Source of the DNA: Candidatus Eiseniibacteriota bacterium
Lineage (GTDB): Bacteria; Eisenbacteria; RBG-16-71-46; JAFGJU01
Direction: 5' to 3'
Length of the DNA: 64,000 nucleotides
Assembly (NCBI GenBank): GCA_026388185.1
Contig: JAPLKG010000008.1
Location: 273,149 to 337,148 of the forward strand
Made by a program: the position numbers and the translations under genes. The notes beneath the pieces were generated by a model. The model ran no database searches, was not told the DNA's origin, and saw nothing but the letters and a program-made list of their open reading frames with translations. Shown one piece after another: positions 1 to 64,000 of this stretch. Position 1 is the stretch's first letter; the number at the start of each line of letters is the position of its first letter.

Positions 1-444
1 AAAATTTACCTCGGACGCCGGGAGGACGCTAAGGCCTATTCCACAAAGGACGGTTTCGGAATCCTCGTGGCAGGCACGGCAGGCTTGGAAGTCTCCCTCG
101 TGACGGGCCGCAGTTCGGCGAGCGTCACGCGCAGAGCCGGCGAGCTTGGAATCAAGGCCTTTCAGAACGTGGAGGACAAGCTCGCGTGCGTGAGGACCAT
201 CTGCGAGAGAACCGGTCTTGGGCTCGACGAAGTCGGTTTCGCCGGAGACGATCTTAACGATCTCAAGGTCATGAAGGAAGTCGGAGTGGCTTTTGCAGTG
301 GCCAACGCCGCGGACGAGATCAAGGCAGTCGCTCATCTCACGATTTCAAAGAACGGTGGGGAAGGAGCGGCGAGAGAAGTGATCGAACGAATACTCAGGA
401 GCCAAGGAAAGTGGGACGAGGCCGTCAGAAAGTTCGTCGGCTAG
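1..444 (+). CDS. kdsC: 3-deoxy-D-manno-octulosonate 8-phosphate phosphatase KdsC (HAD superfamily), 5'-partial at window edge
   Basis: Frame open from nt 1 (KIYLGRREDAKAYSTKDGFGILVAG...); C-terminal part ...GFAGDDLNDLKVMKEVGVAFAVANAADEIKAVAHLTISKNGGEGAAREV fits HAD-IIIA KdsC; immediately followed by kdsD. Confidence 0.7.
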   Translation, partial: KIYLGRREDAKAYSTKDGFGILVAGTAGLEVSLVTGRSSASVTRRAGELGIKAFQNVEDKLACVRTICERTGLGLDEVGFAGDDLNDLKVMKEVGVAFAVANAADEIKAVAHLTISKNGGEGAAREVIERILRSQGKWDEAVRKFVG

Positions 445-455
445 ACAAGACGTCG

Positions 456-1430
456 ATGTCAGCGCTCGACGTGGCAAGGCAGGTCTTGAGAAAAGAAGGC
501 GAGGCCGTTCTTTCTCTTGCGGAGACGATCGGATCCGAGTTCGAACGTGCCGTTGAGACGGTAATTGCCGGCAAGGGCAGGGTGATCGTGACCGGTGTGG
601 GTAAGTCGGGCATAATTGCCAGCAAGATAGCCGCCACCCTGACCAGCACCGGCACGCCGGCCTTCTTCATACATCCCGGAGACGCCGCCCACGGAGACAT
701 CGGTGTCGTGGAGAAAGGCGATGTTGTGATCTTTGTGTCCAAGAGCGGTGAGACTGCGGAGCTGACGCAACTCCTCCCGGTGCTCAAGAGACTCGGCGTG
801 ACCCTCATCTCCATAACGGCCGCGAAGGATTCTCCGATCGCCCGGGCGAGCCACTGCGTGCTGGAAACTGGCGCCGTCTCCGAGGCCTGTCCGTTTGACG
901 TGGTTCCCACGACGAGCACGACCTGCGCGCTTGCGGTGGGAGATGCTCTTGCCGTAGCTCTGTTGAGGCTCAAGGGTTTTACCAGGGAAAACTTCGCCTT
1001 CTTTCATCCGGGCGGACTCCTTGGGCAGATGCTCAACCTCAAGGTTGAGGACGTCATGCACGCCGGGGACGAGCTTCCCAGGGTGGGAGAAGGCGTTTCC
1101 ATGAAGGACGCAATCCTGGAAATAATGAACAAGGGGTTGGGTGTTACCACGATCGTTGATGCGGGCGGAAAGCTGTCCGGTATCGTGACGGACGGCGACA
1201 TCAAGAGGATTCTCCTGAAATCACGCGACATTTTCACGCTGAAGGTGGGAAACGTGATGTCGAGCAAGCCGCGCACGATTGCCAGGGACGAGCTCGTTGC
1301 CACCGCGGTCAAGAGGATGGAAGAAAACCGGCCTTCTCCAATTACCTGCCTGATAGTCGTCTCGTCTTCCGGCGAGCCGGAAGGAGTCGTCCATCTTCAC
1401 GACTGCCTCAGGGCAAGAGTCACTCGCTGA
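456..1430 (+). CDS. kdsD: Arabinose-5-phosphate isomerase (SIS domain plus tandem CBS domains), KdsD/KpsF family
   Basis: ATG at 456 twelve nt after kdsC stop; SIS motif VTGVGKSGIIASKIAATLTSTGTPAFFIHP and C-terminal CBS pair; Kdo pathway context. Confidence 0.85.
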   Translation: MSALDVARQVLRKEGEAVLSLAETIGSEFERAVETVIAGKGRVIVTGVGKSGIIASKIAATLTSTGTPAFFIHPGDAAHGDIGVVEKGDVVIFVSKSGETAELTQLLPVLKRLGVTLISITAAKDSPIARASHCVLETGAVSEACPFDVVPTTSTTCALAVGDALAVALLRLKGFTRENFAFFHPGGLLGQMLNLKVEDVMHAGDELPRVGEGVSMKDAILEIMNKGLGVTTIVDAGGKLSGIVTDGDIKRILLKSRDIFTLKVGNVMSSKPRTIARDELVATAVKRMEENRPSPITCLIVVSSSGEPEGVVHLHDCLRARVTR

Positions 1431-1520
1431 CGTGATTCCGCCGACAGATATCTTGTTGATGTCTCGCCGATTAGCCTCGACCGCCTTGGCATGGTCTATG
1501 CTTGACGCCTCCCGCCTTTT

Positions 1521-2498
1521 TTGCTAACTTGCCTCAGGGGGAAGACGACTTTGGGTAAACAGCTCAGGTGGGCAACGGTGTATGTTCTTGCCAGAGGTTT
1601 GATGCTGCTGGGCCGCGTTCTTCCGCGCTCGGTGGCGTTGAGATTATTTGGTGGGCTCGGCGCGGCGGGTTTCCTTCTGCTGCGTAGAGACAGGACGAGA
1701 GCTGAGGTCAATCTGTCTCTCGCGTTCTCCGAGTATTCAAGGAAGGAGATTCGCAAGCTCGCTCGCCGTGTTTACGTGGAGCTTGGAAGAAATTGTGTGG
1801 ACGTCTTCGGGCTGTCTGCGTTGAAGTGGCACGAACTGGATGACTTCGTTAGTGTGCAGGGTGTGACTCACTTCGATGAAGCCGTGTCGCGCGGGAAAGG
1901 CGTAATAGCCGTAACGGGTCACATCGGTTGCTGGGAGCTCTTGGCGGCGTACTTTTCAATGATCGGATATCCGCTGGCCGTTATTGTTCGACCGCTCAGG
2001 GATCGGAAGCTCGAGAAGTTGATCGACGACTTGCGGAGGTCAAAGGGAATGAAACCCATCTCGAGAGTGAGCAACGTCAAGGCCGCGTACAGTTGGCTTA
2101 AACGCGGTGGAGTACTGGGGGTGCTCATCGACCAAGACACGTCGGTCAAGGGTACATTCTGTGATTTTTTTGGTCGTCCGGCGTTCACGCCTGTCGGGCC
2201 CGCCTATCTGGCTCTGCGTACGGGCGCAGCGATCGTGCCGATGGCCATTCAAATGGAAGAAGATGGCACTCACACGATACGAATAAGAGAGCCTATCGAC
2301 GTTCCTCGCGACCTGGACACGGAGACGTGCGTGCATTCGGTCATGCAGGCGTGCACGCAGGCCATAGAGGACTACATCAGACGCCGGCCGGCCCAGTGGG
2401 TCTGGATGCACGAAAGATGGAAGACCGCGTCCGCCCCGGCGAACGTGAAGGCCGAAAGCGAGGCTTCGCGAGGAAAAGGATGCGCCGTTCAAACCTGA
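1521..2498 (+). CDS. lpxL: Lipid A biosynthesis acyltransferase (LpxL/HtrB-type lysophospholipid acyltransferase family); true start probably internal (GTG 1578 or ATG 1602)
   Basis: N-terminal hydrophobic segment then acyltransferase core (VTGHIGCWELLAAY..., ...RPAQWVWMHERWK); family-level call only. Confidence 0.7.
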   Translation: MLTCLRGKTTLGKQLRWATVYVLARGLMLLGRVLPRSVALRLFGGLGAAGFLLLRRDRTRAEVNLSLAFSEYSRKEIRKLARRVYVELGRNCVDVFGLSALKWHELDDFVSVQGVTHFDEAVSRGKGVIAVTGHIGCWELLAAYFSMIGYPLAVIVRPLRDRKLEKLIDDLRRSKGMKPISRVSNVKAAYSWLKRGGVLGVLIDQDTSVKGTFCDFFGRPAFTPVGPAYLALRTGAAIVPMAIQMEEDGTHTIRIREPIDVPRDLDTETCVHSVMQACTQAIEDYIRRRPAQWVWMHERWKTASAPANVKAESEASRGKGCAVQT

Positions 2499-3055
2499 AG
2501 TATTTTCTCCTGATTGCCGTTTTCTGTTGCGCGATATGCGTGAGCGTGGCAGGCTGCGAAAAGCACTCGAGTTCGAGTCCCGAAAAGACTCCCGCAGAGA
2601 CACCGGATCAGGAAGTGGGGAATTTTTCCCTGACCGAGAGCCTGGAAGGCACCAAGAAGTGGACTCTTTGGGCAGAGTGGGCAGCCATTTACAACGAAAA
2701 GGCGAAAGTTCATGCGAGAAACGTCCGAATAGACTTCTTTGAGGAGGACGGCACCAAGTTTTCCGAGCTGAAGGCCGACTCCGGGATAATTGACCAGAAA
2801 ACCAACGACATGGAAGCTCGGGGGAACGTGTTCGTAAAAACTGAGGACGGTATCACTCTCGAGACCCAATCCTTGAGTTGGCTCAATCTTGCTCAGAAAA
2901 TACTGTCCGACGATTTCGTGAAGATAACTCAAGGGAGAGACGTACTTACCGGCTTCGGTCTAGTTAGTGATCCCAGCCTCAACGAGTTCGAGATAAAGAA
3001 GAACGTTCAGGCCTTCGTGATCGACAAAGAGGGTAAGCTCGTCCCGAAGGGATAG
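2480..3055 (+). CDS. lptC: LptC-like LPS export periplasmic protein (membrane-anchored, possible lipobox VAGC)
   Basis: ATG 2480 preceded by AGGAAAAGGA; N-terminal hydrophobic anchor then OstA-like beta-rich sequence; directly upstream of lptB. Confidence 0.55.
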   Translation: MRRSNLKYFLLIAVFCCAICVSVAGCEKHSSSSPEKTPAETPDQEVGNFSLTESLEGTKKWTLWAEWAAIYNEKAKVHARNVRIDFFEEDGTKFSELKADSGIIDQKTNDMEARGNVFVKTEDGITLETQSLSWLNLAQKILSDDFVKITQGRDVLTGFGLVSDPSLNEFEIKKNVQAFVIDKEGKLVPKG

Positions 3056-3068
3056 CCAGGAGGCGGCA

Positions 3069-3803
3069 GTGGGGGAAGCGATGAAAGTTCTCAAAGCCGA
3101 GGGGCTTGTAAAGAATTTCGGGAGGTGGACCGTGGTGAACGACGTGAGCCTTGAGGTCGGGCAGGGCGAAGTCGTGGGGCTTCTCGGGCCAAACGGAGCG
3201 GGCAAAACGACCACGTTCCACATGATCGTGGGTCTCCTCAGACCCGACGCGGGCAGAGTCATGCTCGCTTCTGCAAATGTGACTCGCGTCCCCGTTTTTC
3301 GCAGAGCCCGCATGGGACTTGGCTATCTTTCCCAGGAACCCTCCATTTTTAGAAAGCTGACCGTGAGGGAGAACATCCTCTCCATCTTGGAGACCCTGGA
3401 CCTCACCCACAAGGAGCGAGAGACCAGGGTCGCGAGTCTCCTGGAAGAACTCGGAATCTCTCACCTTGGTGATCGGAGTGCCTACAAGCTCTCCGGAGGG
3501 GAGAGAAGGCGAGTGGAGATCACGAGGGCGCTCGTGAGTAATCCAAGTTTCATGCTGCTGGACGAACCCTTTGTCGGCATAGACCCCATCGCCGTCGGCG
3601 AGATTCAAGACATCGTTCTCAGACTGAAGCAGAAAGGAATAGGGGTCCTCATCACGGATCACAGTGTCAGGGAAACTCTTTCGGCCACGGACAGGGCGTA
3701 CGTCATGTTCGAGGGGAGAATACTGCTCTCCGGCACCGGAGAACAGTTGGCCGGCGACCCTCTTGCCAGGAAGATATATCTGGGCGATAAATTCAGGCTC
3801 TAG
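3069..3803 (+). CDS. lptB: LPS export ABC transporter ATP-binding protein LptB
   Basis: Walker A GPNGAGKTT, ABC signature LSGGERRRVEITRAL, Walker B MLLDEP; conserved lptB-rpoN order. Confidence 0.9.
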   Translation: MGEAMKVLKAEGLVKNFGRWTVVNDVSLEVGQGEVVGLLGPNGAGKTTTFHMIVGLLRPDAGRVMLASANVTRVPVFRRARMGLGYLSQEPSIFRKLTVRENILSILETLDLTHKERETRVASLLEELGISHLGDRSAYKLSGGERRRVEITRALVSNPSFMLLDEPFVGIDPIAVGEIQDIVLRLKQKGIGVLITDHSVRETLSATDRAYVMFEGRILLSGTGEQLAGDPLARKIYLGDKFRL

Positions 3804-3823
3804 CGCAGGGATTGGAACGTGAC

Positions 3824-5233
3824 ATGGAACTAAAGCACAGTCTTCAACTGACACAGAAGCCCACGTTGATAATGACACAGAGGCTTCAACAGGCACTGAA
3901 GCTACTGCAAGTGCCCACGCTCGAGCTTCAACAGATCTTGAAGCAAGAGCTTCTTCAGAACCCTCTCCTGGAAGAAGTGGACGAAGAGGAAGAAGTTCAA
4001 GAAACGTCCAGCTCCGAAGAGGAGACGAGCACGGCGGACGAGCCCGAACCCGTGGAGAAAGAGGATCCGCTTGAGTGGGCCGAGTACTATCAGGAAGGCT
4101 ACGATGCATCTCCGGGCAGACCCGACAACTCCGCCGATCTGCCCGAACGGGTCCCGATCACAGTTCCCACACTGCGCGAGCACCTGCAGAGTCAGTTGAG
4201 AATCTCCACCGACGATCCCGAGCTTACTGAGATTGGGGAGTTTCTCATAGGTTCCATCGACGACAGGGGATTCCTCACGATTACCGCCGAAGAAGTGGCG
4301 ACGTTGATTGGAAAACCCGTGGAGAGGGTTGAGGAGGCCATCAAGTTGGTCCAGTCGTTAGAACCTCCGGGCATCGGCGCACGGGATCTGAGGGAATGCC
4401 TCCTCATCCAGTTGAGTCGTGAGGACGCGGCCGAGAGTCTGGCCGCCAGAATAGTCAGAGATCATTTCGATTCCCTCAAGGATAGAAAATTCGCCGAGAT
4501 CGCAAAGAAGATGCGTGTTCCGATCGTACAGATCCAGGCAGCGGGCGACATAATCTCGAGACTCAATCCGAAGCCGGGTTTCTTGATATCGCAGGAGGAA
4601 CCGAGGTACGTGGTTCCGGACCTGGTTGTGGATAAGGTCGAGGACAAGTACGTCGTGTTTCTCAACGACCGCCACGTTCCGAGGCTTCGCATCAACCCTT
4701 CGTATCGAGACATGTTGCGGGGAGAAAAGGCTCGGAAGGACAAGACAAGAGAGTACATCATAGGCAAGCTCAACTCAGCGAAATGGCTTATTCAGACGAT
4801 AGAACAGAGACGAAAGACCATGGTCAAGGTGATGAAATGTATCGTGGACAGTCAGGAGGAATTTCTCGACAAAGGGATCGCCTTCTTGAGGCCTCTGACT
4901 CTGCAACAGGTGGCCAATCAGATTGGAATGCACGAATCAACCGTCAGCAGAGTCACAAACAACAAGTATGTGCAAACCCCGAGAGGGGTGTTCGAGCTCA
5001 AGTTTTTCTTCTCGAGCAAGTTGCAGACCGATGCCGGCGAAGATATGAGCGCGAAGAGCGCGAAGGACATAATCTCCGTGCTGGTGGAGGAAGAAGACAG
5101 GTCGGATCCTCTGAGCGACCAGAAGATTGCCGACATCTTGAGAGATAGAGGTCTCAGGATCGCAAGGCGCACCGTGGCAAAGTACAGAGAGCAGCTGAGA
5201 TTACTACCGGCTCGCTACAGAAAACGACACTAG
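3824..5233 (+). CDS. rpoN: RNA polymerase sigma-54 factor RpoN
   Basis: N-terminal Gln/Leu-rich region (LQLTQKPTLIMTQRLQQALKLLQ), acidic linker, C-terminal RpoN box ARRTVAKYRE. Confidence 0.9.
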   Translation: MELKHSLQLTQKPTLIMTQRLQQALKLLQVPTLELQQILKQELLQNPLLEEVDEEEEVQETSSSEEETSTADEPEPVEKEDPLEWAEYYQEGYDASPGRPDNSADLPERVPITVPTLREHLQSQLRISTDDPELTEIGEFLIGSIDDRGFLTITAEEVATLIGKPVERVEEAIKLVQSLEPPGIGARDLRECLLIQLSREDAAESLAARIVRDHFDSLKDRKFAEIAKKMRVPIVQIQAAGDIISRLNPKPGFLISQEEPRYVVPDLVVDKVEDKYVVFLNDRHVPRLRINPSYRDMLRGEKARKDKTREYIIGKLNSAKWLIQTIEQRRKTMVKVMKCIVDSQEEFLDKGIAFLRPLTLQQVANQIGMHESTVSRVTNNKYVQTPRGVFELKFFFSSKLQTDAGEDMSAKSAKDIISVLVEEEDRSDPLSDQKIADILRDRGLRIARRTVAKYREQLRLLPARYRKRH

Positions 5234-5271
5234 CCGTTCTTGTGTCCACGTTCCCGCAGGGGTAAACGTTG

Positions 5272-6153
5272 ATGGCAGTTGCCAGGCTTCCCCTCTGGGC
5301 CAGAAAGCCGTTCGCCGAAAACAATGCGACGCGTGAAGTCGACCGTCTGTTGGAGACGCTCGGGCTGAACACAGTCTGCAGGAGCGCGCGATGTCCCAAC
5401 AGGTGGGAATGCTATTCTTTGCCTTCCCTCACTTTCATAATCCTTGGCACAGTCTGTACGAGAAAATGTGGGTTCTGCGGCGTCTCGAAAGGAGAGCCTG
5501 GAAGCGTCGATGCCCGAGAGCCGTTCCGCCTCGCGCAGGCCGCGAGGAAGCTCCGGCTCGATTTCGTGGTGCTCACTTCCGTAACGAGGGACGACCTGTC
5601 GGACGGCGGGGCGTCTCATTTTGCCAGGTGCGTGGAGGAACTGCGAGGGATAGAGACCGGGCCGGGAGTCGAAGTTCTGGTCCCTGATTTCGGAGGGGAA
5701 AGCCGATTCTGTTTGCTTGTGCTGGAGGCACGTCCTGATGTATTCTCTCACAACGTGGAAACCATACCCAGGCTTTACCCGACGGTGAGGCCCGGCGCCG
5801 ATTATTCTGTTTCGCTCAAGCTTATCGAAACTGCCGCGCTTCGTGCCTCAGGCAGCGTCGTCGTCAAATCGGGGTTCATGGTCGGTCTTGGTGAGAAAGA
5901 GGAGGAGGTGATGGATGTTCTGAGAGATCTTAGGAATGCGGGCTGCCGGTCTGTCACAATAGGGCAATACCTCAGGCCCACGTTGCGCAGCCTGCCCGTC
6001 AGAGAGTACGTTTCCCCTGAACGTTTCCGCCACTATGAGGAGACGGGAAAGCGGTTGGGATTCGACGCCGTGTATGCTGGCCCCCTGGTCAGAAGTTCAT
6101 ACAAGGCTTTTGAGATTTGGAGGAATGTCAATGGAGATCACGACTCGAAGTAA
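5272..6153 (+). CDS. lipA: Lipoyl synthase LipA (radical SAM)
   Basis: Auxiliary cluster motif CRSARCPNRWEC and radical-SAM CTRKCGFC motif. Confidence 0.85.
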   Translation: MAVARLPLWARKPFAENNATREVDRLLETLGLNTVCRSARCPNRWECYSLPSLTFIILGTVCTRKCGFCGVSKGEPGSVDAREPFRLAQAARKLRLDFVVLTSVTRDDLSDGGASHFARCVEELRGIETGPGVEVLVPDFGGESRFCLLVLEARPDVFSHNVETIPRLYPTVRPGADYSVSLKLIETAALRASGSVVVKSGFMVGLGEKEEEVMDVLRDLRNAGCRSVTIGQYLRPTLRSLPVREYVSPERFRHYEETGKRLGFDAVYAGPLVRSSYKAFEIWRNVNGDHDSK

Positions 6154-6649
6154 GAATTTCACTGCAAGCCCCGCAATCAGGAGTTATACCGAGGAGAAAC
6201 TCTCCAAGCTGGAGAAGTACTCGAAAAAACTCGTTGAGGCCCACGTGATGTTCTCTCTCGAAAGATACAGGCACATTGCTGAAGTCGTGCTTAGGCTTAA
6301 CGGTGGTGATATCACGAGTCGCGCCGAAAGCAACGACATGTATTCTTCCATTGATACGGTTGTTGATAAGCTCGAAAGGATGTTGAATAAGAGGAAAGAC
6401 AAGGTCACGAGCAGGCGCCAGAGGGGCTCTTTGAAGGAGTCTGGGGCCAAGCTCGAGACGTTAGGGAAACTCGCGACCCTCAGGCCGAAAAAGGTCGTGC
6501 CTCGACAAATGACCGTGGAAGAGGCCATGGACGCTCTGGAAAGAAGTCGCGAGGACATTCTGATATTCGTGAATGCTGCGACGGAGAGAACCACGGTGCT
6601 TCAAAAGAGAGGCGACGGAAACTTCGCTCTGATGGAGCCGGTGAGCTAA
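6131..6649 (+). CDS. hpf: Ribosome hibernation promoting factor HPF (long form with C-terminal dimerisation domain)
   Basis: MEITTRSKNFTASPAIRSYTEEKLSKLEKY... typical HPF/YfiA N-terminus; GGAGGA 8 nt upstream of ATG 6131; overlaps lipA 3' end by 23 nt. Confidence 0.8.
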   Translation: MEITTRSKNFTASPAIRSYTEEKLSKLEKYSKKLVEAHVMFSLERYRHIAEVVLRLNGGDITSRAESNDMYSSIDTVVDKLERMLNKRKDKVTSRRQRGSLKESGAKLETLGKLATLRPKKVVPRQMTVEEAMDALERSREDILIFVNAATERTTVLQKRGDGNFALMEPVS

Positions 6650-6650
6650 G

Positions 6651-7619
6651 ATGCACGGAATCACAATTAGCAGATTCTATGATGATAAACGTGAGGATCT
6701 TCATCTGGAACTCCTCACCAAATCCCTCGAGTCCAAGACAGAGATCACGGCGAGTGACGTGAATAGACCGGGCCTCGCTTTTGCAGGGTTCGTCGGGAAT
6801 TTCCTCCACGAAAGGGTTCAAGTCCTCGGGCAGACGGAATCACTCTATCTGGGCACGCTTCCGGCCGACAAGAGGAGGGAGGCAATCGGGAGGCTGTTCA
6901 ATTTCGCTCTCCCTTGCATCATCGTGGCGAAGGGGCTGGACGTGCCGCCCGAATTCATCGAACTCGGAAATGCTCATTCCGTGCCCATTCTCAGGACCTC
7001 CCTCACTACCACTCCTTTCATACGTGAGCTGACGGCCTATCTTGACGACGTGTTTGCTCCGCGCACGGTGGTGCACGGCTCTCTTGTGGACGTCTATGGC
7101 ATAGGGCTTTTGTTCACCGGACGGAGCTCCATCGGTAAGAGCGAGTGCGCGCTTGACCTTGTGGAGAGAGGTCACAGGCTCGTGGCCGACGACGTCGTGA
7201 ACGTCATGAAGCGGCACGGCAATTTCCTCATAGGTATTTCCTCGGAAATCTTGCGGCATCGCATCGAGATCCGAGGACTCGGAATAATCGACGTGAGAAG
7301 CATATTCGGGATCCGATCCGTCAGACTCCAGAAGAGAATCGAAGTGGAAGTCAGGCTCCAGGATTGGAGTGACGCAGATGACTACGAGAGAATAGGGCTC
7401 GAAGATAGGATGACAAACGTACTCGACGTCGAGATTCCGATTGTCACGGTACCGGTCGTGCCCGGCAAGAACATCACTGTCATCGCAGAGGTGATAGCCC
7501 TCAATCACATTGTGAAGATCTACGGATATCATCCTGCCAAAGACTTTGATGAGAAGCTCATGCAGGCCATGCATCGCAAGAGCTTGCAAGACAGGCTCGT
7601 CAGCGGTGATTGGGAATGA
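6651..7619 (+). CDS. hprK: HPr kinase/phosphorylase HprK
   Basis: P-loop GRSSIGKSE and HprK signature HRIEIRGLGIIDV. Confidence 0.9.
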   Translation: MHGITISRFYDDKREDLHLELLTKSLESKTEITASDVNRPGLAFAGFVGNFLHERVQVLGQTESLYLGTLPADKRREAIGRLFNFALPCIIVAKGLDVPPEFIELGNAHSVPILRTSLTTTPFIRELTAYLDDVFAPRTVVHGSLVDVYGIGLLFTGRSSIGKSECALDLVERGHRLVADDVVNVMKRHGNFLIGISSEILRHRIEIRGLGIIDVRSIFGIRSVRLQKRIEVEVRLQDWSDADDYERIGLEDRMTNVLDVEIPIVTVPVVPGKNITVIAEVIALNHIVKIYGYHPAKDFDEKLMQAMHRKSLQDRLVSGDWE

Positions 7620-8527
7620 CGGAGGCAAGTTCTATCAAGACCCAGGACGAAGGCGCATGCGAGACGAAGGCGCCGCGATTTGTGGTGATCACGGGCGTGT
7701 CGGGGGCCGGAAAGAGCTACGCGATCAAATGCCTCGAGGACATCGGATTCTTCTGCGTGGACAACATGCCCGCCACGCTGATTCCCGTTCTTGCCGATCT
7801 CTGCCTTCAGTACGGTGACAAGATTTCTAACATCGCCCTGGTCGTTGACATACGAGAGAGGGATTTTCTTGACAACATTGCCGGCAGCCTTTCCGAACTG
7901 CGCGGCAAAGGAGTCGAGTACGATCTCCTTTTTCTTGACGCGACGGACGAGGCACTTCTGAGGAGGTTCAGGGAGACTCGGAGGAAGCATCCGCTCGGCG
8001 AAGGAGTGGGTGTGCTCGAGGGCCTCCACGAGGAGAGAAGAAGGGTGGCCTTCCTGAGGGACTCTGCAAGAAGGGTGATCGATACTTCTGCAATGACCCC
8101 GGGAGAGTTGAGGGACGTCCTGTTCGCCGCCTTCGCCACGTCGGACACGAAGCCGGAGCTACTCACGACGATAGTCTCCTTCGGGTACAAGTTCGGCTTG
8201 CCTCTTGATTCGGACGTGGTTCTTGACGCTCGCTTCCTGCCCAATCCCCACTACGTACATGAGCTGCGGGCTTACACGGGCAATGACAAGAAGGTCGTCG
8301 CTTTTCTCGAAGCGTGTGACGTGACCCTCGAGTTCCTGGAGCGCCTCGAGAGCTTTCTCGGATTTCTCCTGCCGCGGTTCGAGAAAGAGGGCAAATCCTA
8401 TCTCACGATCGCCGTTGGGTGCACCGGAGGAAGGCATCGCTCCGTCTACGTCGCGAACAAGATCGCGGATGTGCTCGAGAGACAGGGAGTCGACGTGCGG
8501 GTGCAGCACAGGGACGTGAACAGATGA
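7610..8527 (+). CDS. rapZ: RNase adapter / nucleotide-binding protein RapZ (YvcJ/YhbJ family)
   Basis: Walker A ITGVSGAGKS, C-terminal GCTGGRHRSV motif; conserved neighbour of hprK and PTS genes. Confidence 0.85.
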   Translation: MGMTEASSIKTQDEGACETKAPRFVVITGVSGAGKSYAIKCLEDIGFFCVDNMPATLIPVLADLCLQYGDKISNIALVVDIRERDFLDNIAGSLSELRGKGVEYDLLFLDATDEALLRRFRETRRKHPLGEGVGVLEGLHEERRRVAFLRDSARRVIDTSAMTPGELRDVLFAAFATSDTKPELLTTIVSFGYKFGLPLDSDVVLDARFLPNPHYVHELRAYTGNDKKVVAFLEACDVTLEFLERLESFLGFLLPRFEKEGKSYLTIAVGCTGGRHRSVYVANKIADVLERQGVDVRVQHRDVNR

Positions 8528-8627
8528 TCTGAACGGACGGCCTGGGGTTGCACCTGGCCTGGAAACCGATCACTCGGCTGCCCCATGTTTTTCGCGACAA
8601 CGGGGTGAGGGAGACGCAGCCTAGGAA

Positions 8628-9005
8628 ATGACAAGGGCATTATTGGTCACTCACGGAAACCTCGGAAGTGAACTGGTCAACACCGCGCAGCTCATAGTGG
8701 GCCCGCAGACCGGCGTGAAAGTCCTTTCGAATGAAGAACTCTCCTCCGAGAGCCTGTGCGAGGCCGTGCAGGGTGAGGTGCGCACGTACGGCCAGGACGA
8801 TACGGTGATTTTCGTGGACGTGGCTGGAGGCAGTTGCCTCACGGCCTGCAAGTCGGCGCAGAGCGAGTGCAAGAGAATCAAGGTAGTTTCGGGTGTAAAC
8901 CTGCCGATGGTGCTGGAATTCTTTCATTACAGGAGCAAACTCCCGTTTGACGAGCTTGTGGAGAGGATTCTCGCAAAGGGCAGGGGCGGCATCCAGGCCT
9001 TATAG
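8628..9005 (+). CDS. PTS mannose/fructose/sorbose-family EIIA component
   Basis: N-terminal LLVTHGNLG with phosphorylatable His; about 125 aa EIIA-Man fold size. Confidence 0.7.
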   Translation: MTRALLVTHGNLGSELVNTAQLIVGPQTGVKVLSNEELSSESLCEAVQGEVRTYGQDDTVIFVDVAGGSCLTACKSAQSECKRIKVVSGVNLPMVLEFFHYRSKLPFDELVERILAKGRGGIQAL

Positions 9006-9012
9006 GCGTTTT

Positions 9013-9510
9013 GTGAAGCTTGTTTTGATGAGGATAGACGACAGGCTGCTTCACGCCCAGGTGGCGGTGGGCTGGGTCGGCGCGCTCTCGCCGGACGTCG
9101 TCATCGTGGCCGACGATGACGCGGCTTCGACGCCGGGCCAGGCAAAGCTTCTGGGCATGGGCCTGCCTGACAATGTTGAGCTTGTGGTAGCGAAGGTGGG
9201 CGAAGCGGCAGGCATATTGAAGGAAAGAGCCCTCGACACGAAGAAATGCATCTTGCTTGTGCGGGATCCTCTTGGCGCACTTCAAATTCTTGAGGCCGGG
9301 CTCTCCGTGGAATGGATCAACGTCGGCGGAATGCACTTCGGTGAAGGAAAAACGAAACTCCTTCCGTACGTCTTTGTGGACGGGCGGGATTCTGAAATTC
9401 TGCAGGAGCTTGCCGCCGGAGACGTGAGGCTCGTGGCCCAGGATGTGCCTGGGAATCCGTCCTACGACGTTGTCAAACTACTCAGGAAGGGCAAACTTGA
9501 AGAAGACTAG
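9013..9510 (+). CDS. PTS mannose-family EIIB component
   Basis: GTG 9013 gives VKLVLMRIDDRLLHAQV, matching the EIIB-Man N-terminal phospho-His motif (RIDDRLIHGQV-like). Confidence 0.7.
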   Translation: MKLVLMRIDDRLLHAQVAVGWVGALSPDVVIVADDDAASTPGQAKLLGMGLPDNVELVVAKVGEAAGILKERALDTKKCILLVRDPLGALQILEAGLSVEWINVGGMHFGEGKTKLLPYVFVDGRDSEILQELAAGDVRLVAQDVPGNPSYDVVKLLRKGKLEED

Positions 9511-11710
9511 CTTCGTATTCTGTGTACACAATCACCAACCTGTCGGGAATCTGGACTTCGTGCTGGAGGATGCTTTCGAGAGGGCCTACCTGGCCTTTCT
9601 GAACGTCTTGGCCCGACATCCGTCCATCAAGACCGCGTTTCACGTGAGCGGGGCGCTCCTCGAGTGGATTGAGAGGCATCATCCCCAGTACTTTGACCTG
9701 GTGCGTTCACTTGTGACGCGAGGCCAGCTCGAAATCATGACCGGCGGCTTCTACGAGCCGGTGCTTCCCTCGGTACCCGACGAGGACAAGATAGGACAGA
9801 CAAGAAAACTGACTTCGTTCGTGAAAGAGAAATTCGGTTTTCAGGCCAGGGGCTTGTGGCTTGCGGAGAGAGTCTGGGAGCCGTCGCTGGCAAGCGCAAT
9901 CGGGAGGGCCGGCGTTGAATATACGGTCGTGGATGATTCCCATTTCAAGAGCGCAGGTCTACCGGAAAACGAGCTCCTCGGATACTACCTGACAGAGGAT
10001 CAAGGTACGGTCATCAAGGTGTTCTCGGGTAGCAAACGTCTCAGATACCTGATTCCGTATGCCGATCCCCACGAAACGCTGGACTACCTGCGCGAGAAAG
10101 CCTCCGAAACCGAAGACACTCTTCTCGTTTTTGCGGACGACGGAGAGAAATTCGGGATATGGCCCGGGACTCACAAACTCTGCTATGAAGACAAGTGGCT
10201 AGAGAGATTCTTTACAGCATTGGAAGCAAACAAGGAATGGGTGAGCGTTGTCACATTCTCGGAATATATCTCGCAGCACAAACCCCTCGGTTGGGTTTTT
10301 CTTCCCGCGGCGTCGTACGCGGAAATGATGGAGTGGAGTCTTCCCGTCGAGGCTCAGCTCAGGTATCACGAATTCCTAGGAAAGCTGAGTGCGAGCGGTG
10401 AATTCGAGAGATACGAGAGCTTCGTGAAGGGAGGATTCTGGCGCAATTTTCTTAGTAGGTATCCTGAGAGCAATTGGATGCACAAGCGCATGCTGTACGC
10501 AAGGCGTAAGGTGTTGAGAGACGTCCCTTCGGAGCTTCGGAAGGCGTCTTCGGAATCGAGGAGGCCACTCGGGTCGGCCGGGGCTCGCGAGGTCGCCCTC
10601 AACGAAATATGGAAGGCGCAGTGCAATTGCGCGTACTGGCACGGGGTCTTCGGCGGTCTCTATTTGCCTCATCTGAGAGAGGCCATCTACAGGCACATCA
10701 TCCGAGCGGACAAACTGGCGAGTGAGGTGCCGGGGAATGTCGCGCCCGCGCCGACTGTTGAGCGAGTCGATGTTGACGGAGACGGTGCGGAGGAGATCGC
10801 GATCTCGAACGGCAAGCTTGTGTGTTTCATCGCTCCGGCCAGGGGAGGGACCGTCGTAGAGATTGATGACGTGGCTCACGAGATAAACCTCGTCAACACT
10901 CTGGCCCGTCGCAGGGAGGCGTATCACAGTCAGATCAAGACCGGCGCCGGCGATAAATCCGGTGAGAAGGTCGCCAGTATTCATGACGCGGTCGTGGCGA
11001 AGGAGGAAAAACTGGACGAGTTCCTCTTCTACGACAGGTTCCCCAGGGTTTGCCTGCTCGACCATTTTCTGTCGCCCCGGACTTCGCTCAGCGAACTCTT
11101 TGAAAGCAAATTCGAGGACCTGGGGAATTTCGCGGGTGCTCCCTACACCGAGAAATCACCCTTCAGGGATGGGCGAGTCGTGTTGAGCGCCTCGGGGATG
11201 GTCCGTTCGGCGACCGAAACGGCACGCTTGACCATCGACAAGACTCTGTCTGTTCCAGCCGGTGTGGCTTCACTCCAGGTGTCCTACGATCTCAGTTTCG
11301 GAAGCCAGAGGGGCGCGGAGTTGCTGTTTGTTCCCGAACTGAATCTATTGATTCCCTCCGGCCGCGGAGCCCAGGGCAAGGTTGACACAGACGCGTTGGG
11401 CGCGCGGGTTGTAGAACTCTCGAGTCCCGGCGAATTTCTTGGCGTCAGAGGGTTGACATTGACTGACGAACGCGTGGGACTCTCGGTGACGATCTCGATG
11501 GGAACGGCTTGCAAACTCTGGCAATTCCCCGTCGAAACAGTTTCCCTGTCCGAGGGCGGCCTCGAGAAAATCTATCAGGGCACGTGTGTCATGCTGGCCT
11601 GGCCGCTGCCCGCGGGGATCAGGCAAGCGAGCTTCGATATTCGTATGGAGTTCAAAACCTCGGACGCTAAGCACGCTCTGACAAGCAGTACGCGCGCGGC
11701 CGGGAGATAA
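9497..11710 (+). CDS. Glycoside hydrolase family 57 protein (alpha-amylase / 4-alpha-glucanotransferase-like)
   Basis: TTG 9497 with AGGAAGG upstream; N-terminal FVFCVHNHQPVGN and downstream GH57-like blocks (LWLAERVWEPSL, VFADDGEKFGIWPG). Confidence 0.75.
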   Translation: MKKTSFVFCVHNHQPVGNLDFVLEDAFERAYLAFLNVLARHPSIKTAFHVSGALLEWIERHHPQYFDLVRSLVTRGQLEIMTGGFYEPVLPSVPDEDKIGQTRKLTSFVKEKFGFQARGLWLAERVWEPSLASAIGRAGVEYTVVDDSHFKSAGLPENELLGYYLTEDQGTVIKVFSGSKRLRYLIPYADPHETLDYLREKASETEDTLLVFADDGEKFGIWPGTHKLCYEDKWLERFFTALEANKEWVSVVTFSEYISQHKPLGWVFLPAASYAEMMEWSLPVEAQLRYHEFLGKLSASGEFERYESFVKGGFWRNFLSRYPESNWMHKRMLYARRKVLRDVPSELRKASSESRRPLGSAGAREVALNEIWKAQCNCAYWHGVFGGLYLPHLREAIYRHIIRADKLASEVPGNVAPAPTVERVDVDGDGAEEIAISNGKLVCFIAPARGGTVVEIDDVAHEINLVNTLARRREAYHSQIKTGAGDKSGEKVASIHDAVVAKEEKLDEFLFYDRFPRVCLLDHFLSPRTSLSELFESKFEDLGNFAGAPYTEKSPFRDGRVVLSASGMVRSATETARLTIDKTLSVPAGVASLQVSYDLSFGSQRGAELLFVPELNLLIPSGRGAQGKVDTDALGARVVELSSPGEFLGVRGLTLTDERVGLSVTISMGTACKLWQFPVETVSLSEGGLEKIYQGTCVMLAWPLPAGIRQASFDIRMEFKTSDAKHALTSSTRAAGR

Positions 11711-11713
11711 GGA

Positions 11714-12415
11714 ATGTTGAGGGAGATTCTTCTTCTCTGTCTGGCCGGCGGAGTGTGCGCGCTCGACACGGCCACCGCCTGGCAGCTCATGCTGAGCCAG
11801 CCCCTCGTGAGTGGGACGGCTGCGGGCTTGTTGGTCGGCGCCCCCCACGCGGGGATCTTCATAGGACTCGTGCTTCAACTCCTCTGGTCCGCCGCCATTC
11901 CCATGGGAGCCCGCCCCATGCCCGACGCGCCTGTCGGATCCGTGAGCGGGGTCTGGTTCGCCGTGACTCTTCTTGAAACCAATTGCCTCGCTTCGTCTTC
12001 CTTTTGCTATCTTCTCGGCCTGATTGCCGCCTTGGCCGTGGCGCTGTTGGGGAGACGGACAATACTGCTCGAGCGCGAGATCGGTCGAAGGCTCTTCAAG
12101 AGATTCGTGAAAAATGTGAACGACGGTCGGGACGCCCGCCCGGAGAAGGCGGTCTCGCTTGCCGTGGCGATCGGCTTTGCGCGGGGCTTTCTCCTATGTC
12201 TTCTGGCCATGGGTGCTCTGACTCCACTGGCGCTCTTGCTTGCGGAGAATCCCGGCCTGTCAGCGCGTGACTACAGTCTCACGCTTCTAGTTCTTGAGGC
12301 CCTGGGGGTGGGCGTCCTCTTCTCCGTTTTTGTCGGCAGGTCAAGAGCTCGCCTCCTCACCTTCGGGGGTGGTGCGGCCTGGGCTTTTCTCATCATGAGC
12401 GTTTTTCGCCGATGA
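11714..12415 (+). CDS. PTS mannose-family EIIC membrane component
   Basis: Polytopic hydrophobic protein; LMLSQPLVSGTAAGLLVG resembles EIIC-Man N-terminal motif; sits between GH57 gene and IID. Confidence 0.6.
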   Translation: MLREILLLCLAGGVCALDTATAWQLMLSQPLVSGTAAGLLVGAPHAGIFIGLVLQLLWSAAIPMGARPMPDAPVGSVSGVWFAVTLLETNCLASSSFCYLLGLIAALAVALLGRRTILLEREIGRRLFKRFVKNVNDGRDARPEKAVSLAVAIGFARGFLLCLLAMGALTPLALLLAENPGLSARDYSLTLLVLEALGVGVLFSVFVGRSRARLLTFGGGAAWAFLIMSVFRR

Positions 12416-13185
12416 GGTGTCAAGTGGGCGAGAGGAACCTGGGCAAGTTGGATCTTGTTCGGTTGGTGCTCCGTTCCTTCTATCTGCAGGCGGCGTGGAA
12501 CTACGAAGGCCTGCAGACGTTGGGGTTTGCGTATGTGATGTTTCCCGTGGCCCGCAAGCTCGGTTGTGGAACGACCGCGACACGGGAATTCGCAGTGCGA
12601 CATCTCAGGCTTTTCAATACGAATCCTGTTCTTGCTTCGTACATCATCGGGGCTACTGCAAAGCTGGAAGAAGAGCGTGAAAGGGGGAAGGTGAGCGCCG
12701 CCGACGTGGAAGCGCTAAAGAGCTCGCTCGCCGTTCCTCTTGCCGCCGTCGGTGATCGTTTCTTCTGGGCAAGCATGAGACCACTTTCCGGAATGCTGGG
12801 TGTGCTGATTGCGGGTGGGTTCGGGGTCCTGGGCGCGGTTGCGTTGCTCGTGCTGTACAACGTCTTCCACATCTACTACAGGGTGAAGGGTGTGCTCAGA
12901 GGATACACGTTGGGCGCCGGTGTCGTCGGAGAGATTCCGAAGCTTAGGCTCATGACACTGAGCCGGACCGTCGGATGGGTTGGGGCCGCGACAGCGGGCA
13001 TTCTGCTCGTGGGGGTCGTTCATGCCTGGAGCGGTGGGTGGAAACGGGAGGCCCTGTTGCTGCTTCCTGTCGTGGCGATAGCGAGCGGGCTTCTGCGAGA
13101 GTCGTTTCAGAAGAGAATCACCGAGGTCGCCATCGCCGTTGGAGCCGCGGGGCTTGTTTTGACAGCCAGCGGGATTTTCGGTTAG
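12412..13185 (+). CDS. PTS mannose-family EIID membrane component
   Basis: N-terminal LRSFYLQAAWNYEGLQTLGFAY typical of EIID; ATGA start/stop overlap with IIC. Confidence 0.65.
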   Translation: MRCQVGERNLGKLDLVRLVLRSFYLQAAWNYEGLQTLGFAYVMFPVARKLGCGTTATREFAVRHLRLFNTNPVLASYIIGATAKLEEERERGKVSAADVEALKSSLAVPLAAVGDRFFWASMRPLSGMLGVLIAGGFGVLGAVALLVLYNVFHIYYRVKGVLRGYTLGAGVVGEIPKLRLMTLSRTVGWVGAATAGILLVGVVHAWSGGWKREALLLLPVVAIASGLLRESFQKRITEVAIAVGAAGLVLTASGIFG

Positions 13186-13214
13186 TATCACGTGGAACTT
13201 GTTTTGGAAGAACA

Positions 13215-13484
13215 ATGCTTGTGACAACGCTTACAATCACTAACGACCCGGGTGTTCACCTGCGGGCTGCGGCGATATTCGTGAAGGAAGCCAGCCGGTT
13301 TAGGTCGGACATTTGGGTGATGAAAGACGACATCGAAGTCAACGGCAAGAGTATTCTCGGGCTTGTCTCTCTTGTTGCCGAGCGAGGTTCGTCCATCCGT
13401 ATAAGGGTCCAAGGAGAGGATGAAACCGAGGCGCTCGCGATCCTCACTGATCTCGTTCAGAACAAGTTCTACGAGGACCAATAG
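13215..13484 (+). CDS. ptsH: Phosphocarrier protein HPr
   Basis: 89 aa; His15-region GVHLRAAA and Ser46-region GKSILGL (HprK target). Confidence 0.85.
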   Translation: MLVTTLTITNDPGVHLRAAAIFVKEASRFRSDIWVMKDDIEVNGKSILGLVSLVAERGSSIRIRVQGEDETEALAILTDLVQNKFYEDQ

Positions 13485-13496
13485 CAGGTTTTCCGC

Positions 13497-15257
13497 ATGG
13501 CAGTATCCAACTCCAGAATCATCAGAGGCATCCCGGCGTCTCCTGGAATTGCCATCGGCAAAGCTCACATTCTTGAACTCGAAGAGCTCCACGTGAGGGA
13601 GAGACAGGTCGAGCCCCAGGACGTTGAGGAAGAAGTCCGGCGATTCAAGGCCGCTCTTTTCACGGCGCGCAAGGAGATGGAAGCGCTGATAGAAACAATA
13701 GAGGAAGAACTCGGACCGGAGCAGGCGAAGATATTCGACGCACACTTGATGATACTCGATGACGTCGTGGCTGTAGACAAGACGATGAAGGCGATTCGCG
13801 AAGGAAGAAGGAACGCCGAGTTTGCGTACAGAGGAACCCTTTCCGAGATCGCGGAAGGGCTTGACCTCGCCAAGGAAGAGCATTTCAGGGACAGCGCAGC
13901 CGACGTACGTGATGTCAAGAGAAGGGTCATAAGACACCTGCTCGACGAACCTCGACGAGGCCTCGGAACGATAAAGGGACAGGTAGTGCTGCTGGCGCAC
14001 GACCTCACGCCGAGCGAAGCGGTGTTGCTGAGCAAGGACACCGTGCTCGGCTTTGCCACGGACTCTGGTGGCAGGACGTCGCACGCAGCCATAATGGCTC
14101 GGTCGAGAGGCATCCCCGCCGTTGTCGGGCTCAAATACGTGACGGCCCACGTCAAGGCCGGAGACACGGTGGTAGTGGACGGGAATAGGGGCTTGGTCGA
14201 TGTGAATCCCACCGATCAGGCCCTTCAGGAATACAGGAAGAGACAACAGCGGCTACTCGATCTGGAAGGAATGCTACTCGACATAAGAGAGCTGCCCGCG
14301 GTCACGACTGACGGACACAGAATAGAGCTTTCGGCAAACATAGAGATGCCGGAGGAGGTGGAGTCCGCCCTGGCAAAGGGAGCGGGAGGCGTCGGACTGT
14401 ACAGAACGGAATTCTTCTACATGAAGAGTGCCAAACTCCCGGGAGAGGAAGAACAGTACGAGGCATACAAGAAAGTCGCCGAGAGATGTCATCCGTATCC
14501 CGTGATAATTCGCACGGTGGACGTCGGAGGCGACAAGTTTGCCTCCTATCTCGGAGCCGCGAAGGAGAACAATCCATTCCTTGGGTGGAGAGGGATAAGG
14601 TTCTCCCTGGAGAGACAGGAGATATTCAAGATCCAATTGAGGGCGATTTTCCGTGCGGCCGCGGCCGGCAACGTGAAACTGATGTTCCCGATGATTTCCA
14701 GCCTCGACGAACTGAGACAGGCCAACACAATCTGTGCGCAGGTTCAAGAAGATCTGAGGCAGAGAGGCGTGCCTTTCGGAGACAATTGTGAAATAGGGAT
14801 CATGGCGGAAACGCCCGCATCAGTCATGATAGCTGATTCCCTGGCCGGAGAGGCCGATTTTTTCAGCATCGGTACGAACGACCTCATACAATATACGCTC
14901 GCAGTAGACAGAGGCAATGAGAAGATTGCCTATCTGTATGATCCCTTGCATCCGGCCATCCTGAAGTCCATAAAGACACTGGTGGACGCGGGACACAGGC
15001 ACAACATCTGGGTCGGAGTGTGTGGTGAGATGTGCGGTGATCCTGTCGGGGCAGTGATCTTGCTGGGGCTCGGCCTGGACGAATTCAGTACAAGCCCGTA
15101 CCTTCTTCCCGAAATAAAAACGATCGTGCGTTCTGTGAGCTACGCGGAGACCAAGGAGCTTGCAGACAAGGCCTTGTGTCTATCGACGGCTGCAGACGTC
15201 AGAAGCTTCGTCGAGGAAGTGATTGTAGCGAAGTTTCCTCAAATCCTGTCCCCTTGA
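13497..15257 (+). CDS. ptsI: Phosphoenolpyruvate-protein phosphotransferase, PTS Enzyme I
   Basis: 586 aa; phospho-His region GGRTSHAAIMAR, PEP-utilising C-terminal domain. Confidence 0.9.
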   Translation: MAVSNSRIIRGIPASPGIAIGKAHILELEELHVRERQVEPQDVEEEVRRFKAALFTARKEMEALIETIEEELGPEQAKIFDAHLMILDDVVAVDKTMKAIREGRRNAEFAYRGTLSEIAEGLDLAKEEHFRDSAADVRDVKRRVIRHLLDEPRRGLGTIKGQVVLLAHDLTPSEAVLLSKDTVLGFATDSGGRTSHAAIMARSRGIPAVVGLKYVTAHVKAGDTVVVDGNRGLVDVNPTDQALQEYRKRQQRLLDLEGMLLDIRELPAVTTDGHRIELSANIEMPEEVESALAKGAGGVGLYRTEFFYMKSAKLPGEEEQYEAYKKVAERCHPYPVIIRTVDVGGDKFASYLGAAKENNPFLGWRGIRFSLERQEIFKIQLRAIFRAAAAGNVKLMFPMISSLDELRQANTICAQVQEDLRQRGVPFGDNCEIGIMAETPASVMIADSLAGEADFFSIGTNDLIQYTLAVDRGNEKIAYLYDPLHPAILKSIKTLVDAGHRHNIWVGVCGEMCGDPVGAVILLGLGLDEFSTSPYLLPEIKTIVRSVSYAETKELADKALCLSTAADVRSFVEEVIVAKFPQILSP

Positions 15258-15301
15258 TTCGCCGTCCTGCTGGTAACTGTCCGACTTTCTGAGAGGGAAT
15301 C

Positions 15302-16369
15302 ATGATACTTGACGCCCCGATCGAGTTGAGAAAAATGGATCCTTCCGGAATGCTGAGGCTGGTCAGCGATATGCCTCAGCACATCGAGAAGGCGATGGTC
15401 ATCAGTTCCTCCGCCCCGGTGGGTGTGTCCGACTCAGGGTTCAGGCACGTGGCGGTGGCCGGCATGGGGGGCTCGGCCATTGCGGGTGACCTGGTGAAAA
15501 TGCTCATGGAGGAGAGGGCCGGTATTCCGTGCGTTGTGGTGAGGGAGTATGACTCCCCTCTTTTCGTGGGGCAGCGGACGTTGCTCTTCTGTTCGAGTTA
15601 CTCGGGCAACACGGAGGAGTCGCTCTCGCTGTACGAAGACGCCAGGAAGAGAGGTGCGCGCGTCATTTGTCTCGGGTCCGGCGGTGAGCTCCAGAGGCGC
15701 GCCATGGTGGACGGCGTGCCTTTCCTCAAGATGGAAGAGGGATTGCCTCCGAGAGCGGCAATCGGATACTCCTTCTTCATGATGTACGACGTGCTGCGTC
15801 GAATGTCCATTCTTCCCGAAGAGCCTGGAGAAGCGAGCGAGGTCGTCTCGCTACTCAGAAGCAAGACACAAACTTATCACGAGGAGACTCCAACCTCTCA
15901 CAATCCTGCCAAGAAGCTGGCCGCGGAGCTTTTCAACAGGTTCGTGGTCGTCTACGGAAGCAAGCTCACGTCCTGCGTAGCACTAAGGTGGAAATGTCAA
16001 CTGAACGAGAACAGCAAGACGCCGGCCTACGTCGGCAGCTTTCCGGAACTCGATCACAATGAGATTGTGGGTTGGCGTGGGTTGAAGACGCTCGGTATCC
16101 CCACAGAAGCGATCGTTCTGAGAGATTCCTCTGAACACGACAGGGTCGGCAGGCGAATAGACATTACACTCGAGCTGATGAAGGCCGACGGAGTACAAAC
16201 GAAAGAGGTCTGGAGCGAAGGGCGAAGCCTTCTGGCGAGAATCTTTTCATTGATTTACCTCGGCGATTTCGTTAGCATCTACCTTGCCATGCTCCGTGGT
16301 GAAGATCCGACTCCGGTACGAAGAATAGACGAACTCAAGAAGAGATTGTCGGAGGAAACGAACACATGA
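15302..16369 (+). CDS. Bifunctional phosphoglucose/phosphomannose isomerase (SIS-domain, archaeal-type PGI/PMI)
   Basis: SIS-domain sequence with VAVAGMGGSAIAGD and CSSYSGNTEE motifs. Confidence 0.65.
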   Translation: MILDAPIELRKMDPSGMLRLVSDMPQHIEKAMVISSSAPVGVSDSGFRHVAVAGMGGSAIAGDLVKMLMEERAGIPCVVVREYDSPLFVGQRTLLFCSSYSGNTEESLSLYEDARKRGARVICLGSGGELQRRAMVDGVPFLKMEEGLPPRAAIGYSFFMMYDVLRRMSILPEEPGEASEVVSLLRSKTQTYHEETPTSHNPAKKLAAELFNRFVVVYGSKLTSCVALRWKCQLNENSKTPAYVGSFPELDHNEIVGWRGLKTLGIPTEAIVLRDSSEHDRVGRRIDITLELMKADGVQTKEVWSEGRSLLARIFSLIYLGDFVSIYLAMLRGEDPTPVRRIDELKKRLSEETNT

Positions 16370-17346
16370 GGACGAAGGCAATAATCCCAGTGGCCGGCGT
16401 GGGAGCTCGATTGAGGCCCCATACGCACACGGTTCCGAAGGCGCTGATGAATGTTGCCGGCAAGCCTATTCTGGCTCACATTCTTGATCAGCTTCCGGAG
16501 CTCGGAATCCAGGAAGTGGTCATGGTTGTTGGATACATGGGAGACAGGATAAGGCAGTACGTAGAGGGGAACTACTCTCTAAATGTGACGTACGTGGAAC
16601 AGGAGGAGAGAAAGGGTCTCGGTCACGCCGTTCATCTCACGGAGACTCACGTGAAGGACTCCCCGGTTCTCATCGTCTTGGGAGACACGATTTTCAAAGC
16701 AGACTTCTCCAAGGTCGTTGGTGGGACGACCAATTACATAGGCGTCAAGGAGGTCGCGGATCCGCGAAATTTCGGAGTCGTCGAGGTGACAAACGGCCAC
16801 ATCAAGAGGCTCGTCGAGAAACCGGAAGTCCCGCCCAGCAATCTGGCCATAGTCGGTGTGTACTACGTTGCACAGACCGAGCTGATGTTCGAGTGCATTC
16901 GCGAAATCATGCGAAGGAAGATAAGGACCAAGGGCGAATATCAGCTCACGGATGCACTCCAGCTCATGCTTGACCGCGGCTCCGAGATGCAGACCTTTTC
17001 CATCCACGGCTGGTACGATTGCGGCAAGACCGAGACACTGCTCATTGCCAATCGCGATCTCTTGGAGCTTGTCCGACATCAGCCGACAATATCTGGCAGC
17101 ATCATCGTACCTCCCGTGGCAATAGACGAGTCGGCGAAAATCGACAACTGTGTGCTGGGACCGCACGTGTCCGTAGACACAGGTGCGATCGTCAGGAACT
17201 CGATTGTGCGCAATTGCATCATCAATGCCCACGCTTGCGTGGAGGACATACTCCTGGACGCTTCTGTGGTGGGTGAGAACGCGGTGGTACGAGGCGCCTT
17301 CAAGAAGGTGAACGTCGGAGACTCTTCAGAGGTGCAACTGACCTAG
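16366..17346 (+). CDS. Sugar-phosphate nucleotidyltransferase (NDP-sugar pyrophosphorylase) with C-terminal left-handed beta-helix
   Basis: N-terminal KAIIPVAGVGARLRP nucleotidyltransferase motif; hexapeptide-like C-terminus; ATGA overlap with upstream gene. Confidence 0.7.
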   Translation: MRTKAIIPVAGVGARLRPHTHTVPKALMNVAGKPILAHILDQLPELGIQEVVMVVGYMGDRIRQYVEGNYSLNVTYVEQEERKGLGHAVHLTETHVKDSPVLIVLGDTIFKADFSKVVGGTTNYIGVKEVADPRNFGVVEVTNGHIKRLVEKPEVPPSNLAIVGVYYVAQTELMFECIREIMRRKIRTKGEYQLTDALQLMLDRGSEMQTFSIHGWYDCGKTETLLIANRDLLELVRHQPTISGSIIVPPVAIDESAKIDNCVLGPHVSVDTGAIVRNSIVRNCIINAHACVEDILLDASVVGENAVVRGAFKKVNVGDSSEVQLT

Positions 17347-17364
17347 CAAGCGGAGGATCGTTGA

Positions 17365-18507
17365 ATGGAGAAGAATCGTCTCTTTACGTCCGAATCGGTG
17401 AGTGAGGGCCATCCTGACAAAGTTGCGGACCAGATCTCGGACGGGATTCTCGATGCGTTGATCGAACTCGACCCGCTGTGCAGGGTGGCCTGTGAAACCC
17501 TTGTCACCACGGGTCTGGTGTTTGTGGCAGGCGAGATCAGTACGTCCTGCTACGTCGAGATACCTGAGATAGTTCGCTCGATCGTGAGAGACATAGGGTA
17601 TACGGATGCCAGCTACGGCTTTGATTACGAAACCTGTGCGGTCATAACTTCGATTGACGATCAATCCGAGGACATAGCCCTGGGTGTCGACAAGCACGGC
17701 GCGGGTGACCAGGGTCTCATGTTCGGGTACGCCACGACCGAAACCCCGGAGCTCATGCCGCTGCCGATACTGCTCGCGCATCGTCTCGCCAGGAGACTGG
17801 CCCACGTCAGAAAGGCGGGCATACTCCCTTACTTGAGGCCCGACGGAAAAACGCAGGTCACAGTTCGGTACGAAGGAGACAGGCCCGTCGGAGTGGAAAC
17901 CGTCATAGTCTCCACCCAGCATCATCCCGACGTTGCGCACGCCAAGATTGAGAACGACGTCATCGAGTCCGTGATCAAAGCTGTGATTCCCAAGGAGATG
18001 CTCCAGGGCAGAAACGTGAATTATTTCGTAAATCCGACCGGGAGGTTCGTGAAAGGCGGCCCCCTTGCAGACACGGGTCTAACGGGAAGAAAGATAATCG
18101 TCGACACGTACGGTGGCGTCGGTAGCCATGGGGGCGGATGCTTCTCGGGGAAGGATCCATCGAAGGTTGACAGATCCGCGTCCTACGCGTGCAGACACGT
18201 GGCCAAGAACATCGTGGCCGCCGGTCTTGCGACGAAGTGCGAAATACAGGTGGCCTACGCAATCGGAATCGCGAAGCCCGTCTCGGTTACCATAGACACC
18301 TTCGGGACGGGCCAGCTTCCTGATGATGAGATATCGAGGCTCGTAACGAAGCACTTCGATCTCACTCCTCTGGGAATAATCGAAAGGCTCAAGCTCAGAC
18401 GTCCCATATACAGATCTGTGGCCGTCTACGGTCATTTTGGCCGTGAAGAGCCGAATCTCACCTGGGAATTTCGTGACATGGTTGACGTTCTTAAGAAGGG
18501 AGTCTAG
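17365..18507 (+). CDS. metK: S-adenosylmethionine synthetase MetK
   Basis: [21 protein letters not shown] and GGGAFSGKD-like motifs. Confidence 0.95.
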
Positions 18508-18510
18508 GCG

Positions 18511-19782
<1,272 letters not shown>

Positions 19783-19830
19783 GGGAACGGTCTGGGACGG
19801 CAGACCGTACAGGAAGGAGAGCCGTGTCCC

Positions 19831-22131
19831 GTGGGCAAAAGAAGCTCTGGAACTTATTCTTTCGTGACGGGGGCCTTGCTGCTTGTGGCAGGTGTGATGC
19901 TCCTGTCGAGTCTTGTCAGCTACCACGAGGAGGACATCGGTCTCCTTGCTGAGCACGAGGGCAACGTTGCGAACGCCTTCGGGCTGCTCGGCGTCAGGAT
20001 TGCTCAGGGTTTCCTCTCGGCCTTTGGCCTCATCTTTCCTTGGTTCATAGGCATTTTCCTCCTCGCGTGGTCTTGGAACCGCTTCGCGAGAAATCCCGCC
20101 GGCAAACTGTGGCTTCAAACTCTCTTCTCTCTCGGCCTAATCTGGATCCTAACAGTCAGTCTTGCGCTCCTCCCGGGTCTGTCCAGGGTCGGTGATCGGC
20201 GTCTGGCCGGACAGTTCGGTCTGGAAATAGCTGATCGAGGCCACTCGCTGCTGGGTTCCTTCGGAGCTCCCGTGGTCTCCTGGTGTGTCCTCGTCATCCT
20301 GTTCCTCGTCGGACTCGAGACCGGCCTCTTGCCCGGCCTGAAAGCGTTGAGTTTCTTGCGAAGACTGGGACTCCTGGCCGGCAGCATCGCGAACGCGCTG
20401 ATCACGAAAGTGGCCGCGTTCGTTGACGAGAGGGCGCGCCGCACGAAAATCAGCCGGTCTGAAGAGCGACCGGTCGAGAGGAAGGCGCGCGGGCCGGTGA
20501 GGGCAAGTGAGCCATCGAGAGCAAAGATTCCTGCCGAACCCAGGATCACGCCTCCCTCTTCGGAACCGCGGCTTGCCGCTCAGATGCGAATTCCAGCCGC
20601 GGCAGAGTCAAACCAGAGATCAACGTCGCTTTTCCCTGCGACAAGGGAATCCAGGGCGGGAGAGCCTCCAACACGGGAGGCGGAGTTTTCTCTGCCCTCT
20701 CTTTCTCTCCTCGACGATCCTTCGGGACCCGAAACCTACATGTCAAAAGAAGAGCTTCTCGAGTCCTCAAAGATGATAGAGGAGAAGCTCGCGAATTTTG
20801 ATGTGACGGGAAGAGTGACGGAAGTGCACCCGGGACCGGTCATCACAAGGTTCGATTTTGAGCCGGGGCCGAGCATTACCGTTAATCAAATCGCAAGCCG
20901 CGCGGAAGACCTCGCTCTCGGGCTCAAGGTGTCGCGAATAAGGTTGCTTACTCCGGTTCCCGGCAAGGCGGCAGTCGGAATCGAGGTCCCCAACAGGGTA
21001 CCCTCCATTGTGTACATAAAGGAGCTTCTGTCCTCGGACGCCTTCCGCAAACAGGAAGGCCGGCTTGTCCTGGCACTCGGCAAGGATGCTCTGGGCGGAT
21101 GTTTCTACACCGAGCTGTCCAGGATGCCCCATCTCCTGATTGCGGGTGCCACCGGTTCCGGGAAGAGCGTCTGCATCAGCAGCATCATCTTGAGTCTTCT
21201 TTACAGACTCTCGCCCAAGGAACTGAATCTTCTGATGATTGATCCCAAGAAGCTCGAGCTGACGGCCTACAACGGCACTCCGCACCTTGTGATGCCGGTG
21301 ATCAGCGACGCCAGAGAAGCCAGCAGGAGCCTGAGATGGGTGGTGAAGGAGATGGAGCGTAGATACCACGTTCTCGCGGCAAAGGCCGTCAGAAACATTG
21401 ACAGCTTCAACGAGCGTGTTCGCGAGGAGGGCGCAGAGGAACTGCCGTATCTTGTGGTCATAATAGACGAGCTTGCCGACCTCATGTGCATGCTGCCCAC
21501 CGAGATCGAGGAGCCCATCTCCAGGCTTGCCCAGATGGCTCGCGCGGTCGGGATTCATCTGATACTTGCCACGCAGAGGCCGAGCGTGGACGTTATAACC
21601 GGGGTGATCAAGGCAAACTTCCCGACCCGACTGGCATTTCAGGTTGCCTCCAAGGTGGATTCGAGAACGATACTGGACATGAACGGAGCAGAGGCATTGC
21701 TCGGCAGCGGAGACATGCTCTTCTTGCCTGCAGGTCGGGCCGAGCCTGAGAGACTTCACGGGTCGTACGTGTCCGAGAAGGACATAGAGAGGGTGGTTTC
21801 CCATCTGAAGAACTACTCTTGGATGGCAAGGCCATTCGTTGACCTGACAGAGTCTATTGCGGCCGACGGAGGTGAGGCCGGTGCCGAGGACGAACTGCTG
21901 GAAGACGCAGCCAGAGTGGTCATAACTCATCGCCATGGATCCGTGTCCTTACTCCAGAGACGGCTCAAGGTAGGCTACTCGAGAGCGGCAAGGCTCATGG
22001 ACAGGCTTGAAGAAATCGGAGTTGTCGGGCCCGCAGACGGTAGTAAGCCGCGCGACGTTCTCGTCAATGACTCCTTCCTGGATCAAGGAGGACTCTTTGA
22101 GAAAGAGTCTCAGAGCCCGCGGCCGTCTTGA
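19831..22131 (+). CDS. ftsK: DNA translocase FtsK/SpoIIIE
   Basis: N-terminal TM segments, Pro/Ser-rich linker, motor domain with Walker A GATGSGKS, C-terminal gamma domain. Confidence 0.9.
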   Translation: MGKRSSGTYSFVTGALLLVAGVMLLSSLVSYHEEDIGLLAEHEGNVANAFGLLGVRIAQGFLSAFGLIFPWFIGIFLLAWSWNRFARNPAGKLWLQTLFSLGLIWILTVSLALLPGLSRVGDRRLAGQFGLEIADRGHSLLGSFGAPVVSWCVLVILFLVGLETGLLPGLKALSFLRRLGLLAGSIANALITKVAAFVDERARRTKISRSEERPVERKARGPVRASEPSRAKIPAEPRITPPSSEPRLAAQMRIPAAAESNQRSTSLFPATRESRAGEPPTREAEFSLPSLSLLDDPSGPETYMSKEELLESSKMIEEKLANFDVTGRVTEVHPGPVITRFDFEPGPSITVNQIASRAEDLALGLKVSRIRLLTPVPGKAAVGIEVPNRVPSIVYIKELLSSDAFRKQEGRLVLALGKDALGGCFYTELSRMPHLLIAGATGSGKSVCISSIILSLLYRLSPKELNLLMIDPKKLELTAYNGTPHLVMPVISDAREASRSLRWVVKEMERRYHVLAAKAVRNIDSFNERVREEGAEELPYLVVIIDELADLMCMLPTEIEEPISRLAQMARAVGIHLILATQRPSVDVITGVIKANFPTRLAFQVASKVDSRTILDMNGAEALLGSGDMLFLPAGRAEPERLHGSYVSEKDIERVVSHLKNYSWMARPFVDLTESIAADGGEAGAEDELLEDAARVVITHRHGSVSLLQRRLKVGYSRAARLMDRLEEIGVVGPADGSKPRDVLVNDSFLDQGGLFEKESQSPRPS

Positions 22132-22144
22132 CGGAGGGCGATCG

Positions 22145-23530
22145 GTGGCTCTCATTTCACTCGGCTGTCCGAAGAACCTCGTGGATTCTGAGGTGATGCT
22201 TGCCCGGCTGGCCGAATGCGGCTTCAGCACAAAGAGCGACATGGGTGAAGCTGACGTGGTTGTGATCAACACTTGTTCTTTTCTGAACTCTGCCAGAGAC
22301 GAAGCAGAGCAGTGGATAAGGGACGCGGTGCGCCTCAAGAGGCAGGGCAGCCTCAAGGGTGTTGTTGTTGCCGGCTGTCTGCCGGCGTTGGAGAGAGACC
22401 GTCTCTTTGAGGGCTTTGACGAGATCGACGCGATTTTGGGACCGCGTGACAGACTCAAGATAGCGGAGGCGTGCGATGTGGCGCTCGAAGCGAACGGCCG
22501 CAAGGCAAGCTTCCTCGACGACTCCGACTCTCTTGTTCGCCGTCTCCATCCCAGGGCGATTTCCACGGGGAGACACACTGCGTATCTCAAGATCGCCGAA
22601 GGCTGCAATAACAAGTGTTCCTACTGCCTCATCCCCCGCATAAGAGGAAACATGGTGAGTCGCAGCATGCAGAGTCTGGTCGACGAAGCATCGCGTCTTG
22701 CGCAATCCGGGGTACGCGAGCTGTCGCTCATAGCGCAAGACACGACCAATTATGGAGTGGATCTCTACGGGCGACCGAGACTGGCGTCGCTCCTGAAAGG
22801 CCTGTCCCGCGTCGAAGGTGTCGACTGGTTGAGGCTTCTCTACACTCACCCGGCGCACTGGTCCGACGAGATCGTGGAAGCATTCGCTGAGAATCCGAAA
22901 CTCTGCAGGTATGTTGACATACCCGTCCAGCATTTCTCGGAGAAAGTGCTGAGGCTCATGCGAAGGCGCACGTCGCAGAGGGCACTCGTCAGAGTTCTCG
23001 AGAAAATGAGAATGGCAGTGCCCGGCATCTCCCTTAGGACCACCGTGATGGTCGGTTTTCCGGGAGAGGGAGAGAAGGAGTTTGCGGAGCTCCTGGGTTT
23101 TCTCAGAGATTTTCGATTCGACCATCTGGGAGCTTTCGCATATTCCAGAGAGCAGACTACTGGGGCGGCGCGCCTGCCGAATCAAGTGCCGGAGGACGTG
23201 AAAGAAGAACGCCTTCACAGAGTCATGGAGGCGCAGCAAGAGATCTCCAGGTCTAGAAACGAGGCGATGGTCGGCAGGGAAGTCACCGTTCTTGTGGACA
23301 GCGTGGGTCCGACACGGACCAGAGGCGTTGCCAGAACGGAAGGGCAGGCCTTCGAAGTGGACGGCGTAGTTCGCACGAGCGGAGCGAATCTCCAGAGCGG
23401 TCAGTTCTTGAAGGTTCTGATAGTGGGGTTCAACGAATATGATCTTTTCGGGAGGCGCTTTTCTGAAGATGTGTTGACGAATCAAGCGGTGGGAAAGACG
23501 ACTATTACCAAGAGAAGGAGAGTCGAGTGA
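22145..23530 (+). CDS. rimO: Ribosomal protein S12 methylthiotransferase RimO (radical SAM, TRAM domain)
   Basis: GTG 22145 six nt after GGAGGG; N-terminal ISLGCPKNLVDSE (RimO-type), radical-SAM CNNKCSYC, C-terminal TRAM. Confidence 0.8.
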   Translation: MALISLGCPKNLVDSEVMLARLAECGFSTKSDMGEADVVVINTCSFLNSARDEAEQWIRDAVRLKRQGSLKGVVVAGCLPALERDRLFEGFDEIDAILGPRDRLKIAEACDVALEANGRKASFLDDSDSLVRRLHPRAISTGRHTAYLKIAEGCNNKCSYCLIPRIRGNMVSRSMQSLVDEASRLAQSGVRELSLIAQDTTNYGVDLYGRPRLASLLKGLSRVEGVDWLRLLYTHPAHWSDEIVEAFAENPKLCRYVDIPVQHFSEKVLRLMRRRTSQRALVRVLEKMRMAVPGISLRTTVMVGFPGEGEKEFAELLGFLRDFRFDHLGAFAYSREQTTGAARLPNQVPEDVKEERLHRVMEAQQEISRSRNEAMVGREVTVLVDSVGPTRTRGVARTEGQAFEVDGVVRTSGANLQSGQFLKVLIVGFNEYDLFGRRFSEDVLTNQAVGKTTITKRRRVE

Positions 23531-24261
23531 AAAGAAGGCGTCTATTGCTATGGTTCATCGTTGTGACTCTGTCGGTTCTGGCCCTTTGTCCTGTTGCTGC
23601 CTCAGGCCGGGACGTGCTCGGAAAGGGTCTGATGACGAACGTGGCCCTCATGGAGAAAACCACTTCGGCTGCGGTGGACTCGCTCGTTCAACTGTTGCCT
23701 TTTCCTCTGCGCGGGCCCGTACTTCTCGGGCCGGCACTCCCTCATGATGCAGGTTGGATGGTAGAGAACTTCCTCGGGGGAAGACTGAGAGAAAAGGGCG
23801 TCAAGGTAGTAGTCTCGGCGGTTCCTCCTGCCCCGGCCGTTCCCGACACGTCAGAGGCTGACACCACCGTCGTTAGCGATAGCTCGAGGGTCGGCGCAGC
23901 GCCAAAGAGTGAACAGGGGATGTTGACCTTGGAGTACAGGGTTACCGAACTGGGCATGGAATACCCGAGGGCCTGGAGACCTCACTACTTCGGTCAGAAG
24001 ATAGTGGAGCGTGTTGCGGTTGTTTCTCTGTATGGCAGACTGATCGACCAAGACTCCGGCACGCTGGTTTGGGCCGGTGAAGGCCGCGCCACCCAACGTG
24101 ACGTCGTCCCGGCATCCAGGCTGGCATTGCTGGAAGGCAAGGGCCCGGATTGGCAGAAGGGCACCCTGCCGGCCGGAAAGCTAGGCGGCATTGTTGAGCC
24201 CTTCGTCGTTGCTGCCATCGTAGTCGGTTTGGTCTATCTGTTCTACTCCAACAAGGAATAA
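23527..24261 (+). CDS. Hypothetical secreted protein with N-terminal signal peptide and C-terminal hydrophobic anchor
   Basis: Long ORF, host-like codon usage; N-terminal LLWFIVVTLSVLALCPVAASG; no recognisable domain. Confidence 0.4.
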   Translation: MKRRRLLLWFIVVTLSVLALCPVAASGRDVLGKGLMTNVALMEKTTSAAVDSLVQLLPFPLRGPVLLGPALPHDAGWMVENFLGGRLREKGVKVVVSAVPPAPAVPDTSEADTTVVSDSSRVGAAPKSEQGMLTLEYRVTELGMEYPRAWRPHYFGQKIVERVAVVSLYGRLIDQDSGTLVWAGEGRATQRDVVPASRLALLEGKGPDWQKGTLPAGKLGGIVEPFVVAAIVVGLVYLFYSNKE

Positions 24262-24361
24262 TTTTGTCGTCGAAAGCGGCGTGCCGTAGAGAGGACTTTA
24301 CGCTGGACCCGCGAAAGGTACGCGTGAGACGGGCGCGGGTGAAGAAGGAAACAAGAAGGAA

Positions 24362-25138
24362 ATGATGCACAAGAGATTGTTTGCCTGCCTATTTTCGTTT
24401 GGTTTTGCTGCAAGCTTTGTTCTTTCTTGCGCGACGACCGACGGCGCGCGGCCCACGGTCGCGGTCACACAATTCGAGAAGGCCAAGGCAAGGTACGAGG
24501 CGCACAGGTACGCGGAGGCGGCTGAGCAATTCAAGATCCTGCTGGCTCAATTTCCTGGTAGCAAGTACGTCGAACCTGCCACGTTCTTTCTGGGGAAGTC
24601 CTATTTCGGAAGCAAAGAGTATCCGCTCGCCCAGGTGGAGTTCGAGCGAGTCACGAGAGACTATCCCAGGGGAAGCTATGCCGAGGAGGCCACTTTCATG
24701 TTGGGCGTGTGCGCTTACAAGGAGCGTCGGCCTGCCCCTTACGACCAAACCTCAACTGACAAGGCCATAGCACTTCTTGAGGCCTACATCGCTTTCTACC
24801 CGGAGGGAGCCTTTGTGACTCAGGCACAGCAGGAGATCCGCGAATGCCAGTCAATCTTGGCGCAGAAGCTCTACCTGAACGGCCGACTCTATCTGAAACT
24901 GGGGGACTCTGTTGCGGCGCGAAGCTGCTTTGACGAAGTGCTGGCCAAGTACGCCGATTCTTCGTGGACGCAGTGGGCGTCTCTCGGAATCGCCCAATCG
25001 TATGAACGCGAGCGAAACTGGGAAAAGGCGGTGGAGGGGTACGAGAACGTAGTGAACGGAGACAAGAATCCGGAAACCTCCAATGTCGCCAAGGATAGGT
25101 TGAAGAAAATCAGAGGCAAAGCAAAGCGGGCCGGCTGA
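24362..25138 (+). CDS. TPR-repeat outer membrane lipoprotein, BamD/YfiO-like
   Basis: Signal peptide with lipobox-like VLSC; TPR-like repeats; about 250 aa as in BamD. Confidence 0.55.
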   Translation: MMHKRLFACLFSFGFAASFVLSCATTDGARPTVAVTQFEKAKARYEAHRYAEAAEQFKILLAQFPGSKYVEPATFFLGKSYFGSKEYPLAQVEFERVTRDYPRGSYAEEATFMLGVCAYKERRPAPYDQTSTDKAIALLEAYIAFYPEGAFVTQAQQEIRECQSILAQKLYLNGRLYLKLGDSVAARSCFDEVLAKYADSSWTQWASLGIAQSYERERNWEKAVEGYENVVNGDKNPETSNVAKDRLKKIRGKAKRAG

Positions 25139-25186
25139 GAGCGTTGATTACGTTCGCGCTCATTCTTTCCTGCCTGAATTGTCGCG

Positions 25187-25798
25187 ATGGAGAATGACAC
25201 GGTGAAGATCGGTCTCTTCGGAGGCACGTTCGATCCAATCCACGTGGGGCATCTCATGATCGCTGAAGAGGCGCGTGAGAGGCTGGGGCTTGATAGAGTC
25301 ATTTTCGTTCCCTCCGGAATCTCTCCCCACAAGAATCGTCTCAAGATATCGAGCCCGGAGTCACGTCTTGAGATGACCAGGCTCGGAATCGATGGAAACG
25401 AGCATTTCGAGTTCTCCGACTTTGAGGTGAAACGCCAAAGCACATCTTTTACGATAGAAACTGTTTCTTGTTTCAAGAACGCCCTGGGAAACGAAGCGGA
25501 GATCTTTCTCGTCGTTGGAGCAGACAGCATCCTCGAGATTTCCATGTGGAAAGAGCCTCAAAGGCTTGTTTCAGCGTGCCGGCCTGTCGTTCTGAACCGT
25601 CCTGGCTTTGACCTGAGGAAACTTGAACCATGGCTGCGTGACCGCGCCCTGATACTGGATGGGATGCTTGTAGGCATTTCATCCACGGACATACGTGAGC
25701 GGGTCGCCACCGGGCGTTCGATCAGGTATCTTGTTCCTCCCTCCGTCGCCGCTTACGTCTTCGATCACAGACTGTACACGGGCGCCAGCAAAGCTTGA
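25187..25798 (+). CDS. nadD: Nicotinate-nucleotide adenylyltransferase NadD
   Basis: GLFGGTFDPIHVGH nucleotidyltransferase motif. Confidence 0.85.
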   Translation: MENDTVKIGLFGGTFDPIHVGHLMIAEEARERLGLDRVIFVPSGISPHKNRLKISSPESRLEMTRLGIDGNEHFEFSDFEVKRQSTSFTIETVSCFKNALGNEAEIFLVVGADSILEISMWKEPQRLVSACRPVVLNRPGFDLRKLEPWLRDRALILDGMLVGISSTDIRERVATGRSIRYLVPPSVAAYVFDHRLYTGASKA

Positions 25799-25822
25799 CG
25801 AGCTTGGCGCGGAGTTGCGTCC

Positions 25823-28525
25823 ATGAAATCGCGCGTCTACCTTGTTGACGGTTCCGCTTTGGCCTACAGGTCCTATTTCGCCTTCGTGGGAAGGCCTCTC
25901 ACGAATTCGAAGGGCGAAAACACTAGCGCCGTCTACGGCGTAGCGAACATGTTGCTCAAGCTTCTGAGGGAAGAAAGGCCGGACTACATCGGCGTGGTCC
26001 TCGACTCTCGGGTTCCAACCTTCAGACACAAGCGATTTCCGGAATACAAGGCCAATCGCGAAAAGATGCCGGAGGAGATGCGGAGCCAATTCCCTCGCAT
26101 CCTCGAACTCATCAGCGCAATGGGACTGAAGACAATCGAGGCCCCGGGTTTCGAAGCAGACGACGTGATGGGCACGTTGGCGAAGCGCCTGACGAAAGAG
26201 GGAGTGGAAGTGGTTCTGGTCTCGGGAGACAAGGACTTTTGTCAACTGGTCGGAGACGACGTGAGGGTGCTCAACCCGGGCAGGGCCGGAGAGAATCCGG
26301 TTTGGGTTGACAGAAGGCAGGTCGAAGAGCGTTTCGGAGTCGGGCCGGAGAAGGTAGTCGACGTGCTTGCGCTTGCGGGCGATTCGTCCGACAACATTCC
26401 CGGCGTTCCGGGCATAGGGCCGAAGACCGCCTCCAAGTTGGTGTCCAAGTACGGCGGTCTCGAAGAGATCCTGGGGAAGCTTCCCATCGATGGAGAGGAA
26501 CGGCTCTCCGAGAAACTGTCACAATTCTCCGAACAGGCAAGGCTCTCACGCGAGCTCGCCAGCATTTGCCTTGAGGCTCCCGTTTCAATTGAGCTCGGTG
26601 ACCTGCGACCCGGCGAACCGAGGAACGAGAGGCTCAAGTCGCTTCTCGAAGATCTTGAGTTCAAGAAACTCGTGTCTACTATCTTCGAGCCGTCGGAGTT
26701 GCGGTACGAATGGACCGTGGTTGAGACCGAGGACGAGTTCGAAGAGTTTCGCAGGAAGGCCCGCTCGTGGAAGAAAGTCGGATTGGCCGTGCTTGCGGGG
26801 CGCCATCGTTTCTCGCTTCCCGTGGGGTTTGCCGTGGCAGCCTCGGCGAAGGAGTGTTTTTACCTGCCGCTCCGTCGTGGAGGCCGCGACCAGGGAGACC
26901 TCGATCTCGGAGCCCGCGACCCGGCTTCTGCGGCTCAGGTCTCGGAAGCGCTGGCAGTGTTCGTGTCGGATGGAGGCGTACTCAAGTGCACGCACGACCT
27001 CAAGACGCTGCTCCATTCACTCTCGATTCTGGGCACAAGACTGGAGGGCCCGGTCTTTGACGCCATGTTGGTCGCGTATCTGATTGACCCGTCTCCGGCG
27101 AACACTATTTCCTCGATCACCAGGAGATTCGTGGGAGTCGAGTGGGACAGCATGGATTCCTTCCTGGGGAGTTCCCGGGGAAAGGTGTCACTCGAGGACG
27201 TGCCTCTCGAGAAATTGGCTCAATACGGCTGTGGATGCGCCTTCATCGCGCTACGACTGCAGGAGACCATGTTGCCTCGCCTTGCGGGAATGGGGCTCGT
27301 CAGGCTCTATGAACACGTGGAACTGCCCCTCGCAGTCGTCCTGTTCGAGATGGAGAAACTGGGCGTGGCGGTGGACGTTGATTTCCTGAGGGAAATGTCG
27401 GACAGACTCGCCCAGGACATAGAACGGATCGAAAGAGATATTTTCCGATTCGCCGGGTGTCATTTCAATCTGAATTCCCCGGTGCAGCTGTCGAAGGTTC
27501 TGTTCGACGACATGGGGCTTCCGTCTGTGAAAAAAACGAGAGAGAAACGGCTGCACTCGACGGACGAAGAGGTCTTGGAGGAGCTGGCTGTTCATCACGA
27601 CGTGGCGCGGGAGATCCTCAAGTACCGTCAGCTCACGAAGCTCAAAGGTACGTACGTGGACGTTTTCCCCAAGATGATTGATCCTTCGACCGGTCGCCTC
27701 CACGCGAACTTCAATCAGGCCGTCACCGCTACCGGTAGGCTCTCGATGAGTGAGCCTAATCTGCAGAACATACCGGTGAGGAGCGAGCAGGGCAGAGAAA
27801 TCAGGAAGGCGTTCACTGCCGGTGAAAAGGGTTGGATCCTATTGTCGGCGGACTATTCCCAGGTCGAGTTGAGGCTCATGGCGCACTTTTCCGGCGACGA
27901 GAAGCTAATAGAAACGTTCAAGCAGAACGAAGATGTCCATTCGAACACCGCCTCTCTGCTGTTCGGTGTTTCTCCCGACGCGGTGCCTCCGGAACTGAGG
28001 GCCCGGGCCAAGGTAGTCAATTTCGGAATAATCTACGGAATGAGCCCGTACGGTCTCTCGAAGGAGCTGGGCATCACAACTGCCGAGGCCAAAGAGTTCA
28101 TGGCCGGTTACTACAGGCTTTATCCGGGTGTGGCGGAGTACGTCCGCCGGACGATCGAGGAGGCAAGACGCAATGGGTGTGCCACCACGTTGCTGGGCAG
28201 ACGGAGGCCGCTCGAGACTCTGAAGAGTGAGAACTCGCGCGTGAGGGCCGAGGCCGAGAGGATGGCAATCAATACGCCAATTCAGGGCTCCGCCGCGGAC
28301 ATGATAAAGCTGGCAATGATAGCGATTTCGAAGGAGCTCGGAGTACTCGGACTGAGAGCGCGGCTCATTCTTCAAATCCACGACGAGCTGCTGTTTGAGC
28401 TGCCCAGAGAAGAAGGGACGAAGCTGAGCGAGCTTGTGCGGCACGAGATGGAACATGCCCTGGAGCTGAGGGTGCCCGTGAGGGTGGAGATCTGCGAGGG
28501 TGAGAACTGGTTCGAAACACACTGA
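25823..28525 (+). CDS. polA: DNA polymerase I
   Basis: 900 aa; N-terminal 5'-3' exonuclease (YLVDGSALAYRSYFAF), C-terminal family A polymerase motifs (LLSADYSQVELRLMAHFS, QIHDELLFE). Confidence 0.95.
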   Translation: MKSRVYLVDGSALAYRSYFAFVGRPLTNSKGENTSAVYGVANMLLKLLREERPDYIGVVLDSRVPTFRHKRFPEYKANREKMPEEMRSQFPRILELISAMGLKTIEAPGFEADDVMGTLAKRLTKEGVEVVLVSGDKDFCQLVGDDVRVLNPGRAGENPVWVDRRQVEERFGVGPEKVVDVLALAGDSSDNIPGVPGIGPKTASKLVSKYGGLEEILGKLPIDGEERLSEKLSQFSEQARLSRELASICLEAPVSIELGDLRPGEPRNERLKSLLEDLEFKKLVSTIFEPSELRYEWTVVETEDEFEEFRRKARSWKKVGLAVLAGRHRFSLPVGFAVAASAKECFYLPLRRGGRDQGDLDLGARDPASAAQVSEALAVFVSDGGVLKCTHDLKTLLHSLSILGTRLEGPVFDAMLVAYLIDPSPANTISSITRRFVGVEWDSMDSFLGSSRGKVSLEDVPLEKLAQYGCGCAFIALRLQETMLPRLAGMGLVRLYEHVELPLAVVLFEMEKLGVAVDVDFLREMSDRLAQDIERIERDIFRFAGCHFNLNSPVQLSKVLFDDMGLPSVKKTREKRLHSTDEEVLEELAVHHDVAREILKYRQLTKLKGTYVDVFPKMIDPSTGRLHANFNQAVTATGRLSMSEPNLQNIPVRSEQGREIRKAFTAGEKGWILLSADYSQVELRLMAHFSGDEKLIETFKQNEDVHSNTASLLFGVSPDAVPPELRARAKVVNFGIIYGMSPYGLSKELGITTAEAKEFMAGYYRLYPGVAEYVRRTIEEARRNGCATTLLGRRRPLETLKSENSRVRAEAERMAINTPIQGSAADMIKLAMIAISKELGVLGLRARLILQIHDELLFELPREEGTKLSELVRHEMEHALELRVPVRVEICEGENWFETH

Positions 28526-29153
28526 CGTCGGCGTCCTTACCGTCGCCGTGACTGGCGGCATTGCGTCCGGCAAGACCTCTGTTTGCCGCTTCTTCGAGCG
28601 TCGCGGCGCCAAGATAATCGACGCCGATGCGATAGGTCGCCGAATAGTCGAGGAAGAAGGCAGTGTTCTTTCCGAACTGGTCGGGGTGTTTGGCGATGGC
28701 ATATTGGGCCGCGACCGCAAGCTCGACAGGAGCGCGCTGGCGAGGCTCGCCTTCTGTGATAAGGCGAGCCTCGAGAAGCTCAACAAAGTAGTGCATCCGC
28801 TCCTCATCAAAGAAATTCGCGCGCAGATAGCGGGAGTTGTTCGGAAGGGATTCAAGGGCATGATCGTCGTGGACGCTGCGCTGATCTTCGAATGGAATCT
28901 GGTTGTTATTTTCGACGCCGTTGTGGTAGTTTCTTGTAGCGAGAGCGTCCAGCAGGCGAGGATGCGAGAGAGAGATTCGCTCGGAGCTGACGAGGCGCTT
29001 TCCAGGATACGCTGCCAAATTCCCCAGGCGGAGAAAGTGGCCGGAGCCGACTTTCGCATTGAGAATGAGGCCGGACTTCGAGAACTCGAAGAGAAGGCGG
29101 CCGGGGTCTGGGAAGAACTGCAAGAGCTGCTGAAATCCAAAGAAGGAGGATGA
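28500..29153 (+). CDS. coaE: Dephospho-CoA kinase CoaE
   Basis: GTG 28500; P-loop VTGGIASGKTS; about 217 aa. Confidence 0.8.
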   Translation: MRTGSKHTDVGVLTVAVTGGIASGKTSVCRFFERRGAKIIDADAIGRRIVEEEGSVLSELVGVFGDGILGRDRKLDRSALARLAFCDKASLEKLNKVVHPLLIKEIRAQIAGVVRKGFKGMIVVDAALIFEWNLVVIFDAVVVVSCSESVQQARMRERDSLGADEALSRIRCQIPQAEKVAGADFRIENEAGLRELEEKAAGVWEELQELLKSKEGG

Positions 29154-29159
29154 GTCTAG

Positions 29160-30258
29160 ATGTGGGAAGAAACCAAGGTCAGAATTGCATCGTGTGAAAA
29201 ATCCCTCGAAGAATTGAGTGATTGTCTTTGACGTCGCATCGAAGCGGAACAGTATTCTGCGAATCGACCAGGAGATGTCCAAGCCCGGCTTTTGGGACAG
29301 GGAGAGCTCCAAGCAAGTAGTTCAAGAGCTGGCCACAGCGAAGAGGGCGGTGGAGGAGTGGAATTCTCTCAACGAAAAAATCAAGGAGATCAAGGTCCTT
29401 CTTGAGCTGGCAGAGGAAGAGCAGGACGATGCCGTGCTACAAGATGTGATTTCGGACTGCAACCAGCTTGAGAGAGTGCTGGGTGAATTCAGGCTCAAGA
29501 GTCTTCTGGCCGGCGAACACGACAGAGGCGGAGCAATAGTGAGCATTCACCCTGGAGCCGGAGGGACGGAGTCGCAGGACTGGGCCCAGATGCTGATGCG
29601 CATGTACCTGAGATGGATCGAGTCCAGGGGGTTCGGTTATTCGGTTCTCGATCATCAGGCCGGTGAAGAGGCCGGCATAAAGGACGTGACGATTCAGGTC
29701 GACGGAGAGTACGCGTACGGATACATGAGGGGCGAGAGCGGCGTCCACAGGCTTGTCAGAATATCGCCCTTCGACGCCGCCCAGCGGAGGCACACGTCCT
29801 TCGCTTCTGTTTTCGTGTTTCCTCAGGTGGACGAGACGATCGAGATTGACATAAAGGACGGTGACCTTCGGGTCGACACCTTCCGCGCGAGCGGAGCAGG
29901 CGGACAGCACGTCAACAAGACCGACTCCGCGGTGCGCATCACGCATATTCCGACCGGAATCGTCGTTCAATGTCAGAGTGAAAGGTCGCAGCACCGGAAC
30001 CGTGACAACGCCATGAAGATCTTGAGGGCGAGGCTCTACGTCTATTACCAGGAAGAGAAGAGAAAGAAACTTGACAAGCTCCACGACGGCAAGAAGGAGA
30101 TCGCGTGGGGCAGCCAGATAAGGTCCTACGTGTTTCAACCGTACACTCTCGTCAAGGATCACAGGACTGGCCATGAAACATCGGACGTCGGCAAGGTTCT
30201 GGACGGTGACATAGATCCTTTCATAAACGCTTTTCTCGGATCAAAGGAGAAGTGTTAG
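29160..30258 (+). CDS. prfB: Peptide chain release factor 2, expressed through a programmed +1 ribosomal frameshift (29160..29228 in frame 0, then 29230..30258)
   Basis: ORF1 MWEETKVRIASCEKSLEELSDCL ends at in-frame TGA inside CTT TGA C (29226..29232); +1 frame continues DVASKRN... to full RF2 with SPF and GGQ motifs. Confidence 0.9.
29226..29232 (+). other. prfB +1 programmed frameshift site CTT TGA C
   Basis: Exact canonical RF2 autoregulatory heptamer at the junction of the two prfB reading frames. Confidence 0.85.
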
Positions 30259-30363
30259 GATTTTGTCCCTCGGTGCATTCAGGAGCAGAGCCCGTCGCTG
30301 CGAGCCGGGAGGATGATCCTGGAGTACCGGTCGGGAAGAGGTATCGAGAGGAGAAACGGCCCC

Positions 30364-31737
30364 ATGGCGATCAATCCGCACATCTTCCGCGAATACGACA
30401 TTCGCGGTCTGGCAGAGGAAGAACTCACCGATGAAGTCGCGTTTGCCGTGGGCAGAGCTTTCGGGACTTTCGTTGGTGGTTCAGGCAGGGTTACGGTCGG
30501 CAGGGACGTGAGGTTGAGCTCCTTCAGGTTGAACTCGAGTTTTTCCAGGGGATTGGTCGCCAGCGGTTGCGACGTGGTGGAGCTCGGCGCCGTGCCCACG
30601 CCGTTGGTCTACTTCTCGCTGTTCAACCTCGGCTCGCGAGCGTCCGCCGTGGTGACCGGCAGTCACAATCCCGTACAATACAACGGATTCAAGCTCGCGC
30701 TGGGAGATCTCTCCCTCTACGGACCCGAGATACAGGACGTCAGAAAAATCATAGAATCTTCTCGCTATTCCTCTGGGAAGGGGAGCTCGAGTTCCAGCGT
30801 GATAGTCTCCGCGTACATCGAGGAGATTTCCCGGAAGATCAACGTCGGAAGAAAGCTCCGTGTCGCCATGGACGCAGGAAATGGAACGGCAGGACCCGTT
30901 GCTCTGGAGCTTTTCGAGAAGCTCGGAGTCGAAGTGGTTCCTCTCTTCTGTGAACCCGACGGGAGATTTCCCAATCATCTTCCCGACCCGACGATTCCGG
31001 AGAACGTGGAGGATCTCAGAAAGCTCGTGCTGGCGCAAGGCCTTGATCTGGGAATCGCCTACGACGGAGATGGCGACAGGATAGGGGCGATTGACAGCGA
31101 GGGTAGAATCATCTGGGGAGACCAGCTCGTCGCGATTTTCGCCGGCGAGATTCTCAAGAAGACCCCCGGGGGAACCATAATCTTCGACGTGAAGTGTTCT
31201 CAGGGACTCGAAGAACACATAAGGGTGCTGGGAGGAAGGCCTCTCATGTGGAAGACGGGACATTCTCTGATAAAGCGAAAGCTCAAAGAAACGAAGGGGC
31301 TCTTGGCCGGGGAGATGTCGGGGCACATGTTTTTTGCGGACGACTACTACGGCTACGACGACGCCATTTTCGCCTCCGCAAGGCTGGTGGCTCTGGTTTC
31401 GAATTCGGAGAAGTCTCTCTCTCGTCTGGTGGATGAGCTTCCGCAGTACGTGTCGACCCCCGAGATGCGGCTTGAATGTCCCGACGAGCTCAAGTTTCAG
31501 TTGGTGGACGCGGTGAGGGAGTTTTTCAAGAAGAGTCATAGTGTCATCGAAATAGACGGTGCGCGGATCCTGTTTGGAGATGGCTGGGGTCTCGTTCGGG
31601 CGTCGAACACACAGCCGGCTCTCGTGGCAAGATTTGAGGCGAAGTCTGAGAAAAGGCTTGAGGAAATCAAGTCCGAGGTGCTTGCCGAGGTGGCGCATCT
31701 CAAGTCGGAAATGGCACGCACGCGCTCGGGCGACTGA
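30364..31737 (+). CDS. Phosphomannomutase/phosphoglucomutase (alpha-D-phosphohexomutase family)
   Basis: Active-site serine loop TGSHNP, metal-binding DGDGDR, sugar-binding GEMSGH. Confidence 0.85.
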   Translation: MAINPHIFREYDIRGLAEEELTDEVAFAVGRAFGTFVGGSGRVTVGRDVRLSSFRLNSSFSRGLVASGCDVVELGAVPTPLVYFSLFNLGSRASAVVTGSHNPVQYNGFKLALGDLSLYGPEIQDVRKIIESSRYSSGKGSSSSSVIVSAYIEEISRKINVGRKLRVAMDAGNGTAGPVALELFEKLGVEVVPLFCEPDGRFPNHLPDPTIPENVEDLRKLVLAQGLDLGIAYDGDGDRIGAIDSEGRIIWGDQLVAIFAGEILKKTPGGTIIFDVKCSQGLEEHIRVLGGRPLMWKTGHSLIKRKLKETKGLLAGEMSGHMFFADDYYGYDDAIFASARLVALVSNSEKSLSRLVDELPQYVSTPEMRLECPDELKFQLVDAVREFFKKSHSVIEIDGARILFGDGWGLVRASNTQPALVARFEAKSEKRLEEIKSEVLAEVAHLKSEMARTRSGD

Positions 31738-31779
31738 ATAGCGGAACTGAGACGGACGCGTGCACGCGGGAAGGAGGAG

Positions 31780-32901
31780 ATGACATTGGAGGGCCAAAGA
31801 AAAAAGGCTCGGCCGCGCAAGGTTGCCGGCGAAAAGAGGGTGGGTACCGGGGCGAAGAAGAGGACCAAGGGAGCTTCGAAGCGAACTCGTATGAGCGCGA
31901 GTGCGAGTGGGGTAGGCAAGCGCAAGGCGGCAGGCAGGGACGCCGCGAGAGGTAGCGCCAAGAAGGGCGTCAGGAAGGCCGGCTCTTTCCGCGGTTCCAA
32001 GAAACCTTCCGCAGAAACCTCGCTATCGGCGCCTTCGGTCGAAAGAGTGAGAGAAGAAGCCAGGGCGCTCGAGGAACGTGGTCCTGGTAAGGTTGAATCC
32101 GAGCTCCAATACACACTGCCGGATTCGTACGGGAGAGATCGCGTCGTGGCAATGTCGAGAGACCCTTACTGGATTCACGCTTACTGGGAAATCACGGAGG
32201 AGACTCTCTCCCGTGCCTTGGAGAGCCTGGGTTCCGCCCAACTGAATGTTCGGAGGGTACTCAGAGTGTACGTCAAGGAGGGGGAAGGTGCAGGCGCAGA
32301 GCGAGTTCTTTTTGACGTTTTTCTGACCCCCGGGGCTCGAAACTGGTACATAAACGTAGGAGGTCCCGGGAGAACGTATCGCGTGGACGTGGGTCTTCTC
32401 ACAGCCAGGGGCAAGTTTGTTTGCCTGGCGAGCTCCAATATCGTGAGGACGCCGAGCGACAGAATGTCCGACGTTCTGGATGAGAAGTGGATGAGCCTCC
32501 CGTCAGAATATGAAGAAATGTATGCGCTGTCGGGTGGTCTTACTCGCGGCGTGAGTTCCCCTGAACTTCACGAAAGATTGGCGCGCGAACTCGAAGTGAA
32601 GCTTGCGTCGCCGCTTTTCAGCCCGGGCATACGTGAAGTCCGCGGGGAAAAGGGTCTGGCCAAGTCGTTCTGGTTCATTGTGGACACAGATTTGGTTGTC
32701 TACGGGGCGACCGTTCCGGGCTCTACACTCAAGATCAACGGTGGAGACTGGCGGCTCAGGGAAGACGGGACGTTCTCCTTCAGATGTCATCTTCCGGATG
32801 GCCCCAAGGAAATAAGCGTTTCGGCCCGCTCGTCCGACGGCGCCGGGAACGAGCAAGTGAAACTCAAGGTGAGCAGAGGCACCCGTCAGACGAGCAGCTG
32901 A
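31780..32901 (+). CDS. Hypothetical protein with strongly basic Lys/Arg-rich N-terminal region; possibly DUF4912-like
   Basis: First ~75 aa KR-rich (RKKARPRKVAGEKRVGTGAKKRTKGASKRTR...); remainder unrecognised; lies between PMM/PGM and GH57 branching enzyme. Domain name from memory, not verified. Confidence 0.4.
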   Translation: MTLEGQRKKARPRKVAGEKRVGTGAKKRTKGASKRTRMSASASGVGKRKAAGRDAARGSAKKGVRKAGSFRGSKKPSAETSLSAPSVERVREEARALEERGPGKVESELQYTLPDSYGRDRVVAMSRDPYWIHAYWEITEETLSRALESLGSAQLNVRRVLRVYVKEGEGAGAERVLFDVFLTPGARNWYINVGGPGRTYRVDVGLLTARGKFVCLASSNIVRTPSDRMSDVLDEKWMSLPSEYEEMYALSGGLTRGVSSPELHERLARELEVKLASPLFSPGIREVRGEKGLAKSFWFIVDTDLVVYGATVPGSTLKINGGDWRLREDGTFSFRCHLPDGPKEISVSARSSDGAGNEQVKLKVSRGTRQTSS

Positions 32902-32999
32902 GGAGTTCCGGTATCGAGCCGCTCGTTCGTCGGAGATTTCTGCTGGATCGAGACGTCGATTGAGGCACGTTGCGCCTTGTTTGACGAGATGGTGGAAAA

Positions 33000-34598
33000 A
33001 TGAGTGCAGATCACAAAGGCTATCTCTGTCTCGTACTTCACGCACACCTTCCGTACGTTAGGCATCCCGAGTACGAGCTTTTCTTGGAAGAGGATTGGCT
33101 CTACGAGAGTATTACGGAAACGTACATTCCTCTTCTGATGGTTCTGGAAAGGCTGACTGCCGAAGGTGTTCCTTACAGAGTGACGATTTCACTTAGTCCG
33201 AGTCTGGTAGGCATGCTGCGGGACCCGCTCCTCCAGGATCGTTATGTTCGACACATCGAGCGATTGATCGACCTTGCCCACAGAGAGGTGGAACGAACCC
33301 AAGGAGATTCGGACTTCAATAGGCTTGCTCGGATGTATCTCGATAGCTTCACGAGCGCCAGGAACTACTTCTTGGATAGATGCCGGAAAGATCTCACTCA
33401 AGGTTTTCGAGACCTCCAGGAACACGGTGGAGTTGAGCTCATACCTTGTGCGGCCACGCACGGATATCTTCCGCTCATGACAATGGTGCCCGAGGCCGTA
33501 CGGGCTCAGATTAGTGTCGCCGCGAGCCACCACGAACGGTGCTTCGGCCGCAGGCCTCGAGGCATGTGGCTGCCGGAGTGCGGGTACGAACCGGGTATCG
33601 ACCGCTTCCTCAAGGAAGCAGGACTGAGATTCTTCTTTACCGACGCCCACGGGATTCTGCACGCTTCTCCGAGACCCAAGCACGGGGTCTTTGCTCCGAT
33701 TTTCTGTCCTTCCGGGACCGCCGCCTTCGGAAGAGACCTCGAATCGTCAAAACAAGTCTGGAGCTCCGTTGAAGGCTATCCGGGAGACTACTGGTACAGA
33801 GAATTCTACCGGGACATCGGCTACGACATGGACTACGAATACATCAGGCCTTACATTTGTGCCGACGGGAAGAGAAAGAACACGGGAATCAAGTATTATC
33901 GCGTGACCGGGCGCACTCCGCGCAAAGAGATATACGATCCTGACGCGGCGCTCGAGAAGGCCGCGATGCACGCGGCAAACTTCATGTTCAACAGGGAAAA
34001 GCAGGTGGAGTACCTCTACGACAAGATGGACGGACGTCGCCCCATCATAGTGGCGCCGTACGACGCCGAGCTTTTCGGACACTGGTGGTACGAGGGACCT
34101 CGGTGGATAGAGTTCCTGATCAGAAAGATGGCCTACGACCAGAAGACTCTGAAACTTGTGACGCCCAGCGAATATCTGGACGAAAACCCTCAGAACCAGA
34201 TTGCCACTCCCTCTCTTTCGAGTTGGGGTTGGAAGGGTTACAGCGAGGTATGGCTTGAGGGCAGTAACGACTGGATCTATCCCCACCTTCACATGGCGGC
34301 GCAGCGGATGGTCGAACTGGCCACGACTTTCAAGGAGCCCACGCCTTTGGAAGGGCGCGCCCTGGCGCAGGCTGCCCGCGAACTACTCTTGGCTCAGAGC
34401 AGTGACTGGGCGTTCATAATGACGTCAGGCACGATGGTTCCCTACGCCGTGAGAAGAACAAAGGAACACGTGGGCAGGTTCACAGAACTGTACGACGGCC
34501 TGAGGTCTCATTGCATCGACGTGAGAAAACTCGAGGAAATGGAATGGAAAGATAACATCTTTCCTGAGATCGACTATCGCGTGTACGCCCCCAGGTAA
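33000..34598 (+). CDS. GH57-family 1,4-alpha-glucan branching enzyme (DUF1957-type)
   Basis: N-terminal LCLVLHAHLPYVRHPE resembles characterised GH57 branching enzymes as I recall them; about 530 aa. Confidence 0.8.
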   Translation: MSADHKGYLCLVLHAHLPYVRHPEYELFLEEDWLYESITETYIPLLMVLERLTAEGVPYRVTISLSPSLVGMLRDPLLQDRYVRHIERLIDLAHREVERTQGDSDFNRLARMYLDSFTSARNYFLDRCRKDLTQGFRDLQEHGGVELIPCAATHGYLPLMTMVPEAVRAQISVAASHHERCFGRRPRGMWLPECGYEPGIDRFLKEAGLRFFFTDAHGILHASPRPKHGVFAPIFCPSGTAAFGRDLESSKQVWSSVEGYPGDYWYREFYRDIGYDMDYEYIRPYICADGKRKNTGIKYYRVTGRTPRKEIYDPDAALEKAAMHAANFMFNREKQVEYLYDKMDGRRPIIVAPYDAELFGHWWYEGPRWIEFLIRKMAYDQKTLKLVTPSEYLDENPQNQIATPSLSSWGWKGYSEVWLEGSNDWIYPHLHMAAQRMVELATTFKEPTPLEGRALAQAARELLLAQSSDWAFIMTSGTMVPYAVRRTKEHVGRFTELYDGLRSHCIDVRKLEEMEWKDNIFPEIDYRVYAPR

Positions 34599-34609
34599 AG
34601 AGCGTCTTC

Positions 34610-34647
34610 CGGCGCGAGAAGTCTCTCACGCGGCGCGAGAAGTCTCT
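34610..34647. repeat. Tandem direct repeat, two copies of a 21-nt unit with a 17-nt identical core CGGCGCGAGAAGTCTCT
   Basis: Copies at 34610..34626 and 34631..34647, just after the branching-enzyme stop and about 110 bp upstream of the next gene. Confidence 0.8.
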
Positions 34648-34756
34648 TTCCAGCGTGCTTGAGCTTTTTGGCCTTGACAACTCCCAGAGTCCTCTTTACT
34701 CTTCTTGGGCAGCGTAGCTGCCGGGGGTCGGCCTGTACAACGAGAGGTTTGCTCAA

Positions 34757-35836
34757 ATGAAAAAACTTTGTCTTCGCTTTGCGCTAGGAGCTATTGCGCT
34801 GGTTCTTGTTCTCGGCATTGGTTGTAGTGAGAAGAGCACGTGGTCGGTTCCTGGCGTTGTTCTCGAGTCGGTTTTTACGACCGAGCCGCCTCGGATTGAC
34901 GGAAAAGCGCTTGACAGAGAGTGGTTCTCGGCTCCCGAGCTCATGGTTGCCGTGGGAGACAACAACGGAAACGGTGGCGGCAGCTTCTACGTCAGGATTA
35001 AGTCCGTGTACACCGCTTATGATACGGTCTACTTCTTGCTTCAGTGGGCCGACGCAGAGGAAAGCGCGTATCCCGATCGCTTGATTTACTGCGGAGAACC
35101 CTGGAGAGAGAGGTCTTGCGCATCCGATCTCGGCCTGGTGCAGTCCAGTAGCTGGACGAGACGCCCGTGGGAGATCGAGAATGAAGACAGGGCCGCCTTC
35201 ATGTTTGAGATTACTCCCGCCAGCGATGCGTCGGGGACGTTTGCCTCTCGGGGGTGCAGCGTGGCGTGTCACGGAAACATGCATCCGACCGCAGGCAAGC
35301 TCGACGTGTGGTACTGGATGGCCGTTAGGACGAACCAGGTGAGTCGTTGCGACGATATGCGCGCTGATTCTGCCGGACTCGCGGGAGACACCGGTGACGG
35401 GACTTGGAGAATCAATTGGAGAGATCCGACCTTCGTGCCAAAGTACTTAGCGCAGGGCGATAACGGAGGTCTGAGCCCCGCCAAGTGCATCTACGATCCC
35501 GGCATCTTTGGCAGGGGATTCAACCAGTGTGACACGATCAATCCTTATTCAGGCCTTGCCTGGGGCGACACGCTGAATCCTGAGGGGTTCGACTACGTGC
35601 CTGCCTACGTCGTGAAATGGCCTACCGGAAGCAGAGGGGACATCGTTGCCAAGGGTTTCTGGGATGATGGCCGCTGGACGGTCGAGATTAAGAGAGCCAT
35701 GCGCCCGGCAGGTCACGAAAGTGAAGACGTTTTCTTCTACCCTGCCAGAACGTACAACTTTGCGGTAGCAATCATGAACGGATCGCGGGAGATTCACAGC
35801 GGCTCAGATCCTCTCGTCTTGAAGTTCAGGCAGTAG
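34757..35836 (+). CDS. Putative lipoprotein with a Cys-rich CSVACH motif (possible non-canonical heme site)
   Basis: Signal peptide and lipobox-like LGIGCS; RGCSVACHGNMHP (CX3CH); Trp-rich; no confident family assignment. Confidence 0.4.
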   Translation: MKKLCLRFALGAIALVLVLGIGCSEKSTWSVPGVVLESVFTTEPPRIDGKALDREWFSAPELMVAVGDNNGNGGGSFYVRIKSVYTAYDTVYFLLQWADAEESAYPDRLIYCGEPWRERSCASDLGLVQSSSWTRRPWEIENEDRAAFMFEITPASDASGTFASRGCSVACHGNMHPTAGKLDVWYWMAVRTNQVSRCDDMRADSAGLAGDTGDGTWRINWRDPTFVPKYLAQGDNGGLSPAKCIYDPGIFGRGFNQCDTINPYSGLAWGDTLNPEGFDYVPAYVVKWPTGSRGDIVAKGFWDDGRWTVEIKRAMRPAGHESEDVFFYPARTYNFAVAIMNGSREIHSGSDPLVLKFRQ

Positions 35837-35859
35837 TTCTTTTCGGATCGAAGGGTTCT

Positions 35860-35894
35860 GAGCCTCGGAGCGTGTAGTTCCGAGGCTCTTTTTT
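35860..35894 (+). terminator. Rho-independent terminator
   Basis: Perfect 10-bp stem GAGCCTCGGA/TCCGAGGCTC, 9-nt loop, then TTTTTT, 24 nt after the lipoprotein stop. Confidence 0.8.
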
Positions 35895-35896
35895 CC

Positions 35897-35925
35897 TTGA
35901 CACTGCCGGTTATCGCCACTAGAAT
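35897..35925 (+). promoter_or_regulatory. Sigma-70-type promoter TTGACA-17 bp-TAGAAT
   Basis: Consensus -35 with 17-nt spacer and near-consensus -10, right after the terminator and about 125 bp upstream of the outer-membrane gene start. Confidence 0.55.
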
Positions 35926-36049
35926 TCACTGACGTTTTTCAGTTCGCAAATGGCCCTGTGTTGCCGTTTTTTTGTTTTCTTACTGAAGGATTCCCTGATT
36001 ACTGGAGACGGGTTCGTCGCGGGGTTGAAACGGGAAAGGAGACTTTGCT

Positions 36050-37588
36050 ATGGGCAGAGAAAGAAGCGCACTGCTTCTTTTGCTGGTAGTCTCACTCGTG
36101 CTGCTTGCTATTCCCACGTCTTCTTCCGCTTACCTGGAAACTATATGGCTTCGCGGTACCGGTGTTGAGCTCATTCAAGGGTCCGGAACAATCCGTCTTG
36201 CCGGCATGGGGAACCTGACAGTAGCGATTGAAGACGAAAACAATCAAGTTGACCTCTACGATTTCACGGGTAACGTCGCCGCCCTCGCTCTGGACAAGAA
36301 CACGAGCAATGTGGATTCCTGGGCCAGCTACGGCAAGTGGGCTGATGAGAAGGACGATTTCCGATGGCAGGACATCGACATTGTGCAGAGTGGGGCACTC
36401 GTCGTACTGAGAGGCAAGGGCGACTATGCGGGGGGAGTGACCATCTCAACTCGCAGACTCGATCTCAATAGAGTTGACGACCGGAATCTGAGGGAACTGC
36501 TGAAAGTAAGCTTTCCGAAGAGTGAGACTGCAAGGCCCGAAACCTCTCTGGTCGATACGGAGATAACGAGTGACCTTGTGGAGGGATACTACACTCACAA
36601 GGTTTTCGGCCGTGCTTTCCTCGGGGTGCACGGATGGGGGATGTTCGATGCTGAAAAAAAACCCGTGCGACTTCATTATGACCTGACCGACGATGTGGAC
36701 GATTTTGGTGGAGGCCTGGGCCTTGTAGTCCTGCCGACCAAGTGGATGCAAATCGGCGGAACCGTGGACTTGAATTCTCAACTTGTTGAAGCCACAAGCG
36801 TGGACGCTTTTCATCAGGATACGTACACTCAGAAACGTGGCATACTTACTGTTTCATCGCACGCCTTGCTAGAATTCATGGGCAAGCTGCGCGGCGTGAT
36901 GAACTACAAACATTCTTCCTTTGATAGCGACGAGACGTTGGACCTGCACTGGTCTGAGCTCTACGTGTTGAATCCGCAGTTGGAAACGGACGTCCGCATG
37001 AAGCTCAAGGTTGCTTCCGAGTCGCACGTGTCCGATTTTTTCGCCACTCGTTGGATCGTCTCGGGGCTTGGATTACCGCTCACGGTGAGCGGCTATTTTG
37101 ATATGTTGAACGAGGAGTTCTGGCTTCACAACGAGCCGAATGTGATCCTTTGGGTGGACGAGTATGACGAGGCCCTGAACGAATGGAATCTCAGGGGTGG
37201 GGCGTCATACAAGATTGGAGAGAAAGGGCAGGCGGGAATGGAGGTACGTCTCAATAGAGGAAAGTTGGAGAACCGACTCCCCATTGAGGAAGGATACCGG
37301 AATTTCCGCACCCTGGATGTCAGAGGTGGCGGTGAGTATCGCCTCCTGAGATGGCTCGCTCTCAGGGCCGGATATTCCCGAGCTAAAGAAGAGAGAAGCA
37401 TAGGAGTGCCCGAATACGATTTCAATTCGAACACGCTCTCTGTGGGTGCTGGGTGCTTCCTGAGAAAAGATAGCCTGAGTCTCGACGCCGCTTTCGTCAA
37501 CAAGGTGACCAGGCCGGAACAGGACATCGGTGACGGGAGAGAGACCAGGGATCAAAGCTTTACACTGTACGGTCGGTTCCTCTTCTAG
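36050..37588 (+). CDS. Putative outer-membrane beta-barrel protein
   Basis: Signal peptide LLLLLVVSLVLLAIPTSSSA; alternating amphipathic pattern; C-terminal ...YGRFLF with terminal Phe. Confidence 0.4.
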   Translation: MGRERSALLLLLVVSLVLLAIPTSSSAYLETIWLRGTGVELIQGSGTIRLAGMGNLTVAIEDENNQVDLYDFTGNVAALALDKNTSNVDSWASYGKWADEKDDFRWQDIDIVQSGALVVLRGKGDYAGGVTISTRRLDLNRVDDRNLRELLKVSFPKSETARPETSLVDTEITSDLVEGYYTHKVFGRAFLGVHGWGMFDAEKKPVRLHYDLTDDVDDFGGGLGLVVLPTKWMQIGGTVDLNSQLVEATSVDAFHQDTYTQKRGILTVSSHALLEFMGKLRGVMNYKHSSFDSDETLDLHWSELYVLNPQLETDVRMKLKVASESHVSDFFATRWIVSGLGLPLTVSGYFDMLNEEFWLHNEPNVILWVDEYDEALNEWNLRGGASYKIGEKGQAGMEVRLNRGKLENRLPIEEGYRNFRTLDVRGGGEYRLLRWLALRAGYSRAKEERSIGVPEYDFNSNTLSVGAGCFLRKDSLSLDAAFVNKVTRPEQDIGDGRETRDQSFTLYGRFLF

Positions 37589-37603
37589 GGGAGATGAGAA
37601 GGA

Positions 37604-39046
37604 ATGAAAGATCTCGCCCTTCTCGCCATGGACGTCGCCAAGGCTGGTGGAGCCAGCTACGGTGACATCCGAATGATCGAGACGAAAGTGGAGAACGTCT
37701 CCACAAAGAACGGCAAAGTCGGCTCTTACGAAGCCATAGAGGACATCGGGTTCGGAGTGCGCGTCATTGCGTCTGGTTCGTGGGGCTTCGCCAGCAGCGA
37801 CGACCTTTCGAGAGAATCTGTCCAGGCGACCGCCAGGCGGGCCATAGAGACTGCCCTTGCCAGCTCAAAGCTCAAGGAACAGGAGACTGTGCTGATTCCC
37901 GAGGGCGCGCACGTGGGCAGGTGGAGTACGCCCTGCAAGATCGATCCTTTCAATGTGCCTCTCGACCAAAAACTGTCATTCTTATTTCAGGTGGACGAGG
38001 GCTTGAGGCGGGTCAAGGGGCTCACGATTGCGGAGTGTTCCCTCGGTTTCTTGCGCGAGAAGCAGATCTACGCCAGCACGGAAGGCTCTTACATAGAGCA
38101 AGAGCTTCTTCATTCCGGTGGCGGGATGGTGGCTTTTGCGGTGGGGCAGGGAGACGTCCAGCGTCGCTCTTTCCCTTCAAGTGAGGGCCATTACGCTTCG
38201 GGTGGATACGAGATTGTGGAGGGACTGAACCTTCTCGAGAACTGTGAACGTGTTGGTCGGGAGGCGGTCGCTCTTCTTTCCGCCGACGAGTGTCCTTCCG
38301 GAAAGAAAGACATCATTCTCGACGGTGCGCAATTGTGCCTCCAGATTCATGAGTCCGTGGGGCACCCCTCTGAACTTGATAGAGTGCTGGGCACGGAGGC
38401 CAATTACGCCGGTACCAGCTATCTCAGTCTTGATAAGCACAAGAAGCTCCAGCTTGGCTCTGAGCACGTGACCATCGTTGCCGATTCCACGCTGCCTGGT
38501 GGGCTTGCCACCGCAGGCTTTGACGACGAGGGCGTTGCGGCGCAGAAGTGGGAGCTTGTTTCGAAGGGTCGTTTTGTGGGCTACCTCACTTCCCGGGAGT
38601 TTGCGGCCGTATGCGGTGACGATAGGAGCAGAGGCTGCATGAGAGCTGACGGTTGGAACAGGATTCCACTCGTCAGAATGACGAACATCGGCCTTGCTCC
38701 CGGTAACTGGGACCTTGAGGATTTGATCGCGGACACCAAAGACGGCATCTTCATGCTCACCAACAAGAGCTGGAGCATCGACCAGATGCGCTACAACTTC
38801 CAGTTCTCCACCGAGATTGCCTGGGAGATCAAAAACGGGAAGCGGGGACGCATGCTGAAGAATCCCAATTACCAGGGGATAAGCACGGAGTTTTGGTCTT
38901 CCTGCGACGCGGTGTGCAAGCAATCGCAATGGATTCCTTGGGGAATCGTCAATTGTGGCAAGGGGCAGCCAGGCCAGATAGCGCGGATGACGCACGGTGC
39001 TGCGCCTGCAAGATTCAGAAACGTGAATGTTGGAGTCACCAAGTAG
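37604..39046 (+). CDS. tldD: Metalloprotease TldD
   Basis: HESVGHPSE metal-binding motif; about 480 aa; followed by pmbA. Confidence 0.9.
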   Translation: MKDLALLAMDVAKAGGASYGDIRMIETKVENVSTKNGKVGSYEAIEDIGFGVRVIASGSWGFASSDDLSRESVQATARRAIETALASSKLKEQETVLIPEGAHVGRWSTPCKIDPFNVPLDQKLSFLFQVDEGLRRVKGLTIAECSLGFLREKQIYASTEGSYIEQELLHSGGGMVAFAVGQGDVQRRSFPSSEGHYASGGYEIVEGLNLLENCERVGREAVALLSADECPSGKKDIILDGAQLCLQIHESVGHPSELDRVLGTEANYAGTSYLSLDKHKKLQLGSEHVTIVADSTLPGGLATAGFDDEGVAAQKWELVSKGRFVGYLTSREFAAVCGDDRSRGCMRADGWNRIPLVRMTNIGLAPGNWDLEDLIADTKDGIFMLTNKSWSIDQMRYNFQFSTEIAWEIKNGKRGRMLKNPNYQGISTEFWSSCDAVCKQSQWIPWGIVNCGKGQPGQIARMTHGAAPARFRNVNVGVTK

Positions 39047-40395
39047 TGGATGGAGCCAAGGCGGAGGCCATACTCAAGAAAGCCCTCGGGTTTTCCCGTG
39101 CGGACGAGTCTGAAGTCTTCATTGGCGGGGGCAGCTATTCTCTCACTCGATTTGCCAACAGCATTATCCACCAGAACGTAAATGAGACGCGTTACCAGCT
39201 ATCGGTGAGGAGCGTGTTCGGCAAGAAGACAGGGCGCGCAGTCACGAACAGGTTCAGTGACGATGACCTCGCCTCCATTGTGAAGAAGTCCGAAGCCGTG
39301 GCACGGGTTCAACCTGACATACCCGAACTTCTTCCCGTACCAGGACCGCAATCGTACCAGCGTGTAGAGGCCTTCGACGCAGAAACGGCGTCCTTCTCGC
39401 CCGACGCGCGGGCAGAGGCCGTGAAGAAAGCGGTGGAGATCTGCAAGAAAAGCGGGTTTCAGGCCGCCGGCTATTTTTCCACGGCCTGCGGTTCCATAGG
39501 TAGCTACGGCGAGATTTCTCCTCTCGCCATCGCCAACTCCAACGGGCTGTTCGCGCATCACTGCGGGACAGAGGCCTCCTTCAGCATTACCGCCATGGCG
39601 GATGATAGTTCCGGCTGGGCACAGGCGACCTCGTGGAAGGTGTCAGACATAGACGCGGTGGAGCTTGCGTCCGTCGCCGTTGAGAAGGCAAAGCGCAGCA
39701 GGAATCCAAGGGCAATCGAGCCGGGCAAGTACACAGTTATTCTTGAACCCGCGGCCGTCGCAGAGCTTCTTGGATACATGGCCTGGGTGGGTTTCGGGGC
39801 ACTCCAGGTGCAAGAACACAGAAGCTTCATGTCGGACAAGATTGGACAGCCTCTTTTCGGACCGAACGTCACGATCTACGACGACGTATACAACGACCTG
39901 TTGAGGGGGCGTCCTTTCGATTACGAGGGCGTGCCCGTGCGGAAGGTCGCCATAGCTGAGAACGGCGTCATAAAGGGGCCCATCTATGACCGGATGACCG
40001 CCGCCAAGGAGAATAGGCAGAGCACGGGACACGGTTTGCCTGTACCCAATACGCTGGGCCCGCAATCTGCTTCCGTAGTTATGGACGCCGCGAAGCCTGT
40101 GACTCTTGCAGAGCTACAGAGCGCAGCAGATAACTGCATACTTGTCACACGGTTCTGGTACGTGAACGTGGTGGACCCCATGAAGGTGATCCTGACCGGT
40201 ATGACCAGGGATGGCACCTTTCTCATTGAGAAGGGAAAGATTGCGAGCGGCATCCGGAATTTTAGATTCAACCAGAACGTGATAGAATTGCTCAACAACA
40301 TCAAGGCCATGTCGGCTCCGATTCGGTCTGGAATGTGTGTGGTGCCGGGCCTCTTGGTGACTGAGTTTAATTTCTCAAGCGGGACGGAGTTCTGA
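39046..40395 (+). CDS. pmbA: Metalloprotease partner PmbA/TldE
   Basis: GTG 39046 overlaps tldD stop (TAGTG); TldD/PmbA-family protein lacking the HExxxH motif. Confidence 0.8.
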   Translation: MDGAKAEAILKKALGFSRADESEVFIGGGSYSLTRFANSIIHQNVNETRYQLSVRSVFGKKTGRAVTNRFSDDDLASIVKKSEAVARVQPDIPELLPVPGPQSYQRVEAFDAETASFSPDARAEAVKKAVEICKKSGFQAAGYFSTACGSIGSYGEISPLAIANSNGLFAHHCGTEASFSITAMADDSSGWAQATSWKVSDIDAVELASVAVEKAKRSRNPRAIEPGKYTVILEPAAVAELLGYMAWVGFGALQVQEHRSFMSDKIGQPLFGPNVTIYDDVYNDLLRGRPFDYEGVPVRKVAIAENGVIKGPIYDRMTAAKENRQSTGHGLPVPNTLGPQSASVVMDAAKPVTLAELQSAADNCILVTRFWYVNVVDPMKVILTGMTRDGTFLIEKGKIASGIRNFRFNQNVIELLNNIKAMSAPIRSGMCVVPGLLVTEFNFSSGTEF

Positions 40396-40625
40396 GACGA
40401 AGAGAATTTGCTACCTTCGTCATCTCTGGTGTGGTTATCTAGTAACCACCAAAGCCGCTTGATGTGCAATGTGCTTGCGTTTCAAGCCGGGATTGTGGTG
40501 ACACCGGTTTCAGACGGGAGTAGGCTCGCGAGGAGGGACGCAAGGGCCGTTTTTTTGCAGCCCAGTAACTGGTTGCAACGACTAGTATTAGAGAGTACGA
40601 AGAGGTAAGAGGATAAGCTCCGGCG

Positions 40626-40641
40626 TGGCACAGTTTGTGCT
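40626..40641 (+). promoter_or_regulatory. Candidate sigma-54 (-24/-12) promoter TGGCACA-N4-GTGC
   Basis: TGGCAC at 40626..40631, GC at 40639..40640 with the canonical GG-to-GC spacing; in the 400-bp leader upstream of the TonB-dependent receptor; rpoN is in this window. Confidence 0.35.
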
Positions 40642-40804
40642 CAAGACCTCTGCGAGAGAGTCTTTTCGCACTTTGTCAGTTTCACCCTCTTGCGCATAAG
40701 TCGTTTGCATGGGGTCGGGGCTCGCGCTCACGTCAAGAAGAAACCATTCAGGTTGTTCCAGTCTGTCGAATGTTGCGCGGCTGTAAGGAAAGGAGTGCGT
40801 GGAG

Positions 40805-43492
40805 ATGCGCCGTTGTCACAAGCTCTTAGTTCTGAGCCTGATGTGCGTCTTCGTTGTTTCAAGCCCTTCAATCAGCTTGGCCCAGGGCTCAGGGAAGATC
40901 GCAGGCAAAGTGGTGGACGCGGCTACAGGCCAGCCCCTTGCCTTCGCGAGCGTGGTTGTGCTCGGAACCACCCTGGGTGCGACGGCCCTTAGTGACGGCT
41001 CTTTCGTGATCAACAAGGTGCCAGTCGGAGTCCACTCCGTCAGGGCAATGATGATGGGCTACGACACTGCGACCAGGGCCGATCTCTCCGTCGATGCCGA
41101 CAGGACCAGCTCGGTAGAGTTTTCGCTACATTCGAAGGTAGCCGCAACACTTGACGAGATCAGGGTGAAGGGGCAGCGAGAGCAGATAGATTTCAAGAGT
41201 TCGTCAACGAAGCACGTGGTGGAAGCCAAGGAACTCACCCAACTGCCCGTCGACTCCTTCCAGGAAGCCATCGCCTTGCGGTCAGGGATAGTGGCACAGG
41301 GAGGAGAGCTGCACTTTAGGGGCGGCCGTACGAGTGAAGTCCTCTACATGGTCGACGGTATACCCGTTCGTGACCCTCTTGTCGGGGGGGCGGTTGACCT
41401 CGCCACCATGGCGATGTCCGAGTCCGAAATCCTGGTCGGCGGACTTGATGCCCAGTACGGCAACGCCCAGTCCGGCATTGTAAACGTGTCGACAAGAGAA
41501 GGCGGGAGCACTTTCTCGGGGGAGATGCGCTTTCTCACCGATGACTACGGAGCCAAGGACAAGACCTACGACAACTTCGATAGGATCAGCGTGGGTTTTG
41601 GCGGCCCGTTCTTCGTGAAGGACATGACTTACTTCATGTCCTACGACGGCACTTTCACCGATACCTATTTGAAGACTTCCGAGCTCCGATCTCGTTACAG
41701 GCTGTTGGACTTCATCTCGCTGGGTAACAGGCAGAATAATGAGTCCAAGTTCCAGGGCAAGTTGGCATACAACATCTCGAGCAACCACAAGCTGACTGCC
41801 GAGTACGTCCAGAACTACCAACTTTGGGACAGCTACCTGCACATGTGGAGCAGAGACGGCTACGTGCAGACTATGCCCGACACCGCGACGAGCGGCGAGA
41901 TCAAGACGCTATATGGAGATTGGTCATGGTACAAGGTTGATTCGACCTACGTTGCTTACAACCCTGCCGAGCACACGCCCGACAACCTTAATGAATTCCG
42001 CCAGCTCAAGTTGGTCTGGAAGCAGAAGATAAGACCGAATCTCTTCTACACGGCTAAGGTCAGTCGCCATTCGTACTATTTTGTCTCGAGCGTTCTTGGC
42101 AAGAAACCCTGGGAATACTCTATTCGCTATCCTCAATATTGGTACAACTGGATAGAGGGCACGGTGGAACCCTTCTACGTAACCCACGGTGACTTTCCCG
42201 CTTACACGGAGAGGGCCACGACCGTGTGGACCTCGGTGGGTGATGTCACTGCGACGCACAGAGGGCACACGCTGCAGTCGGGATACGAAGCGACGTACAA
42301 CGACATGAGACTCCTATCTATTCGTTATCCTGAGCAGACCAACGCCCAAGGTTTGTACGGGGCACTGAGGAGCGACTACCATTACTACAACCCCGAAGGA
42401 GCATTCTACGTCCAGGACAAGTGGGAACACGAGGGCATGGTGCTCAACATAGGGCTCCGGTATGACGTTTTCTCAGTGGGAGATCAGATAGACGCCTCCG
42501 AGATCACGGACAGGGTCAAGGATCAGATCAGCCCCAGGATCGGGATCGCGTATCCGATTTCTGATAGGGACGTTCTTAGTTTCCACTACGGCCGTTACTA
42601 CCAGATTCCGAACAGACAATACATCTTCGAGGACAGGGCAAGCACGAGTGCGGTCATCACCAGAGGTAACCCGGACCTCACGAACGAAACGACCGTTTCT
42701 TATCAGGCCGCCGTTCAGCACATGTTCACAAGCACGGTGTTCGGGCAGTTTTCCGTCTACTACAAGGACATCTTTGGATTGCTTTCCGCCCAAGAAAGGG
42801 TTGTGGCGGACAGTCCGCAGCCGGTGTACGTATATGTGAATCAGGACTACGCTTCCAGTAGAGGTTTCGAGCTTACCCTCAGAAAACGTTTCAGTTACAA
42901 CTTCGCAGGAGAGCTTTCATACACGTACGGGCTTGCCACCGGTGTGGCGTCTGATCCCGACGCGCAGACGAGAACGCCGTTCCTCTATCTGCCGATCGCA
43001 GAGCAACCGCTCGACTGGGACCAGAGGCATACTGTGAGCGCACAGCTCCAAGTGAGTGTGCCTGAAGAGTGGAGCGTCAGCTTCGTTTGGAGATACGGCA
43101 CGGGGTTCCCGTATACGCCTGTCAGCAGAGACCAGAGGGTGCAGGATCCCTCTTTGGTCAATTCCAAGAGACTTCCCAGCTCGACCACTCTGGACATGCA
43201 GGCCGACAAGACTTACAGACTTTGGGGGCAGCACCTTACGGTATTTATGCAAGCCATGAATCTGCTTGACGCCAAGAACATTGCAGATCTGGCACCGACG
43301 AACTGGCCCGTCTCGCCATATAGCGACACGGACGACTACATAATCTACTACACGGAGACCGGAAGAGCCGGCGGAGCGTATAACGCAGGAGACGTCAACG
43401 GTGATGGTCTGGACGATTATTACCCCGTCAACGATCCTCGCGTGTGGGACGAAGGCACTTCTGTGAGGATAGGCGTAGGGATTCAGTTTTAG
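40805..43492 (+). CDS. TonB-dependent outer-membrane receptor with N-terminal carboxypeptidase-regulatory-like domain (SusC-like architecture)
   Basis: Signal peptide, GKIAGKVVDAATGQPLAFASVVV... domain, plug domain, long barrel ending in Phe. Confidence 0.8.
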   Translation: MRRCHKLLVLSLMCVFVVSSPSISLAQGSGKIAGKVVDAATGQPLAFASVVVLGTTLGATALSDGSFVINKVPVGVHSVRAMMMGYDTATRADLSVDADRTSSVEFSLHSKVAATLDEIRVKGQREQIDFKSSSTKHVVEAKELTQLPVDSFQEAIALRSGIVAQGGELHFRGGRTSEVLYMVDGIPVRDPLVGGAVDLATMAMSESEILVGGLDAQYGNAQSGIVNVSTREGGSTFSGEMRFLTDDYGAKDKTYDNFDRISVGFGGPFFVKDMTYFMSYDGTFTDTYLKTSELRSRYRLLDFISLGNRQNNESKFQGKLAYNISSNHKLTAEYVQNYQLWDSYLHMWSRDGYVQTMPDTATSGEIKTLYGDWSWYKVDSTYVAYNPAEHTPDNLNEFRQLKLVWKQKIRPNLFYTAKVSRHSYYFVSSVLGKKPWEYSIRYPQYWYNWIEGTVEPFYVTHGDFPAYTERATTVWTSVGDVTATHRGHTLQSGYEATYNDMRLLSIRYPEQTNAQGLYGALRSDYHYYNPEGAFYVQDKWEHEGMVLNIGLRYDVFSVGDQIDASEITDRVKDQISPRIGIAYPISDRDVLSFHYGRYYQIPNRQYIFEDRASTSAVITRGNPDLTNETTVSYQAAVQHMFTSTVFGQFSVYYKDIFGLLSAQERVVADSPQPVYVYVNQDYASSRGFELTLRKRFSYNFAGELSYTYGLATGVASDPDAQTRTPFLYLPIAEQPLDWDQRHTVSAQLQVSVPEEWSVSFVWRYGTGFPYTPVSRDQRVQDPSLVNSKRLPSSTTLDMQADKTYRLWGQHLTVFMQAMNLLDAKNIADLAPTNWPVSPYSDTDDYIIYYTETGRAGGAYNAGDVNGDGLDDYYPVNDPRVWDEGTSVRIGVGIQF

Positions 43493-43539
43493 AGAGTTGG
43501 CTCTTGTGCACCTTCTAAGAGTCTGATGGAGGTCAGGAA

Positions 43540-46002
43540 ATGAGTTTCGTCAAGCGGGTGATGCCGCCGAGCTTCTTCGTCGTCTGTGGGTTGGTGGTGG
43601 GTGTGATGCTGGCTGCCAACCCTTGCCTTGCCCGGGGGCCTATGGACGATCCTTTTGAAGGTGTTCCCGGTGCGCAAGGAATCTACTGCTTAAGGCCTCC
43701 CAACGTCTACACACACGACGTTGGAAAGGTGACGCTCCAGGTCACAAACCTTGGCTTTTTCGGCAATCCTTACATCGAGGCCATCTCGATGGGTTGGCGG
43801 GGTGGAGAGTATCTTTACGTGGCAGGGTTGTGGATAGGGGCAATGGACGAAGACAATGTTCCTCACGTGTCCACGGCCGCGTATCAGGCGGAATTCAGAC
43901 CCAGCATGAACACTCTTGACCACATTTACGTCTCCTACGAAGGCATGCCTGGCGGCAAGAGGTATGGACTCGGGAATAGCAGCGGTGACGACGACGGCGA
44001 TGGGAAGGTTGACGAAGATTTCCAGGACGGTTATGACAACGACGGCGACGGCAAGATTGACGAGGACTTCGGGGCCATCGGCCAGCAGATGTTCTCGTGC
44101 GTATACAGAGATGACACTCCGGAGGCCAGGGCCTCTTACACCGAGCACGTGCCCTGGGGGCTCAAGGTGGAGCAAAGGAGTTTTGGTTGGGCCGTGAGCG
44201 GTTCCAACGAATTCATAGGTGTAGACTACAACATCTATCATGATGGTTCCGACGTCATGCGCAACGTCTACGTAGGCTTCTTCGTGGACGCGGACGCCGG
44301 GCCGAAGGGTCAGGAAAATCCCGGTTACTGGACAGACGATCTGGCCGGATACGCCGACACTCTTGTGCAGATATACGACGCCACGCAAATTGCGGGATGC
44401 GAGACTGACACTATTCGGATTCAAGTTGCATACATATGGGACGTTCCGGACAACGGCACGACTGCAAAGGGTGGGGACGTGGATGGAGCCGTAGGTGTTA
44501 TGTTTCTCGGCCACAAGACCGATCGCACCGGCGTAACCGCTCCCGAGTCGGTCAAGGTCGCCACTGTCCGATGGTTCAGTTCGACGGCGCCTTACCCGGA
44601 AGGCGACCCCGGAACCGACCCTGAGCGATACGACCTCATGGCCAGCCGTCGGATTCCGAGTCGAAACGCCACCACTCCAAACGACTACAGATTCCTGCTC
44701 TGCGCCGGGCCTTTCCCGGTTGTTTCGCCGGGAGATGTTCTTCCCTTCCAGGTGGCCTTCGTGGTCGGCAAGGGCTTTGACGGAATGCTGGAGAACGCGA
44801 TAGCGGCTCAGAGAATTTACAACGGCCAGTACTACAGCATGGACCCCAGCGCTACGTGGGGCTGGAACGGCAAGGAATCGCTGGTCAAGTGCGAAGGGGT
44901 GGGGTGCTACCAGTGCGTGGATGATGATTGCGACTCGCTCACTTCCTGCGTGATCATAAAGACGGGACAACAGGTCGCCGCCGATCTGGATTGCGACCTT
45001 TGCACCGGCGTCGCTGGCAAGGAAAGCCTTGTCCACTGGGTGGGTTCCACCGCGCCGCCGCCCCCTATTTGGAATGACGATCCTACTCTCTGGAATGATG
45101 ATCCAACCGATGATCCTGTTCCGCCCGCTGCTACGGCGTCGATGGTTGGCCCTGCCGGCGACAAGAAAGTCGTGCTGCAATGGGACAACTCGAGTGAGAT
45201 AGTGCCCGATCCTCTTTCTGCAAAGCTGAGGTTTGAGGGATACAGAATCTGGAAGGCCGCAAACTGGAAGCGGCCCGTGGGCGAAGTGGGTCCTTCCACC
45301 GACCTGTGGATGTTGATGGGAGACTTTGCGTATCATCCTATTGACAGTCTGGGCGCGAATTCTCCCAAGTATCTGGGCAACACCAGGGAATGGGGTGAGA
45401 ACATCGCGTACGTCATCTGCGACACGTCTCTTGCATATTATGACTCGGACACACTCGCACTTCCTGGAGAGGAGGGTGAGGAACCGGACACCGTGATAGT
45501 GCATCACTATCCGGTGGGCAGGTACACGTTCACTGACCCCAATGTGATCAACGGGATGATCTACTTCTACAGCATTACGCCGTATGCGAAATGGTTTGAC
45601 ACTGCTTCGCAGGAGTGGATTGAGATTCAGACTCAGCCTGCTGCCACCGAGAACATTGCCATAATTCCGAGGGCAAACGCCCAGGACAAGCTTGGAAAGG
45701 TCACGGTAGTGCCGAATCCGTACGTGGGAGCCGCGGCGTGGGATCTGACCCCCAGCGACACTGACCCGACCGGCACCAAGATAGGCTTTTTCGGCCTGCC
45801 GAAGTGCAAGAGCACTCTTCGCATTTTCAGCCTATCGGGTGATCTGATCAGAGAGATGGCTCACGACGGTTCTGACGGCAACGGGACAATCTACTGGAAC
45901 ATGGTCACGAGAAACGGGCAGGACGTGGTGAGTGGAGTCTACCTGTTCTCCGTGGAGAGTGATTGGGGAACGTACGTAGGGAAATTCGTTATAATCAGAT
46001 AG
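43540..46002 (+). CDS. Large secreted protein with Asp-rich calcium-binding-like repeats and a T9SS-type C-terminal sorting domain
   Basis: Signal peptide; DDDGDGKVDEDFQDGYDNDGDGKIDEDF; Cys-rich block; C-terminus ...TLRIFSLSGDLIREMAHDGSDGNGTIYWNMVTRNGQDVVSGVYLFSVESDWGTYVGKFVIIR resembles Por/T9SS CTDs. Confidence 0.55.
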   Translation: MSFVKRVMPPSFFVVCGLVVGVMLAANPCLARGPMDDPFEGVPGAQGIYCLRPPNVYTHDVGKVTLQVTNLGFFGNPYIEAISMGWRGGEYLYVAGLWIGAMDEDNVPHVSTAAYQAEFRPSMNTLDHIYVSYEGMPGGKRYGLGNSSGDDDGDGKVDEDFQDGYDNDGDGKIDEDFGAIGQQMFSCVYRDDTPEARASYTEHVPWGLKVEQRSFGWAVSGSNEFIGVDYNIYHDGSDVMRNVYVGFFVDADAGPKGQENPGYWTDDLAGYADTLVQIYDATQIAGCETDTIRIQVAYIWDVPDNGTTAKGGDVDGAVGVMFLGHKTDRTGVTAPESVKVATVRWFSSTAPYPEGDPGTDPERYDLMASRRIPSRNATTPNDYRFLLCAGPFPVVSPGDVLPFQVAFVVGKGFDGMLENAIAAQRIYNGQYYSMDPSATWGWNGKESLVKCEGVGCYQCVDDDCDSLTSCVIIKTGQQVAADLDCDLCTGVAGKESLVHWVGSTAPPPPIWNDDPTLWNDDPTDDPVPPAATASMVGPAGDKKVVLQWDNSSEIVPDPLSAKLRFEGYRIWKAANWKRPVGEVGPSTDLWMLMGDFAYHPIDSLGANSPKYLGNTREWGENIAYVICDTSLAYYDSDTLALPGEEGEEPDTVIVHHYPVGRYTFTDPNVINGMIYFYSITPYAKWFDTASQEWIEIQTQPAATENIAIIPRANAQDKLGKVTVVPNPYVGAAAWDLTPSDTDPTGTKIGFFGLPKCKSTLRIFSLSGDLIREMAHDGSDGNGTIYWNMVTRNGQDVVSGVYLFSVESDWGTYVGKFVIIR

Positions 46003-46042
46003 TCGGATCTGACGGTACCTGACAAAAGGAGGAGGTAAAGCC

Positions 46043-46978
46043 GTGAAAAGGCTTGCGACAATTGCTCTCTTACTACTGTTCATTCCTGCAACGTGTCTGG
46101 GCGCTGCCATATTCGAGAAAGTCGGAACCGTGGGCGGGCAATTTCTCAAGCTTGGGATAGGTGCCAGAGCTGCCGGAATGGGAGGAGCATACGTGTCGGT
46201 TGCAGATGATGCGACGGCCGTCTTCTGGAACCCTGCGGGTATAGCCCGCATTACGGGCAACGAGGTGTCGATCAACCACATGGTGATGCCTGCTGGCATA
46301 GCGTTCGACCAGCTTACGTACGTGTTCTCGTTAGGCTTCATCCCGGGCGCTTTTGCGGTCAATGCAAGGGCTCTAACGATGGACGACATGCCCCGCACCA
46401 CGGTTTTCTATCCCGGCGGCGACGGTACCTACTTCGACGCAGGTGACATGGCGTTCGGGCTTTCCTATGGGCGTTCACTGACCGACAAGTTCTCCGCGGG
46501 TGCGACCTTGAACGTGGTGAGGTCGGGTCTTGACGAGTATTCGGCTCAATCAAACACGATTGACTTTGGGACCATATACGACACCGGTTTCAGATCCATA
46601 AGGATTGGCATGTGCATCTCCAACACCGGCTCGGAAATGAAGTTCATTGACAGGGGCGTGAAGATGCCGGTGATATTCCGGGTTGGCATGTCCATGAGTG
46701 TTTTCCAGAACGGACCGCATTCCATACTCTCCGCCGCGGAGTTCTCGCATCCGCCCGATAACGCCGAGAGGGCGAACTGGGGAGCCGAGTATTCTTTCCA
46801 GGACTTCTTCTTTGCGCGCGCGGGGTACAATTTCAACTACGACAGTGACGGCGTTGCGTTCGGTGCAGGCTTCAAGTTTCCGGTGAGCGGAACTGCTGTC
46901 GCAAGGCTTGATTATGCATACACCGACTGGCAAACCCTTGGTGGACTTCACAGGGTTTCCATGGAGCTGTCCTTCTAG
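46043..46978 (+). CDS. Outer-membrane beta-barrel protein, PorV/PorQ-like (candidate T9SS shuttle component)
   Basis: Signal peptide; GIGARAAGMGGAYVSVADDATAVFWNPAGIA motif as I recall for PorV/PorQ; C-terminal ...SMELSF; adjacent to CTD cargo gene. Confidence 0.45.
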   Translation: MKRLATIALLLLFIPATCLGAAIFEKVGTVGGQFLKLGIGARAAGMGGAYVSVADDATAVFWNPAGIARITGNEVSINHMVMPAGIAFDQLTYVFSLGFIPGAFAVNARALTMDDMPRTTVFYPGGDGTYFDAGDMAFGLSYGRSLTDKFSAGATLNVVRSGLDEYSAQSNTIDFGTIYDTGFRSIRIGMCISNTGSEMKFIDRGVKMPVIFRVGMSMSVFQNGPHSILSAAEFSHPPDNAERANWGAEYSFQDFFFARAGYNFNYDSDGVAFGAGFKFPVSGTAVARLDYAYTDWQTLGGLHRVSMELSF

Positions 46979-47003
46979 TTGACGTCTTCTTTTGTCAGGT
47001 AAT

Positions 47004-47043
47004 GGAATGGGTGTCGTATCCAGCGACACCTATTCCATTTTCC
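47004..47043 (+). terminator. Rho-independent terminator
   Basis: 13-bp stem GGAATGGGTGTCG/CGACACCTATTCC (one G-U), 7-nt loop, then ATTTTCC, 26 nt after the barrel-gene stop. Confidence 0.7.
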
Positions 47044-47065
47044 GGGCTGAAAGGTAGCCAGTACC

Positions 47066-48565
47066 GTGATGGCGTCTCTGTCTGCAAGAACTCTTGTCCT
47101 GGCATTGGTGGTCTCAGCCTCTTGCGCTGTCGTAACGCCACTTAGTGCCGGAGGTTTTCCCGTTGAGGGCACGGGAGACATCGAGTTCCAGGCGGACTGT
47201 GCCAGCTTTCTTGGACCCGACGGTACGGTTGAAGAGGAATTCTATGTCAGGGTGCAGAGCGAGCAGCTCAACTTCGAGAGAAGAGGCAAGAAGAATGAAG
47301 CTCACGTGCTTCTGACAGTGACTTTCGTCAACGAGTTGGGAGACGCCTACGAGATCAAGAGCCGGGAGTTCACCCCCGATCTGGAGGACAAGCCTGCGCG
47401 GGATGACTCCAATCTCTTCATGGTGCGTTACCCGATAACTCCCGCCGCAAAAAAGGTCCTAATCACGCTCGAAGATTTGAGGGCGCGCAGGCGGGGCATT
47501 TTCTACCTGTTCACCAAGGAAAGAAGGAAGGGAATCGCTGAGGCTGACGTCGAGGTTTCTGTACCCCTTTCCGGGACTCTCTCCATGAGCGACATCCAAT
47601 TTGCGCGCTCCGTCAGTCCCAGTCAGTCGCAGAGTTCCGGATCCTTCGCGAAGAGCGGGCTTGACGTGATTCCGAATCCTACAAGAAGCTACGGTCTCCG
47701 AAGGGGAACGCTGTTTGCCTATTTTGAGGTCTACGATCAGACAGAATTCGCCCTCGAGAGGGGCAGAGTCTTCTACGACGTCGTGACGTCCATTCTGGAC
47801 GTTAACAGGGAAACAGCGCTCTCAGACACCCAGAAAATCGTGTCGTCTTCTCGGCAATGGGTGCACACGATAGCCTTGGACGTCTCAAAATTGCCGACCG
47901 GAAGCTACTGGTTCAGGACCGAAGTCTGCCAGCAAGAAGGACTGAATAGAATTCTGCGTCAGAGCCAATTCAATGTGCTCTGGCAGGACGCTTCCTGGCA
48001 GAGGAACGACAGCTACGTCCTCGATGAAGCCAGTCTCTTTCTTACCAACGGGCAGTACAAGGCGTTCAAGCGCATGAATGCCGGAGAGAGAGAAGGATTC
48101 CTCGACGGATTCTGGAGACGCCTGGACCCCACGCCCGGAACCGCGACAAATGAGGTCAGGGAGGAGTTCGATCGAAGGGTAGCCTACGCAAACGCCCAGT
48201 TTTCCTTCTTCACCAAGGGCATGCTGTCCGACCGCGGGCGGATCTACGTGAGATACGGAGAGCCGGACCTCATCGACAAGCAAGTCGTGCCGACGGCGGG
48301 AGACGCGGCAGATATTCTCCTGGATGCCACCCTGAGCACGGAACAGGAAAATCTGGACCGCAGAGGAATAACGCCGAGGCTTGTCGGAAATGACAAGAGA
48401 TCGTACGAAGTGTGGATATACAACATGAAGGGGAGGCCCCTGTTCTCGGGACAGGATCAGATGATGACGCAGTCGCTCGGGTTGAAGTTCGTATTTGTTG
48501 ACGACACAGGCGCTGGGAACTACGTGCTTGACTACAGCAGCGACCGCAGCAACAAGTACCGCTAG
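47066..48565 (+). CDS. GWxTD domain-containing secreted protein
   Basis: Signal peptide; C-terminal block FLDGFWRRLDPTPGTATNEVREEFDRRVAYANAQFSFFTKGMLSDRGRIYVRYGEPDL fits the GWxTD pattern with GMLSD in place of GWxTD. Confidence 0.6.
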   Translation: MMASLSARTLVLALVVSASCAVVTPLSAGGFPVEGTGDIEFQADCASFLGPDGTVEEEFYVRVQSEQLNFERRGKKNEAHVLLTVTFVNELGDAYEIKSREFTPDLEDKPARDDSNLFMVRYPITPAAKKVLITLEDLRARRRGIFYLFTKERRKGIAEADVEVSVPLSGTLSMSDIQFARSVSPSQSQSSGSFAKSGLDVIPNPTRSYGLRRGTLFAYFEVYDQTEFALERGRVFYDVVTSILDVNRETALSDTQKIVSSSRQWVHTIALDVSKLPTGSYWFRTEVCQQEGLNRILRQSQFNVLWQDASWQRNDSYVLDEASLFLTNGQYKAFKRMNAGEREGFLDGFWRRLDPTPGTATNEVREEFDRRVAYANAQFSFFTKGMLSDRGRIYVRYGEPDLIDKQVVPTAGDAADILLDATLSTEQENLDRRGITPRLVGNDKRSYEVWIYNMKGRPLFSGQDQMMTQSLGLKFVFVDDTGAGNYVLDYSSDRSNKYR

Positions 48566-48636
48566 CTTTTTGTCGCAGAAACGGGCTCCGCATCTCCCGG
48601 TGGTACTCCGCATTCCTGCGGCGCGCGGGTTTTCGC

Positions 48637-48666
48637 TTGACATTCCATGCCCGCCTCTCTTATACA
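48637..48666 (+). promoter_or_regulatory. Sigma-70-type promoter TTGACA-18 bp-TATACA
   Basis: Consensus -35 at 48637..48642, -10-like TATACA at 48661..48666, about 65 bp upstream of the pfk start. Confidence 0.45.
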
Positions 48667-48731
48667 TATTTCACCAATCTTGTGAGAACGGACGTCTTTT
48701 CCGTGTGGTTTTCTATTCGGTGGAGGTCAAA

Positions 48732-49769
48732 GTGAGGATTGCAATCCTGACCGGTGGTGGTGATTGTCCCGGTCTCAACGCTGTCATAAGGGCTGTGGTC
48801 AGGAGGACGTTTCAAAGCTACGGAGGTCAAGTTCTGGGCATAAGTGACGGGTGGGCGGGACTAATTGAGGGAAGGCTTTCCCCGCTGGACATGCGCGCAG
48901 TTTCTGGGATTCTTCCCAAAGGCGGGACTATACTGGGCACGTCCAGAACGAATCCGTTCAAGGTGGAACAAGGTGTGGAGAGGATCAGGGAAAATCTGGC
49001 GAAATTCGGCATCGAGGCCTTGATCGTGGTTGGAGGGGAAGACACCCTGGGCGTGGCCACCACACTTTTCGAAATGGGTTTCAAGATCGTCGGCGTACCG
49101 AAGACAATCGACAATGACCTCTCCGGGACGGACTACACCTTCGGATTTGACACGGCCGTGAACGTCGCCACTGAGGCCATAGACAGGCTCCACACCACTG
49201 CCGAATCCCACAACCGCGTCATGGTGGTGGAAGTCATGGGCAGGCACACGGGTTGGATAGCAGTGGAGGCCGGCATGGCAGGTGGGGCCGATGTCGTGCT
49301 GATACCCGAGATTCCCATCAGCGTGGACGAGGTCTGTAAGCTCATCGTGCAGCGTCATCAGAAAGGGAAGGACTTCAGTATCGTTGTCGTGGCGGAGGGC
49401 GCCAAATTCCAGGACAAGGACATCTCTCGCATGATTGTGCAGGACGAAAAGGTGGACGCCTTCGGTCATGTTCGTCTGGGCGGAATCGGTGCCATTCTGG
49501 CTCGTGCGATAGAGGAGAAGATAGGGTTCGAAACCAGGTACACGGTGCTGGGACACATACAGAGGGGAGGCACCCCGACGGCGTTCGACAGGGTCCTCGG
49601 GACTCGATTCGGCGTGGCCGCCGCCGACCTCGTGGCGAAGGGGGATTTCGGCAAGATGGTCAGCCTTCAGGGCAACAAGATCAGGGCCGTGGACCTCAAG
49701 GAAGCGATCGGCAAACTGAAGACGGTCGACATGGAGCTCTACGAGATGGCAACCATCTTCTTTGGTTAG
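48732..49769 (+). CDS. pfk: 6-phosphofructokinase, probably pyrophosphate-dependent
   Basis: GTG 48732 five nt after GGAGG; GGDCPGLNAVIR; GGEDT (Asp at the ATP/PPi discriminating position) and PKTIDND (Lys). Confidence 0.8.
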   Translation: MRIAILTGGGDCPGLNAVIRAVVRRTFQSYGGQVLGISDGWAGLIEGRLSPLDMRAVSGILPKGGTILGTSRTNPFKVEQGVERIRENLAKFGIEALIVVGGEDTLGVATTLFEMGFKIVGVPKTIDNDLSGTDYTFGFDTAVNVATEAIDRLHTTAESHNRVMVVEVMGRHTGWIAVEAGMAGGADVVLIPEIPISVDEVCKLIVQRHQKGKDFSIVVVAEGAKFQDKDISRMIVQDEKVDAFGHVRLGGIGAILARAIEEKIGFETRYTVLGHIQRGGTPTAFDRVLGTRFGVAAADLVAKGDFGKMVSLQGNKIRAVDLKEAIGKLKTVDMELYEMATIFFG

Positions 49770-49843
49770 ACGAAGCGGAGTGGACGGGTTTTTCGGGCCG
49801 CAATCGGGAAGTTACGACGACACGAAAAGCGAGGTATGGAAAA

Positions 49844-50773
49844 GTGACATTGGTGACCAATCGCGAGCTGCTGCAGAGAGCAACCAAAGAAGGTTACGCA
49901 GTCGGAGCCTTCAACACTAACAATCTGGAATTCCTTCAGGCCGTCACCTCAGCGGCAAGTGAAGAGAACTCACCAGTGATAGTCGCAATCTCCGAGGGGG
50001 CGCTCAAGTATGCGGGATTCGGCATGATTGTGACAATGGTGAGAGAGATTGCCACGAGACTGCCCGTGCCCGTTTCGCTTCATCTTGATCACGGCAAGGA
50101 TGCTGCCGTTATCAAGGAATGCGTCGAGGGCGGATTCACGTCGGTCATGGTAGACGCCTCGGACAAGGAATTCGACGAGAACGTCCGGATTACGAGGAGT
50201 GTCGTTGAGCTTGCAAGACCCAGGGGTGTTTCCGTCGAGGCCGAGTTGGGCAGGCTTTCAGGCATAGAGGAGGGGATTTCGGTGACCGAGAGAGAAGCAT
50301 TTCTGACCGACCCTTCCCAGGCGGCCGAGTTTGTCAAGAGAACGGGTGTAGACTCTCTGGCGGTGGCCGTGGGTACGTCGCACGGTGCTTACAAATTCAA
50401 AGGAGAGTCCGTCTTGGTGATTGAGAGGATACGCGAGATAAGGGATGCGACGGGTGGTTTACCGCTCGTTCTTCACGGCGCCTCCGGTGTGAGTCAGGAG
50501 CTTGTTGCGAAAGCGACACGCTATGGAGCAAGTCTGGGAAGGCCCGCGGGTGTTCCGGATGACAGCATCAGAGAAGCAATAAGACTGGGCGTGGGCAAGG
50601 TGAACATAGACACAGACATGAGGCTTGCGTTCATGGCCTCGCTGAGGGAGACCTTGTCGACCAAGACTAGCGAGTTCGATCCTCGTAAGATACTGGGTCC
50701 GGCCAGAGATTCCGTCAAAGAGGTGGTAAAGGGGAAGATGAGGCTCTTTGGGAGCAGCAATAGGATTTCTTGA
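49844..50773 (+). CDS. fba: Class II fructose-bisphosphate aldolase
   Basis: SLHLDHG and TSHGAYKF metal/substrate motifs; about 309 aa. Confidence 0.85.
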   Translation: MTLVTNRELLQRATKEGYAVGAFNTNNLEFLQAVTSAASEENSPVIVAISEGALKYAGFGMIVTMVREIATRLPVPVSLHLDHGKDAAVIKECVEGGFTSVMVDASDKEFDENVRITRSVVELARPRGVSVEAELGRLSGIEEGISVTEREAFLTDPSQAAEFVKRTGVDSLAVAVGTSHGAYKFKGESVLVIERIREIRDATGGLPLVLHGASGVSQELVAKATRYGASLGRPAGVPDDSIREAIRLGVGKVNIDTDMRLAFMASLRETLSTKTSEFDPRKILGPARDSVKEVVKGKMRLFGSSNRIS

Positions 50774-50928
50774 CGACGTTCGCCGGGCTCGAAGGGCCTT
50801 GTCGGCATTCTCGGCAACTCCTCCCACCTTTCAGGGGTGAACATCACGCCCCGTCATCGCCTGCAGCGGCTCAGTGGCAGATTCTACTCCGATCTGCGCA
50901 CGCCCTTTCACTCTCGGTGGAAACCGCG

Positions 50929-51957
50929 ATGGGAAAATCAAGAATAATCTGCACCTTGGGGCCTTCCAGCCAGGACGCGTCCACGCTCGGCGCCATGATG
51001 CGAGCGGGGATGGCCGTGGCCAGGCTCAATTTCTCTCACGGCACTCATCGCGAGCACCAATCTCGACTGGACCTCGTGAGGAGACTAAGCGAGAAACACG
51101 GCCGGGACGTGAGGATACTTCAGGATCTCCAGGGTTACAGAATAAGGATCGGCAAGTTTAAGGGCCGAAAATGGATTGTGCTGAAGGCGGGACAAATAGT
51201 TTTTCTGACCAACAAAAGCGAATTGACGGGCCGGGATATCGTGCCTTTCGACTACAGGGGTTCGCTGGCCGACATCAAGACAGGTAGTTCAATATACGTT
51301 GACGACGGCAACATAGCGTTGAAGGTCCGGACTAAGACCAAGGACTACATTCGGGCGGAGGTGATCGTTCCGGGAGTGCTCAAGGAGAACAAAGGCGTCA
51401 ACATCCCGGAAGTCAATCTGCGATTCAAGGGGCTCACGGACAAAGACAGAACGGACCTCGAATTCGGCGTCAGGAACAGAGTCGACTTCGTCGCCCAGTC
51501 GTTTGTGAGCGGCAAAGAGGACATTCTTTGTCTGAGAAGCGTCCTACGTGAGAGCCGAGCCGATTGCCGAGTGATCGCAAAGATCGAGAATCGCAGGGGG
51601 ATAGACAACATAGACGAGATACTGAGTGTGTCCGACGGCATCATGATAGCCCGCGGAGATATGGGGGTCTCTTTGCCGATATTCCAAATTCCTGTGCTCC
51701 AAAAGATGATTATCAGAAAGTGCAAACAAAGAAGAAAATTCGCCGTCACGGCCACTCAGATGCTTGAAAGCATGACGGAGCACCTGAGGCCCACTCGCGC
51801 AGAAGTGAGCGACGTGGCCAACGCGATGATAGACGGCTCGGATTACCTCATGCTCTCTGCAGAAACGGCCGTCGGCAAGCACCCCGTGGAGGCCGTTGAG
51901 ATGATGACCGAGATTATCGATTTCACGACGCGTTCTCTCGGAAAACTCCATTCTTGA
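50929..51957 (+). CDS. pyk: Pyruvate kinase, short form lacking the C-terminal alpha/beta domain
   Basis: SRIICTLGPSS and ARLNFSHG motifs, PK signature VIAKIENRRGIDNIDEI, MIARGDMGV; protein ends after the A domain at 342 aa. Confidence 0.75.
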   Translation: MGKSRIICTLGPSSQDASTLGAMMRAGMAVARLNFSHGTHREHQSRLDLVRRLSEKHGRDVRILQDLQGYRIRIGKFKGRKWIVLKAGQIVFLTNKSELTGRDIVPFDYRGSLADIKTGSSIYVDDGNIALKVRTKTKDYIRAEVIVPGVLKENKGVNIPEVNLRFKGLTDKDRTDLEFGVRNRVDFVAQSFVSGKEDILCLRSVLRESRADCRVIAKIENRRGIDNIDEILSVSDGIMIARGDMGVSLPIFQIPVLQKMIIRKCKQRRKFAVTATQMLESMTEHLRPTRAEVSDVANAMIDGSDYLMLSAETAVGKHPVEAVEMMTEIIDFTTRSLGKLHS

Positions 51958-52009
51958 GAGACTCGTCGAGAGGCAAGGTGCGAGGAGCCTGGAGCGCAGG
52001 TAGAACAAC

Positions 52010-53113
52010 ATGAAGAAGACGGCACAACCGAAGAAACGAATTGCAGTTCTCACCGGCGGAGGAGATTGCCCCGGCATAAACGCGGTCATCAGGGCGGTGA
52101 CGAAGAAGGCGATCGTTGCGTACGGCATGGAAGTCATCGGAATCGAAGATGGCTACGAAGGAATCATTCACGGCTGGCATAGGAAGCTTACGTACGAAGA
52201 CGTTTCCGGAATACTTACACTGGGTGGTACGATACTTGGCGCCTCCAAGACGGCAAACCCATACAAGTACGCTGTGAAGCGAAAAGGCAAGCTGGAGTTC
52301 GAGGACGTCTCGCGCGTCGCGATCGACAACCTGCAGAAGCTCGACGTAGCGGGCCTTGTGTGCATAGGCGGAGATGGAACGCTGGGCATTGCACGCGACC
52401 TGTGCGAAGACGGCGTCCGCGTCGTCGGAGTGCCGAAGACGATCGACAACGACATCAGGGGGACCGACGTCTGCTTCGGTTTTGACTCCGCGGTGTGGGT
52501 CGCCACGGAAGGTATTGACAGGATTCACACGACTGCCCAATCGCATCATCGCATAATGATTGTGGAGGTGATGGGGCACAAGGCCGGATGGATTGCCCTT
52601 CATTCCGGAGTCGCCGGTGGAGGAGACATCATCCTCATCCCGGAGATTCCGTATGACGTTGAAAAGATCGCTTTGAAGATACAGGAACGGCATCACAGAC
52701 GCAGGAGCTTCACCATCGTGGTCGTGGCCGAGGGGGCAAGGCCAAAGGGAGGAGACGTCGTAATACAGAGGATGGTCAAGGAAAGCGCCGATCCTGTCCG
52801 CCTGGGCGGCGTAGGCTTTGTTCTTGGAGAAAAATTGGAGCGACTCACAGGTTTCGAAACACGAACCACCGTAATGGGACACGTTCAGAGGGGGGGGAGC
52901 CCGACGCCGTTTGACAGGGTACTGGCCACCGAGCTGGGTGCAAGGGCGGTGGACATGATAGAGGAAAAAGCCTTCGGCCACATGGTGGGGGTGAAAGGAA
53001 ATGCGCTCGTCGACGTCCCTTTGGGCGTTGTGACGGGAGGGCCAAGGGTGGTGCCGCGCAACCAGAGATTGTTAGAGGCGGCGCGCGCCCTGGGGACATA
53101 TTTCGGCGACTGA
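52010..53113 (+). CDS. pfk: 6-phosphofructokinase (ATP-type GGDG signature)
   Basis: GGDCPGINAVIR, CIGGDGTLG, PKTIDND, MGHKAGWIA. Confidence 0.85.
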   Translation: MKKTAQPKKRIAVLTGGGDCPGINAVIRAVTKKAIVAYGMEVIGIEDGYEGIIHGWHRKLTYEDVSGILTLGGTILGASKTANPYKYAVKRKGKLEFEDVSRVAIDNLQKLDVAGLVCIGGDGTLGIARDLCEDGVRVVGVPKTIDNDIRGTDVCFGFDSAVWVATEGIDRIHTTAQSHHRIMIVEVMGHKAGWIALHSGVAGGGDIILIPEIPYDVEKIALKIQERHHRRRSFTIVVVAEGARPKGGDVVIQRMVKESADPVRLGGVGFVLGEKLERLTGFETRTTVMGHVQRGGSPTPFDRVLATELGARAVDMIEEKAFGHMVGVKGNALVDVPLGVVTGGPRVVPRNQRLLEAARALGTYFGD

Positions 53114-53144
53114 TCAGACACGCTGTTCGAACGGAGGCGATGAC

Positions 53145-54863
53145 GTGAATTTCCGAAAGGAAAAGACGAGGATTGCCTATTTTTCCATGGAGATAGGTCT
53201 TGATTCGAAGATACCCACCTACAGCGGAGGTCTGGGGGTCTTGGCCGGGGACACGATAAGATCCTGCGCCGATCTGAACGTGCCCATTATTGCTGTCACC
53301 CTTCTGTATCGAGACGGATACTTCCGCCAGAAACTGGACGCGTATGGAAACCAGGAGGAACTGGCGTCGGAGTGGAATCCAGGGGAACTCCTGGCGCTAT
53401 TGCCCGTCAAGGTGAGCGTTCAGATAGAGACGAGAACCGTGTCTGTCCAGGCGTGGGAGTATCTAGTGACGGGTATTGGCGGCCACGTTGTGCCCGTGAT
53501 TTTCCTGGATGCGGATGTTCCCGAAAACGGAGCGTACGACCGCAGCCTGACGCATTGCCTCTATGGCGGCGACGACAAGTACAGACTTTGCCAGGAAGTG
53601 ATATTGGGAGTCGGTGGGGTGAGAATGCTCAAGGAACTCGGATACCACGAGATAGTGCGGTACCACATGAATGAAGGTCATTCGAGTCTGCTGACGCTCG
53701 AGCTGCTGAACGAGAGAAAGAAATCTGGCGCTGGAAGGAAAAGGGTCGACAAGATTGACGACACAAGATCCGATTGGGACGTTGACGGAGTGAGGAGGAT
53801 GTGTGTGTTTACGACCCACACGCCTGTTCCCGCGGGACACGACCAATTCTCTTATAGTCTTGTGAGTCAGGTGTTTGGCGATTTCATTCCCGTGGACTTC
53901 CTGAAGCAAATTGGCGGCGGCGACACGTTCAACATGACTCTTCTGGCCATGAATCTGAGCCACTACGAGAATGGCGTTGCAAAGGAGCACGGCAAGGTCT
54001 CTCAAGTGCTGTATCCGGGATATCACATCGACTCGATAACCAACGGGATCTATTCGGCCAACTGGGTCTGCGACAGCTTCAAGGGGTTGTTCGACAAATA
54101 CATTCCGGGCTGGAGAAACGACCCGTTCTCTCTGCGTTACGCCCTCAGTATCCCCAAGGAAGAAATATGGAGCGCTCATCGAGAGGCGAAAAGAGAGCTC
54201 ATAGACTATACGAACGCCAAGGCAAACGCGGGCATGGATGGCGAAGTTCTGACGATCGGCTTCGCGCGCAGGGCGACGGCTTATAAGAGAGCGAATCTCG
54301 TCTTCTCTGACGTCGAGAGATTGACGAGTATTGCCGGAACCTCCGGCAGGGTGCAGTTCATCTTCTCCGGCAAGGCCCACCCCAGAGACATGCAGGGGAA
54401 GGAGCTGATCAAGCAGGTGGTTGCCGTGTCCCGGCGACTCGGAGACCAAGTCAGGGTCGCTTATCTGGAGAACTACGACATGGAATTGGCGAGAATGCTG
54501 ATTGCCGGAGCAGACCTGTGGCTCAACACGCCTAGAAAACCTGAGGAGGCTTCCGGAACCTCCGGCATGAAGGCGGCTCACAACGGAGTTCCAAGCCTCA
54601 GCATTCTTGACGGCTGGTGGATCGAAGGATGCATCGAGGGTCTCACGGGATGGTCGATCGGGACGGTCGTGGCTGAGGAGAGCAGCGACGTCGAGGACGC
54701 CGGTTATCTGTATGACAGGCTGGAGAAGGTAGTCATTCCCACGTTCTACGGGAACCGTGACAGGTGGATCGAGATGATGCGGCATTCAATCGCCATCAAT
54801 GGTTCATTCTTCAACACACACAGGATGGTGCTGCAGTACGTACTGAACGCCTACACGTATTGA
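53145..54863 (+). CDS. glgP: Alpha-glucan (glycogen/maltodextrin) phosphorylase, short GT35-type
   Basis: N-terminal IAYFSMEIGLDSKIPTYSGGLGVLAGD and PLP-site region EASGTSGMKAAHNGVPSLSILDGWW. Confidence 0.85.
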   Translation: MNFRKEKTRIAYFSMEIGLDSKIPTYSGGLGVLAGDTIRSCADLNVPIIAVTLLYRDGYFRQKLDAYGNQEELASEWNPGELLALLPVKVSVQIETRTVSVQAWEYLVTGIGGHVVPVIFLDADVPENGAYDRSLTHCLYGGDDKYRLCQEVILGVGGVRMLKELGYHEIVRYHMNEGHSSLLTLELLNERKKSGAGRKRVDKIDDTRSDWDVDGVRRMCVFTTHTPVPAGHDQFSYSLVSQVFGDFIPVDFLKQIGGGDTFNMTLLAMNLSHYENGVAKEHGKVSQVLYPGYHIDSITNGIYSANWVCDSFKGLFDKYIPGWRNDPFSLRYALSIPKEEIWSAHREAKRELIDYTNAKANAGMDGEVLTIGFARRATAYKRANLVFSDVERLTSIAGTSGRVQFIFSGKAHPRDMQGKELIKQVVAVSRRLGDQVRVAYLENYDMELARMLIAGADLWLNTPRKPEEASGTSGMKAAHNGVPSLSILDGWWIEGCIEGLTGWSIGTVVAEESSDVEDAGYLYDRLEKVVIPTFYGNRDRWIEMMRHSIAINGSFFNTHRMVLQYVLNAYTY

Positions 54864-55041
54864 TGGGCGCTGACAATCGGTGTCGAAGCCCGGTGTCGAC
54901 GGAACGCACCGCCGCAAGGCCCGAGCAACGTCGAAGACGCGCGTCGGCACGGCTCCTGCGCCTCACTTTGTGGTTCACTTCGAGGGCGTTCTGTGCTAGA
55001 GTTGCCGGCAATAAGTACCCTAGCTAACGGAGGTAAGAGCA

Positions 55042-56046
55042 ATGGCAATCAGAGTTGGCATTAACGGATTTGGACGGATAGGAAGGCTTGTTCTCAGGTC
55101 CGGATACAAGGAAAGCGGCCTCGAATTCGTTGCGGTAAACGACGTGACTGACGTAGCCACGATGGCGCATCTGCTCAAGTACGACTCGGTCCACGGGATA
55201 TTTCCTGACGAGATAAAGAGGGAGGCCGAGACCATCAAAATCGGTTCCAGCGCCAGCGTGAAGGTATTCTCCGAGAAAGACCCCGCCAATCTACCCTGGA
55301 AGTCGCTGGGTGTGGATATTGTGATTGAATCCACGGGCAAGTTCACGGAGAGGGATCTGGCCGCCAAACACATTTCCGCTGGGGCGAGAAAGGTGATGAT
55401 TTCCGCGCCGGGAAAGAAGGCCGACGCGACTATTGTGATGGGAGTAAACGAGAACGTCTACGATCCTTCCAAGCACCACGTTGTTTCCATCGCTTCGTGT
55501 ACGACGAACTGCCTTGCCCCCGTCGCGAAGGTGCTCAACGACAAATTTCAGATTGTTCACGGCCTCATGACGACCATACACGCTTACACGAACGATCAGG
55601 TGATTCTTGATTTTCCGCACAAGGATCTGAGAAGGGCCAGGGCGGCGGCCGTTTCAATGATTCCCACGACGACGGGCGCGGCGAAGGCGATCGGCCTCGT
55701 GCTGCCGGAGCTCGAAGGGAAGCTGGACGGCCTGGCAGTGAGGGTGCCCGTGGTTGACGCCTCTCTGGTGGACCTGGTCGTCGACGTGAAGAAAGCCACG
55801 ACCGTGGATGAAGTCAGAAACGTCTTCAAGGAAGCCGCGAATGGCGCCATGAAGCGCTACCTGCAGTACAACGAGGACCCCATCGTCTCTGTTGACATCG
55901 TGGGAAATCCGCACAGTTCAATCGTCGACGGACCCCTCTGCTCGGTCATCGGCGGCACCATGGTCAAGGTTCTGGCCTGGTATGACAACGAGTGGGGTTT
56001 CTGTCAGCGTGTGATTGACCTTCTCAGACTCATGATGAAGACCTGA
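55042..56046 (+). CDS. gap: Glyceraldehyde-3-phosphate dehydrogenase (type I)
   Basis: INGFGRIGR NAD-binding motif and active site ASCTTNCLAP. Confidence 0.95.
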   Translation: MAIRVGINGFGRIGRLVLRSGYKESGLEFVAVNDVTDVATMAHLLKYDSVHGIFPDEIKREAETIKIGSSASVKVFSEKDPANLPWKSLGVDIVIESTGKFTERDLAAKHISAGARKVMISAPGKKADATIVMGVNENVYDPSKHHVVSIASCTTNCLAPVAKVLNDKFQIVHGLMTTIHAYTNDQVILDFPHKDLRRARAAAVSMIPTTTGAAKAIGLVLPELEGKLDGLAVRVPVVDASLVDLVVDVKKATTVDEVRNVFKEAANGAMKRYLQYNEDPIVSVDIVGNPHSSIVDGPLCSVIGGTMVKVLAWYDNEWGFCQRVIDLLRLMMKT

Positions 56047-56096
56047 AGAAGGAAGGGGACCGTCGGAACCGAAGAATCCAGAAAGGGGACTCGGAG

Positions 56097-57299
56097 ATGC
56101 TGAGAAAGCTCAGCGTGAGGGATCTTCCTCTCTCGGGAAAGAGAGTACTTACCAGAGTCGATTTCAACGTTCCTCTCGACAAAGAGGGGAACATCTCGGA
56201 TTCGACGCGTATTGAAGCCTCCATGCCTACCATTCGCTACATGGTTGAGAAGGGCGGGCGAATAGTCCTGATGTCTCATCTCGGCAGACCGAAGGGCAAG
56301 GTCGTTGCAGGGATGAGCCTGGCCCCGGTGGCCGATAAGCTCCGGAGTTTTCTCCGCAAAGACGTTCTGTTCGCAACGGATTGCATAGGCGATCCCGCAA
56401 TGAAGGCGGCGCTCTCCCTCAAGGACGGAGACGTTGCATTGCTGGAGAATCTCCGATTCCATCGGGAGGAAGAGGCCAACGACGAAAAATTCTCGCGCGA
56501 ACTGGCTTCGCTCGGAGAGGTCTACGTCAACGACGCCTTTGGTTCGGCCCACAGAGCCCATGCGTCTACGGTCGGTGTGACCAGATACATCAGTCTGTGC
56601 GCGGCCGGCTTTCTCATGCAGAAGGAGGTCGAGTATCTGGGAAAACTCCTGGAAGAGCCCAAGCGACCTTTCGTGGCGGTGTTTGGCGGTGCGAAGGTGT
56701 CGGACAAGATCGGCGTCGTTCGGAACCTCGTTGACAAGGTCGACAAGATCCTCATAGGTGGGGGCATGATGTTCACGTTTCTGGCCGCCAAGGGATTGAA
56801 GATCGGGCAATCGATTCTGGAAGAGGAGAGCATTCCCGTTGCCAAAGAGATAATGGAGAGAGCCAGGAACAAGTCCGTTGAACTCATCCTGCCCGTTGAT
56901 TGCGTCGTGTCCCCCTCCGTGAAAGACGCCGCCGAGACCAGGATCGTCCCCGTTGAAGAAATCCCCGAAGGACTTGCCGGTGTTGACATAGGTCCTCGCA
57001 CGATAGAGCAATTCAGGGGAGCCCTGGCCGGTGCCAAGACAGTGCTTTGGAACGGACCGATGGGCGTTTTCGAAATAGAAGCCTATAGTGCCGGCACGGA
57101 GGCCGTGGCTCGCATGCTCGCAGAAGCCACTTCCTCGGGTGCGACCACGATCGTCGGTGGAGGGGATTCCGCGGCGGCGATTGTCAAGGCCGGCTTGGAG
57201 AATAGGGTCTCTCACGTGTCCACCGGTGGTGGGGCTTCTCTTGAGTTTCTTGAGGGTCTGGAACTCCCCGGGGTGGCCGCCCTCACAGACAAGCGTTGA
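56097..57299 (+). CDS. pgk: Phosphoglycerate kinase
   Basis: RVDFNVPL N-terminal motif and full-length Pgk organisation. Confidence 0.95.
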   Translation: MLRKLSVRDLPLSGKRVLTRVDFNVPLDKEGNISDSTRIEASMPTIRYMVEKGGRIVLMSHLGRPKGKVVAGMSLAPVADKLRSFLRKDVLFATDCIGDPAMKAALSLKDGDVALLENLRFHREEEANDEKFSRELASLGEVYVNDAFGSAHRAHASTVGVTRYISLCAAGFLMQKEVEYLGKLLEEPKRPFVAVFGGAKVSDKIGVVRNLVDKVDKILIGGGMMFTFLAAKGLKIGQSILEEESIPVAKEIMERARNKSVELILPVDCVVSPSVKDAAETRIVPVEEIPEGLAGVDIGPRTIEQFRGALAGAKTVLWNGPMGVFEIEAYSAGTEAVARMLAEATSSGATTIVGGGDSAAAIVKAGLENRVSHVSTGGGASLEFLEGLELPGVAALTDKR

Positions 57300-57314
57300 C
57301 AAAGGAAAGAGGCC

Positions 57315-58067
57315 ATGCGGAAAAAGATCGTAGCAGGCAATTGGAAGATGTATAAAACCCCCGGCGAAGCCGTTTCTCTGGTGACACAGATCATCGCGTC
57401 CGCTCCTCCTCGTTCGGATCGTGACGTCGTGCTCTGCCCTCCGTTCACGGCTCTTTCCCGCGTGTCACAACTGCTCAAGGGCTCGCGTATCGAGCTGGGA
57501 GCGCAAAACCTGCACTGGGAGAAGGAGGGGGCCTACACCGGAGAGATCTCCGCGCCGATGCTCAAAGAGCTGGGATGCGAATACGTGATTGTGGGACATT
57601 CTGAGCGCAGGCAGTACTTCGGCGATGACGATTCGGTCGTTGCCAAGAAGCTTGGGGCGGTGCTTGCGGAGGGAATGACGCCCATCCTCTGCGTCGGCGA
57701 GAAGCTGGAGGAGAGAGAGGCAGCGAGAACGGAAAGTGTGCTTGAGTCGCAGATCAAGGGAGCTCTGGGCGGCTTTGACGCAAGGCAACTCGTGGACCTG
57801 GTGGTTGCATACGAACCCGTCTGGGCGATAGGGACGGGTAAGACAGCCACGTCGGAGATGGCTGTGGGAGCTCATAAATTCATAAGGAAGCTGCTTGACA
57901 CCATGTTCGGGTCTCCCTTCGCAGAGCAAACCCGAATTCAGTACGGGGGAAGCGTCAAACCGGAGAACGCTTCCGAACTCCTTGGGGAGTCCGAGATTGA
58001 CGGAGCACTCGTAGGTGGGGCGAGCCTCAAGGCCGATTCGTTCCTGAGAATCGTCGCCGCCGGTTGA
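57315..58067 (+). CDS. tpiA: Triosephosphate isomerase
   Basis: AGNWKM, IVGHSERR, AYEPVWAIGTG motifs. Confidence 0.95.
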   Translation: MRKKIVAGNWKMYKTPGEAVSLVTQIIASAPPRSDRDVVLCPPFTALSRVSQLLKGSRIELGAQNLHWEKEGAYTGEISAPMLKELGCEYVIVGHSERRQYFGDDDSVVAKKLGAVLAEGMTPILCVGEKLEEREAARTESVLESQIKGALGGFDARQLVDLVVAYEPVWAIGTGKTATSEMAVGAHKFIRKLLDTMFGSPFAEQTRIQYGGSVKPENASELLGESEIDGALVGGASLKADSFLRIVAAG

Positions 58068-58124
58068 GAGTGCGAGGTGCGATGCGGGCCGGCCGGGGCG
58101 ACCGCCCGGCGACGGTAAGGCCCG

Positions 58125-58153
58125 TTGACGCGAGGGAGAATTTCTGTTAAAGT
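58125..58153 (+). promoter_or_regulatory. Possible sigma-70-like promoter TTGACG-17 bp-TAAAGT upstream of secG
   Basis: -35-like hexamer at 58125..58130, 17-nt spacer, weak -10 at 58148..58153. Confidence 0.3.
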
Positions 58154-58212
58154 AAGGTGTTGTTGTAGAATTGGGTTGGCGTACCGTTTTTTGTTCATGA
58201 TGGGGGTCTGAC

Positions 58213-58758
58213 GTGTTTGCCTTCTTATTGGTTCTTCACTTGCTGATAACCGCTGCTCTGGTCATTGTCATTCTGCTTCAATCTGGCAAGGGAGGGGGGC
58301 TCGCCGGAGCATTTGGGGGGGGAGGCGGCAGCCAGACGATTTTCGGCGGCAGGGGTGCTGCGACTTTCTTGAGCAGGTCTACCGCCGTGCTGGGCGCCGC
58401 GTTCATGCTCACTTCCATGAGCTTGGCCCTGCTGACGACTAGGGGTCCAGTGAAGCGAGAGCGGAGCGTGATTGAGAACGTCATCAGGAAGGAGAGGGCG
58501 TCACAGCCCGCCCAGACACCACAAGGCGGAGTTCCTTCAGGGAGTCTTCCTGCGGGGAGAGTTCCGCTTGGGCAAACTCCAATCGGCGGTTCTTCTCAGT
58601 CGACGTCTCCGGCCGGTACTCAGTCAACCGTGACTCCGGGAACGGGACAAGTGGCCCCGGGAGCCGGTGTAGTCCCTAGTCAGACGGCGCCTGCTGCCGG
58701 GACGACGCAACCGACCCAACAGAAGAAGCCAACCGGAACATCGGCTACCGGAAAATAG
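58213..58758 (+). CDS. secG: Preprotein translocase subunit SecG with long low-complexity C-terminal extension
   Basis: GTG start; two TM segments flanking Gly-rich loop (LLQSGKGGGLAGAFGGGGGSQTIFG); ~100-aa Q/T/P/G/S-rich tail; conserved gap-pgk-tpiA-secG-tRNA-Leu order. Confidence 0.8.
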   Translation: MFAFLLVLHLLITAALVIVILLQSGKGGGLAGAFGGGGGSQTIFGGRGAATFLSRSTAVLGAAFMLTSMSLALLTTRGPVKRERSVIENVIRKERASQPAQTPQGGVPSGSLPAGRVPLGQTPIGGSSQSTSPAGTQSTVTPGTGQVAPGAGVVPSQTAPAAGTTQPTQQKKPTGTSATGK

Positions 58759-58777
58759 ACGCCCTAGCTTCCCACGT

Positions 58778-58862
<85 letters not shown>

Positions 58863-58944
58863 TAAATCCCATAACTGCTTGTCGCCGTGTAAGTTGGCAC
58901 GACAGACACTTTTCCTTTTCGCATCCCCAATCAACAGTGACCGA

Positions 58945-59964
58945 TCATCGTACACGCTCCCACTTCCGCACTGTAACTGAGTCTCTAACAGCGAGCATTT
59001 CGTAGATTGAACCGTCTGTCCCTACAATCCAGGGCCCCTTGCCGTAGGTTAAAGTCGAGCGTTCATACCTCGGGAAGTCAATCACGGCGAGCATTCTTCC
59101 ATCTGGAGAATATTTGCTTATCCTTTCGGACGAAGCAGTATCTGTGACCACGAAACTCTGTAGATAGACATTACTCAGACTATCTGTCCCCAAAGAGTCT
59201 CCCGGTAACTCTGCCCAGCCTTTGACCAACTTGCCTTCGTCATCAAACAGAATCGGGTTCCCTTTTACATCCACCTTGCTGTTGCACCGCGCGAAGGACC
59301 GAAAAGGACCTGTGGATGCAAAGATCCCTTCCCGCAAACTCGACAATTGGCTAGAGTCAGGGAGAACTCTTCCCCTTTCCACGAGCTTTATTGATTTCGT
59401 TGCGCGCCAATCGGCTAAATAGACATTCTCATGTTGATCCGACACAATCCCCGCCGAATTGAACTGCGGATACCCCTCTTCCGAACGGCAGAAACTCCAA
59501 GGCACTGCGACTGGCACATTTCTCACTGAATCCACGCCTGCTGCCTTCAAGAACACCCTATATCTGTCCTCCGCATCAGAAGTCTCGCAGAGAATGTATA
59601 TGTCGCCGTTAGGGGGCAGAGTCATGTCCGTGGGAAACAGTAGGTCAACTTGCCAGGCCACGGCCTTGATCGTGTCCACGAATGCTCCATTATTTCCGTA
59701 GACCTTTATGTTTCCTTTCACCCCATCATATATGTAGATGTTCCCATCGGCGCCCATAGTGAAAAATAGAGCCCCGAGATAATTCCCATCGTATCCGTAG
59801 ACCTTCTTCAGTCCGAATTCACTCTCCCCGCCACCGTACTGAGCCTGAATGAGGTTTCGGGGTCTGTAATTCTCGGCCGACAACGCGGTAGCAGGAATGA
59901 GCAAGGCCAAACCCAGCAACGCCGCGATCGATACCAGTCTTGTATTGACTCTCGAACAATCCAT
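58945..59964 (-). CDS. Hypothetical secreted protein, beta-propeller-like repeats; foreign codon usage
   Basis: ATG 59964 (complement) nine nt after AAGGAGG; signal peptide RLVSIAALLGLALLIPATALSAE; repeated GNIYIYDG / GDIYIL / NVYLAD segments; third positions A/T-rich. Confidence 0.5.
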   Translation of the reverse strand: MDCSRVNTRLVSIAALLGLALLIPATALSAENYRPRNLIQAQYGGGESEFGLKKVYGYDGNYLGALFFTMGADGNIYIYDGVKGNIKVYGNNGAFVDTIKAVAWQVDLLFPTDMTLPPNGDIYILCETSDAEDRYRVFLKAAGVDSVRNVPVAVPWSFCRSEEGYPQFNSAGIVSDQHENVYLADWRATKSIKLVERGRVLPDSSQLSSLREGIFASTGPFRSFARCNSKVDVKGNPILFDDEGKLVKGWAELPGDSLGTDSLSNVYLQSFVVTDTASSERISKYSPDGRMLAVIDFPRYERSTLTYGKGPWIVGTDGSIYEMLAVRDSVTVRKWERVR

Positions 59965-60207
59965 CAGCCACACCTCCTTAACTCGGAGAACTGGCGGATA
60001 ACACGCACCCTAGCCCAGGATGGTGATCAAGATACAGGTGCTTTACACTAAACGCCCAGAGAAGCTCAGGAGCGATTCGGGGGACACCGATACACTATAC
60101 TCTCCGATTCCTGTGCTTTGGGTCAACGCGTGACACGAGAGCACGGGATCCGTTCAAAATCCCTGACAGTTTTGCCTGAAGTTGGTCCTGTCGCAACATG
60201 GGTGAAA

Positions 60208-60222
60208 TCCCGCTCCCCGCAC
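60208..60222. repeat. Direct repeat of tRNA-Leu 3' end (candidate att site copy)
   Basis: 15/15 identity to 58846..58860, with flanking partial similarity (GGGTGAAA vs GGGTTCAAC). Confidence 0.7.
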
Positions 60223-60694
60223 TGAAAAATCAGTAAGCCCGAATTTGTGATTCAGCCTCTAAACGCTGCCGTCTCTACTCTGTGCCTCCCTCTAGAAACG
60301 CACGTGCTATTTGCAGTTACTGCTTCTCTGGGTCTTCTGCCAACGACTTTCGGTGAGTGTACAGCTTGGGGTCCTCGGGATGGGAGCCTGACACCGCACC
60401 TTCTACTCCGGCCTTCTGGGTTGGTTTTCCGCTCCGATCCGAACATCTCGGCGCTCCCACTGAAAGAATCTTCCGGATTGCGGGCACAGCGTGCGGTTCT
60501 CTTTCCTCGTTCCCGACTCTGTGATAGCATGTAGTTGGGAATCTGTTGTCACTGTAGTTGCAGATTATCTCCTAAGATCCCCAACAGGTAGTGCTCTATG
60601 GCTGACGGATCCGCATTCACTCCACGGCAGAAGCCCGAGATTCAGGGCGGCATGGTCTCCGTCTTCTGTCGGACGCGGGCAAGGGTGTCCGAAA

Positions 60695-63600
60695 ATGGCA
60701 CGTCGTGATTTGACCTTTCGCGTTTTTGTTAGTTCCACTTTCAGCGACCTAATTGTCGAACGGAATGCGCTTCATGAGCGCGTATTCCCTAAGCTGCGTG
60801 AGTTGTGCCTTCAGCATAGCTGCCGCTTTCAGGCGATTGACCTGCGTTGGGGTGTGAGCCAAGAAGCGACGCTGGACCAGCAGACCATGAACATCTGCTT
60901 GCAGGAGTTGGAGCGCTGCCGATCAATCACCCCCAGACCGAACTTCATGGTGCTCCTGGGCGACCGTTATGGTTGGCAGCCTTTGCCGCCACAGATCGAA
61001 GCCGGAGAGTTTGAAGCAATTCTGGAATGGGTCTCGCCCGAGGAAAAGAAGCTTCTCCTCTGGGGTGATGATCAACCCAAGGGTTCAAAGGGTTGGTATC
61101 GAAAGGATGAGAACGCGGTTCCTGCCGAATACTGTCTCAGGCCACGTGAGCTCAATGTTCCAGAGAATGTGACTGATAAGGAGAGACGGGGGGCCTTAGA
61201 CCGAGAGGCCAAGGAATGGGAAGAGACAGAAAGGATGTTGCGGTCAATTCTCCTTCGGGCTCTGGACCAGCTTGGCTGGCCCGAGGGTGATCCCCGTCGC
61301 ATCAAGCATGAGTACTCAGCCACGCACCAGGAGATAATAGACGGGGCGTTACGTGTGCCAGATGCGCATGAGCACGTGTACTGCTTTTTCAGGGAAATTG
61401 AGGGGTTGCCAATAGAGTCAAGCGCAAGAGGTTTTATTGACCTTGACGAGACCGGACATCTGGATAGTGATGCGCGTGGGAAGCTACAAAGTCTCAAGCA
61501 AAGCATGCGTGATCTCTTGCCCGGCAACGTACGTGAGTACAAGGTGGGATGGGCTGGACGGGGCGTTACGACAGAGCATTTGAACGAGCTCTGCGATGAC
61601 GTTTACAGTGGGTTATCGCGCGTGATACTGGAACAGATCCGGACACTTGAGAAGGTAGATGAGCTGAAAACGGAAATCGAAGAACATGAGTCCTGGGGTA
61701 AGGAACGCGCGCGATTTTTCACCGGTCGAACAAGCATCCTACAACGAATAAGTGATTACCTGAGAGGCACAGATACTCATCCGTTGGCTATCTTCGGTGT
61801 GTCTGGTTCTGGCAAGACAGCGCTGATGGCACACGCGGCACAAAAAGCGCGGGAGATGCTTCCCGGTGCCCGAGTCGTCGTGCGTTTCATAGGTGCTACC
61901 CCGGGCTCATCAGACGGGCGTTCCGTGTTGGAAGACGCCTGTCGTCACATATACAGAGTATTCGATTTTGAAGAACAAAAACAGAACCTCCTTATTGACG
62001 TGCGAGAGATTGGTGAAGAGGAACATAAGAAACGGCAGCGTATTAAGGACGAGTATTCCATCCCCACGGAGTTTCAGAAGCTTTGCGTAACTTTCCAGGA
62101 GTTCGTTGCGAAGATACCACGGTCAGAGAGCCTAATCCTCTTTCTGGATGCTTTGGAGCAACTTTCCGAAAGTGACGACGCGAGAAGCCTCTCCTGGTTA
62201 CCCACTGAACTGCCCCCGAATGTGCGCCTCATTGTTTCATGCCTTGTGGGCAAGTGTCTCTCAGTGCTCCAGGAAGCGCTGCCCGCTGCAAACCTTGTGG
62301 AGTTGGGGTCAATGGAGCCTCAAGAAGGTGAGAGACTCTTGGACCTCTGGCTCCAAGATGCCCGAAGGACTCTTCAGCCTCGGCAGGGGACAGAGATCTT
62401 GGCGAAGTTCCGGAAATGTGCTCTCCCTTTGTATATGAGACTTGCATTTGAGGAGGTCAGGCTCTGGAAGTCTCATACCGAACAGAAAGAGCTGGGTCTC
62501 GACATAGGAGGCGTCATCGGCAACTTATTCCAACGGCTTTCGTCGGATGCGAACCACGGGAGAGTGGTGGTTTCGCGCAGCTTGGGATATCTGGCCGCTG
62601 CGAAGAACGGCCTCGCCGAAGATGAATTGCTGGACATTCTGTCCCAGGATGAAGAGGTTGTGGCAGACTTCCTGCGCCGTTCGCCGCGGTCGCCGCGTGT
62701 TAAGCAGCTGCCTGTTGCCGTGTGGTCGCGCCTGTACTTCGAGCTCAAACCATACTTGACCGAGCGGCGCGCCGATCGGACGTCCCTGCTTGGGTTCTAT
62801 CATATGCAGGTGCGACAGGTCGTGACGGAAAGATACCTGCAGCGTGAGCGGGAACAGATAGTCCGGGACGGGCTGATCCAGTACTTTGGCTGTCAGCCTC
62901 ACCAGCTAGTTGATTCCGCGGGAGGCAAGGCACCCAATGCTCGCAAACTCTCGGAATTGCCCTTTGCCCTTCGACGGTCATGCAGATGGATTGAGCTATC
63001 TGTGCTCTTGACCGACTACGATTTCGTGGAAGCCGAGGTGCAAGCCGGAATGGTCATCGATCTCGTCGGACACTATGGCGAGATTCTGGCAGCAGGGACG
63101 TCGCGGCTGGAAGGGCAGGAGGAGGTACAACTCAGAGCTTGGGCTAACTTCGTGAGGAGCTCGGCTCACCTGCTACTACGCGGCGATGACCCATTTTTTC
63201 AGCTGGCCCTTAACCACGCCGATCGTGGCCCCGTGGTTGCCGCGGCTGAGGAGAGGGCTAGATATCATCCGGGACCGTGGCTCCGCCTGCTCAACCGACC
63301 TGTGCAGGCACAGTACCCGGCATGCTTCCGCACACTGGAAGGCCACACGGACGGCGTTAGTGCACTAGCCTTGACGCCGGATGGTCGCAGGATTGTCTCC
63401 GGTAGCGCTGATCGAACCTTGCGGCTTTGGGACCTTGAGAGCGGGCAATGCGTTCGTACCTTAGGAAAAGACATCGAGACGATAGAGTCCCTTGAAGTCT
63501 CGCCGGACGGTCGGCGCGTGGTTTCAAGTTGCAGATACAGAACGGTACGCGTGTGGGATCTCGAAGGTGGACGGTGTTTGCGCACTTACCGCGGGGGGTG

Positions 63601-64000
63601 GGGAGTGACCGAAAAGGTCACTGTCACTCCGGACGCCCACCTGGCGATATCTTACAGGGTGGACAGACGATTGACTAGGTGTGGTGGCCCTTTGAAACTG
63701 GACGGCACTTTGCGGGTGTGGGACTTGGATGTGGGTGACTGCGTGCGTAGCCTGGTTGGGCATCGTGAGCGGGTCCGAGCTGTTGTGGTAAGCGCAGATG
63801 GGCAAATCGCGCTCTCGGTCGGAGAGGATGGCATCAGGGTTTGGGCGTTGCGTACGGGCCAATGCCTGTGGCTCCTGGGGCGGGCCTCGACCTGGGTGGT
63901 CGCGATGACGCCGGACGGCCACCGCGCGGTCACGTGCAGCTTTGGGGAAGAGGCTCTGCGTATCTGGGATCTCAGTAGCGGGAGATCTTTGCAGACGTTC
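60695..64000 (+). CDS. STAND-type P-loop NTPase (NACHT-like) with DUF4062-like N-terminal domain and C-terminal WD40 repeats; 3'-partial, runs off window
   Basis: Not in ORF track (no stop in window). Hand translation from ATG 60695 is open to nt 64000: MARRDLTFRVFVSSTFSDLIVERNALHERVFPKL...; Walker A IFGVSGSGKTALMAHAAQ near nt 61800; WD40 repeats from ~63330 (GHTDGVSALALTPDGRRIVSGSADRTLRLWDL..., LRVWDLD, LRIWDLS). A/T-ending codons. Confidence 0.75.
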   Translation, partial: MARRDLTFRVFVSSTFSDLIVERNALHERVFPKLRELCLQHSCRFQAIDLRWGVSQEATLDQQTMNICLQELERCRSITPRPNFMVLLGDRYGWQPLPPQIEAGEFEAILEWVSPEEKKLLLWGDDQPKGSKGWYRKDENAVPAEYCLRPRELNVPENVTDKERRGALDREAKEWEETERMLRSILLRALDQLGWPEGDPRRIKHEYSATHQEIIDGALRVPDAHEHVYCFFREIEGLPIESSARGFIDLDETGHLDSDARGKLQSLKQSMRDLLPGNVREYKVGWAGRGVTTEHLNELCDDVYSGLSRVILEQIRTLEKVDELKTEIEEHESWGKERARFFTGRTSILQRISDYLRGTDTHPLAIFGVSGSGKTALMAHAAQKAREMLPGARVVVRFIGATPGSSDGRSVLEDACRHIYRVFDFEEQKQNLLIDVREIGEEEHKKRQRIKDEYSIPTEFQKLCVTFQEFVAKIPRSESLILFLDALEQLSESDDARSLSWLPTELPPNVRLIVSCLVGKCLSVLQEALPAANLVELGSMEPQEGERLLDLWLQDARRTLQPRQGTEILAKFRKCALPLYMRLAFEEVRLWKSHTEQKELGLDIGGVIGNLFQRLSSDANHGRVVVSRSLGYLAAAKNGLAEDELLDILSQDEEVVADFLRRSPRSPRVKQLPVAVWSRLYFELKPYLTERRADRTSLLGFYHMQVRQVVTERYLQREREQIVRDGLIQYFGCQPHQLVDSAGGKAPNARKLSELPFALRRSCRWIELSVLLTDYDFVEAEVQAGMVIDLVGHYGEILAAGTSRLEGQEEVQLRAWANFVRSSAHLLLRGDDPFFQLALNHADRGPVVAAAEERARYHPGPWLRLLNRPVQAQYPACFRTLEGHTDGVSALALTPDGRRIVSGSADRTLRLWDLESGQCVRTLGKDIETIESLEVSPDGRRVVSSCRYRTVRVWDLEGGRCLRTYRGGWGVTEKVTVTPDAHLAISYRVDRRLTRCGGPLKLDGTLRVWDLDVGDCVRSLVGHRERVRAVVVSADGQIALSVGEDGIRVWALRTGQCLWLLGRASTWVVAMTPDGHRAVTCSFGEEALRIWDLSSGRSLQTF

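Follow-up and report, generated by a model that had tools for sequence, protein, structure and literature searches.

A pyruvate kinase without a C domain, encoded in a glycolytic operon of Candidatus Eiseniibacteriota

Introduction

Pyruvate kinase (PK) is a textbook allosteric tetramer; its C domain contains the effector site and contributes half of the contacts in the tetramer. In the PKs of solved structure, the effectors FBP, AMP and sugar monophosphates bind in pockets in or against the C domain, and two A-A dimers are joined through the C-C interface to form the tetramer. A separate N-terminal domain is absent from the bacterial enzymes. With regard to monovalent cations, K+-dependent PKs carry Glu117, Thr113, Lys114 and Thr120, and K+-independent PKs carry Lys117, Leu113, Gln114 and Leu, Ile or Val at position 120 (rabbit numbering; PMC8835810). 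The PK of Aeropyrum pernix, with Arg at position 117, was reported to be cation-independent (PMC4374775). A recent study on Bacillus subtilis showed that allosteric control of PK is needed for clean gluconeogenesis (PMC11834443).

A 2020 review of the PEP-pyruvate-oxaloacetate node, which includes unusual quaternary states, contains no PK without a C domain (PMC8100219), and no description of natural C-domain-less PKs was found in the full-text literature, the coverage of which was poor for subscription journals. A clade of such enzymes, to which the PK described below belongs, is apparently undescribed.

Results

Domain content of the 342-aa pyruvate kinase

The PK gene was analyzed within a stretch of 64,000 nucleotides from a Candidatus Eiseniibacteriota bacterium (GCA_026388185.1, JAPLKG010000008.1:273149-337148), here called the window. 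The gene is located at 50929..51957 on the plus strand, with ATG at 50929 and TGA at 51955-51957, and its product of 342 aa was found by PF00224, TIGR01064, an AF2 model and Foldseek to consist of the A barrel and the B lid, without the C domain. PF00224 was matched with an E-value of 6.4e-114, residues 3-323 covering profile positions 3-328 of 328 without a gap, the inserted B domain included. The TIGR01064 score was 439.5 bits, exceeding the equivalog cut-off of 306.4; however, only profile positions 2-335 of 476 were covered, about 140 C-terminal positions being absent, and no PF02887 (PK_C) was detected in the protein by the Pfam search. The B domain, inserted in the barrel, corresponds to about residues 71-168 (51139..51432, plus strand); its assignment was supported by an all-beta region at residues 72-158 of the AF2 model, by the uninterrupted PF00224 coverage and by conservation of the nucleotide-side lid residues K155, G156 and N158. 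The last barrel helix (residues 319-339) with a 3-residue tail was placed at 51883..51954 on the plus strand, as judged by the AF2 helix and the end-point common to the clade, and it is at this point that full-length PKs run on into the C domain. The following 52-nt spacer (51958..52009, plus strand) is too small for a C domain, and the six-frame search with a C-domain HMM revealed no remnant of one in it. The downstream phosphofructokinase (PFK) gene is complete (Pfam profile 1-277 of 277) and starts with ATG at 52010.

An earlier note on this DNA had described a stop after 342 aa with the next gene beginning 52 nt later, which these coordinates confirm. It had also assigned N-terminal, B and A domains to the protein. 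The B and A domains were indeed found; the separate N-terminal domain was not, as the protein begins directly at the first barrel strand, in the same way as E. coli PykF. The absence of the C-terminal domain was correctly recognized too, but its size had been put at about 120 aa and the missing part is nearer 135-140 residues. Its fold, score and active site identify the protein as a pyruvate kinase, but one that departs from the canonical architecture in having no C domain.

Integrity of the gene

A C-domain HMM was built from 108 full-length relatives and searched against all six-frame stop-to-stop segments of the 64-kb window. No C domain was found in any frame, the best score being at the level of noise (E 0.61, 5.8 bits), and when a full-length PK HMM was run over the six-frame window, the sole match was the PK locus itself, at profile positions 2-336 of 472. 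As a control, the C-domain HMM was applied to full-length PK loci and detected the domain in 27 of 27 (E 1e-30 to 1e-47), one of them partial at a contig end. In contrast, no C domain was detected near any of the 67 short-form loci examined (within 3-10 kb; 480 kb of flanking DNA), which represent at least five phyla.

The DNA itself was compared with two independent Logan assemblies, from separate sequencing runs, which encoded the identical protein without a mismatch over 1281 nt, a segment comprising the PK gene with 100 nt upstream and 152 nt downstream and extending into the second PFK gene; the same two contigs showed 2 mismatches over 15.8 kb. An orthologue (L004), 77.6% identical, aligned to the PK without gaps and had its stop at the same codon. 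Between the two sequences dN was 0.136 and dS 1.13, with synonymous sites near saturation, and the resulting dN/dS of 0.12 indicates that the gene is under purifying selection.

A frameshift near 51900..52010 hiding a full-length PK, which the earlier note had named as the finding that would overturn its reading, was therefore rejected together with assembly error in general, since the six-frame C-domain search was blank and the independent assemblies were identical. Nor did a split or decayed gene, its other suggestion, hold up: a nearby split gene was rejected by the contrast of control and short-form loci and by the want of any neighbor shared across phyla, and decay was contradicted by the conserved length and the low dN/dS.

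Active site, predicted structure and cation site

The earlier note had found the catalytic signatures intact, and the alignment with PykF bears this out in full. All 11 catalytic and ligand residues (R32, N34, S36, D66, R73, K220, E222, D246, T278, S312 and E314 in PykF numbering) are present in the PK and did not vary among 124 clade members. For an AF2 model made with 60 clade sequences, the pLDDT was 93.0 and the pTM 0.90; it displayed the barrel, the lid and the terminal helix. By Foldseek, this model was superimposed on residues 1-339 of E. coli PykF with a TM-score of 0.93 and an rmsd of about 2 A over 337 columns. Its top 50 PDB matches were 461-587 residues long, and no solved structure of a short PK was encountered, as the PKs among the listed PDB sequence matches and the top-50 Foldseek matches all had at least 461 residues.

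The cation-site and hinge motif, D66-L-Q-G-Y-R-I-R-I74 (rabbit PK 112-120 in the PykF alignment), is encoded at 51124..51150 on the plus strand. L67, Q68 and I74 match the Leu, Gln and hydrophobic residue of the K+-independent signature at positions 113, 114 and 120, and position 117 is occupied by Arg71 in place of the Lys of the K+-independent (Lys117) cluster. The clade as a whole carries the motif D-L-E/Q-G-Y-R-I-R, with Arg at position 117 and Tyr in place of the usual hinge Pro: L67 was found in 124 of 124 members, E or Q68 in 124, Y, F or H70 in 123, R71 in 123 and I or V74 in 121. Among 126 full-length relatives, on the other hand, P70 was found in 119 and Arg at position 71 in 18. With Leu, Gln, Arg and Ile at 113, 114, 117 and 120, and with the cation-independent PK of A. 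pernix also bearing Arg, the short PK is expected from its sequence signature to be K+-independent.

When the clade was compared with the 126 full-length relatives, further replacements were apparent: P70 to Y, F or H in the A-B hinge, A62 to K or R, E250 to S, E254 to Y or F, A308 to Y or F, and A191 to Q. P70, E250, E254 and A308 are near-universal in the full-length relatives, so kinetics or even specificity could differ in the short enzymes. The substitution P70Q of PykF is among those that became fixed during the long-term evolution experiment with E. coli, and the variant protein has been crystallized; hinge residue 70 is therefore functionally sensitive. A match to PF03328 (HpcH/HpaI aldolase / citrate lyase) was also recorded, at 21 bits against a gathering threshold of 25 and over residues 177-242 only. 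It is a resemblance at the level of the superfamily, as expected for any member of the barrel superfamily.

A family of short pyruvate kinases and its origin

A database protein 100% identical to the PK is annotated 'MAG: pyruvate kinase [Candidatus Eisenbacteria bacterium]' and is encoded on a contig of 534,862 bp. The best 120 database matches, taken as one per 90% cluster, were 61-80% identical to it, all had 336-377 aa and matched PF00224 only; their hosts belonged to Zixibacteria, Planctomycetota/Phycisphaerae, Omnitrophota and Nitrospirota. An exhaustive search of 50%-identity representatives gave four best matches (52-57% identity) of 342-346 aa, and full-length PKs of 470 aa appeared only at 49% identity or below. 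When one genome per GTDB species was scanned, the short form was carried by at least 52 genomes, mostly of Omnitrophota, with Zixibacteria, Pirellulales/Planctomycetia, Scalindua, Ignavibacteria, Elusimicrobia and Endomicrobiellum also represented. The ORFs of 51 of those listed had 332-362 aa and that of one had 408 aa. All of the short-form genomes among the matches listed (at least 52) were MAGs or SAGs of uncultured organisms, so the form is widespread but, as far as seen, confined to uncultured lineages. The last-helix motif ...MMNxIIKFTE was conserved, and the clade members all stopped 5-20 residues beyond it.

Two members deserve separate mention. The 408-aa ORF (L058:354-1577, Omnitrophota STB_143) has a tail without a match to the PK C-domain HMM and may have arisen by a stop-codon change, with read-through, or by fusion. 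The Omnitrophota MAG BS750m-G22 (JADHWH01) contains two short-PK loci, L018 and L034, both of 344 aa, which implies that a single genome can have the short form in duplicate. Two of the best representative matches, P0125 (1280 aa) and P0130 (1051 aa), contained two PK-like stretches each; from their sequences they may be tandem or fused PKs.

Neighbor-joining (NJ) trees were constructed on the 328 columns shared by short and full-length sequences, with the K+-dependent PykF as outgroup. The short forms were monophyletic in the point tree and in 84 of 100 bootstraps, and they nested among full-length PKs whose cation-site motif is G-P-K. Their nearest full-length relatives were P0126 (472 aa), L067 (470 aa; L067:3001-4410, a Clostridia MAG) and L073 (471 aa; L073:3001-4413, an Aerophobetes MAG), a trio that was monophyletic in 100 of 100 bootstraps and was joined by P0133 in the point tree. 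These three proteins already possess E68, Y70, F167, Q191 and a non-Glu residue at position 250, as marks of the short clade, and their C domain is normal (E about 1e-32 with the C-domain HMM). They would seem to be extant relatives of the ancestor in which the domain was lost. On these NJ trees, a single loss of the domain in an ancestor of the G-Y-K type is the simplest reading and has moderate support.

An unrelated PK of 348 aa and of the K+-dependent type (DTKGPEVR) was noticed in a Clostridiaceae MAG, FI22 (L084:3001-4047), with no C domain nearby. It raises the possibility that C-domain loss occurred more than once, although a single case of this kind could also be a truncation.

The glycolytic operon

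The PK gene is the third of a cluster in the order PFK-FBA-PK-PFK-phosphorylase-GAPDH-PGK-TIM, in which all genes are on the same (plus) strand and separated by short spacers. The cluster begins with PFK-1 (48705..49769; motifs GGEDT and PKTIDND; PF00365 E 3.9e-114; TIGR02483 478.6 bits), followed by a class II fructose-bisphosphate aldolase (FBA; 49844..50773; PF01116 E 2.2e-103; TIGR01859 372 bits). Downstream of the PK are PFK-2 (52010..53113; GGDGT and PKTIDND; PF00365 E 4e-104), an alpha-glucan phosphorylase (53145..54863; TIGR02094 550 bits) and, as identified by Pfam and gene call, GAPDH (55042..56046), PGK (56097..57299) and TIM (57348..58067), the last gene of the cluster, after which secG follows. 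The same gene order was found in five further Eisenbacteria loci, with protein identities of 76-80%; one of them (L093) is without the phosphorylase. Terminator-like sites were no more frequent than in shuffled sequence.

The location of the PK within a glycogen-to-pyruvate module argues for a working glycolytic enzyme, and in this Eisenbacteria genome the short PK, to judge from the operon, most likely serves as the glycolytic PK. Neither a second pyk nor a PPDK or PEP synthase gene was found within the 64-kb window. Among the lineages examined, glycolytic neighbors of the short PK were seen only in Eisenbacteria; no PK neighbor was conserved across phyla, the genes next to it in Zixibacteria, Phycisphaerae, Omnitrophota and another lineage being unrelated.

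The two PFK paralogues flank the PK gene on either side of the aldolase-PK pair, and this pairing is kept in six of six Eisenbacteria operons. According to the rule for PFK residues 104 and 124, Asp with Lys denotes a PPi-dependent and Gly with Gly an ATP-dependent enzyme. By this rule we take PFK-1 to be of PPi-type appearance, with an unusual Glu at position 103, and PFK-2 to have a mixed Gly/Lys signature.

The aldolase-PK spacer

The spacer between the aldolase and PK genes (50774..50928) measures 155 nt, which is unusually long for this operon, and spacers of 153-178 nt were found in the five orthologous Eisenbacteria operons. Alignment of the six operons revealed a conserved block, CCGTCATCGCCTGCAGCGGCTCAGTGGCAGATTCTAC, at 50851..50887 on the plus strand, and this conservation was retained although the synonymous sites of the flanking gene are near saturation. 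A structured RNA leader was considered for this spacer and rejected, as no Rfam match was obtained in it and its consensus RNA fold was weak and without a covariation term. The block is possibly a promoter or operator of pk internal to the operon.

Other genes of the window

Genes of glycogen and sugar metabolism are abundant upstream of the glycolytic operon. They are a GH57 amylase/4-alpha-glucanotransferase (9443..11710), a PEP-utilizing protein of 586 aa with PTS enzyme I architecture (13497..15257), a phosphoglucomutase (30313..31737) and a GH57 branching enzyme (33000..34598). Also in the window are a sigma-54 gene (3812..5233) and, just past secG, a tRNA gene (58778..58859), the sole Rfam match at gathering level in the window. 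At the thresholds used, no Pfam match was obtained for the ORFs at 43540..46002 (820 aa), 36050..37588 (512 aa) and 58945..59973 on the minus strand (342 aa). The 820-aa ORF is flanked by a gene for a TonB-dependent receptor and one for a PorV-like protein, an arrangement kept in an orthologous locus of Eisenbacteria.

Discussion

The above data are best explained by a naturally minimal PK, one of the possibilities that the earlier note had entertained. The length and the stop are conserved in at least 120 protein clusters and at least 52 species genomes, the gene shows purifying selection, the catalytic residues are invariant and the gene is part of a glycolytic operon. We consider it probable that the protein is a genuine and functional PK of A and B domains, K+-independent, non-allosteric and not forming the canonical tetramer, with a glycolytic role in its operon. 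Such an enzyme would catalyze the conversion of PEP and ADP to pyruvate and ATP in the standard Mg2+-dependent active site. Arg71 (rabbit 117) would provide the positive charge that K+ provides in the K+-dependent PKs, making the enzyme independent of K+. Since the protein ends at the last barrel helix, it should have neither an effector pocket nor a C-C interface, and with the C domain the basis of the canonical allosteric tetramer would be gone; this expectation is drawn by analogy from the structures of other PKs. The short PK would then be a constitutive enzyme, a monomer or an A-A dimer, whose control would lie in expression and substrate levels and not in allosteric effects of sugar phosphates or AMP. 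In Eisenbacteria it would be transcribed in the glycogen-to-pyruvate operon and act there as the glycolytic PK.

Other explanations were weighed against this one. That the gene is a pseudogene cut short, or an ordinary pyk of 470 aa interrupted by a frameshift from sequencing or assembly, has in its favor only the length of about 70% of a normal PK, and the chance of this being right is negligible in view of the identical DNA of independent assemblies, an orthologue with the same stop at a dS of 1.1 and a dN/dS of 0.12, the want of a C-domain remnant in any frame, the complete PFK gene beginning 52 nt downstream and the same length in hundreds of homologues. An enzyme of PK fold with altered chemistry, in which a remodeled hinge and active-site surroundings would serve another phosphoryl acceptor or a PEP or oxo-acid lyase-like reaction, is suggested by the loss, specific to the clade, of P70, E250 and E254, which are near-universal in the full-length relatives, and by the weak HpcH/HpaI similarity (21 bits, cut-off 25). 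All known PEP-, Mg2+- and nucleotide-binding residues are invariant, however, the TIGR01064 score is far over its cut-off and the gene lies within a glycolytic operon, which make this reading very improbable. Somewhat more room, though still little, is left for a PK that is split or hetero-oligomeric, with the 342-aa protein as its catalytic subunit and with a C domain or an unrelated regulatory partner, encoded elsewhere, joined to it in trans. The search in the host genome was confined to the 64-kb window, and the clade-specific surface changes could in principle create a new interface; yet the search for a C domain was negative both in that window and in the 3-10 kb around the 67 short-form loci, which cover at least five phyla, no neighbor is conserved across phyla, and the short clade appears to descend from full-length ancestors by loss.

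The alternative with the greatest weight concerns the physiological role only and is compatible with an active enzyme. The genome might also encode a full-length allosteric PK (or PPDK or PEP synthase), the short PK being a constitutive or condition-specific second isozyme. Many bacteria have two PK isozymes (PMC8100219), the short PK occurs at two loci (L018 and L034) of an Omnitrophota MAG, and in other phyla the gene context is non-glycolytic. Against these points stand the location in a core glycolytic operon in six Eisenbacteria loci and the finding of no second PK in the 64-kb window, and we regard an accessory role as rather unlikely, if worth keeping in mind.

A broader proposal can be made for the clade as a whole, namely that one ancient loss of the C domain gave rise to a multi-phylum clade of two-domain PKs, marked by D-L-E-G-Y-R and E250S, which act as the sole glycolytic PKs of their hosts without tetramer or allostery. 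We offer it tentatively, as a reading that is less likely than not to hold. If it is true, the allosteric PK architecture held to be universal would be dispensable, and the hosts would have to avoid futile PEP/pyruvate cycling in some other way, for example by operon-level control or by PPi-dependent reversible glycolysis. The clade is also of use as an experiment of nature in how the PEP-pyruvate node may be handled without PK allostery, and it supplies a minimal PK with which to ask what catalysis requires of the fold. Such an enzyme would surprise enzymologists who hold the A/B/C architecture and tetrameric allostery to be universal, and would offer them a clean experimental system. There is also a practical side: annotation pipelines assign the bare name 'pyruvate kinase' through a full-length model, so that regulation of the enzyme is tacitly taken for granted when the metabolism of Omnitrophota, Zixibacteria, Planctomycetota and Eisenbacteria is reconstructed.

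Comparison with known pyruvate kinases

The short PK is no new kind of system or biology but a familiar enzyme that has lost one domain, present in the databases without having attracted comment. A 352-position 'pyruvate kinase' model of barrel-only length, NCBIfam NF005234 (PRK06739), indicates that short PKs were known to annotators before. Membership in this family was tested and rejected, the PK scoring 300.4 bits against a cut-off of 564; six other short PKs gave 254-340 bits, all under 564, among them the clade members P0018 (307) and P0124 (296). No model is specific to the clade, whose members receive their name from the general TIGR01064.

The PK is 44% identical to E. coli PykF (PDB 1PKY, 4YNG; 470 aa) over residues 1-337 and shares with it the A barrel, the B lid and the same catalytic, Mg2+, PEP and nucleotide residues. 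It differs from PykF in ending at about PykF residue 339, without the C domain, in having the cation site L67/Q68/R71/I74 of the K+-independent type where PykF has T/K/E/T, and in carrying Tyr in place of the hinge Pro70. In its cation site it resembles the K+-independent 'cluster II' Lys117 PKs, such as E. coli PykA and V. cholerae PKII, which have L113, Q114, a hydrophobic residue at 120 and a basic one at 117, and it shares Arg at 117 with the PK of A. pernix (PMC4374775). The cluster II enzymes, however, are full-length tetramers on which AMP or sugar monophosphates generally act as activators by way of the C domain (PMC8100219), whereas the short PK has Arg instead of Lys at 117 and no C domain.

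In the NJ tree the short PK nests among full-length PKs of the GPK type, and it comes nearest to the full-length 'G-Y-K/E' PKs (P0126, L067 and L073), which share the clade marks E68, Y70, F167, Q191 and a non-Glu residue at position 250. These proteins are 47-48% identical to it and, unlike the short clade, keep the C domain; at position 71 they have K or E instead of R.

Follow-up and report, generated by a model that had tools for sequence, protein, structure and literature searches.

The locus considered here, part of a 64,000-nt stretch of a Candidatus Eisenbacteria genome (the window), raises the question of why a minus-strand open reading frame lies between an intact tRNA-Leu gene and a partial copy of that gene's 3′ end: is the frame a gene, what would its product do, and how did it come to be there? 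We consider it probable that it encodes an exported six-bladed NHL propeller and that this is the single cargo of an integrase-less module in an array at tRNA-Leu(GAG). The features concerned are listed by position and strand, with the evidence in brackets.

58778–58862, plus strand: tRNA-Leu(GAG) with encoded CCA, directly after secG; proximal array boundary (ARAGORN; Rfam tRNA, 51.4 bits)
58838–58860, plus strand: 3′ segment of the tRNA (3′ half of the T-arm and 3′ strand of the acceptor), an attL-like core (repeat search)
58880–58908, no strand assigned: imperfect hairpin between the NHL stop codon and the tRNA 3′ end (folding; left-flank alignment)
58945–59964, minus strand: coding sequence of 339 aa for a predicted exported NHL-type six-bladed beta-propeller (homologues, AF2 model, profiles, dN/dS)
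59875–59964, minus strand: part coding for the putative signal peptide, about residues 1–27 or 1–30 (n/h/c pattern)
59973–59979, minus strand: Shine-Dalgarno sequence AAGGAGG (sequence; 8 nt before the ATG)
60079–60207, minus strand: conserved arm ("ext") adjoining the tRNA-like core (alignment of 16–19 copies from 12 loci)
60200–60222, plus strand: partial copy of the tRNA-Leu 3′ end, an attR-like core; distal boundary of the NHL module (repeat search)
60695–64000, plus strand: STAND NTPase, the start of the next module's cargo (Pfam; same-genome contig L027)

The minus-strand gene and its product

Conservation of the frame in other genomes suggests that it is translated and selected for its product. 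The 339-aa translation is 100% identical to NTX17_04240, an NCBI MAG protein from Candidatus Eisenbacteria, and a search of a large protein collection returned nine homologues (43–78% identity), none of them annotated and all on Eisenbacteria-type contigs. A second indexed search with the alignment as query found the same ten proteins and nothing further; the alignment of these ten family members has 56 invariant columns. Against five homologues, dN/dS was 0.20–0.32, compared with 0.06–0.12 for the flanking tpiA and pgk; on these ratios the NHL gene is under purifying selection, less strict than that on housekeeping genes. The ATG start codon occupies 59964–59962 (minus strand), and the strong ribosome-binding site announced in the original prediction is present at 59979–59973 (AAGGAGG), with a spacer of 8 nt. 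An in-frame GTG three codons 5′ of this ATG overlaps the ribosome-binding site and is an unlikely start.

The possibility that the frame is a chance opening, or the shadow of a gene on the opposite strand, is already refuted by the data and has a negligible probability. Its sole support is that long spurious frames are generally abundant in a window of 56% GC; against it stand homologues on at least nine other contigs that are under purifying selection, the strong ribosome-binding site together with a confidently predicted fold, and a longest opposite-strand frame of at most 80 aa. Judged by these sequence comparisons, the flagged frame is a genuine gene. It had also been called the only minus-strand gene in the window, and none of the five longest other minus-strand frames has a Pfam match, so this description stands as far as tested, the check not being exhaustive; three of those five overlap plus-strand frames that score as LptC, ABC_tran and CoaE.

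The gene's composition had been described as strongly A/T-biased at third codon positions and unlike that of every host gene. The second half of this description is correct: GC3 is 0.565, approximately 4 sd under the mean of the 41 plus-strand genes tested (0.676, sd 0.028) and lower than the lowest of them (0.608), and overall GC is 0.508 versus 0.566. A GC3 of 0.565 does not amount to an A/T bias, and that half has to be dropped.

Assignment of the protein to a fold family draws on profiles and on a predicted structure. As a single sequence it reaches 13.1 bits against Pfam NHL (PF01436) over residues 109–126, under the 20-bit cutoff (E 0.11). An AF2 model computed on the family alignment (pLDDT 75.5, pTM 0.76) is all-beta with approximately 23 strands, and its poorly predicted parts are confined to the putative signal peptide and residues 218–237, a disordered stretch in blade 4. 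The modelled fold is a six-bladed propeller nearest to solved NHL domains, with structure matches to Mei-P26 (7nyq, 17.9), Brat (1q7f, 16.8), NHL-2 (8suc, 16.7) and the extracellular sensor domain of Mycobacterium tuberculosis PknD (1rwi, 15.9).

Searched against 1.84 billion representatives, the family profile matched 2508 proteins at E≤1e-3, and many of the matches listed are large multi-repeat proteins, hit repeatedly through profile positions 56–135. P0014, P0019, P0024, P0025 and P0029 match the profile at 1e-33 to 1e-21, and all five of the large multi-repeat matches that were checked are Pfam NHL proteins (1e-57 to 1e-143). Among PDB sequences, the profile finds the NHL domains of TRIM2, TRIM3, TRIM71 and Thin (E 5.5e-8 to 1e-2). 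From these profile and structure matches, therefore, the protein is a divergent stand-alone NHL-type propeller, predicted to be exported. The beta-propeller-like fold proposed from the repeated motifs was correct, and the homology search suggested for NHL- or YVTN-type propellers leads to the NHL superfamily both by profile and by structure. The accompanying statement that the protein has no recognisable function still holds for its ligand and activity; its class can now be given as that of a divergent NHL-repeat propeller.

Export is suggested by the N-terminus, which reads MDCSRVNTR, then LVSIAALLGLALLIPA, then TALSA|E. The n-region has two Arg, the hydrophobic core spans 16 residues with a 12-residue Kyte-Doolittle maximum of 2.68, and candidate cleavage sites with small residues lie at ATA|L or LSA|E; no lipobox was found in this N-terminus. 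All 10 family members keep the n/h/c organisation as a pattern and not as a sequence (manual and hydropathy analysis), in agreement with the signal peptide originally claimed. In the AF2 model a low-confidence N-terminal helix covers residues 6–21, and the first strand begins at residue 32.

Genes for LptC and an LptB-type ABC ATPase are present in the host. The Lpt pathway implies an outer membrane, and export would therefore reach the periplasm or beyond. A Pfam scan of the NHL protein found no T9SS C-terminal sorting domain (Por_Secre_tail or FlgD_ig-type CTD), and its C-terminus is the final propeller strand of the AF2 model; T9SS sorting domains are present in neighbouring proteins in L002, L007 and L029. 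We infer from these sequence features that the protein is soluble and passes via Sec to the periplasm or cell envelope. The mature form would be a single-domain, soluble, Sec-exported protein of approximately 310 aa.

The tRNA-Leu array and its composite site

The bounds of the islet, as originally described, are the tRNA and a copy of its 3′ end: 58838–58860 and 60200–60222 are identical at 20 of 23 positions, the 15-mer TCCCGCTCCCCGCAC being exact at 58846–58860 and 60208–60222, and the arrangement recurs in other genomes. Between them lies no substantial frame other than the NHL gene, and its description as sole cargo is upheld. The hairpin at 58880–58908, which separates its stop codon from the tRNA 3′ end, may be a bidirectional terminator; its folding z-score is not significant in the window and is -1.6 in L001 and L003.

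Beyond the distal repeat begins a gene for a STAND NTPase with DUF4062, AAA_16/nSTAND1, an NWD1-type winged helix and WD40 (Pfam). The same-genome contig L027 carries the full gene, which encodes 1588 aa and ends at about 65461, beyond the window. Also outside the window, a third repeat copy lies 3′ of the STAND gene at about 65658–65672, and past it come genes for a RelA_SpoT-TPR-RyR protein and a NUDIX protein. With L027 included, the tRNA-Leu gene is followed first by the NHL module (1.36 kb), next by the STAND module (5.45 kb) and then by further genes. Co-occurrence of the propeller gene with the STAND gene, put forward as something to look for, was not borne out: the STAND gene forms a separate module with its own repeat, and NHL modules elsewhere have different neighbours. 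Apart from this link and the A/T bias, the original reading is supported.

The repeat copy belongs to a longer composite site of approximately 145–200 nt. In the sense of the NHL gene, this usually consists of a hairpin, then TGGTGCGGGGAGCGGGATT, then a non-tRNA arm of approximately 130 nt. Here TGGTGCGGGGAGCGGGATT is the tRNA 3′ end with its CCA, read as the reverse complement, and the tRNA-like copy spans 17–19 nt. The arm contains the invariant blocks TGCGGGGAGC and CCATATTGCGAC as well as further conserved stretches, and the element can be written as the motif TGCGGGGAGCNNGA-N10-RTTGCGA. Hairpins homologous to that at 58880–58908 precede most repeat copies in other genomes. The element lies 105–260 nt upstream of every group-A family member, group A being the window gene, P0002, P0003, P0004, P0005, P0009, P0010 and the partial genes in L014 and L023.

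A structured RNA in the arm was considered and rejected: alignment folding with RNAalifold revealed no shared fold, be it on one strand or the other (-1.5 and -0.3 kcal/mol), single-sequence z-scores were unremarkable, and an Rfam scan returned the tRNA only, with no match in the arm. The lack of RNA structure and of an Rfam match fits a site that works at the DNA level. In gene sense the arm holds TTGCGA-N17-(A/T)A(A/G)A(C/T)T, which in the window copy is TTGCGA-N17-AAAACT. A scan for sigma-70 promoters and terminators found none above shuffled expectation in the arm or upstream of the NHL gene, and reading TTGCGA-N17-AAAACT as a promoter is therefore only a suggestion. The arm is a putative recombination-site arm, a putative promoter, or both.

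Several other genomes share the arrangement of the window. An intact tRNA followed by the 3′-end repeat also occurs in L001, L002, L003, L006 and L031, the secG–tRNA-Leu arrangement is shared by L001–L006, L018 and L022, and in L001–L006 the NHL gene is convergent to gap-pgk-tpiA-secG-tRNA-Leu, as in the window. The NHL gene adjoins secG–tRNA-Leu in most carriers, which might also reflect old, stable synteny. Three family members (P0006–P0008) lie outside tRNA arrays. Among GTDB representatives, a scan with the motif gave one real match, on the chromosome of Eiseniibacteriota bin56 (CP070702.1) and away from tRNAs; the other five matches look like chance.

The same core and arm separate other cargos in L001, L002, L003, L020, L031 and the window's own genome. 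Found as cargo, besides the STAND NTPase, are a 212-aa secreted protein (L001, L022), a Lectin_C+FlgD_ig protein (L002), HicA/HicB/DUF6941 with three small frames (L003), DUF4145 with HicB and DUF6941 (L020), and an ABC transporter (L023). An array may consist of a single module, as in L022, or of at least three, as in L002 and L003, and L002 has two diverged NHL paralogues, P0003 and P0010. Module number, order and cargo differ between genomes.

Transfer and probable mobility of the module, and possible role of its product

Divergence of the NHL gene does not follow that of its neighbours. Between the window and L001, the NHL proteins are 78.5% identical with a dS of 0.40, and TpiA and Pgk are 79% and 77% identical with a dS of 2.0 and 2.9 for tpiA and pgk; between the window and L003, the NHL proteins are 59% identical with a dS of 1.05, and TpiA and Pgk are 90% and 84% identical with a tpiA/pgk dS of about 0.8. 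The dS and identity values of the NHL gene are at odds with those of the flanking genes, and thus its history is uncoupled from theirs. The dS of 0.40 against 2.0 and 2.9 for tpiA and pgk indicates horizontal transfer. Composition is likewise constant in the cargo and variable around it: GC3 of the NHL gene is 0.57–0.64 in every host, and that of host tpiA/pgk is 0.65–0.87.

The limits of shared sequence coincide with the repeats. Between the window and L001, nucleotide homology (83%) starts at the ribosome-binding site, 15 nt 5′ of the ATG, covers the coding sequence with its 3′ flank and stops at the next core. Right of the core, L022 is 81% identical to L001 at the nucleotide level across the 212-aa module, tRNA, secG, tpiA and pgk; on the left side, it carries an unrelated 541-aa gene in place of the NHL module of L001. 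This close relative thus lacks the NHL module, with the breakpoint at the repeat. The HicB-DUF6941 unit, 90% identical at the nucleotide level in L003 and L020, also ends at the next core. The view of the NHL gene as foreign cargo is strengthened because dS is incongruent, L022 lacks the module, and the same repeat bounds other cargos. From this pattern of presence and absence, the module appears to move between genomes.

A contrary account, in which the NHL gene is specific to this lineage and has been inherited vertically at the secG–tRNA-Leu locus and the repeat is a shared promoter or operator and not a recombination site, could explain why the position convergent to secG–tRNA-Leu is kept in the window and L001–L006, and why TTGCGA-N17-(A/T)A(A/G)A(C/T)T stands in sense orientation 105–260 nt upstream of the gene. 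We nevertheless regard it as very unlikely: NHL dS and GC3 clash with those of the flanking genes, module order is variable, and the absence of the module in L022 has its breakpoint at the core. Furthermore, the element also bounds cargo on the opposite strand (STAND, 212-aa protein, lectin protein, ABC transporter), it contains an exact tRNA 3′ end, and the promoter scan is silent at the site.

Our preferred interpretation, a transferred module at the tRNA, suggests the following history. The 1.36-kb integrase-less module carries the NHL gene as its lone cargo and belongs to a tandem series of modules that has accumulated at the secG-linked tRNA-Leu(GAG), on its 3′ end, in one Candidatus Eisenbacteria clade. 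Each is delimited by the composite site of hairpin, 17–19-nt tRNA copy and non-tRNA arm, and the present layout, an intact tRNA at one end and partial 3′ copies that are each followed by element-derived arm sequence, may be the leftover of repeated site-specific integration into the T-loop and 3′ end of the tRNA. The modules probably move by means of an unlinked recombinase acting in trans or by homologous recombination between repeats of approximately 150–200 nt; such recombination could delete modules and, after DNA uptake, insert them.

An integrase is absent from the module, the 64-kb window and the arrays examined. In L016, a truncated tyrosine recombinase (residues 9–167 of 285), a sign of decay, lies approximately 740 nt from a repeat copy, and intact relatives of it adjoin the group-B NHL genes (P0006, P0008) together with ParB and methyltransferase genes, in a context with neither the motif nor a tRNA. 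A tblastn search with the L029 recombinase found no match in the window or the arrays apart from the L016 fragment. Members of this candidate family occur beside group-B NHL genes in both L029 and L032, the L016 member being the truncated one. We hypothesize that the L016/L029 recombinase family may act on the tRNA-like site. A bolder proposal, which we judge unlikely, is that the tRNA-Leu(GAG) locus is a cassette platform whose integrase-less single-gene units, each with a site of roughly 200 nt that resembles the tRNA 3′ end, are captured and shuffled in trans by an unlinked tyrosine recombinase of XerC/D size. If this were true, the locus would be a tRNA-anchored, integron-like gene-capture system and the NHL propeller a recurrent cassette.

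The best guess for the role of the protein is non-catalytic ligand binding in the cell envelope, possibly of glycans or surface components, because nearby lectin-type and beta-helix proteins carry T9SS sorting domains. Secreted proteins of glycan type recur as neighbours: in group B, the NHL gene is followed by genes for a NosD-like beta-helix protein that bears a T9SS sorting domain and for a weakly CBM96-like protein, and in L002 the Lectin_C+FlgD_ig protein sits between the two NHL genes. Could the protein instead be an exported six-bladed-propeller enzyme, similar to lactonases/SGL, peptidyl-hydroxyglycine lyases, virginiamycin B lyases or strictosidine synthases? This seems rather unlikely, given that its best matches by both structure and sequence are non-catalytic NHL domains, among the nearest structures a bacterial extracytoplasmic sensor domain, that the 56 invariant columns of the 10-member alignment include no cluster of His or Cys like the one that coordinates the catalytic metal of PAL, and that the protein has no direct match to any enzyme family in Pfam or NCBIfam.

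Array cargo that includes a STAND NTPase, HicAB and DUF4145, along with RelA_SpoT and NUDIX proteins matching the PADLOC candidates PDC-S33 and PDC-S07, could alternatively point to an anti-phage or exclusion component that works with the adjoining STAND NTPase or as an envelope-level barrier to phage. The chance of this is slim: the STAND gene occupies its own repeat-bounded module, the neighbours of NHL modules elsewhere are unrelated, and IMG/VR contigs hold no relatives of the NHL protein. A defence or phage annotation of the protein itself was rejected, PADLOC and PHROGs both being negative, as was a phage origin, since IMG/VR contigs contained neither family relatives nor the DNA motif of the element.

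Comparison with known propellers and island systems

Compared with the NHL domains of PknD (1RWI), Brat (1Q7F) and Mei-P26 (7NYQ), the protein described here is stand-alone and putatively secreted, and it lacks the kinase, TRIM or other partner domain of PknD and TRIM-NHL proteins. Its blade 4 carries a long, poorly predicted insertion, which sets it apart from known NHL propellers, and unlike members of PF01436 it scores under the Pfam threshold as a single sequence. Unlike the NHL superfamily at large, the family has so far been found only on Eisenbacteria-type contigs, and the gene adds a small phylum-restricted branch to that superfamily. ScyF (NCBIfam NF035926), a periplasmic NHL protein of scytonemin biosynthesis, is likewise an exported bacterial NHL-type protein. 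Membership of ScyF was rejected: the protein scores 19.8 bits where the cutoff is 350, the local match is weak (E 3.6e-4), the NHL protein has no PEP-CTERM anchor, and scytonemin genes are not nearby. A 334-aa neighbour in L029, considered as an NHL paralogue, was also rejected.

Integron cassettes and the pdif (Xer-site-bounded) modules of Acinetobacter plasmids form arrays of single-gene units that lack a recombinase of their own and each carry a recombination-site-like repeat. The small, recombinase-less units described here, each with a site-like repeat, are similar in this respect. They differ from integrons in having no intI/attI platform and no adjacent integrase, and their repeat differs from attC in lacking a conserved folded structure (-1.5 and -0.3 kcal/mol). 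In contrast to pdif, it is not an inverted XerC/XerD pair and mimics a tRNA 3′ end.

What looked like an orphan secreted protein appears to pass between Eisenbacteria genomes as a unit. The array is a clean, compact case of tRNA-anchored island growth in an uncultured phylum, with a long conserved site and sharply defined units that comprise one or a few genes, and the locus would be convenient for finding the responsible recombinase and for cataloguing the genes that are traded (defence, toxin-antitoxin, secreted). No current view is overturned by the array or the gene.

The closest parallels are with tandem, partly integrase-less islands that grow at tRNA or tmRNA genes. Tandem ssrA islands of Dehalococcoides are bounded by 20-bp repeats with an extra conserved motif beside the repeat, and 15 of them, without an integration module, have been read as cis-mobilizable elements (PMC3146451). 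The tRNA-seeded (tycheposon) islands of Prochlorococcus show successive integrations with partial tRNAs between them and degenerate remnants (bioRxiv 10.1101/2020.12.28.424599). Similar to both, the array described here has an intact RNA gene at one end and partial 3′-end copies between units, next to the repeat a further conserved motif that does not come from the RNA gene, and a number and content of units that vary between strains, some units lacking an integration module. It differs in host phylum, in its very small units (1.1–5.5 kb, often one gene), in its long conserved arm (approximately 130 nt), and in that no array here has an intact integrase, mobility being suggested by comparison only. 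The islet is a further example of the familiar tRNA-anchored, partly integrase-less island array and not a new system; what is unusual is a matter of degree, namely the very small size of its units and the length of its conserved site.

Further modules bounded by the tRNA-like element, and genes beyond them

Beside the NHL-type propeller module, two copies of the tRNA-like element (a copy of the tRNA-Leu(GAG) 3' end plus a conserved arm) bound a 5.45-kb module with a single cargo gene, which encodes a STAND NTPase with an N-terminal DUF4062 domain, an AAA_16/nSTAND1 domain, an NWD1-type winged helix and WD40 repeats. Like that of the NHL gene, its GC3 (0.604) falls at the low edge relative to host genes. 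Just beyond the third repeat copy, on L027, the window's own genome encodes a RelA_SpoT-TPR-RyR protein and a NUDIX protein, which match two candidate defence families of PADLOC, PDC-S33 and PDC-S07.

Window 60695-64000, continuing outside it to about 65461 (L027 3798-8564): STAND NTPase, 1588 aa
L027 473-3469 (about window 65790-68786, past the window end): RelA_SpoT + TPR + RyR-domain protein (829 aa) and NUDIX protein
L003 4333-5884 and L020 6978-8536: HicB + DUF6941 unit

The last of these is common to two genomes (90% nucleotide identity) and ends at a repeat core in both. One genome has HicA ahead of it, the other a DUF4145 protein.

Element copies, recombinases and a second propeller context

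L013 3790-3844 (CP070702.1, Candidatus Eiseniibacteriota bin56 chromosome): tRNA-like element copy
L016 1114-1539, minus strand: truncated tyrosine recombinase, N-terminal half only
L029 3140-10900, L032 1225-9814 and L007 1074-6028: second genomic context of the propeller family (P0006-P0008)

The bin56 copy is flanked by a Ser/Thr kinase-TPR gene, also the left neighbour in L006, and on the other side by adenosine deaminase/rubrerythrin genes; no tRNA was found within 8 kb. It may represent a rearranged array or, alternatively, an element used away from a tRNA. On L016, another copy (motif 312-326) lies about 740 nt from the recombinase fragment, which is 70% identical to the integrase of L029. 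A motif match at L015 1045-1242 was rejected as chance; this locus is a CRISPR-like array (ATCCCCGCGCGTGCGGGGAGCAG at a 61-nt period) that adjoins tRNA-Leu(CAG) and is unrelated to the NHL islet.

The context of homologues P0006-P0008 contains neither a tRNA nor the motif. It includes an intact XerC/D-like tyrosine recombinase (285 aa), ParB/N6_N4 methyltransferase genes and, on L029, a 540-aa ORF with a weak terminase-like match. Downstream, one gene encodes a beta-helix protein that resembles NosD and bears a T9SS sorting domain, and another a protein with weak similarity to CBM96. It is possible that the same propeller travels here on an autonomous mobile element.

SecG and tRNA-Leu

Window 58213-58758: SecG, 181 aa

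This protein comprises a 70-residue SecG domain and a long C-terminal extension rich in Pro/Thr/Gly/Gln. In the window, secG followed by tRNA-Leu(GAG) mirrors the secG-leuU arrangement of E. coli.

Follow-up and report, generated by a model that had tools for sequence, protein, structure and literature searches.

In the human proteins NWD1, NWD2, TEP1 and NPHP3, a DUF4062 domain adjoins a NACHT domain and an APAF-1-like helical domain, with WD40 repeats in several of them (Osinski et al. 2026, preprint). Preprints of 2026 describe DUF4062 as a TIR-like NADase, an activity demonstrated no earlier than that year and, so far, in short bacterial proteins and human TEP1 alone. Swarozyc (KpSwz) and Evangelion (Eva01-04) provide defence via NAD+ hydrolysis upon sensing a phage component. 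TEP1 and KpSwz are active in vitro, ADP-ribose being the only product of both, whereas full-length human NWD1, NWD2 and NPHP3 have no NADase activity in vitro. Human NWD1, NWD2 and TEP1 have the NLR-like form, the activation logic of which has so far been a subject of speculation. A second reference point is Thoeris, in which ThsB TIR sensors are combined with a ThsA-type SLOG effector, with types I-XI given in a recent survey (Yirmiya et al. 2025, preprint). Ligands of the ADPR or cADPR type are bound by both SLOG and RyR domains. The locus analyzed here, together with its relatives, is a compact and genetically tractable version of the NLR-like DUF4062 architecture; it lies at the end of the window, i.e., the whole stretch of 64,000 nucleotides of Candidatus Eiseniibacteriota DNA that was studied.

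The STAND gene and its protein

Exact translation of the plus strand gives an open frame of 1102 stop-free codons at 60695..64000, the one continuous ORF that a sequence-only reading of the window had claimed. The translation is 100% identical to residues 1-1102 of P0001, a 1588-aa protein encoded on a 534,862-bp NCBI contig of a Candidatus Eisenbacteria MAG and already named 'DUF4062 domain-containing protein' at NCBI. Extension for the 3' end, as the same reading had suggested, recovered the full 1588-aa gene from an identical public contig: the Logan contig L001 (window position = L001 + 58795; 5205-nt overlap identical) carries it at 1900-6666, with the stop at window-equivalent 65461. The window part is the 5' 3306 nt, or the first 70% of the protein. 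Upstream of ATG 60695 the frame is still open as far as GTG 60491; homologs start at the same position, however, which favours the ATG as the start. Promoter and terminator scans flanking the gene gave nothing exceeding shuffled controls.

The composition of the gene is less unusual than was claimed. A/T-ending codons unlike those of the host had been reported, but such codons do not predominate; GC3 is 0.614 versus a host mean of 0.678 (sd 0.027, minimum 0.608; z = -2.4), where the 40 long plus-strand ORFs of the window were taken as host genes, and is only modestly low. The total GC of the full gene (0.570) and its codon-frequency distance (0.643) are inside the host range, and the claim of a strong codon bias was rejected on these three measures.

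By its architecture and intact catalytic-type motifs, the encoded protein is an NLR-like STAND NTPase with a domain layout of the NWD1/TEP1 type (Pfam matches were judged against the family gathering cut-offs). The N-terminus matches DUF4062, as had been read (PF13271, 40.3-42.6 bits versus a cut-off of 24.7; aa 9-95 at 40.3 bits), and belongs to an extended TIR-like domain (aa 1-320, 60695..61654, plus strand) of flavodoxin-type fold, the core strands and helices of which are split by a 77-142-aa insert in all relatives (aa 95-207 in this protein). The full-length family profile was swamped by WD40 proteins in the PDB, and an N-terminal-only profile was used instead; the TIR-like domain of TEP1 was the only PDB sequence match of the N-terminus (E 2.6e-24, family profile). 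In the alignment, Glu213 (codon 61331..61333, plus strand; motif SATHQEI) falls on the second of the two Glu residues in TEP1 SVTEMEV, chain residue 115, which corresponds to E1008 if numbered from the crystal span 895-1113. This residue is kept in 65/65 relatives in one alignment and in 76/77 in another. Glu213 is thus the predicted catalytic glutamate, equivalent to KpSwz E97 and TEP1 E1008, and the DUF4062 head is a predicted NAD+ glycohydrolase, by analogy with these proteins.

The NACHT-type P-loop NTPase domain (aa 334-609, 61694..62521, plus strand) exceeds the cut-offs of AAA_16 (42.4 bits versus 32.6), nSTAND1 (30.7 versus 27.1) and, marginally, NACHT (PF05729, 27.9 versus 26.7), in agreement with the assignment made from the letters alone; the NB-ARC match reaches only E 0.16, and unmarked NACHT matches were recorded in the relatives P0116 and P0009. 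Walker A (GVSGSGKT) was found where it had been placed, about 370 aa in (aa 368-375, nt 61796-61819, plus strand), and is followed by Walker B (LILFLDALEQL, aa 480-490, nt 62132-62164, plus strand); K374 is kept in 76/77 and D485 in 77/77 relatives. The NACHT motif reportedly reads D-[GAS]-h-[DE], with an acidic residue three positions past the Walker B Asp. The corresponding residues here are D485-A-L-E488, and the acidic position is D in 69/77 and E in 3/77 relatives. The P-loop with Walker A and B is succeeded by an NWD1-type winged helix (HTH_NWD1, aa 612-719, 62528..62851, plus strand; 32.8-34.2 bits versus 27) and, between it and the propellers, by an APAF1_C-like helical domain (aa 720-875, 62852..63319, plus strand), for which the APAF1_C score of 21.5 bits is slightly under the cut-off of 22.8; the family profile and APAF-1 align over the helical domain and on through the WD40 region. 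The C-terminal WD40 repeats start at aa 876 (63320..64000 in the window, plus strand; 93.7 bits versus 27), close to the predicted aa 880. At least six repeats had been counted; the window part holds five complete 'xRxWDL' motifs and the whole protein 14, enough for two propellers, spaced by about 42 aa and reaching about aa 1470. A CPHC...CPVC zinc-ribbon tail with weak Pfam matches is at aa 1538-1561, beyond the window.

The protein adds a member to a known and large family of 13,626 representatives, which forms tandem paralog arrays, varies in its C-terminal sensor region and has a patchy distribution across domains of life, archaea included. No NCBIfam family-level match was found, and in PADLOC v2.0.0, which may lack bNACHT models, no model matches the protein: the sole match is WD40-level, to HEAT-ARM_XIII, and the N-terminal 347 aa have none. 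If the protein were a non-immune signalling or scaffolding STAND, i.e., a developmental or stress regulator of a complex bacterium that uses DUF4062 only for oligomerisation, this lack of matches to known defence models would be expected; the in vitro inactivity of NWD1, NWD2 and NPHP3 and the very large size of a family with tandem arrays, seen in regulatory STANDs too, point the same way. We consider such a role very unlikely, however, given that the catalytic-type Glu and the surrounding motifs are almost invariant, the sensor region is variable, the cross-domain distribution is patchy, the neighbouring genes encode TIR and RHS toxin proteins, RelA_SpoT, NUDIX and further STAND paralogs, and the gene itself has a mobile-cassette context.

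Repeat-bounded segments downstream of tRNA-Leu

The tRNA-Leu neighbourhood of the gene, pointed out in the sequence-only reading, was borne out. The tRNA-Leu(GAG) gene (58778..58862, plus strand) closes the housekeeping block tpiA-secG-tRNA, and its 3' end is the common core of a set of repeats, an exact 14-mer present three times. These repeats bound two adjacent segments directly downstream of the tRNA. Copies 2 (60135..60222, plus strand) and 3 (L001 6790-6877, window-equivalent 65585-65672) are 88-nt direct repeats that bracket the STAND gene (75/88 identical, 85%; E 5e-24); they finish with 15-17 nt identical to the 3' end of tRNA-Leu and share, in addition, an element-specific arm that is about 70 nt long. 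The first islet (58863-60222) contains a 342-aa ORF (58945..59973, minus strand), which is matched by neither Pfam nor PADLOC; the ORF is outside the module discussed below and is part of the tandem-cassette structure. Its interpretation as a decayed integrase was rejected, given the missing Pfam match, the signal-peptide-like N-terminus and the repetitive beta-rich sequence. This ORF and the STAND gene are the only genes between the repeats, where no integrase, recombinase or other mobility gene was found. The 88-nt repeat was also considered as a structured RNA or tRNA-like gene and rejected: ARAGORN and Rfam returned nothing, and the folding energy was no better than shuffled on both strands. 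Further copies were found neither elsewhere in the window and L001 nor in 90 other loci and two metagenome scans, and the support for the mobile-element reading therefore comes from the Eiseniibacteriota locus only. Adjacency to tRNA is not a family trait, since any tRNA was present in only 3/79 relative loci.

Just beyond the window end, and convergent to the STAND gene, lie a NUDIX gene and a gene for a RelA_SpoT–TPR–SLOG–RyR protein (the partner). The att-like repeat separates this operon from the STAND gene, which adjoins a 13-codon remnant (MPQPWRTVRVFIS) of the operon's original STAND. The possibility that the intact gene is an inverted copy of the operon's STAND was discarded: the remnant does not match MARRDLTFRVFVS, and no similarity was seen at the DNA level. 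As judged from this comparison, the intact STAND is a different paralog from the original, destroyed one. Because the gene is convergent, repeat-separated and a different paralog, its co-location with the partner operon could be secondary. Overall, what the sequence-only reading observed is confirmed, and its interpretation is partly supported.

Linkage to NUDIX and RyR-domain genes and a candidate pathway

The N-terminal domain of the partner matches RelA_SpoT (66.8 bits) and the structures of RelQ/RelP (E about 1e-11), with synthetase motifs largely intact, the usual EIQIRT reading EIQVKT. SLOG and RyR folds, as well as TPR-S sensor repeats, were found fused to this domain. Taken alone, the Eiseniibacteriota copy scores 18.4 bits for Pfam SLOG, under the cut-off of 25.4, and the RyR 'HP' histidine is Ser.

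A recurrent genomic link of the STAND to RyR-domain proteins and NUDIX was shown by the analysis of related loci. Either the trio or a STAND accompanied by different RyR proteins was seen again in many phyla and in archaea, often as a tight operon; same-strand operons with overlapping genes or 11-77-nt gaps are found in L022, L082, L018, L047 and L088. An RyR gene lies within 3 kb in 19/79 relative loci and anywhere in the locus in 23/79, suggesting that many family members probably act alone. Reciprocally, all six partner-homolog loci examined (6/6) carry a DUF4062-STAND or a canonical TIR gene, and in L081, L087 and L090 canonical ThsB_TIR/TIR_2 proteins adjoin the same partner family. In literature on RyR with NACHT, on PF02026 and on RelA_SpoT or NUDIX with Thoeris, apart from Figure S1G ('selected operons') of Osinski et al., no account of the module was found, and it is apparently an undescribed variant.

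We see an about even chance that these genes form a Thoeris-like signalling module, in which an NLR-type STAND sensor yields an NAD-derived product that gates a RelA_SpoT effector through SLOG and RyR; this is inferred from the ADPR-type ligands that the two domains bind. The WD40 region would recognise an infection-associated ligand, which would free NACHT-driven oligomerisation; the TIR-like heads would then cluster and turn on NAD+ cleavage, a step for which other DUF4062 proteins provide the precedent. ADP-ribose or a derivative of it would result, to be sensed by SLOG and RyR in the partner, and the small-alarmone-synthetase-like domain of the partner would arrest growth through toxic alarmone synthesis or tRNA pyrophosphorylation. 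The NUDIX hydrolase may buffer or reset the nucleotide. In the Eiseniibacteriota locus, the sensor would be the repeat-bounded cassette at tRNA-Leu, beside a partner operon whose own STAND was destroyed.

KpSwz and TEP1 yield nothing but ADP-ribose, which is widespread in metabolism and ill suited as a specific messenger, and NAD+ depletion alone could therefore be the effector step. Alternatively, the STAND may be a stand-alone abortive-infection protein, with the WD40 region sensing a phage protein, oligomerisation and NAD+ depletion killing the cell, and the NUDIX and RelA-RyR genes simply residing in the same island. Avs/bNACHT proteins with TIR effectors and Swarozyc kill in this manner, and the DUF4062 proteins KpSwz and Eva01 act through NAD+ depletion as single genes. 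In 60/79 relative loci there is no RyR gene within 3 kb, and L084 has none; the Eiseniibacteriota STAND is a separate cassette convergent to the partner operon, and PADLOC assigns the RelA_SpoT relatives and the NUDIX relatives to different candidate models, PDC-S33 and PDC-S07, the 'S' prefix of which presumably denotes single-gene candidates. This explanation is, in our judgment, somewhat doubtful: the tight same-strand operons, the reciprocal association, the canonical ThsB-type TIR proteins that take the same position and the two partner domains specialised for ADPR-type ligands are all at odds with it.

The linked genes could also have a safety or regulatory role, with the RyR/SLOG partner and NUDIX sequestering or degrading the TIR-like product, restoring nucleotide pools and preventing autoimmunity from a leaky NADase, while RelA_SpoT feeds a stress response. 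NUDIX enzymes commonly hydrolyse ADP-ribose, phage RyR-domain proteins are sponges or glycosidases of cADPR signals, and small RyR-only proteins (99-130 aa) occur beside STANDs in Bacillaceae loci. We regard this role as unlikely, because a protein that joins SLOG and RyR with a synthetase domain and TPR-S sensor repeats resembles a ligand-gated effector, cf. ThsA, and because loci with several sensor genes per partner (L082, L085, L088, L089) fit many sensors feeding one effector.

Returning to the signalling module, linkage to SLOG/RyR and RelA_SpoT, with canonical TIR replacing the STAND, makes the pathway from NLR-type sensor through NAD-derived product to SLOG/RyR-gated effector falsifiable. 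We advance only tentatively its fullest form, a new type of TIR-based immune signalling in which NLR-like STANDs, interchangeable with ThsB-type TIR, make an ADP-ribose-derived messenger, SLOG/RyR switch on an alarmone-synthetase-type effector, NUDIX is the off-switch and sensors are exchanged as repeat-bounded cassettes. If true, this would be a Thoeris type with new effector chemistry, DUF4062 would be a signal generator beyond a mere NAD+ drain, and the locus would provide a prokaryotic model for ADPR-type ligands at RyR Repeat12 and TRPM2-type SLOG, and for NWD1-family function; the NWD1/TEP1 head, TRPM2 SLOG and RyR Repeat12, three modules of animals with ties to ADPR/cADPR biology, would descend from one prokaryotic signalling toolkit. 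If false, what is left is a further representative of a very large STAND family, for which public databases already have a label.

Comparison with known systems

By layout only, the protein resembles NWD1, NWD2, TEP1 and NPHP3 in the order DUF4062, NACHT, HTH_NWD1 winged helix, helical domain and WD40, and TEP1 E1008 is the aligned partner of its catalytic-type Glu213. Unlike TEP1, it is without TROVE/vWA modules (TROVE is absent among the Pfam matches listed, which comprise the best 25 of the 43 families matched by the window part and the matches of the N-terminal and central segments), it has no N-terminal extension ahead of DUF4062, and TEP1 has about 12 residues where the STAND relatives have the 77-142-aa insert. 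Other differences from human NWD1-type proteins are its prokaryotic origin, the C-terminal zinc ribbon and the linkage to RyR/SLOG/RelA_SpoT and NUDIX genes.

With Swarozyc and Evangelion, the protein has in common the PF13271 domain, the N-terminal FxxFxSSTF motif and the catalytic Glu; KpSwz matched the STAND family profile over 21 residues only (E 0.025). Those systems are short single genes in which the auxiliary region, HTH/winged or other, is small, whereas the STAND has 1588 aa with NACHT and WD40, its activation would be NACHT-gated with WD40 sensors, and it comes with a conserved partner operon. Avs (AVAST) and bNACHT proteins are similar in their N-terminal effector, central STAND NTPase and C-terminal repeat sensor, and in a patchy, horizontally spread distribution with tandem paralogs; the present protein differs by the lack of a PADLOC model match, by a DUF4062 effector instead of a nuclease, canonical TIR, SIR2 or the like, and by the NWD1-type winged helix. 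The segments resemble tRNA-targeted islets and CIME-like arrays in their tRNA 3'-end direct repeats and slightly deviant composition, but are without an integrase, and the repeat is confined to the locus.

A small hydrolase gene beside a synthetase is reminiscent of toxin-antitoxin pairs. The partner is like toxSAS (FaRel, CapRel) and RelQ/RelP in its N-terminal RelA_SpoT domain with synthetase motifs largely intact, and unlike them in the fusion to TPR, SLOG and RyR, the EIQVKT motif and the NUDIX neighbour in place of a small alarmone hydrolase. In comparison to Thoeris, the sensor is a 1588-aa NLR-like STAND with DUF4062 instead of canonical TIR (without PF13676/PF08937, TIR_2 or ThsB_TIR), the effector has RelA_SpoT, TPR and RyR, domains without mention in the text and available supplements of the Yirmiya et al. 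2025 preprint, and NUDIX is a regular third member. What the two have in common is a gene for a TIR-type enzyme adjoining one whose product joins an effector to a SLOG ligand-binding domain, an adjacency that recurs, and several sensor genes per effector gene.

Architecture of the STAND protein and its TIR-like head

The sequence-only reading had placed at 60695 a STAND NTPase frame of more than 1100 aa that runs off the window. Translation of 60695-64000 (+) indeed yielded 1102 stop-free codons, and a protein search returned P0001, a 1588-aa protein, 100% identical across the entire query, that an NCBI contig of 534,862 bp encodes under the name ‘MAG: DUF4062 domain-containing protein [Candidatus Eisenbacteria bacterium]’. 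The contig extension proposed by that reading was supplied by L001, a 10,463-bp Logan contig identical to the window across a 5205-nt overlap (L001 positions plus 58795 give window positions), which completes the gene to its stop at L001 6666 and adds the genes beyond it. Upstream of the ATG, the frame is also open over 68 codons (60491-60694, +), back to GTG 60491. Because an alignment of 64 homologs shows the same start relative to the FRxFVSSTF motif, ATG 60695 is the likely start, and the alignment argues that codons 60491-60694 are untranslated.

The Pfam matches above curated cut-offs were DUF4062 (aa 9-95), AAA_16, nSTAND1 and NACHT (aa 334-609), HTH_NWD1 (aa 612-719) and WD40 (from approximately aa 876), with APAF1_C (aa 770-860) slightly under its cut-off. 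The DUF4062, NACHT-type and WD40 domains had been named correctly, and the P-loop GVSGSGKT and the WD40-like repeats, expected at about aa 370 and 880, were found at aa 368-375 and from about aa 876. The full protein contains 14 ‘xRxWDL’ repeats with a spacing of about 42 aa, a number that suffices for two seven-bladed propellers. The WD40 region is followed, outside the window, by a C-terminal CPHC...CPVC tail (P0001 aa 1538-1561, L001 6511-6582); the cysteine pattern is kept in the family consensus, and this four-cysteine tail is zinc-ribbon-like, with weak matches to Pfam zinc ribbons. We consider the architecture and family assignment near certain.

[quoted passage not shown] According to the same study, bacterial KpSwz (‘Swarozyc’), whose catalytic residue is E97, provides defence through portal-triggered NAD+ depletion, the activity of human TEP1 depends on E1008, and human NWD1, NWD2 and NPHP3 are inactive as purified; a route from WD40 sensing through NACHT oligomerisation to TIR-like activation is the authors' speculation only. 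The sole PDB sequence match for the N-terminal 880 aa of our protein was the human TEP1 TIR-like domain (11gz_A), at E 1.8e-11 for the single sequence and 2.6e-24 for the family profile. The profile alignment splits into two blocks, revealing an insert that separates strand C (LLGDRYGW) from the SATHQEI helix; this insert, of 77-142 aa, is present in 77/77 relatives examined, unlike in TEP1. The family motif SAT[EH]QEI aligns with TEP1 SVTEMEV. With a crystal spanning residues 895-1113 and a 220-residue chain, E1008 would be chain residue 115, the second Glu, matching E213, the predicted catalytic residue of the STAND protein. E213 is conserved in 65/65 and in 76/77 relatives in two alignments, and position 211 is E or H. 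The Walker A Lys is kept in 76 and the Walker B Asp in all of the 77 relatives; there is no sign of decay.

The family is not rare. With clustering at 50% identity, the N-terminal-domain profile retrieved 13,626 cluster representatives with E ≤ 1e-3, of which 2,830 reach E ≤ 1e-30. A search of 100,044 species genomes with two peptide patterns confirmed 210 loci, distributed patchily across many bacterial phyla and several archaeal lineages. Close archaeal relatives, with 38-54% identity over the N-terminal domain, occur at L003, L010, L020, L045, L047, L055, L056, L058 and L076 (Altiarchaeales, Methanoperedens, Methanobacterium, Methanobrevibacter, Methanomicrobia, Methanosarcina and Euryarchaeota). 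The C-termini of the relatives vary widely (WD40, divergent propellers, TPR, or none), and nine loci (L009, L014, L033, L047, L057, L059, L061, L066, L078) carry two to three tandem or nearby TIR-like-NACHT paralogs.

Local history of the STAND gene

The window up to 58067 resembles a co-oriented leading-strand block, with nearly every long ORF on the + strand and a steadily positive GC skew; the skew dips just below zero only in 58001-60000, at the start of the islets. The tpiA-secG-tRNA-Leu housekeeping run ends at 58862. A tRNA-Leu-linked islet beside the gene had been proposed, and the tRNA 3' end does recur, at 60209 and at window-equivalent 65659. These recurrences belong to an 88-nt direct repeat that brackets the STAND gene (copy 2, 60135-60222; copy 3, L001 6790-6877, window-equivalent 65585-65672; 85% identity, E 5e-24), with the tRNA match confined to the final 15-17 nt of each copy (58846-58862 in tRNA-Leu). 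This is the pattern expected of tandem elements that integrated at the tRNA 3' end and share an element arm. A 342-aa ORF (58945-59973, −) occupies the first segment (58863-60222), and the STAND gene alone the second (60223-65672); neither segment contains an integrase. The 342-aa product is secreted-looking, with a signal-peptide-like N-terminus and repetitive beta-rich sequence, has no Pfam or PADLOC match, and its gene has the lowest GC in the region (0.509; GC3 z = −4.1). The repeat has no RNA-structure signal or Rfam match, and neither 90 other loci nor two metagenome scans yielded a further copy; the reading as a mobile element is therefore tentative and drawn from a single locus.

The sister genome L085 encodes a partner protein 88% identical to the RelA-RyR protein beyond the window end, with 89% DNA identity over NUDIX and RelA-RyR. 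This homology ends within the remains of a DUF4062 5' end that follow RelA-RyR directly: in L085 a 66-aa fragment, cut at another point than in our genome, where the remnant comprises 13 codons (MPQPWRTVRVFIS) before diverging and lies 68 nt from repeat copy 3. These are the first 13 codons of a 20-codon ORF (L001 6921-6983, −; window-equivalent 65716-65778) just after the RelA-RyR stop. So each lineage has lost the STAND that originally belonged to the operon, and the intact gene is another paralog, introduced at this site facing the other way.

Horizontal acquisition had also been proposed, on the basis of A/T-ending codons unlike those of the host. That basis does not hold as worded: the GC3 of the STAND gene is 0.61 versus 0.678 ± 0.027 in the 40 long + strand ORFs of the window that served as host reference (z = −2.4, borderline for the host range), total GC is normal, and the codon-frequency distance falls inside the host range. 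The best non-self homolog among 5.8 billion proteins is only 51-58% identical, versus 88% for the partner; together with the mildly low GC3, this points to a STAND origin that is separate and probably horizontal.

NUDIX and RyR-domain genes linked to STAND genes

Downstream of the STAND gene, outside the window and on the opposite strand, lie the RelA-RyR gene (829 aa, L001 6995-9484) and the NUDIX gene (137 aa, L001 9578-9991), the products of which match the PADLOC candidate models PDC-S33 and PDC-S07, respectively. The 829-aa protein, named ‘RyR domain-containing protein’ at NCBI, has RelA_SpoT (aa 53-182), TPR/TPR-S and C-terminal RyR (aa 753-826) domains. Phage RyR-domain (PF02026) proteins bind or cleave 2'/3'cADPR, with ligand residues conserved family-wide (Lopez Rivera et al., PMC13232231). 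The H..W motif (H765, W768) is invariant in 46 partner homologs.

We distinguish four classes of partners: (i) RelA_SpoT-TPR-SLOG-RyR, ~830-870 aa (this locus, L022, L060 and L076, a Methanosarcina in which the partner lies 383 nt upstream of the archaeal STAND relative); (ii) TrkA_N-SLOG-like-RyR, ~600 aa; (iii) an unannotated region of ~800 aa, then RyR; (iv) RyR-only, 99-130 aa, in Bacillaceae. The TrkA_N (NAD-binding Rossmann) proteins frequently share an operon with the STAND, sometimes alongside RelA-RyR (L010:6222-8024, L018:14981-16783, L043:7119-8837, L088:5912-7747, L090:6176-7990). A family of ~880-1100 aa adjoins STAND relatives (L018:12299-14929, L019:4594-7917, L047:7294-9966, L035:670-3966 and others), with full-length or near-full-length members in about 15 loci by homology search; its only Pfam match is the C-terminal RyR, the first ~800 residues having no Pfam or PADLOC match. 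The RyR-only proteins accompany STAND relatives in Planococcus and Neobacillus (L051:15698-16090, L052:16975-17274, L054:15708-16058), with a RyR protein of ~650 aa directly downstream in L051 and L054, and one of ~657 aa located 4.5 kb upstream on the opposite strand in L052; these are cultured isolates, in which the STAND-RyR association is testable. Two partner homologs, P0347 and P0377, are RelA_SpoT-SLOG-RyR variants of ~1050-1060 aa that have a KaiC/RecA-like ATPase domain (PF06745) in addition.

Across 79 loci of STAND relatives, two families of neighbours stand out: STAND paralogs, present in 29 loci, and RyR-domain proteins, present in 26 (counted by homology to one 1107-aa representative). 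The family ranking third occurs in only four. The RyR HMM detected 30 ORFs in 23 of these loci. The density of RyR ORFs is 8 per 82 kb within 500 nt versus 2 per 218 kb beyond 5 kb. Many same-strand abutting STAND-RyR pairs were found, including L022 (stop/start overlap), L018, L047, L027, L035 and L041, and, via homology search, L005. The L022 operon reads NUDIX → RelA-RyR → STAND, and its RelA-RyR protein is 56% identical to our partner over the full length. The module was seen in three of the four closest STAND relatives looked up: L082 reads STAND → NUDIX → RelA-RyR → STAND (gaps of 34, 77 and 11 nt), L081 reads NUDIX → RelA-RyR → ThsB_TIR-TPR → TPR → STAND, and L083 reads STAND → NUDIX before the contig end. 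From the partner side, each of the six independent partner-homolog loci on long contigs has, no more than a few kb away, either a canonical TIR_2/ThsB-type protein or a DUF4062-STAND; NUDIX is present in five, and several encode two or more sensors. Canonical TIR proteins (ThsB_TIR/TIR_2, often with TPR; L081:3587-5725, L087:12088-13500, L090:10510-13785) hold the NUDIX/RelA-RyR-adjacent position taken elsewhere by DUF4062-STANDs.

Proposed mechanism and comparison with known systems

The suggestion that this gene is a candidate anti-phage STAND is reasonable. In signalling to the partner, the STAND would sense infection and its TIR-like NADase would produce a signal for the RelA-RyR protein; we regard this composite mechanism as evenly balanced between right and wrong, and, gene linkage aside, we infer every step of it. 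The rival reading, in which the STAND acts on its own with no signal to a partner, we consider less likely.

Taken alone, the STAND adds one new member to a large family that already carries annotation and whose effector domain has been characterised only lately. The Evangelion systems are DUF4062 single-gene systems, and untested ‘bacterial TEP1-like’ proteins with TROVE, NACHT and WD40 have been mentioned (Ibarra-Chavez et al., 10.64898/2026.06.25.731849). In contrast to the latter, the STAND protein has no TROVE domain among the Pfam matches listed; given this absence and that of any PADLOC model match, P0001 is an NWD1-like prokaryotic STAND, of a kind noticed before but unstudied. The conserved NUDIX + SLOG/RyR-protein module appears undescribed: no description was found in the literature searched, a scope that excludes the ‘selected operons’ figure of Osinski et al.

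A Thoeris-like mechanism is proposed because three points together recall Thoeris: canonical TIR proteins and DUF4062-STANDs interchange beside one partner family, there are many sensors per partner, and the partner has two ADPR-type ligand domains. That this is a signalling system of a new Thoeris type, in which sensors are exchanged like cassettes, is the strongest reading, and a tentative and somewhat doubtful one.
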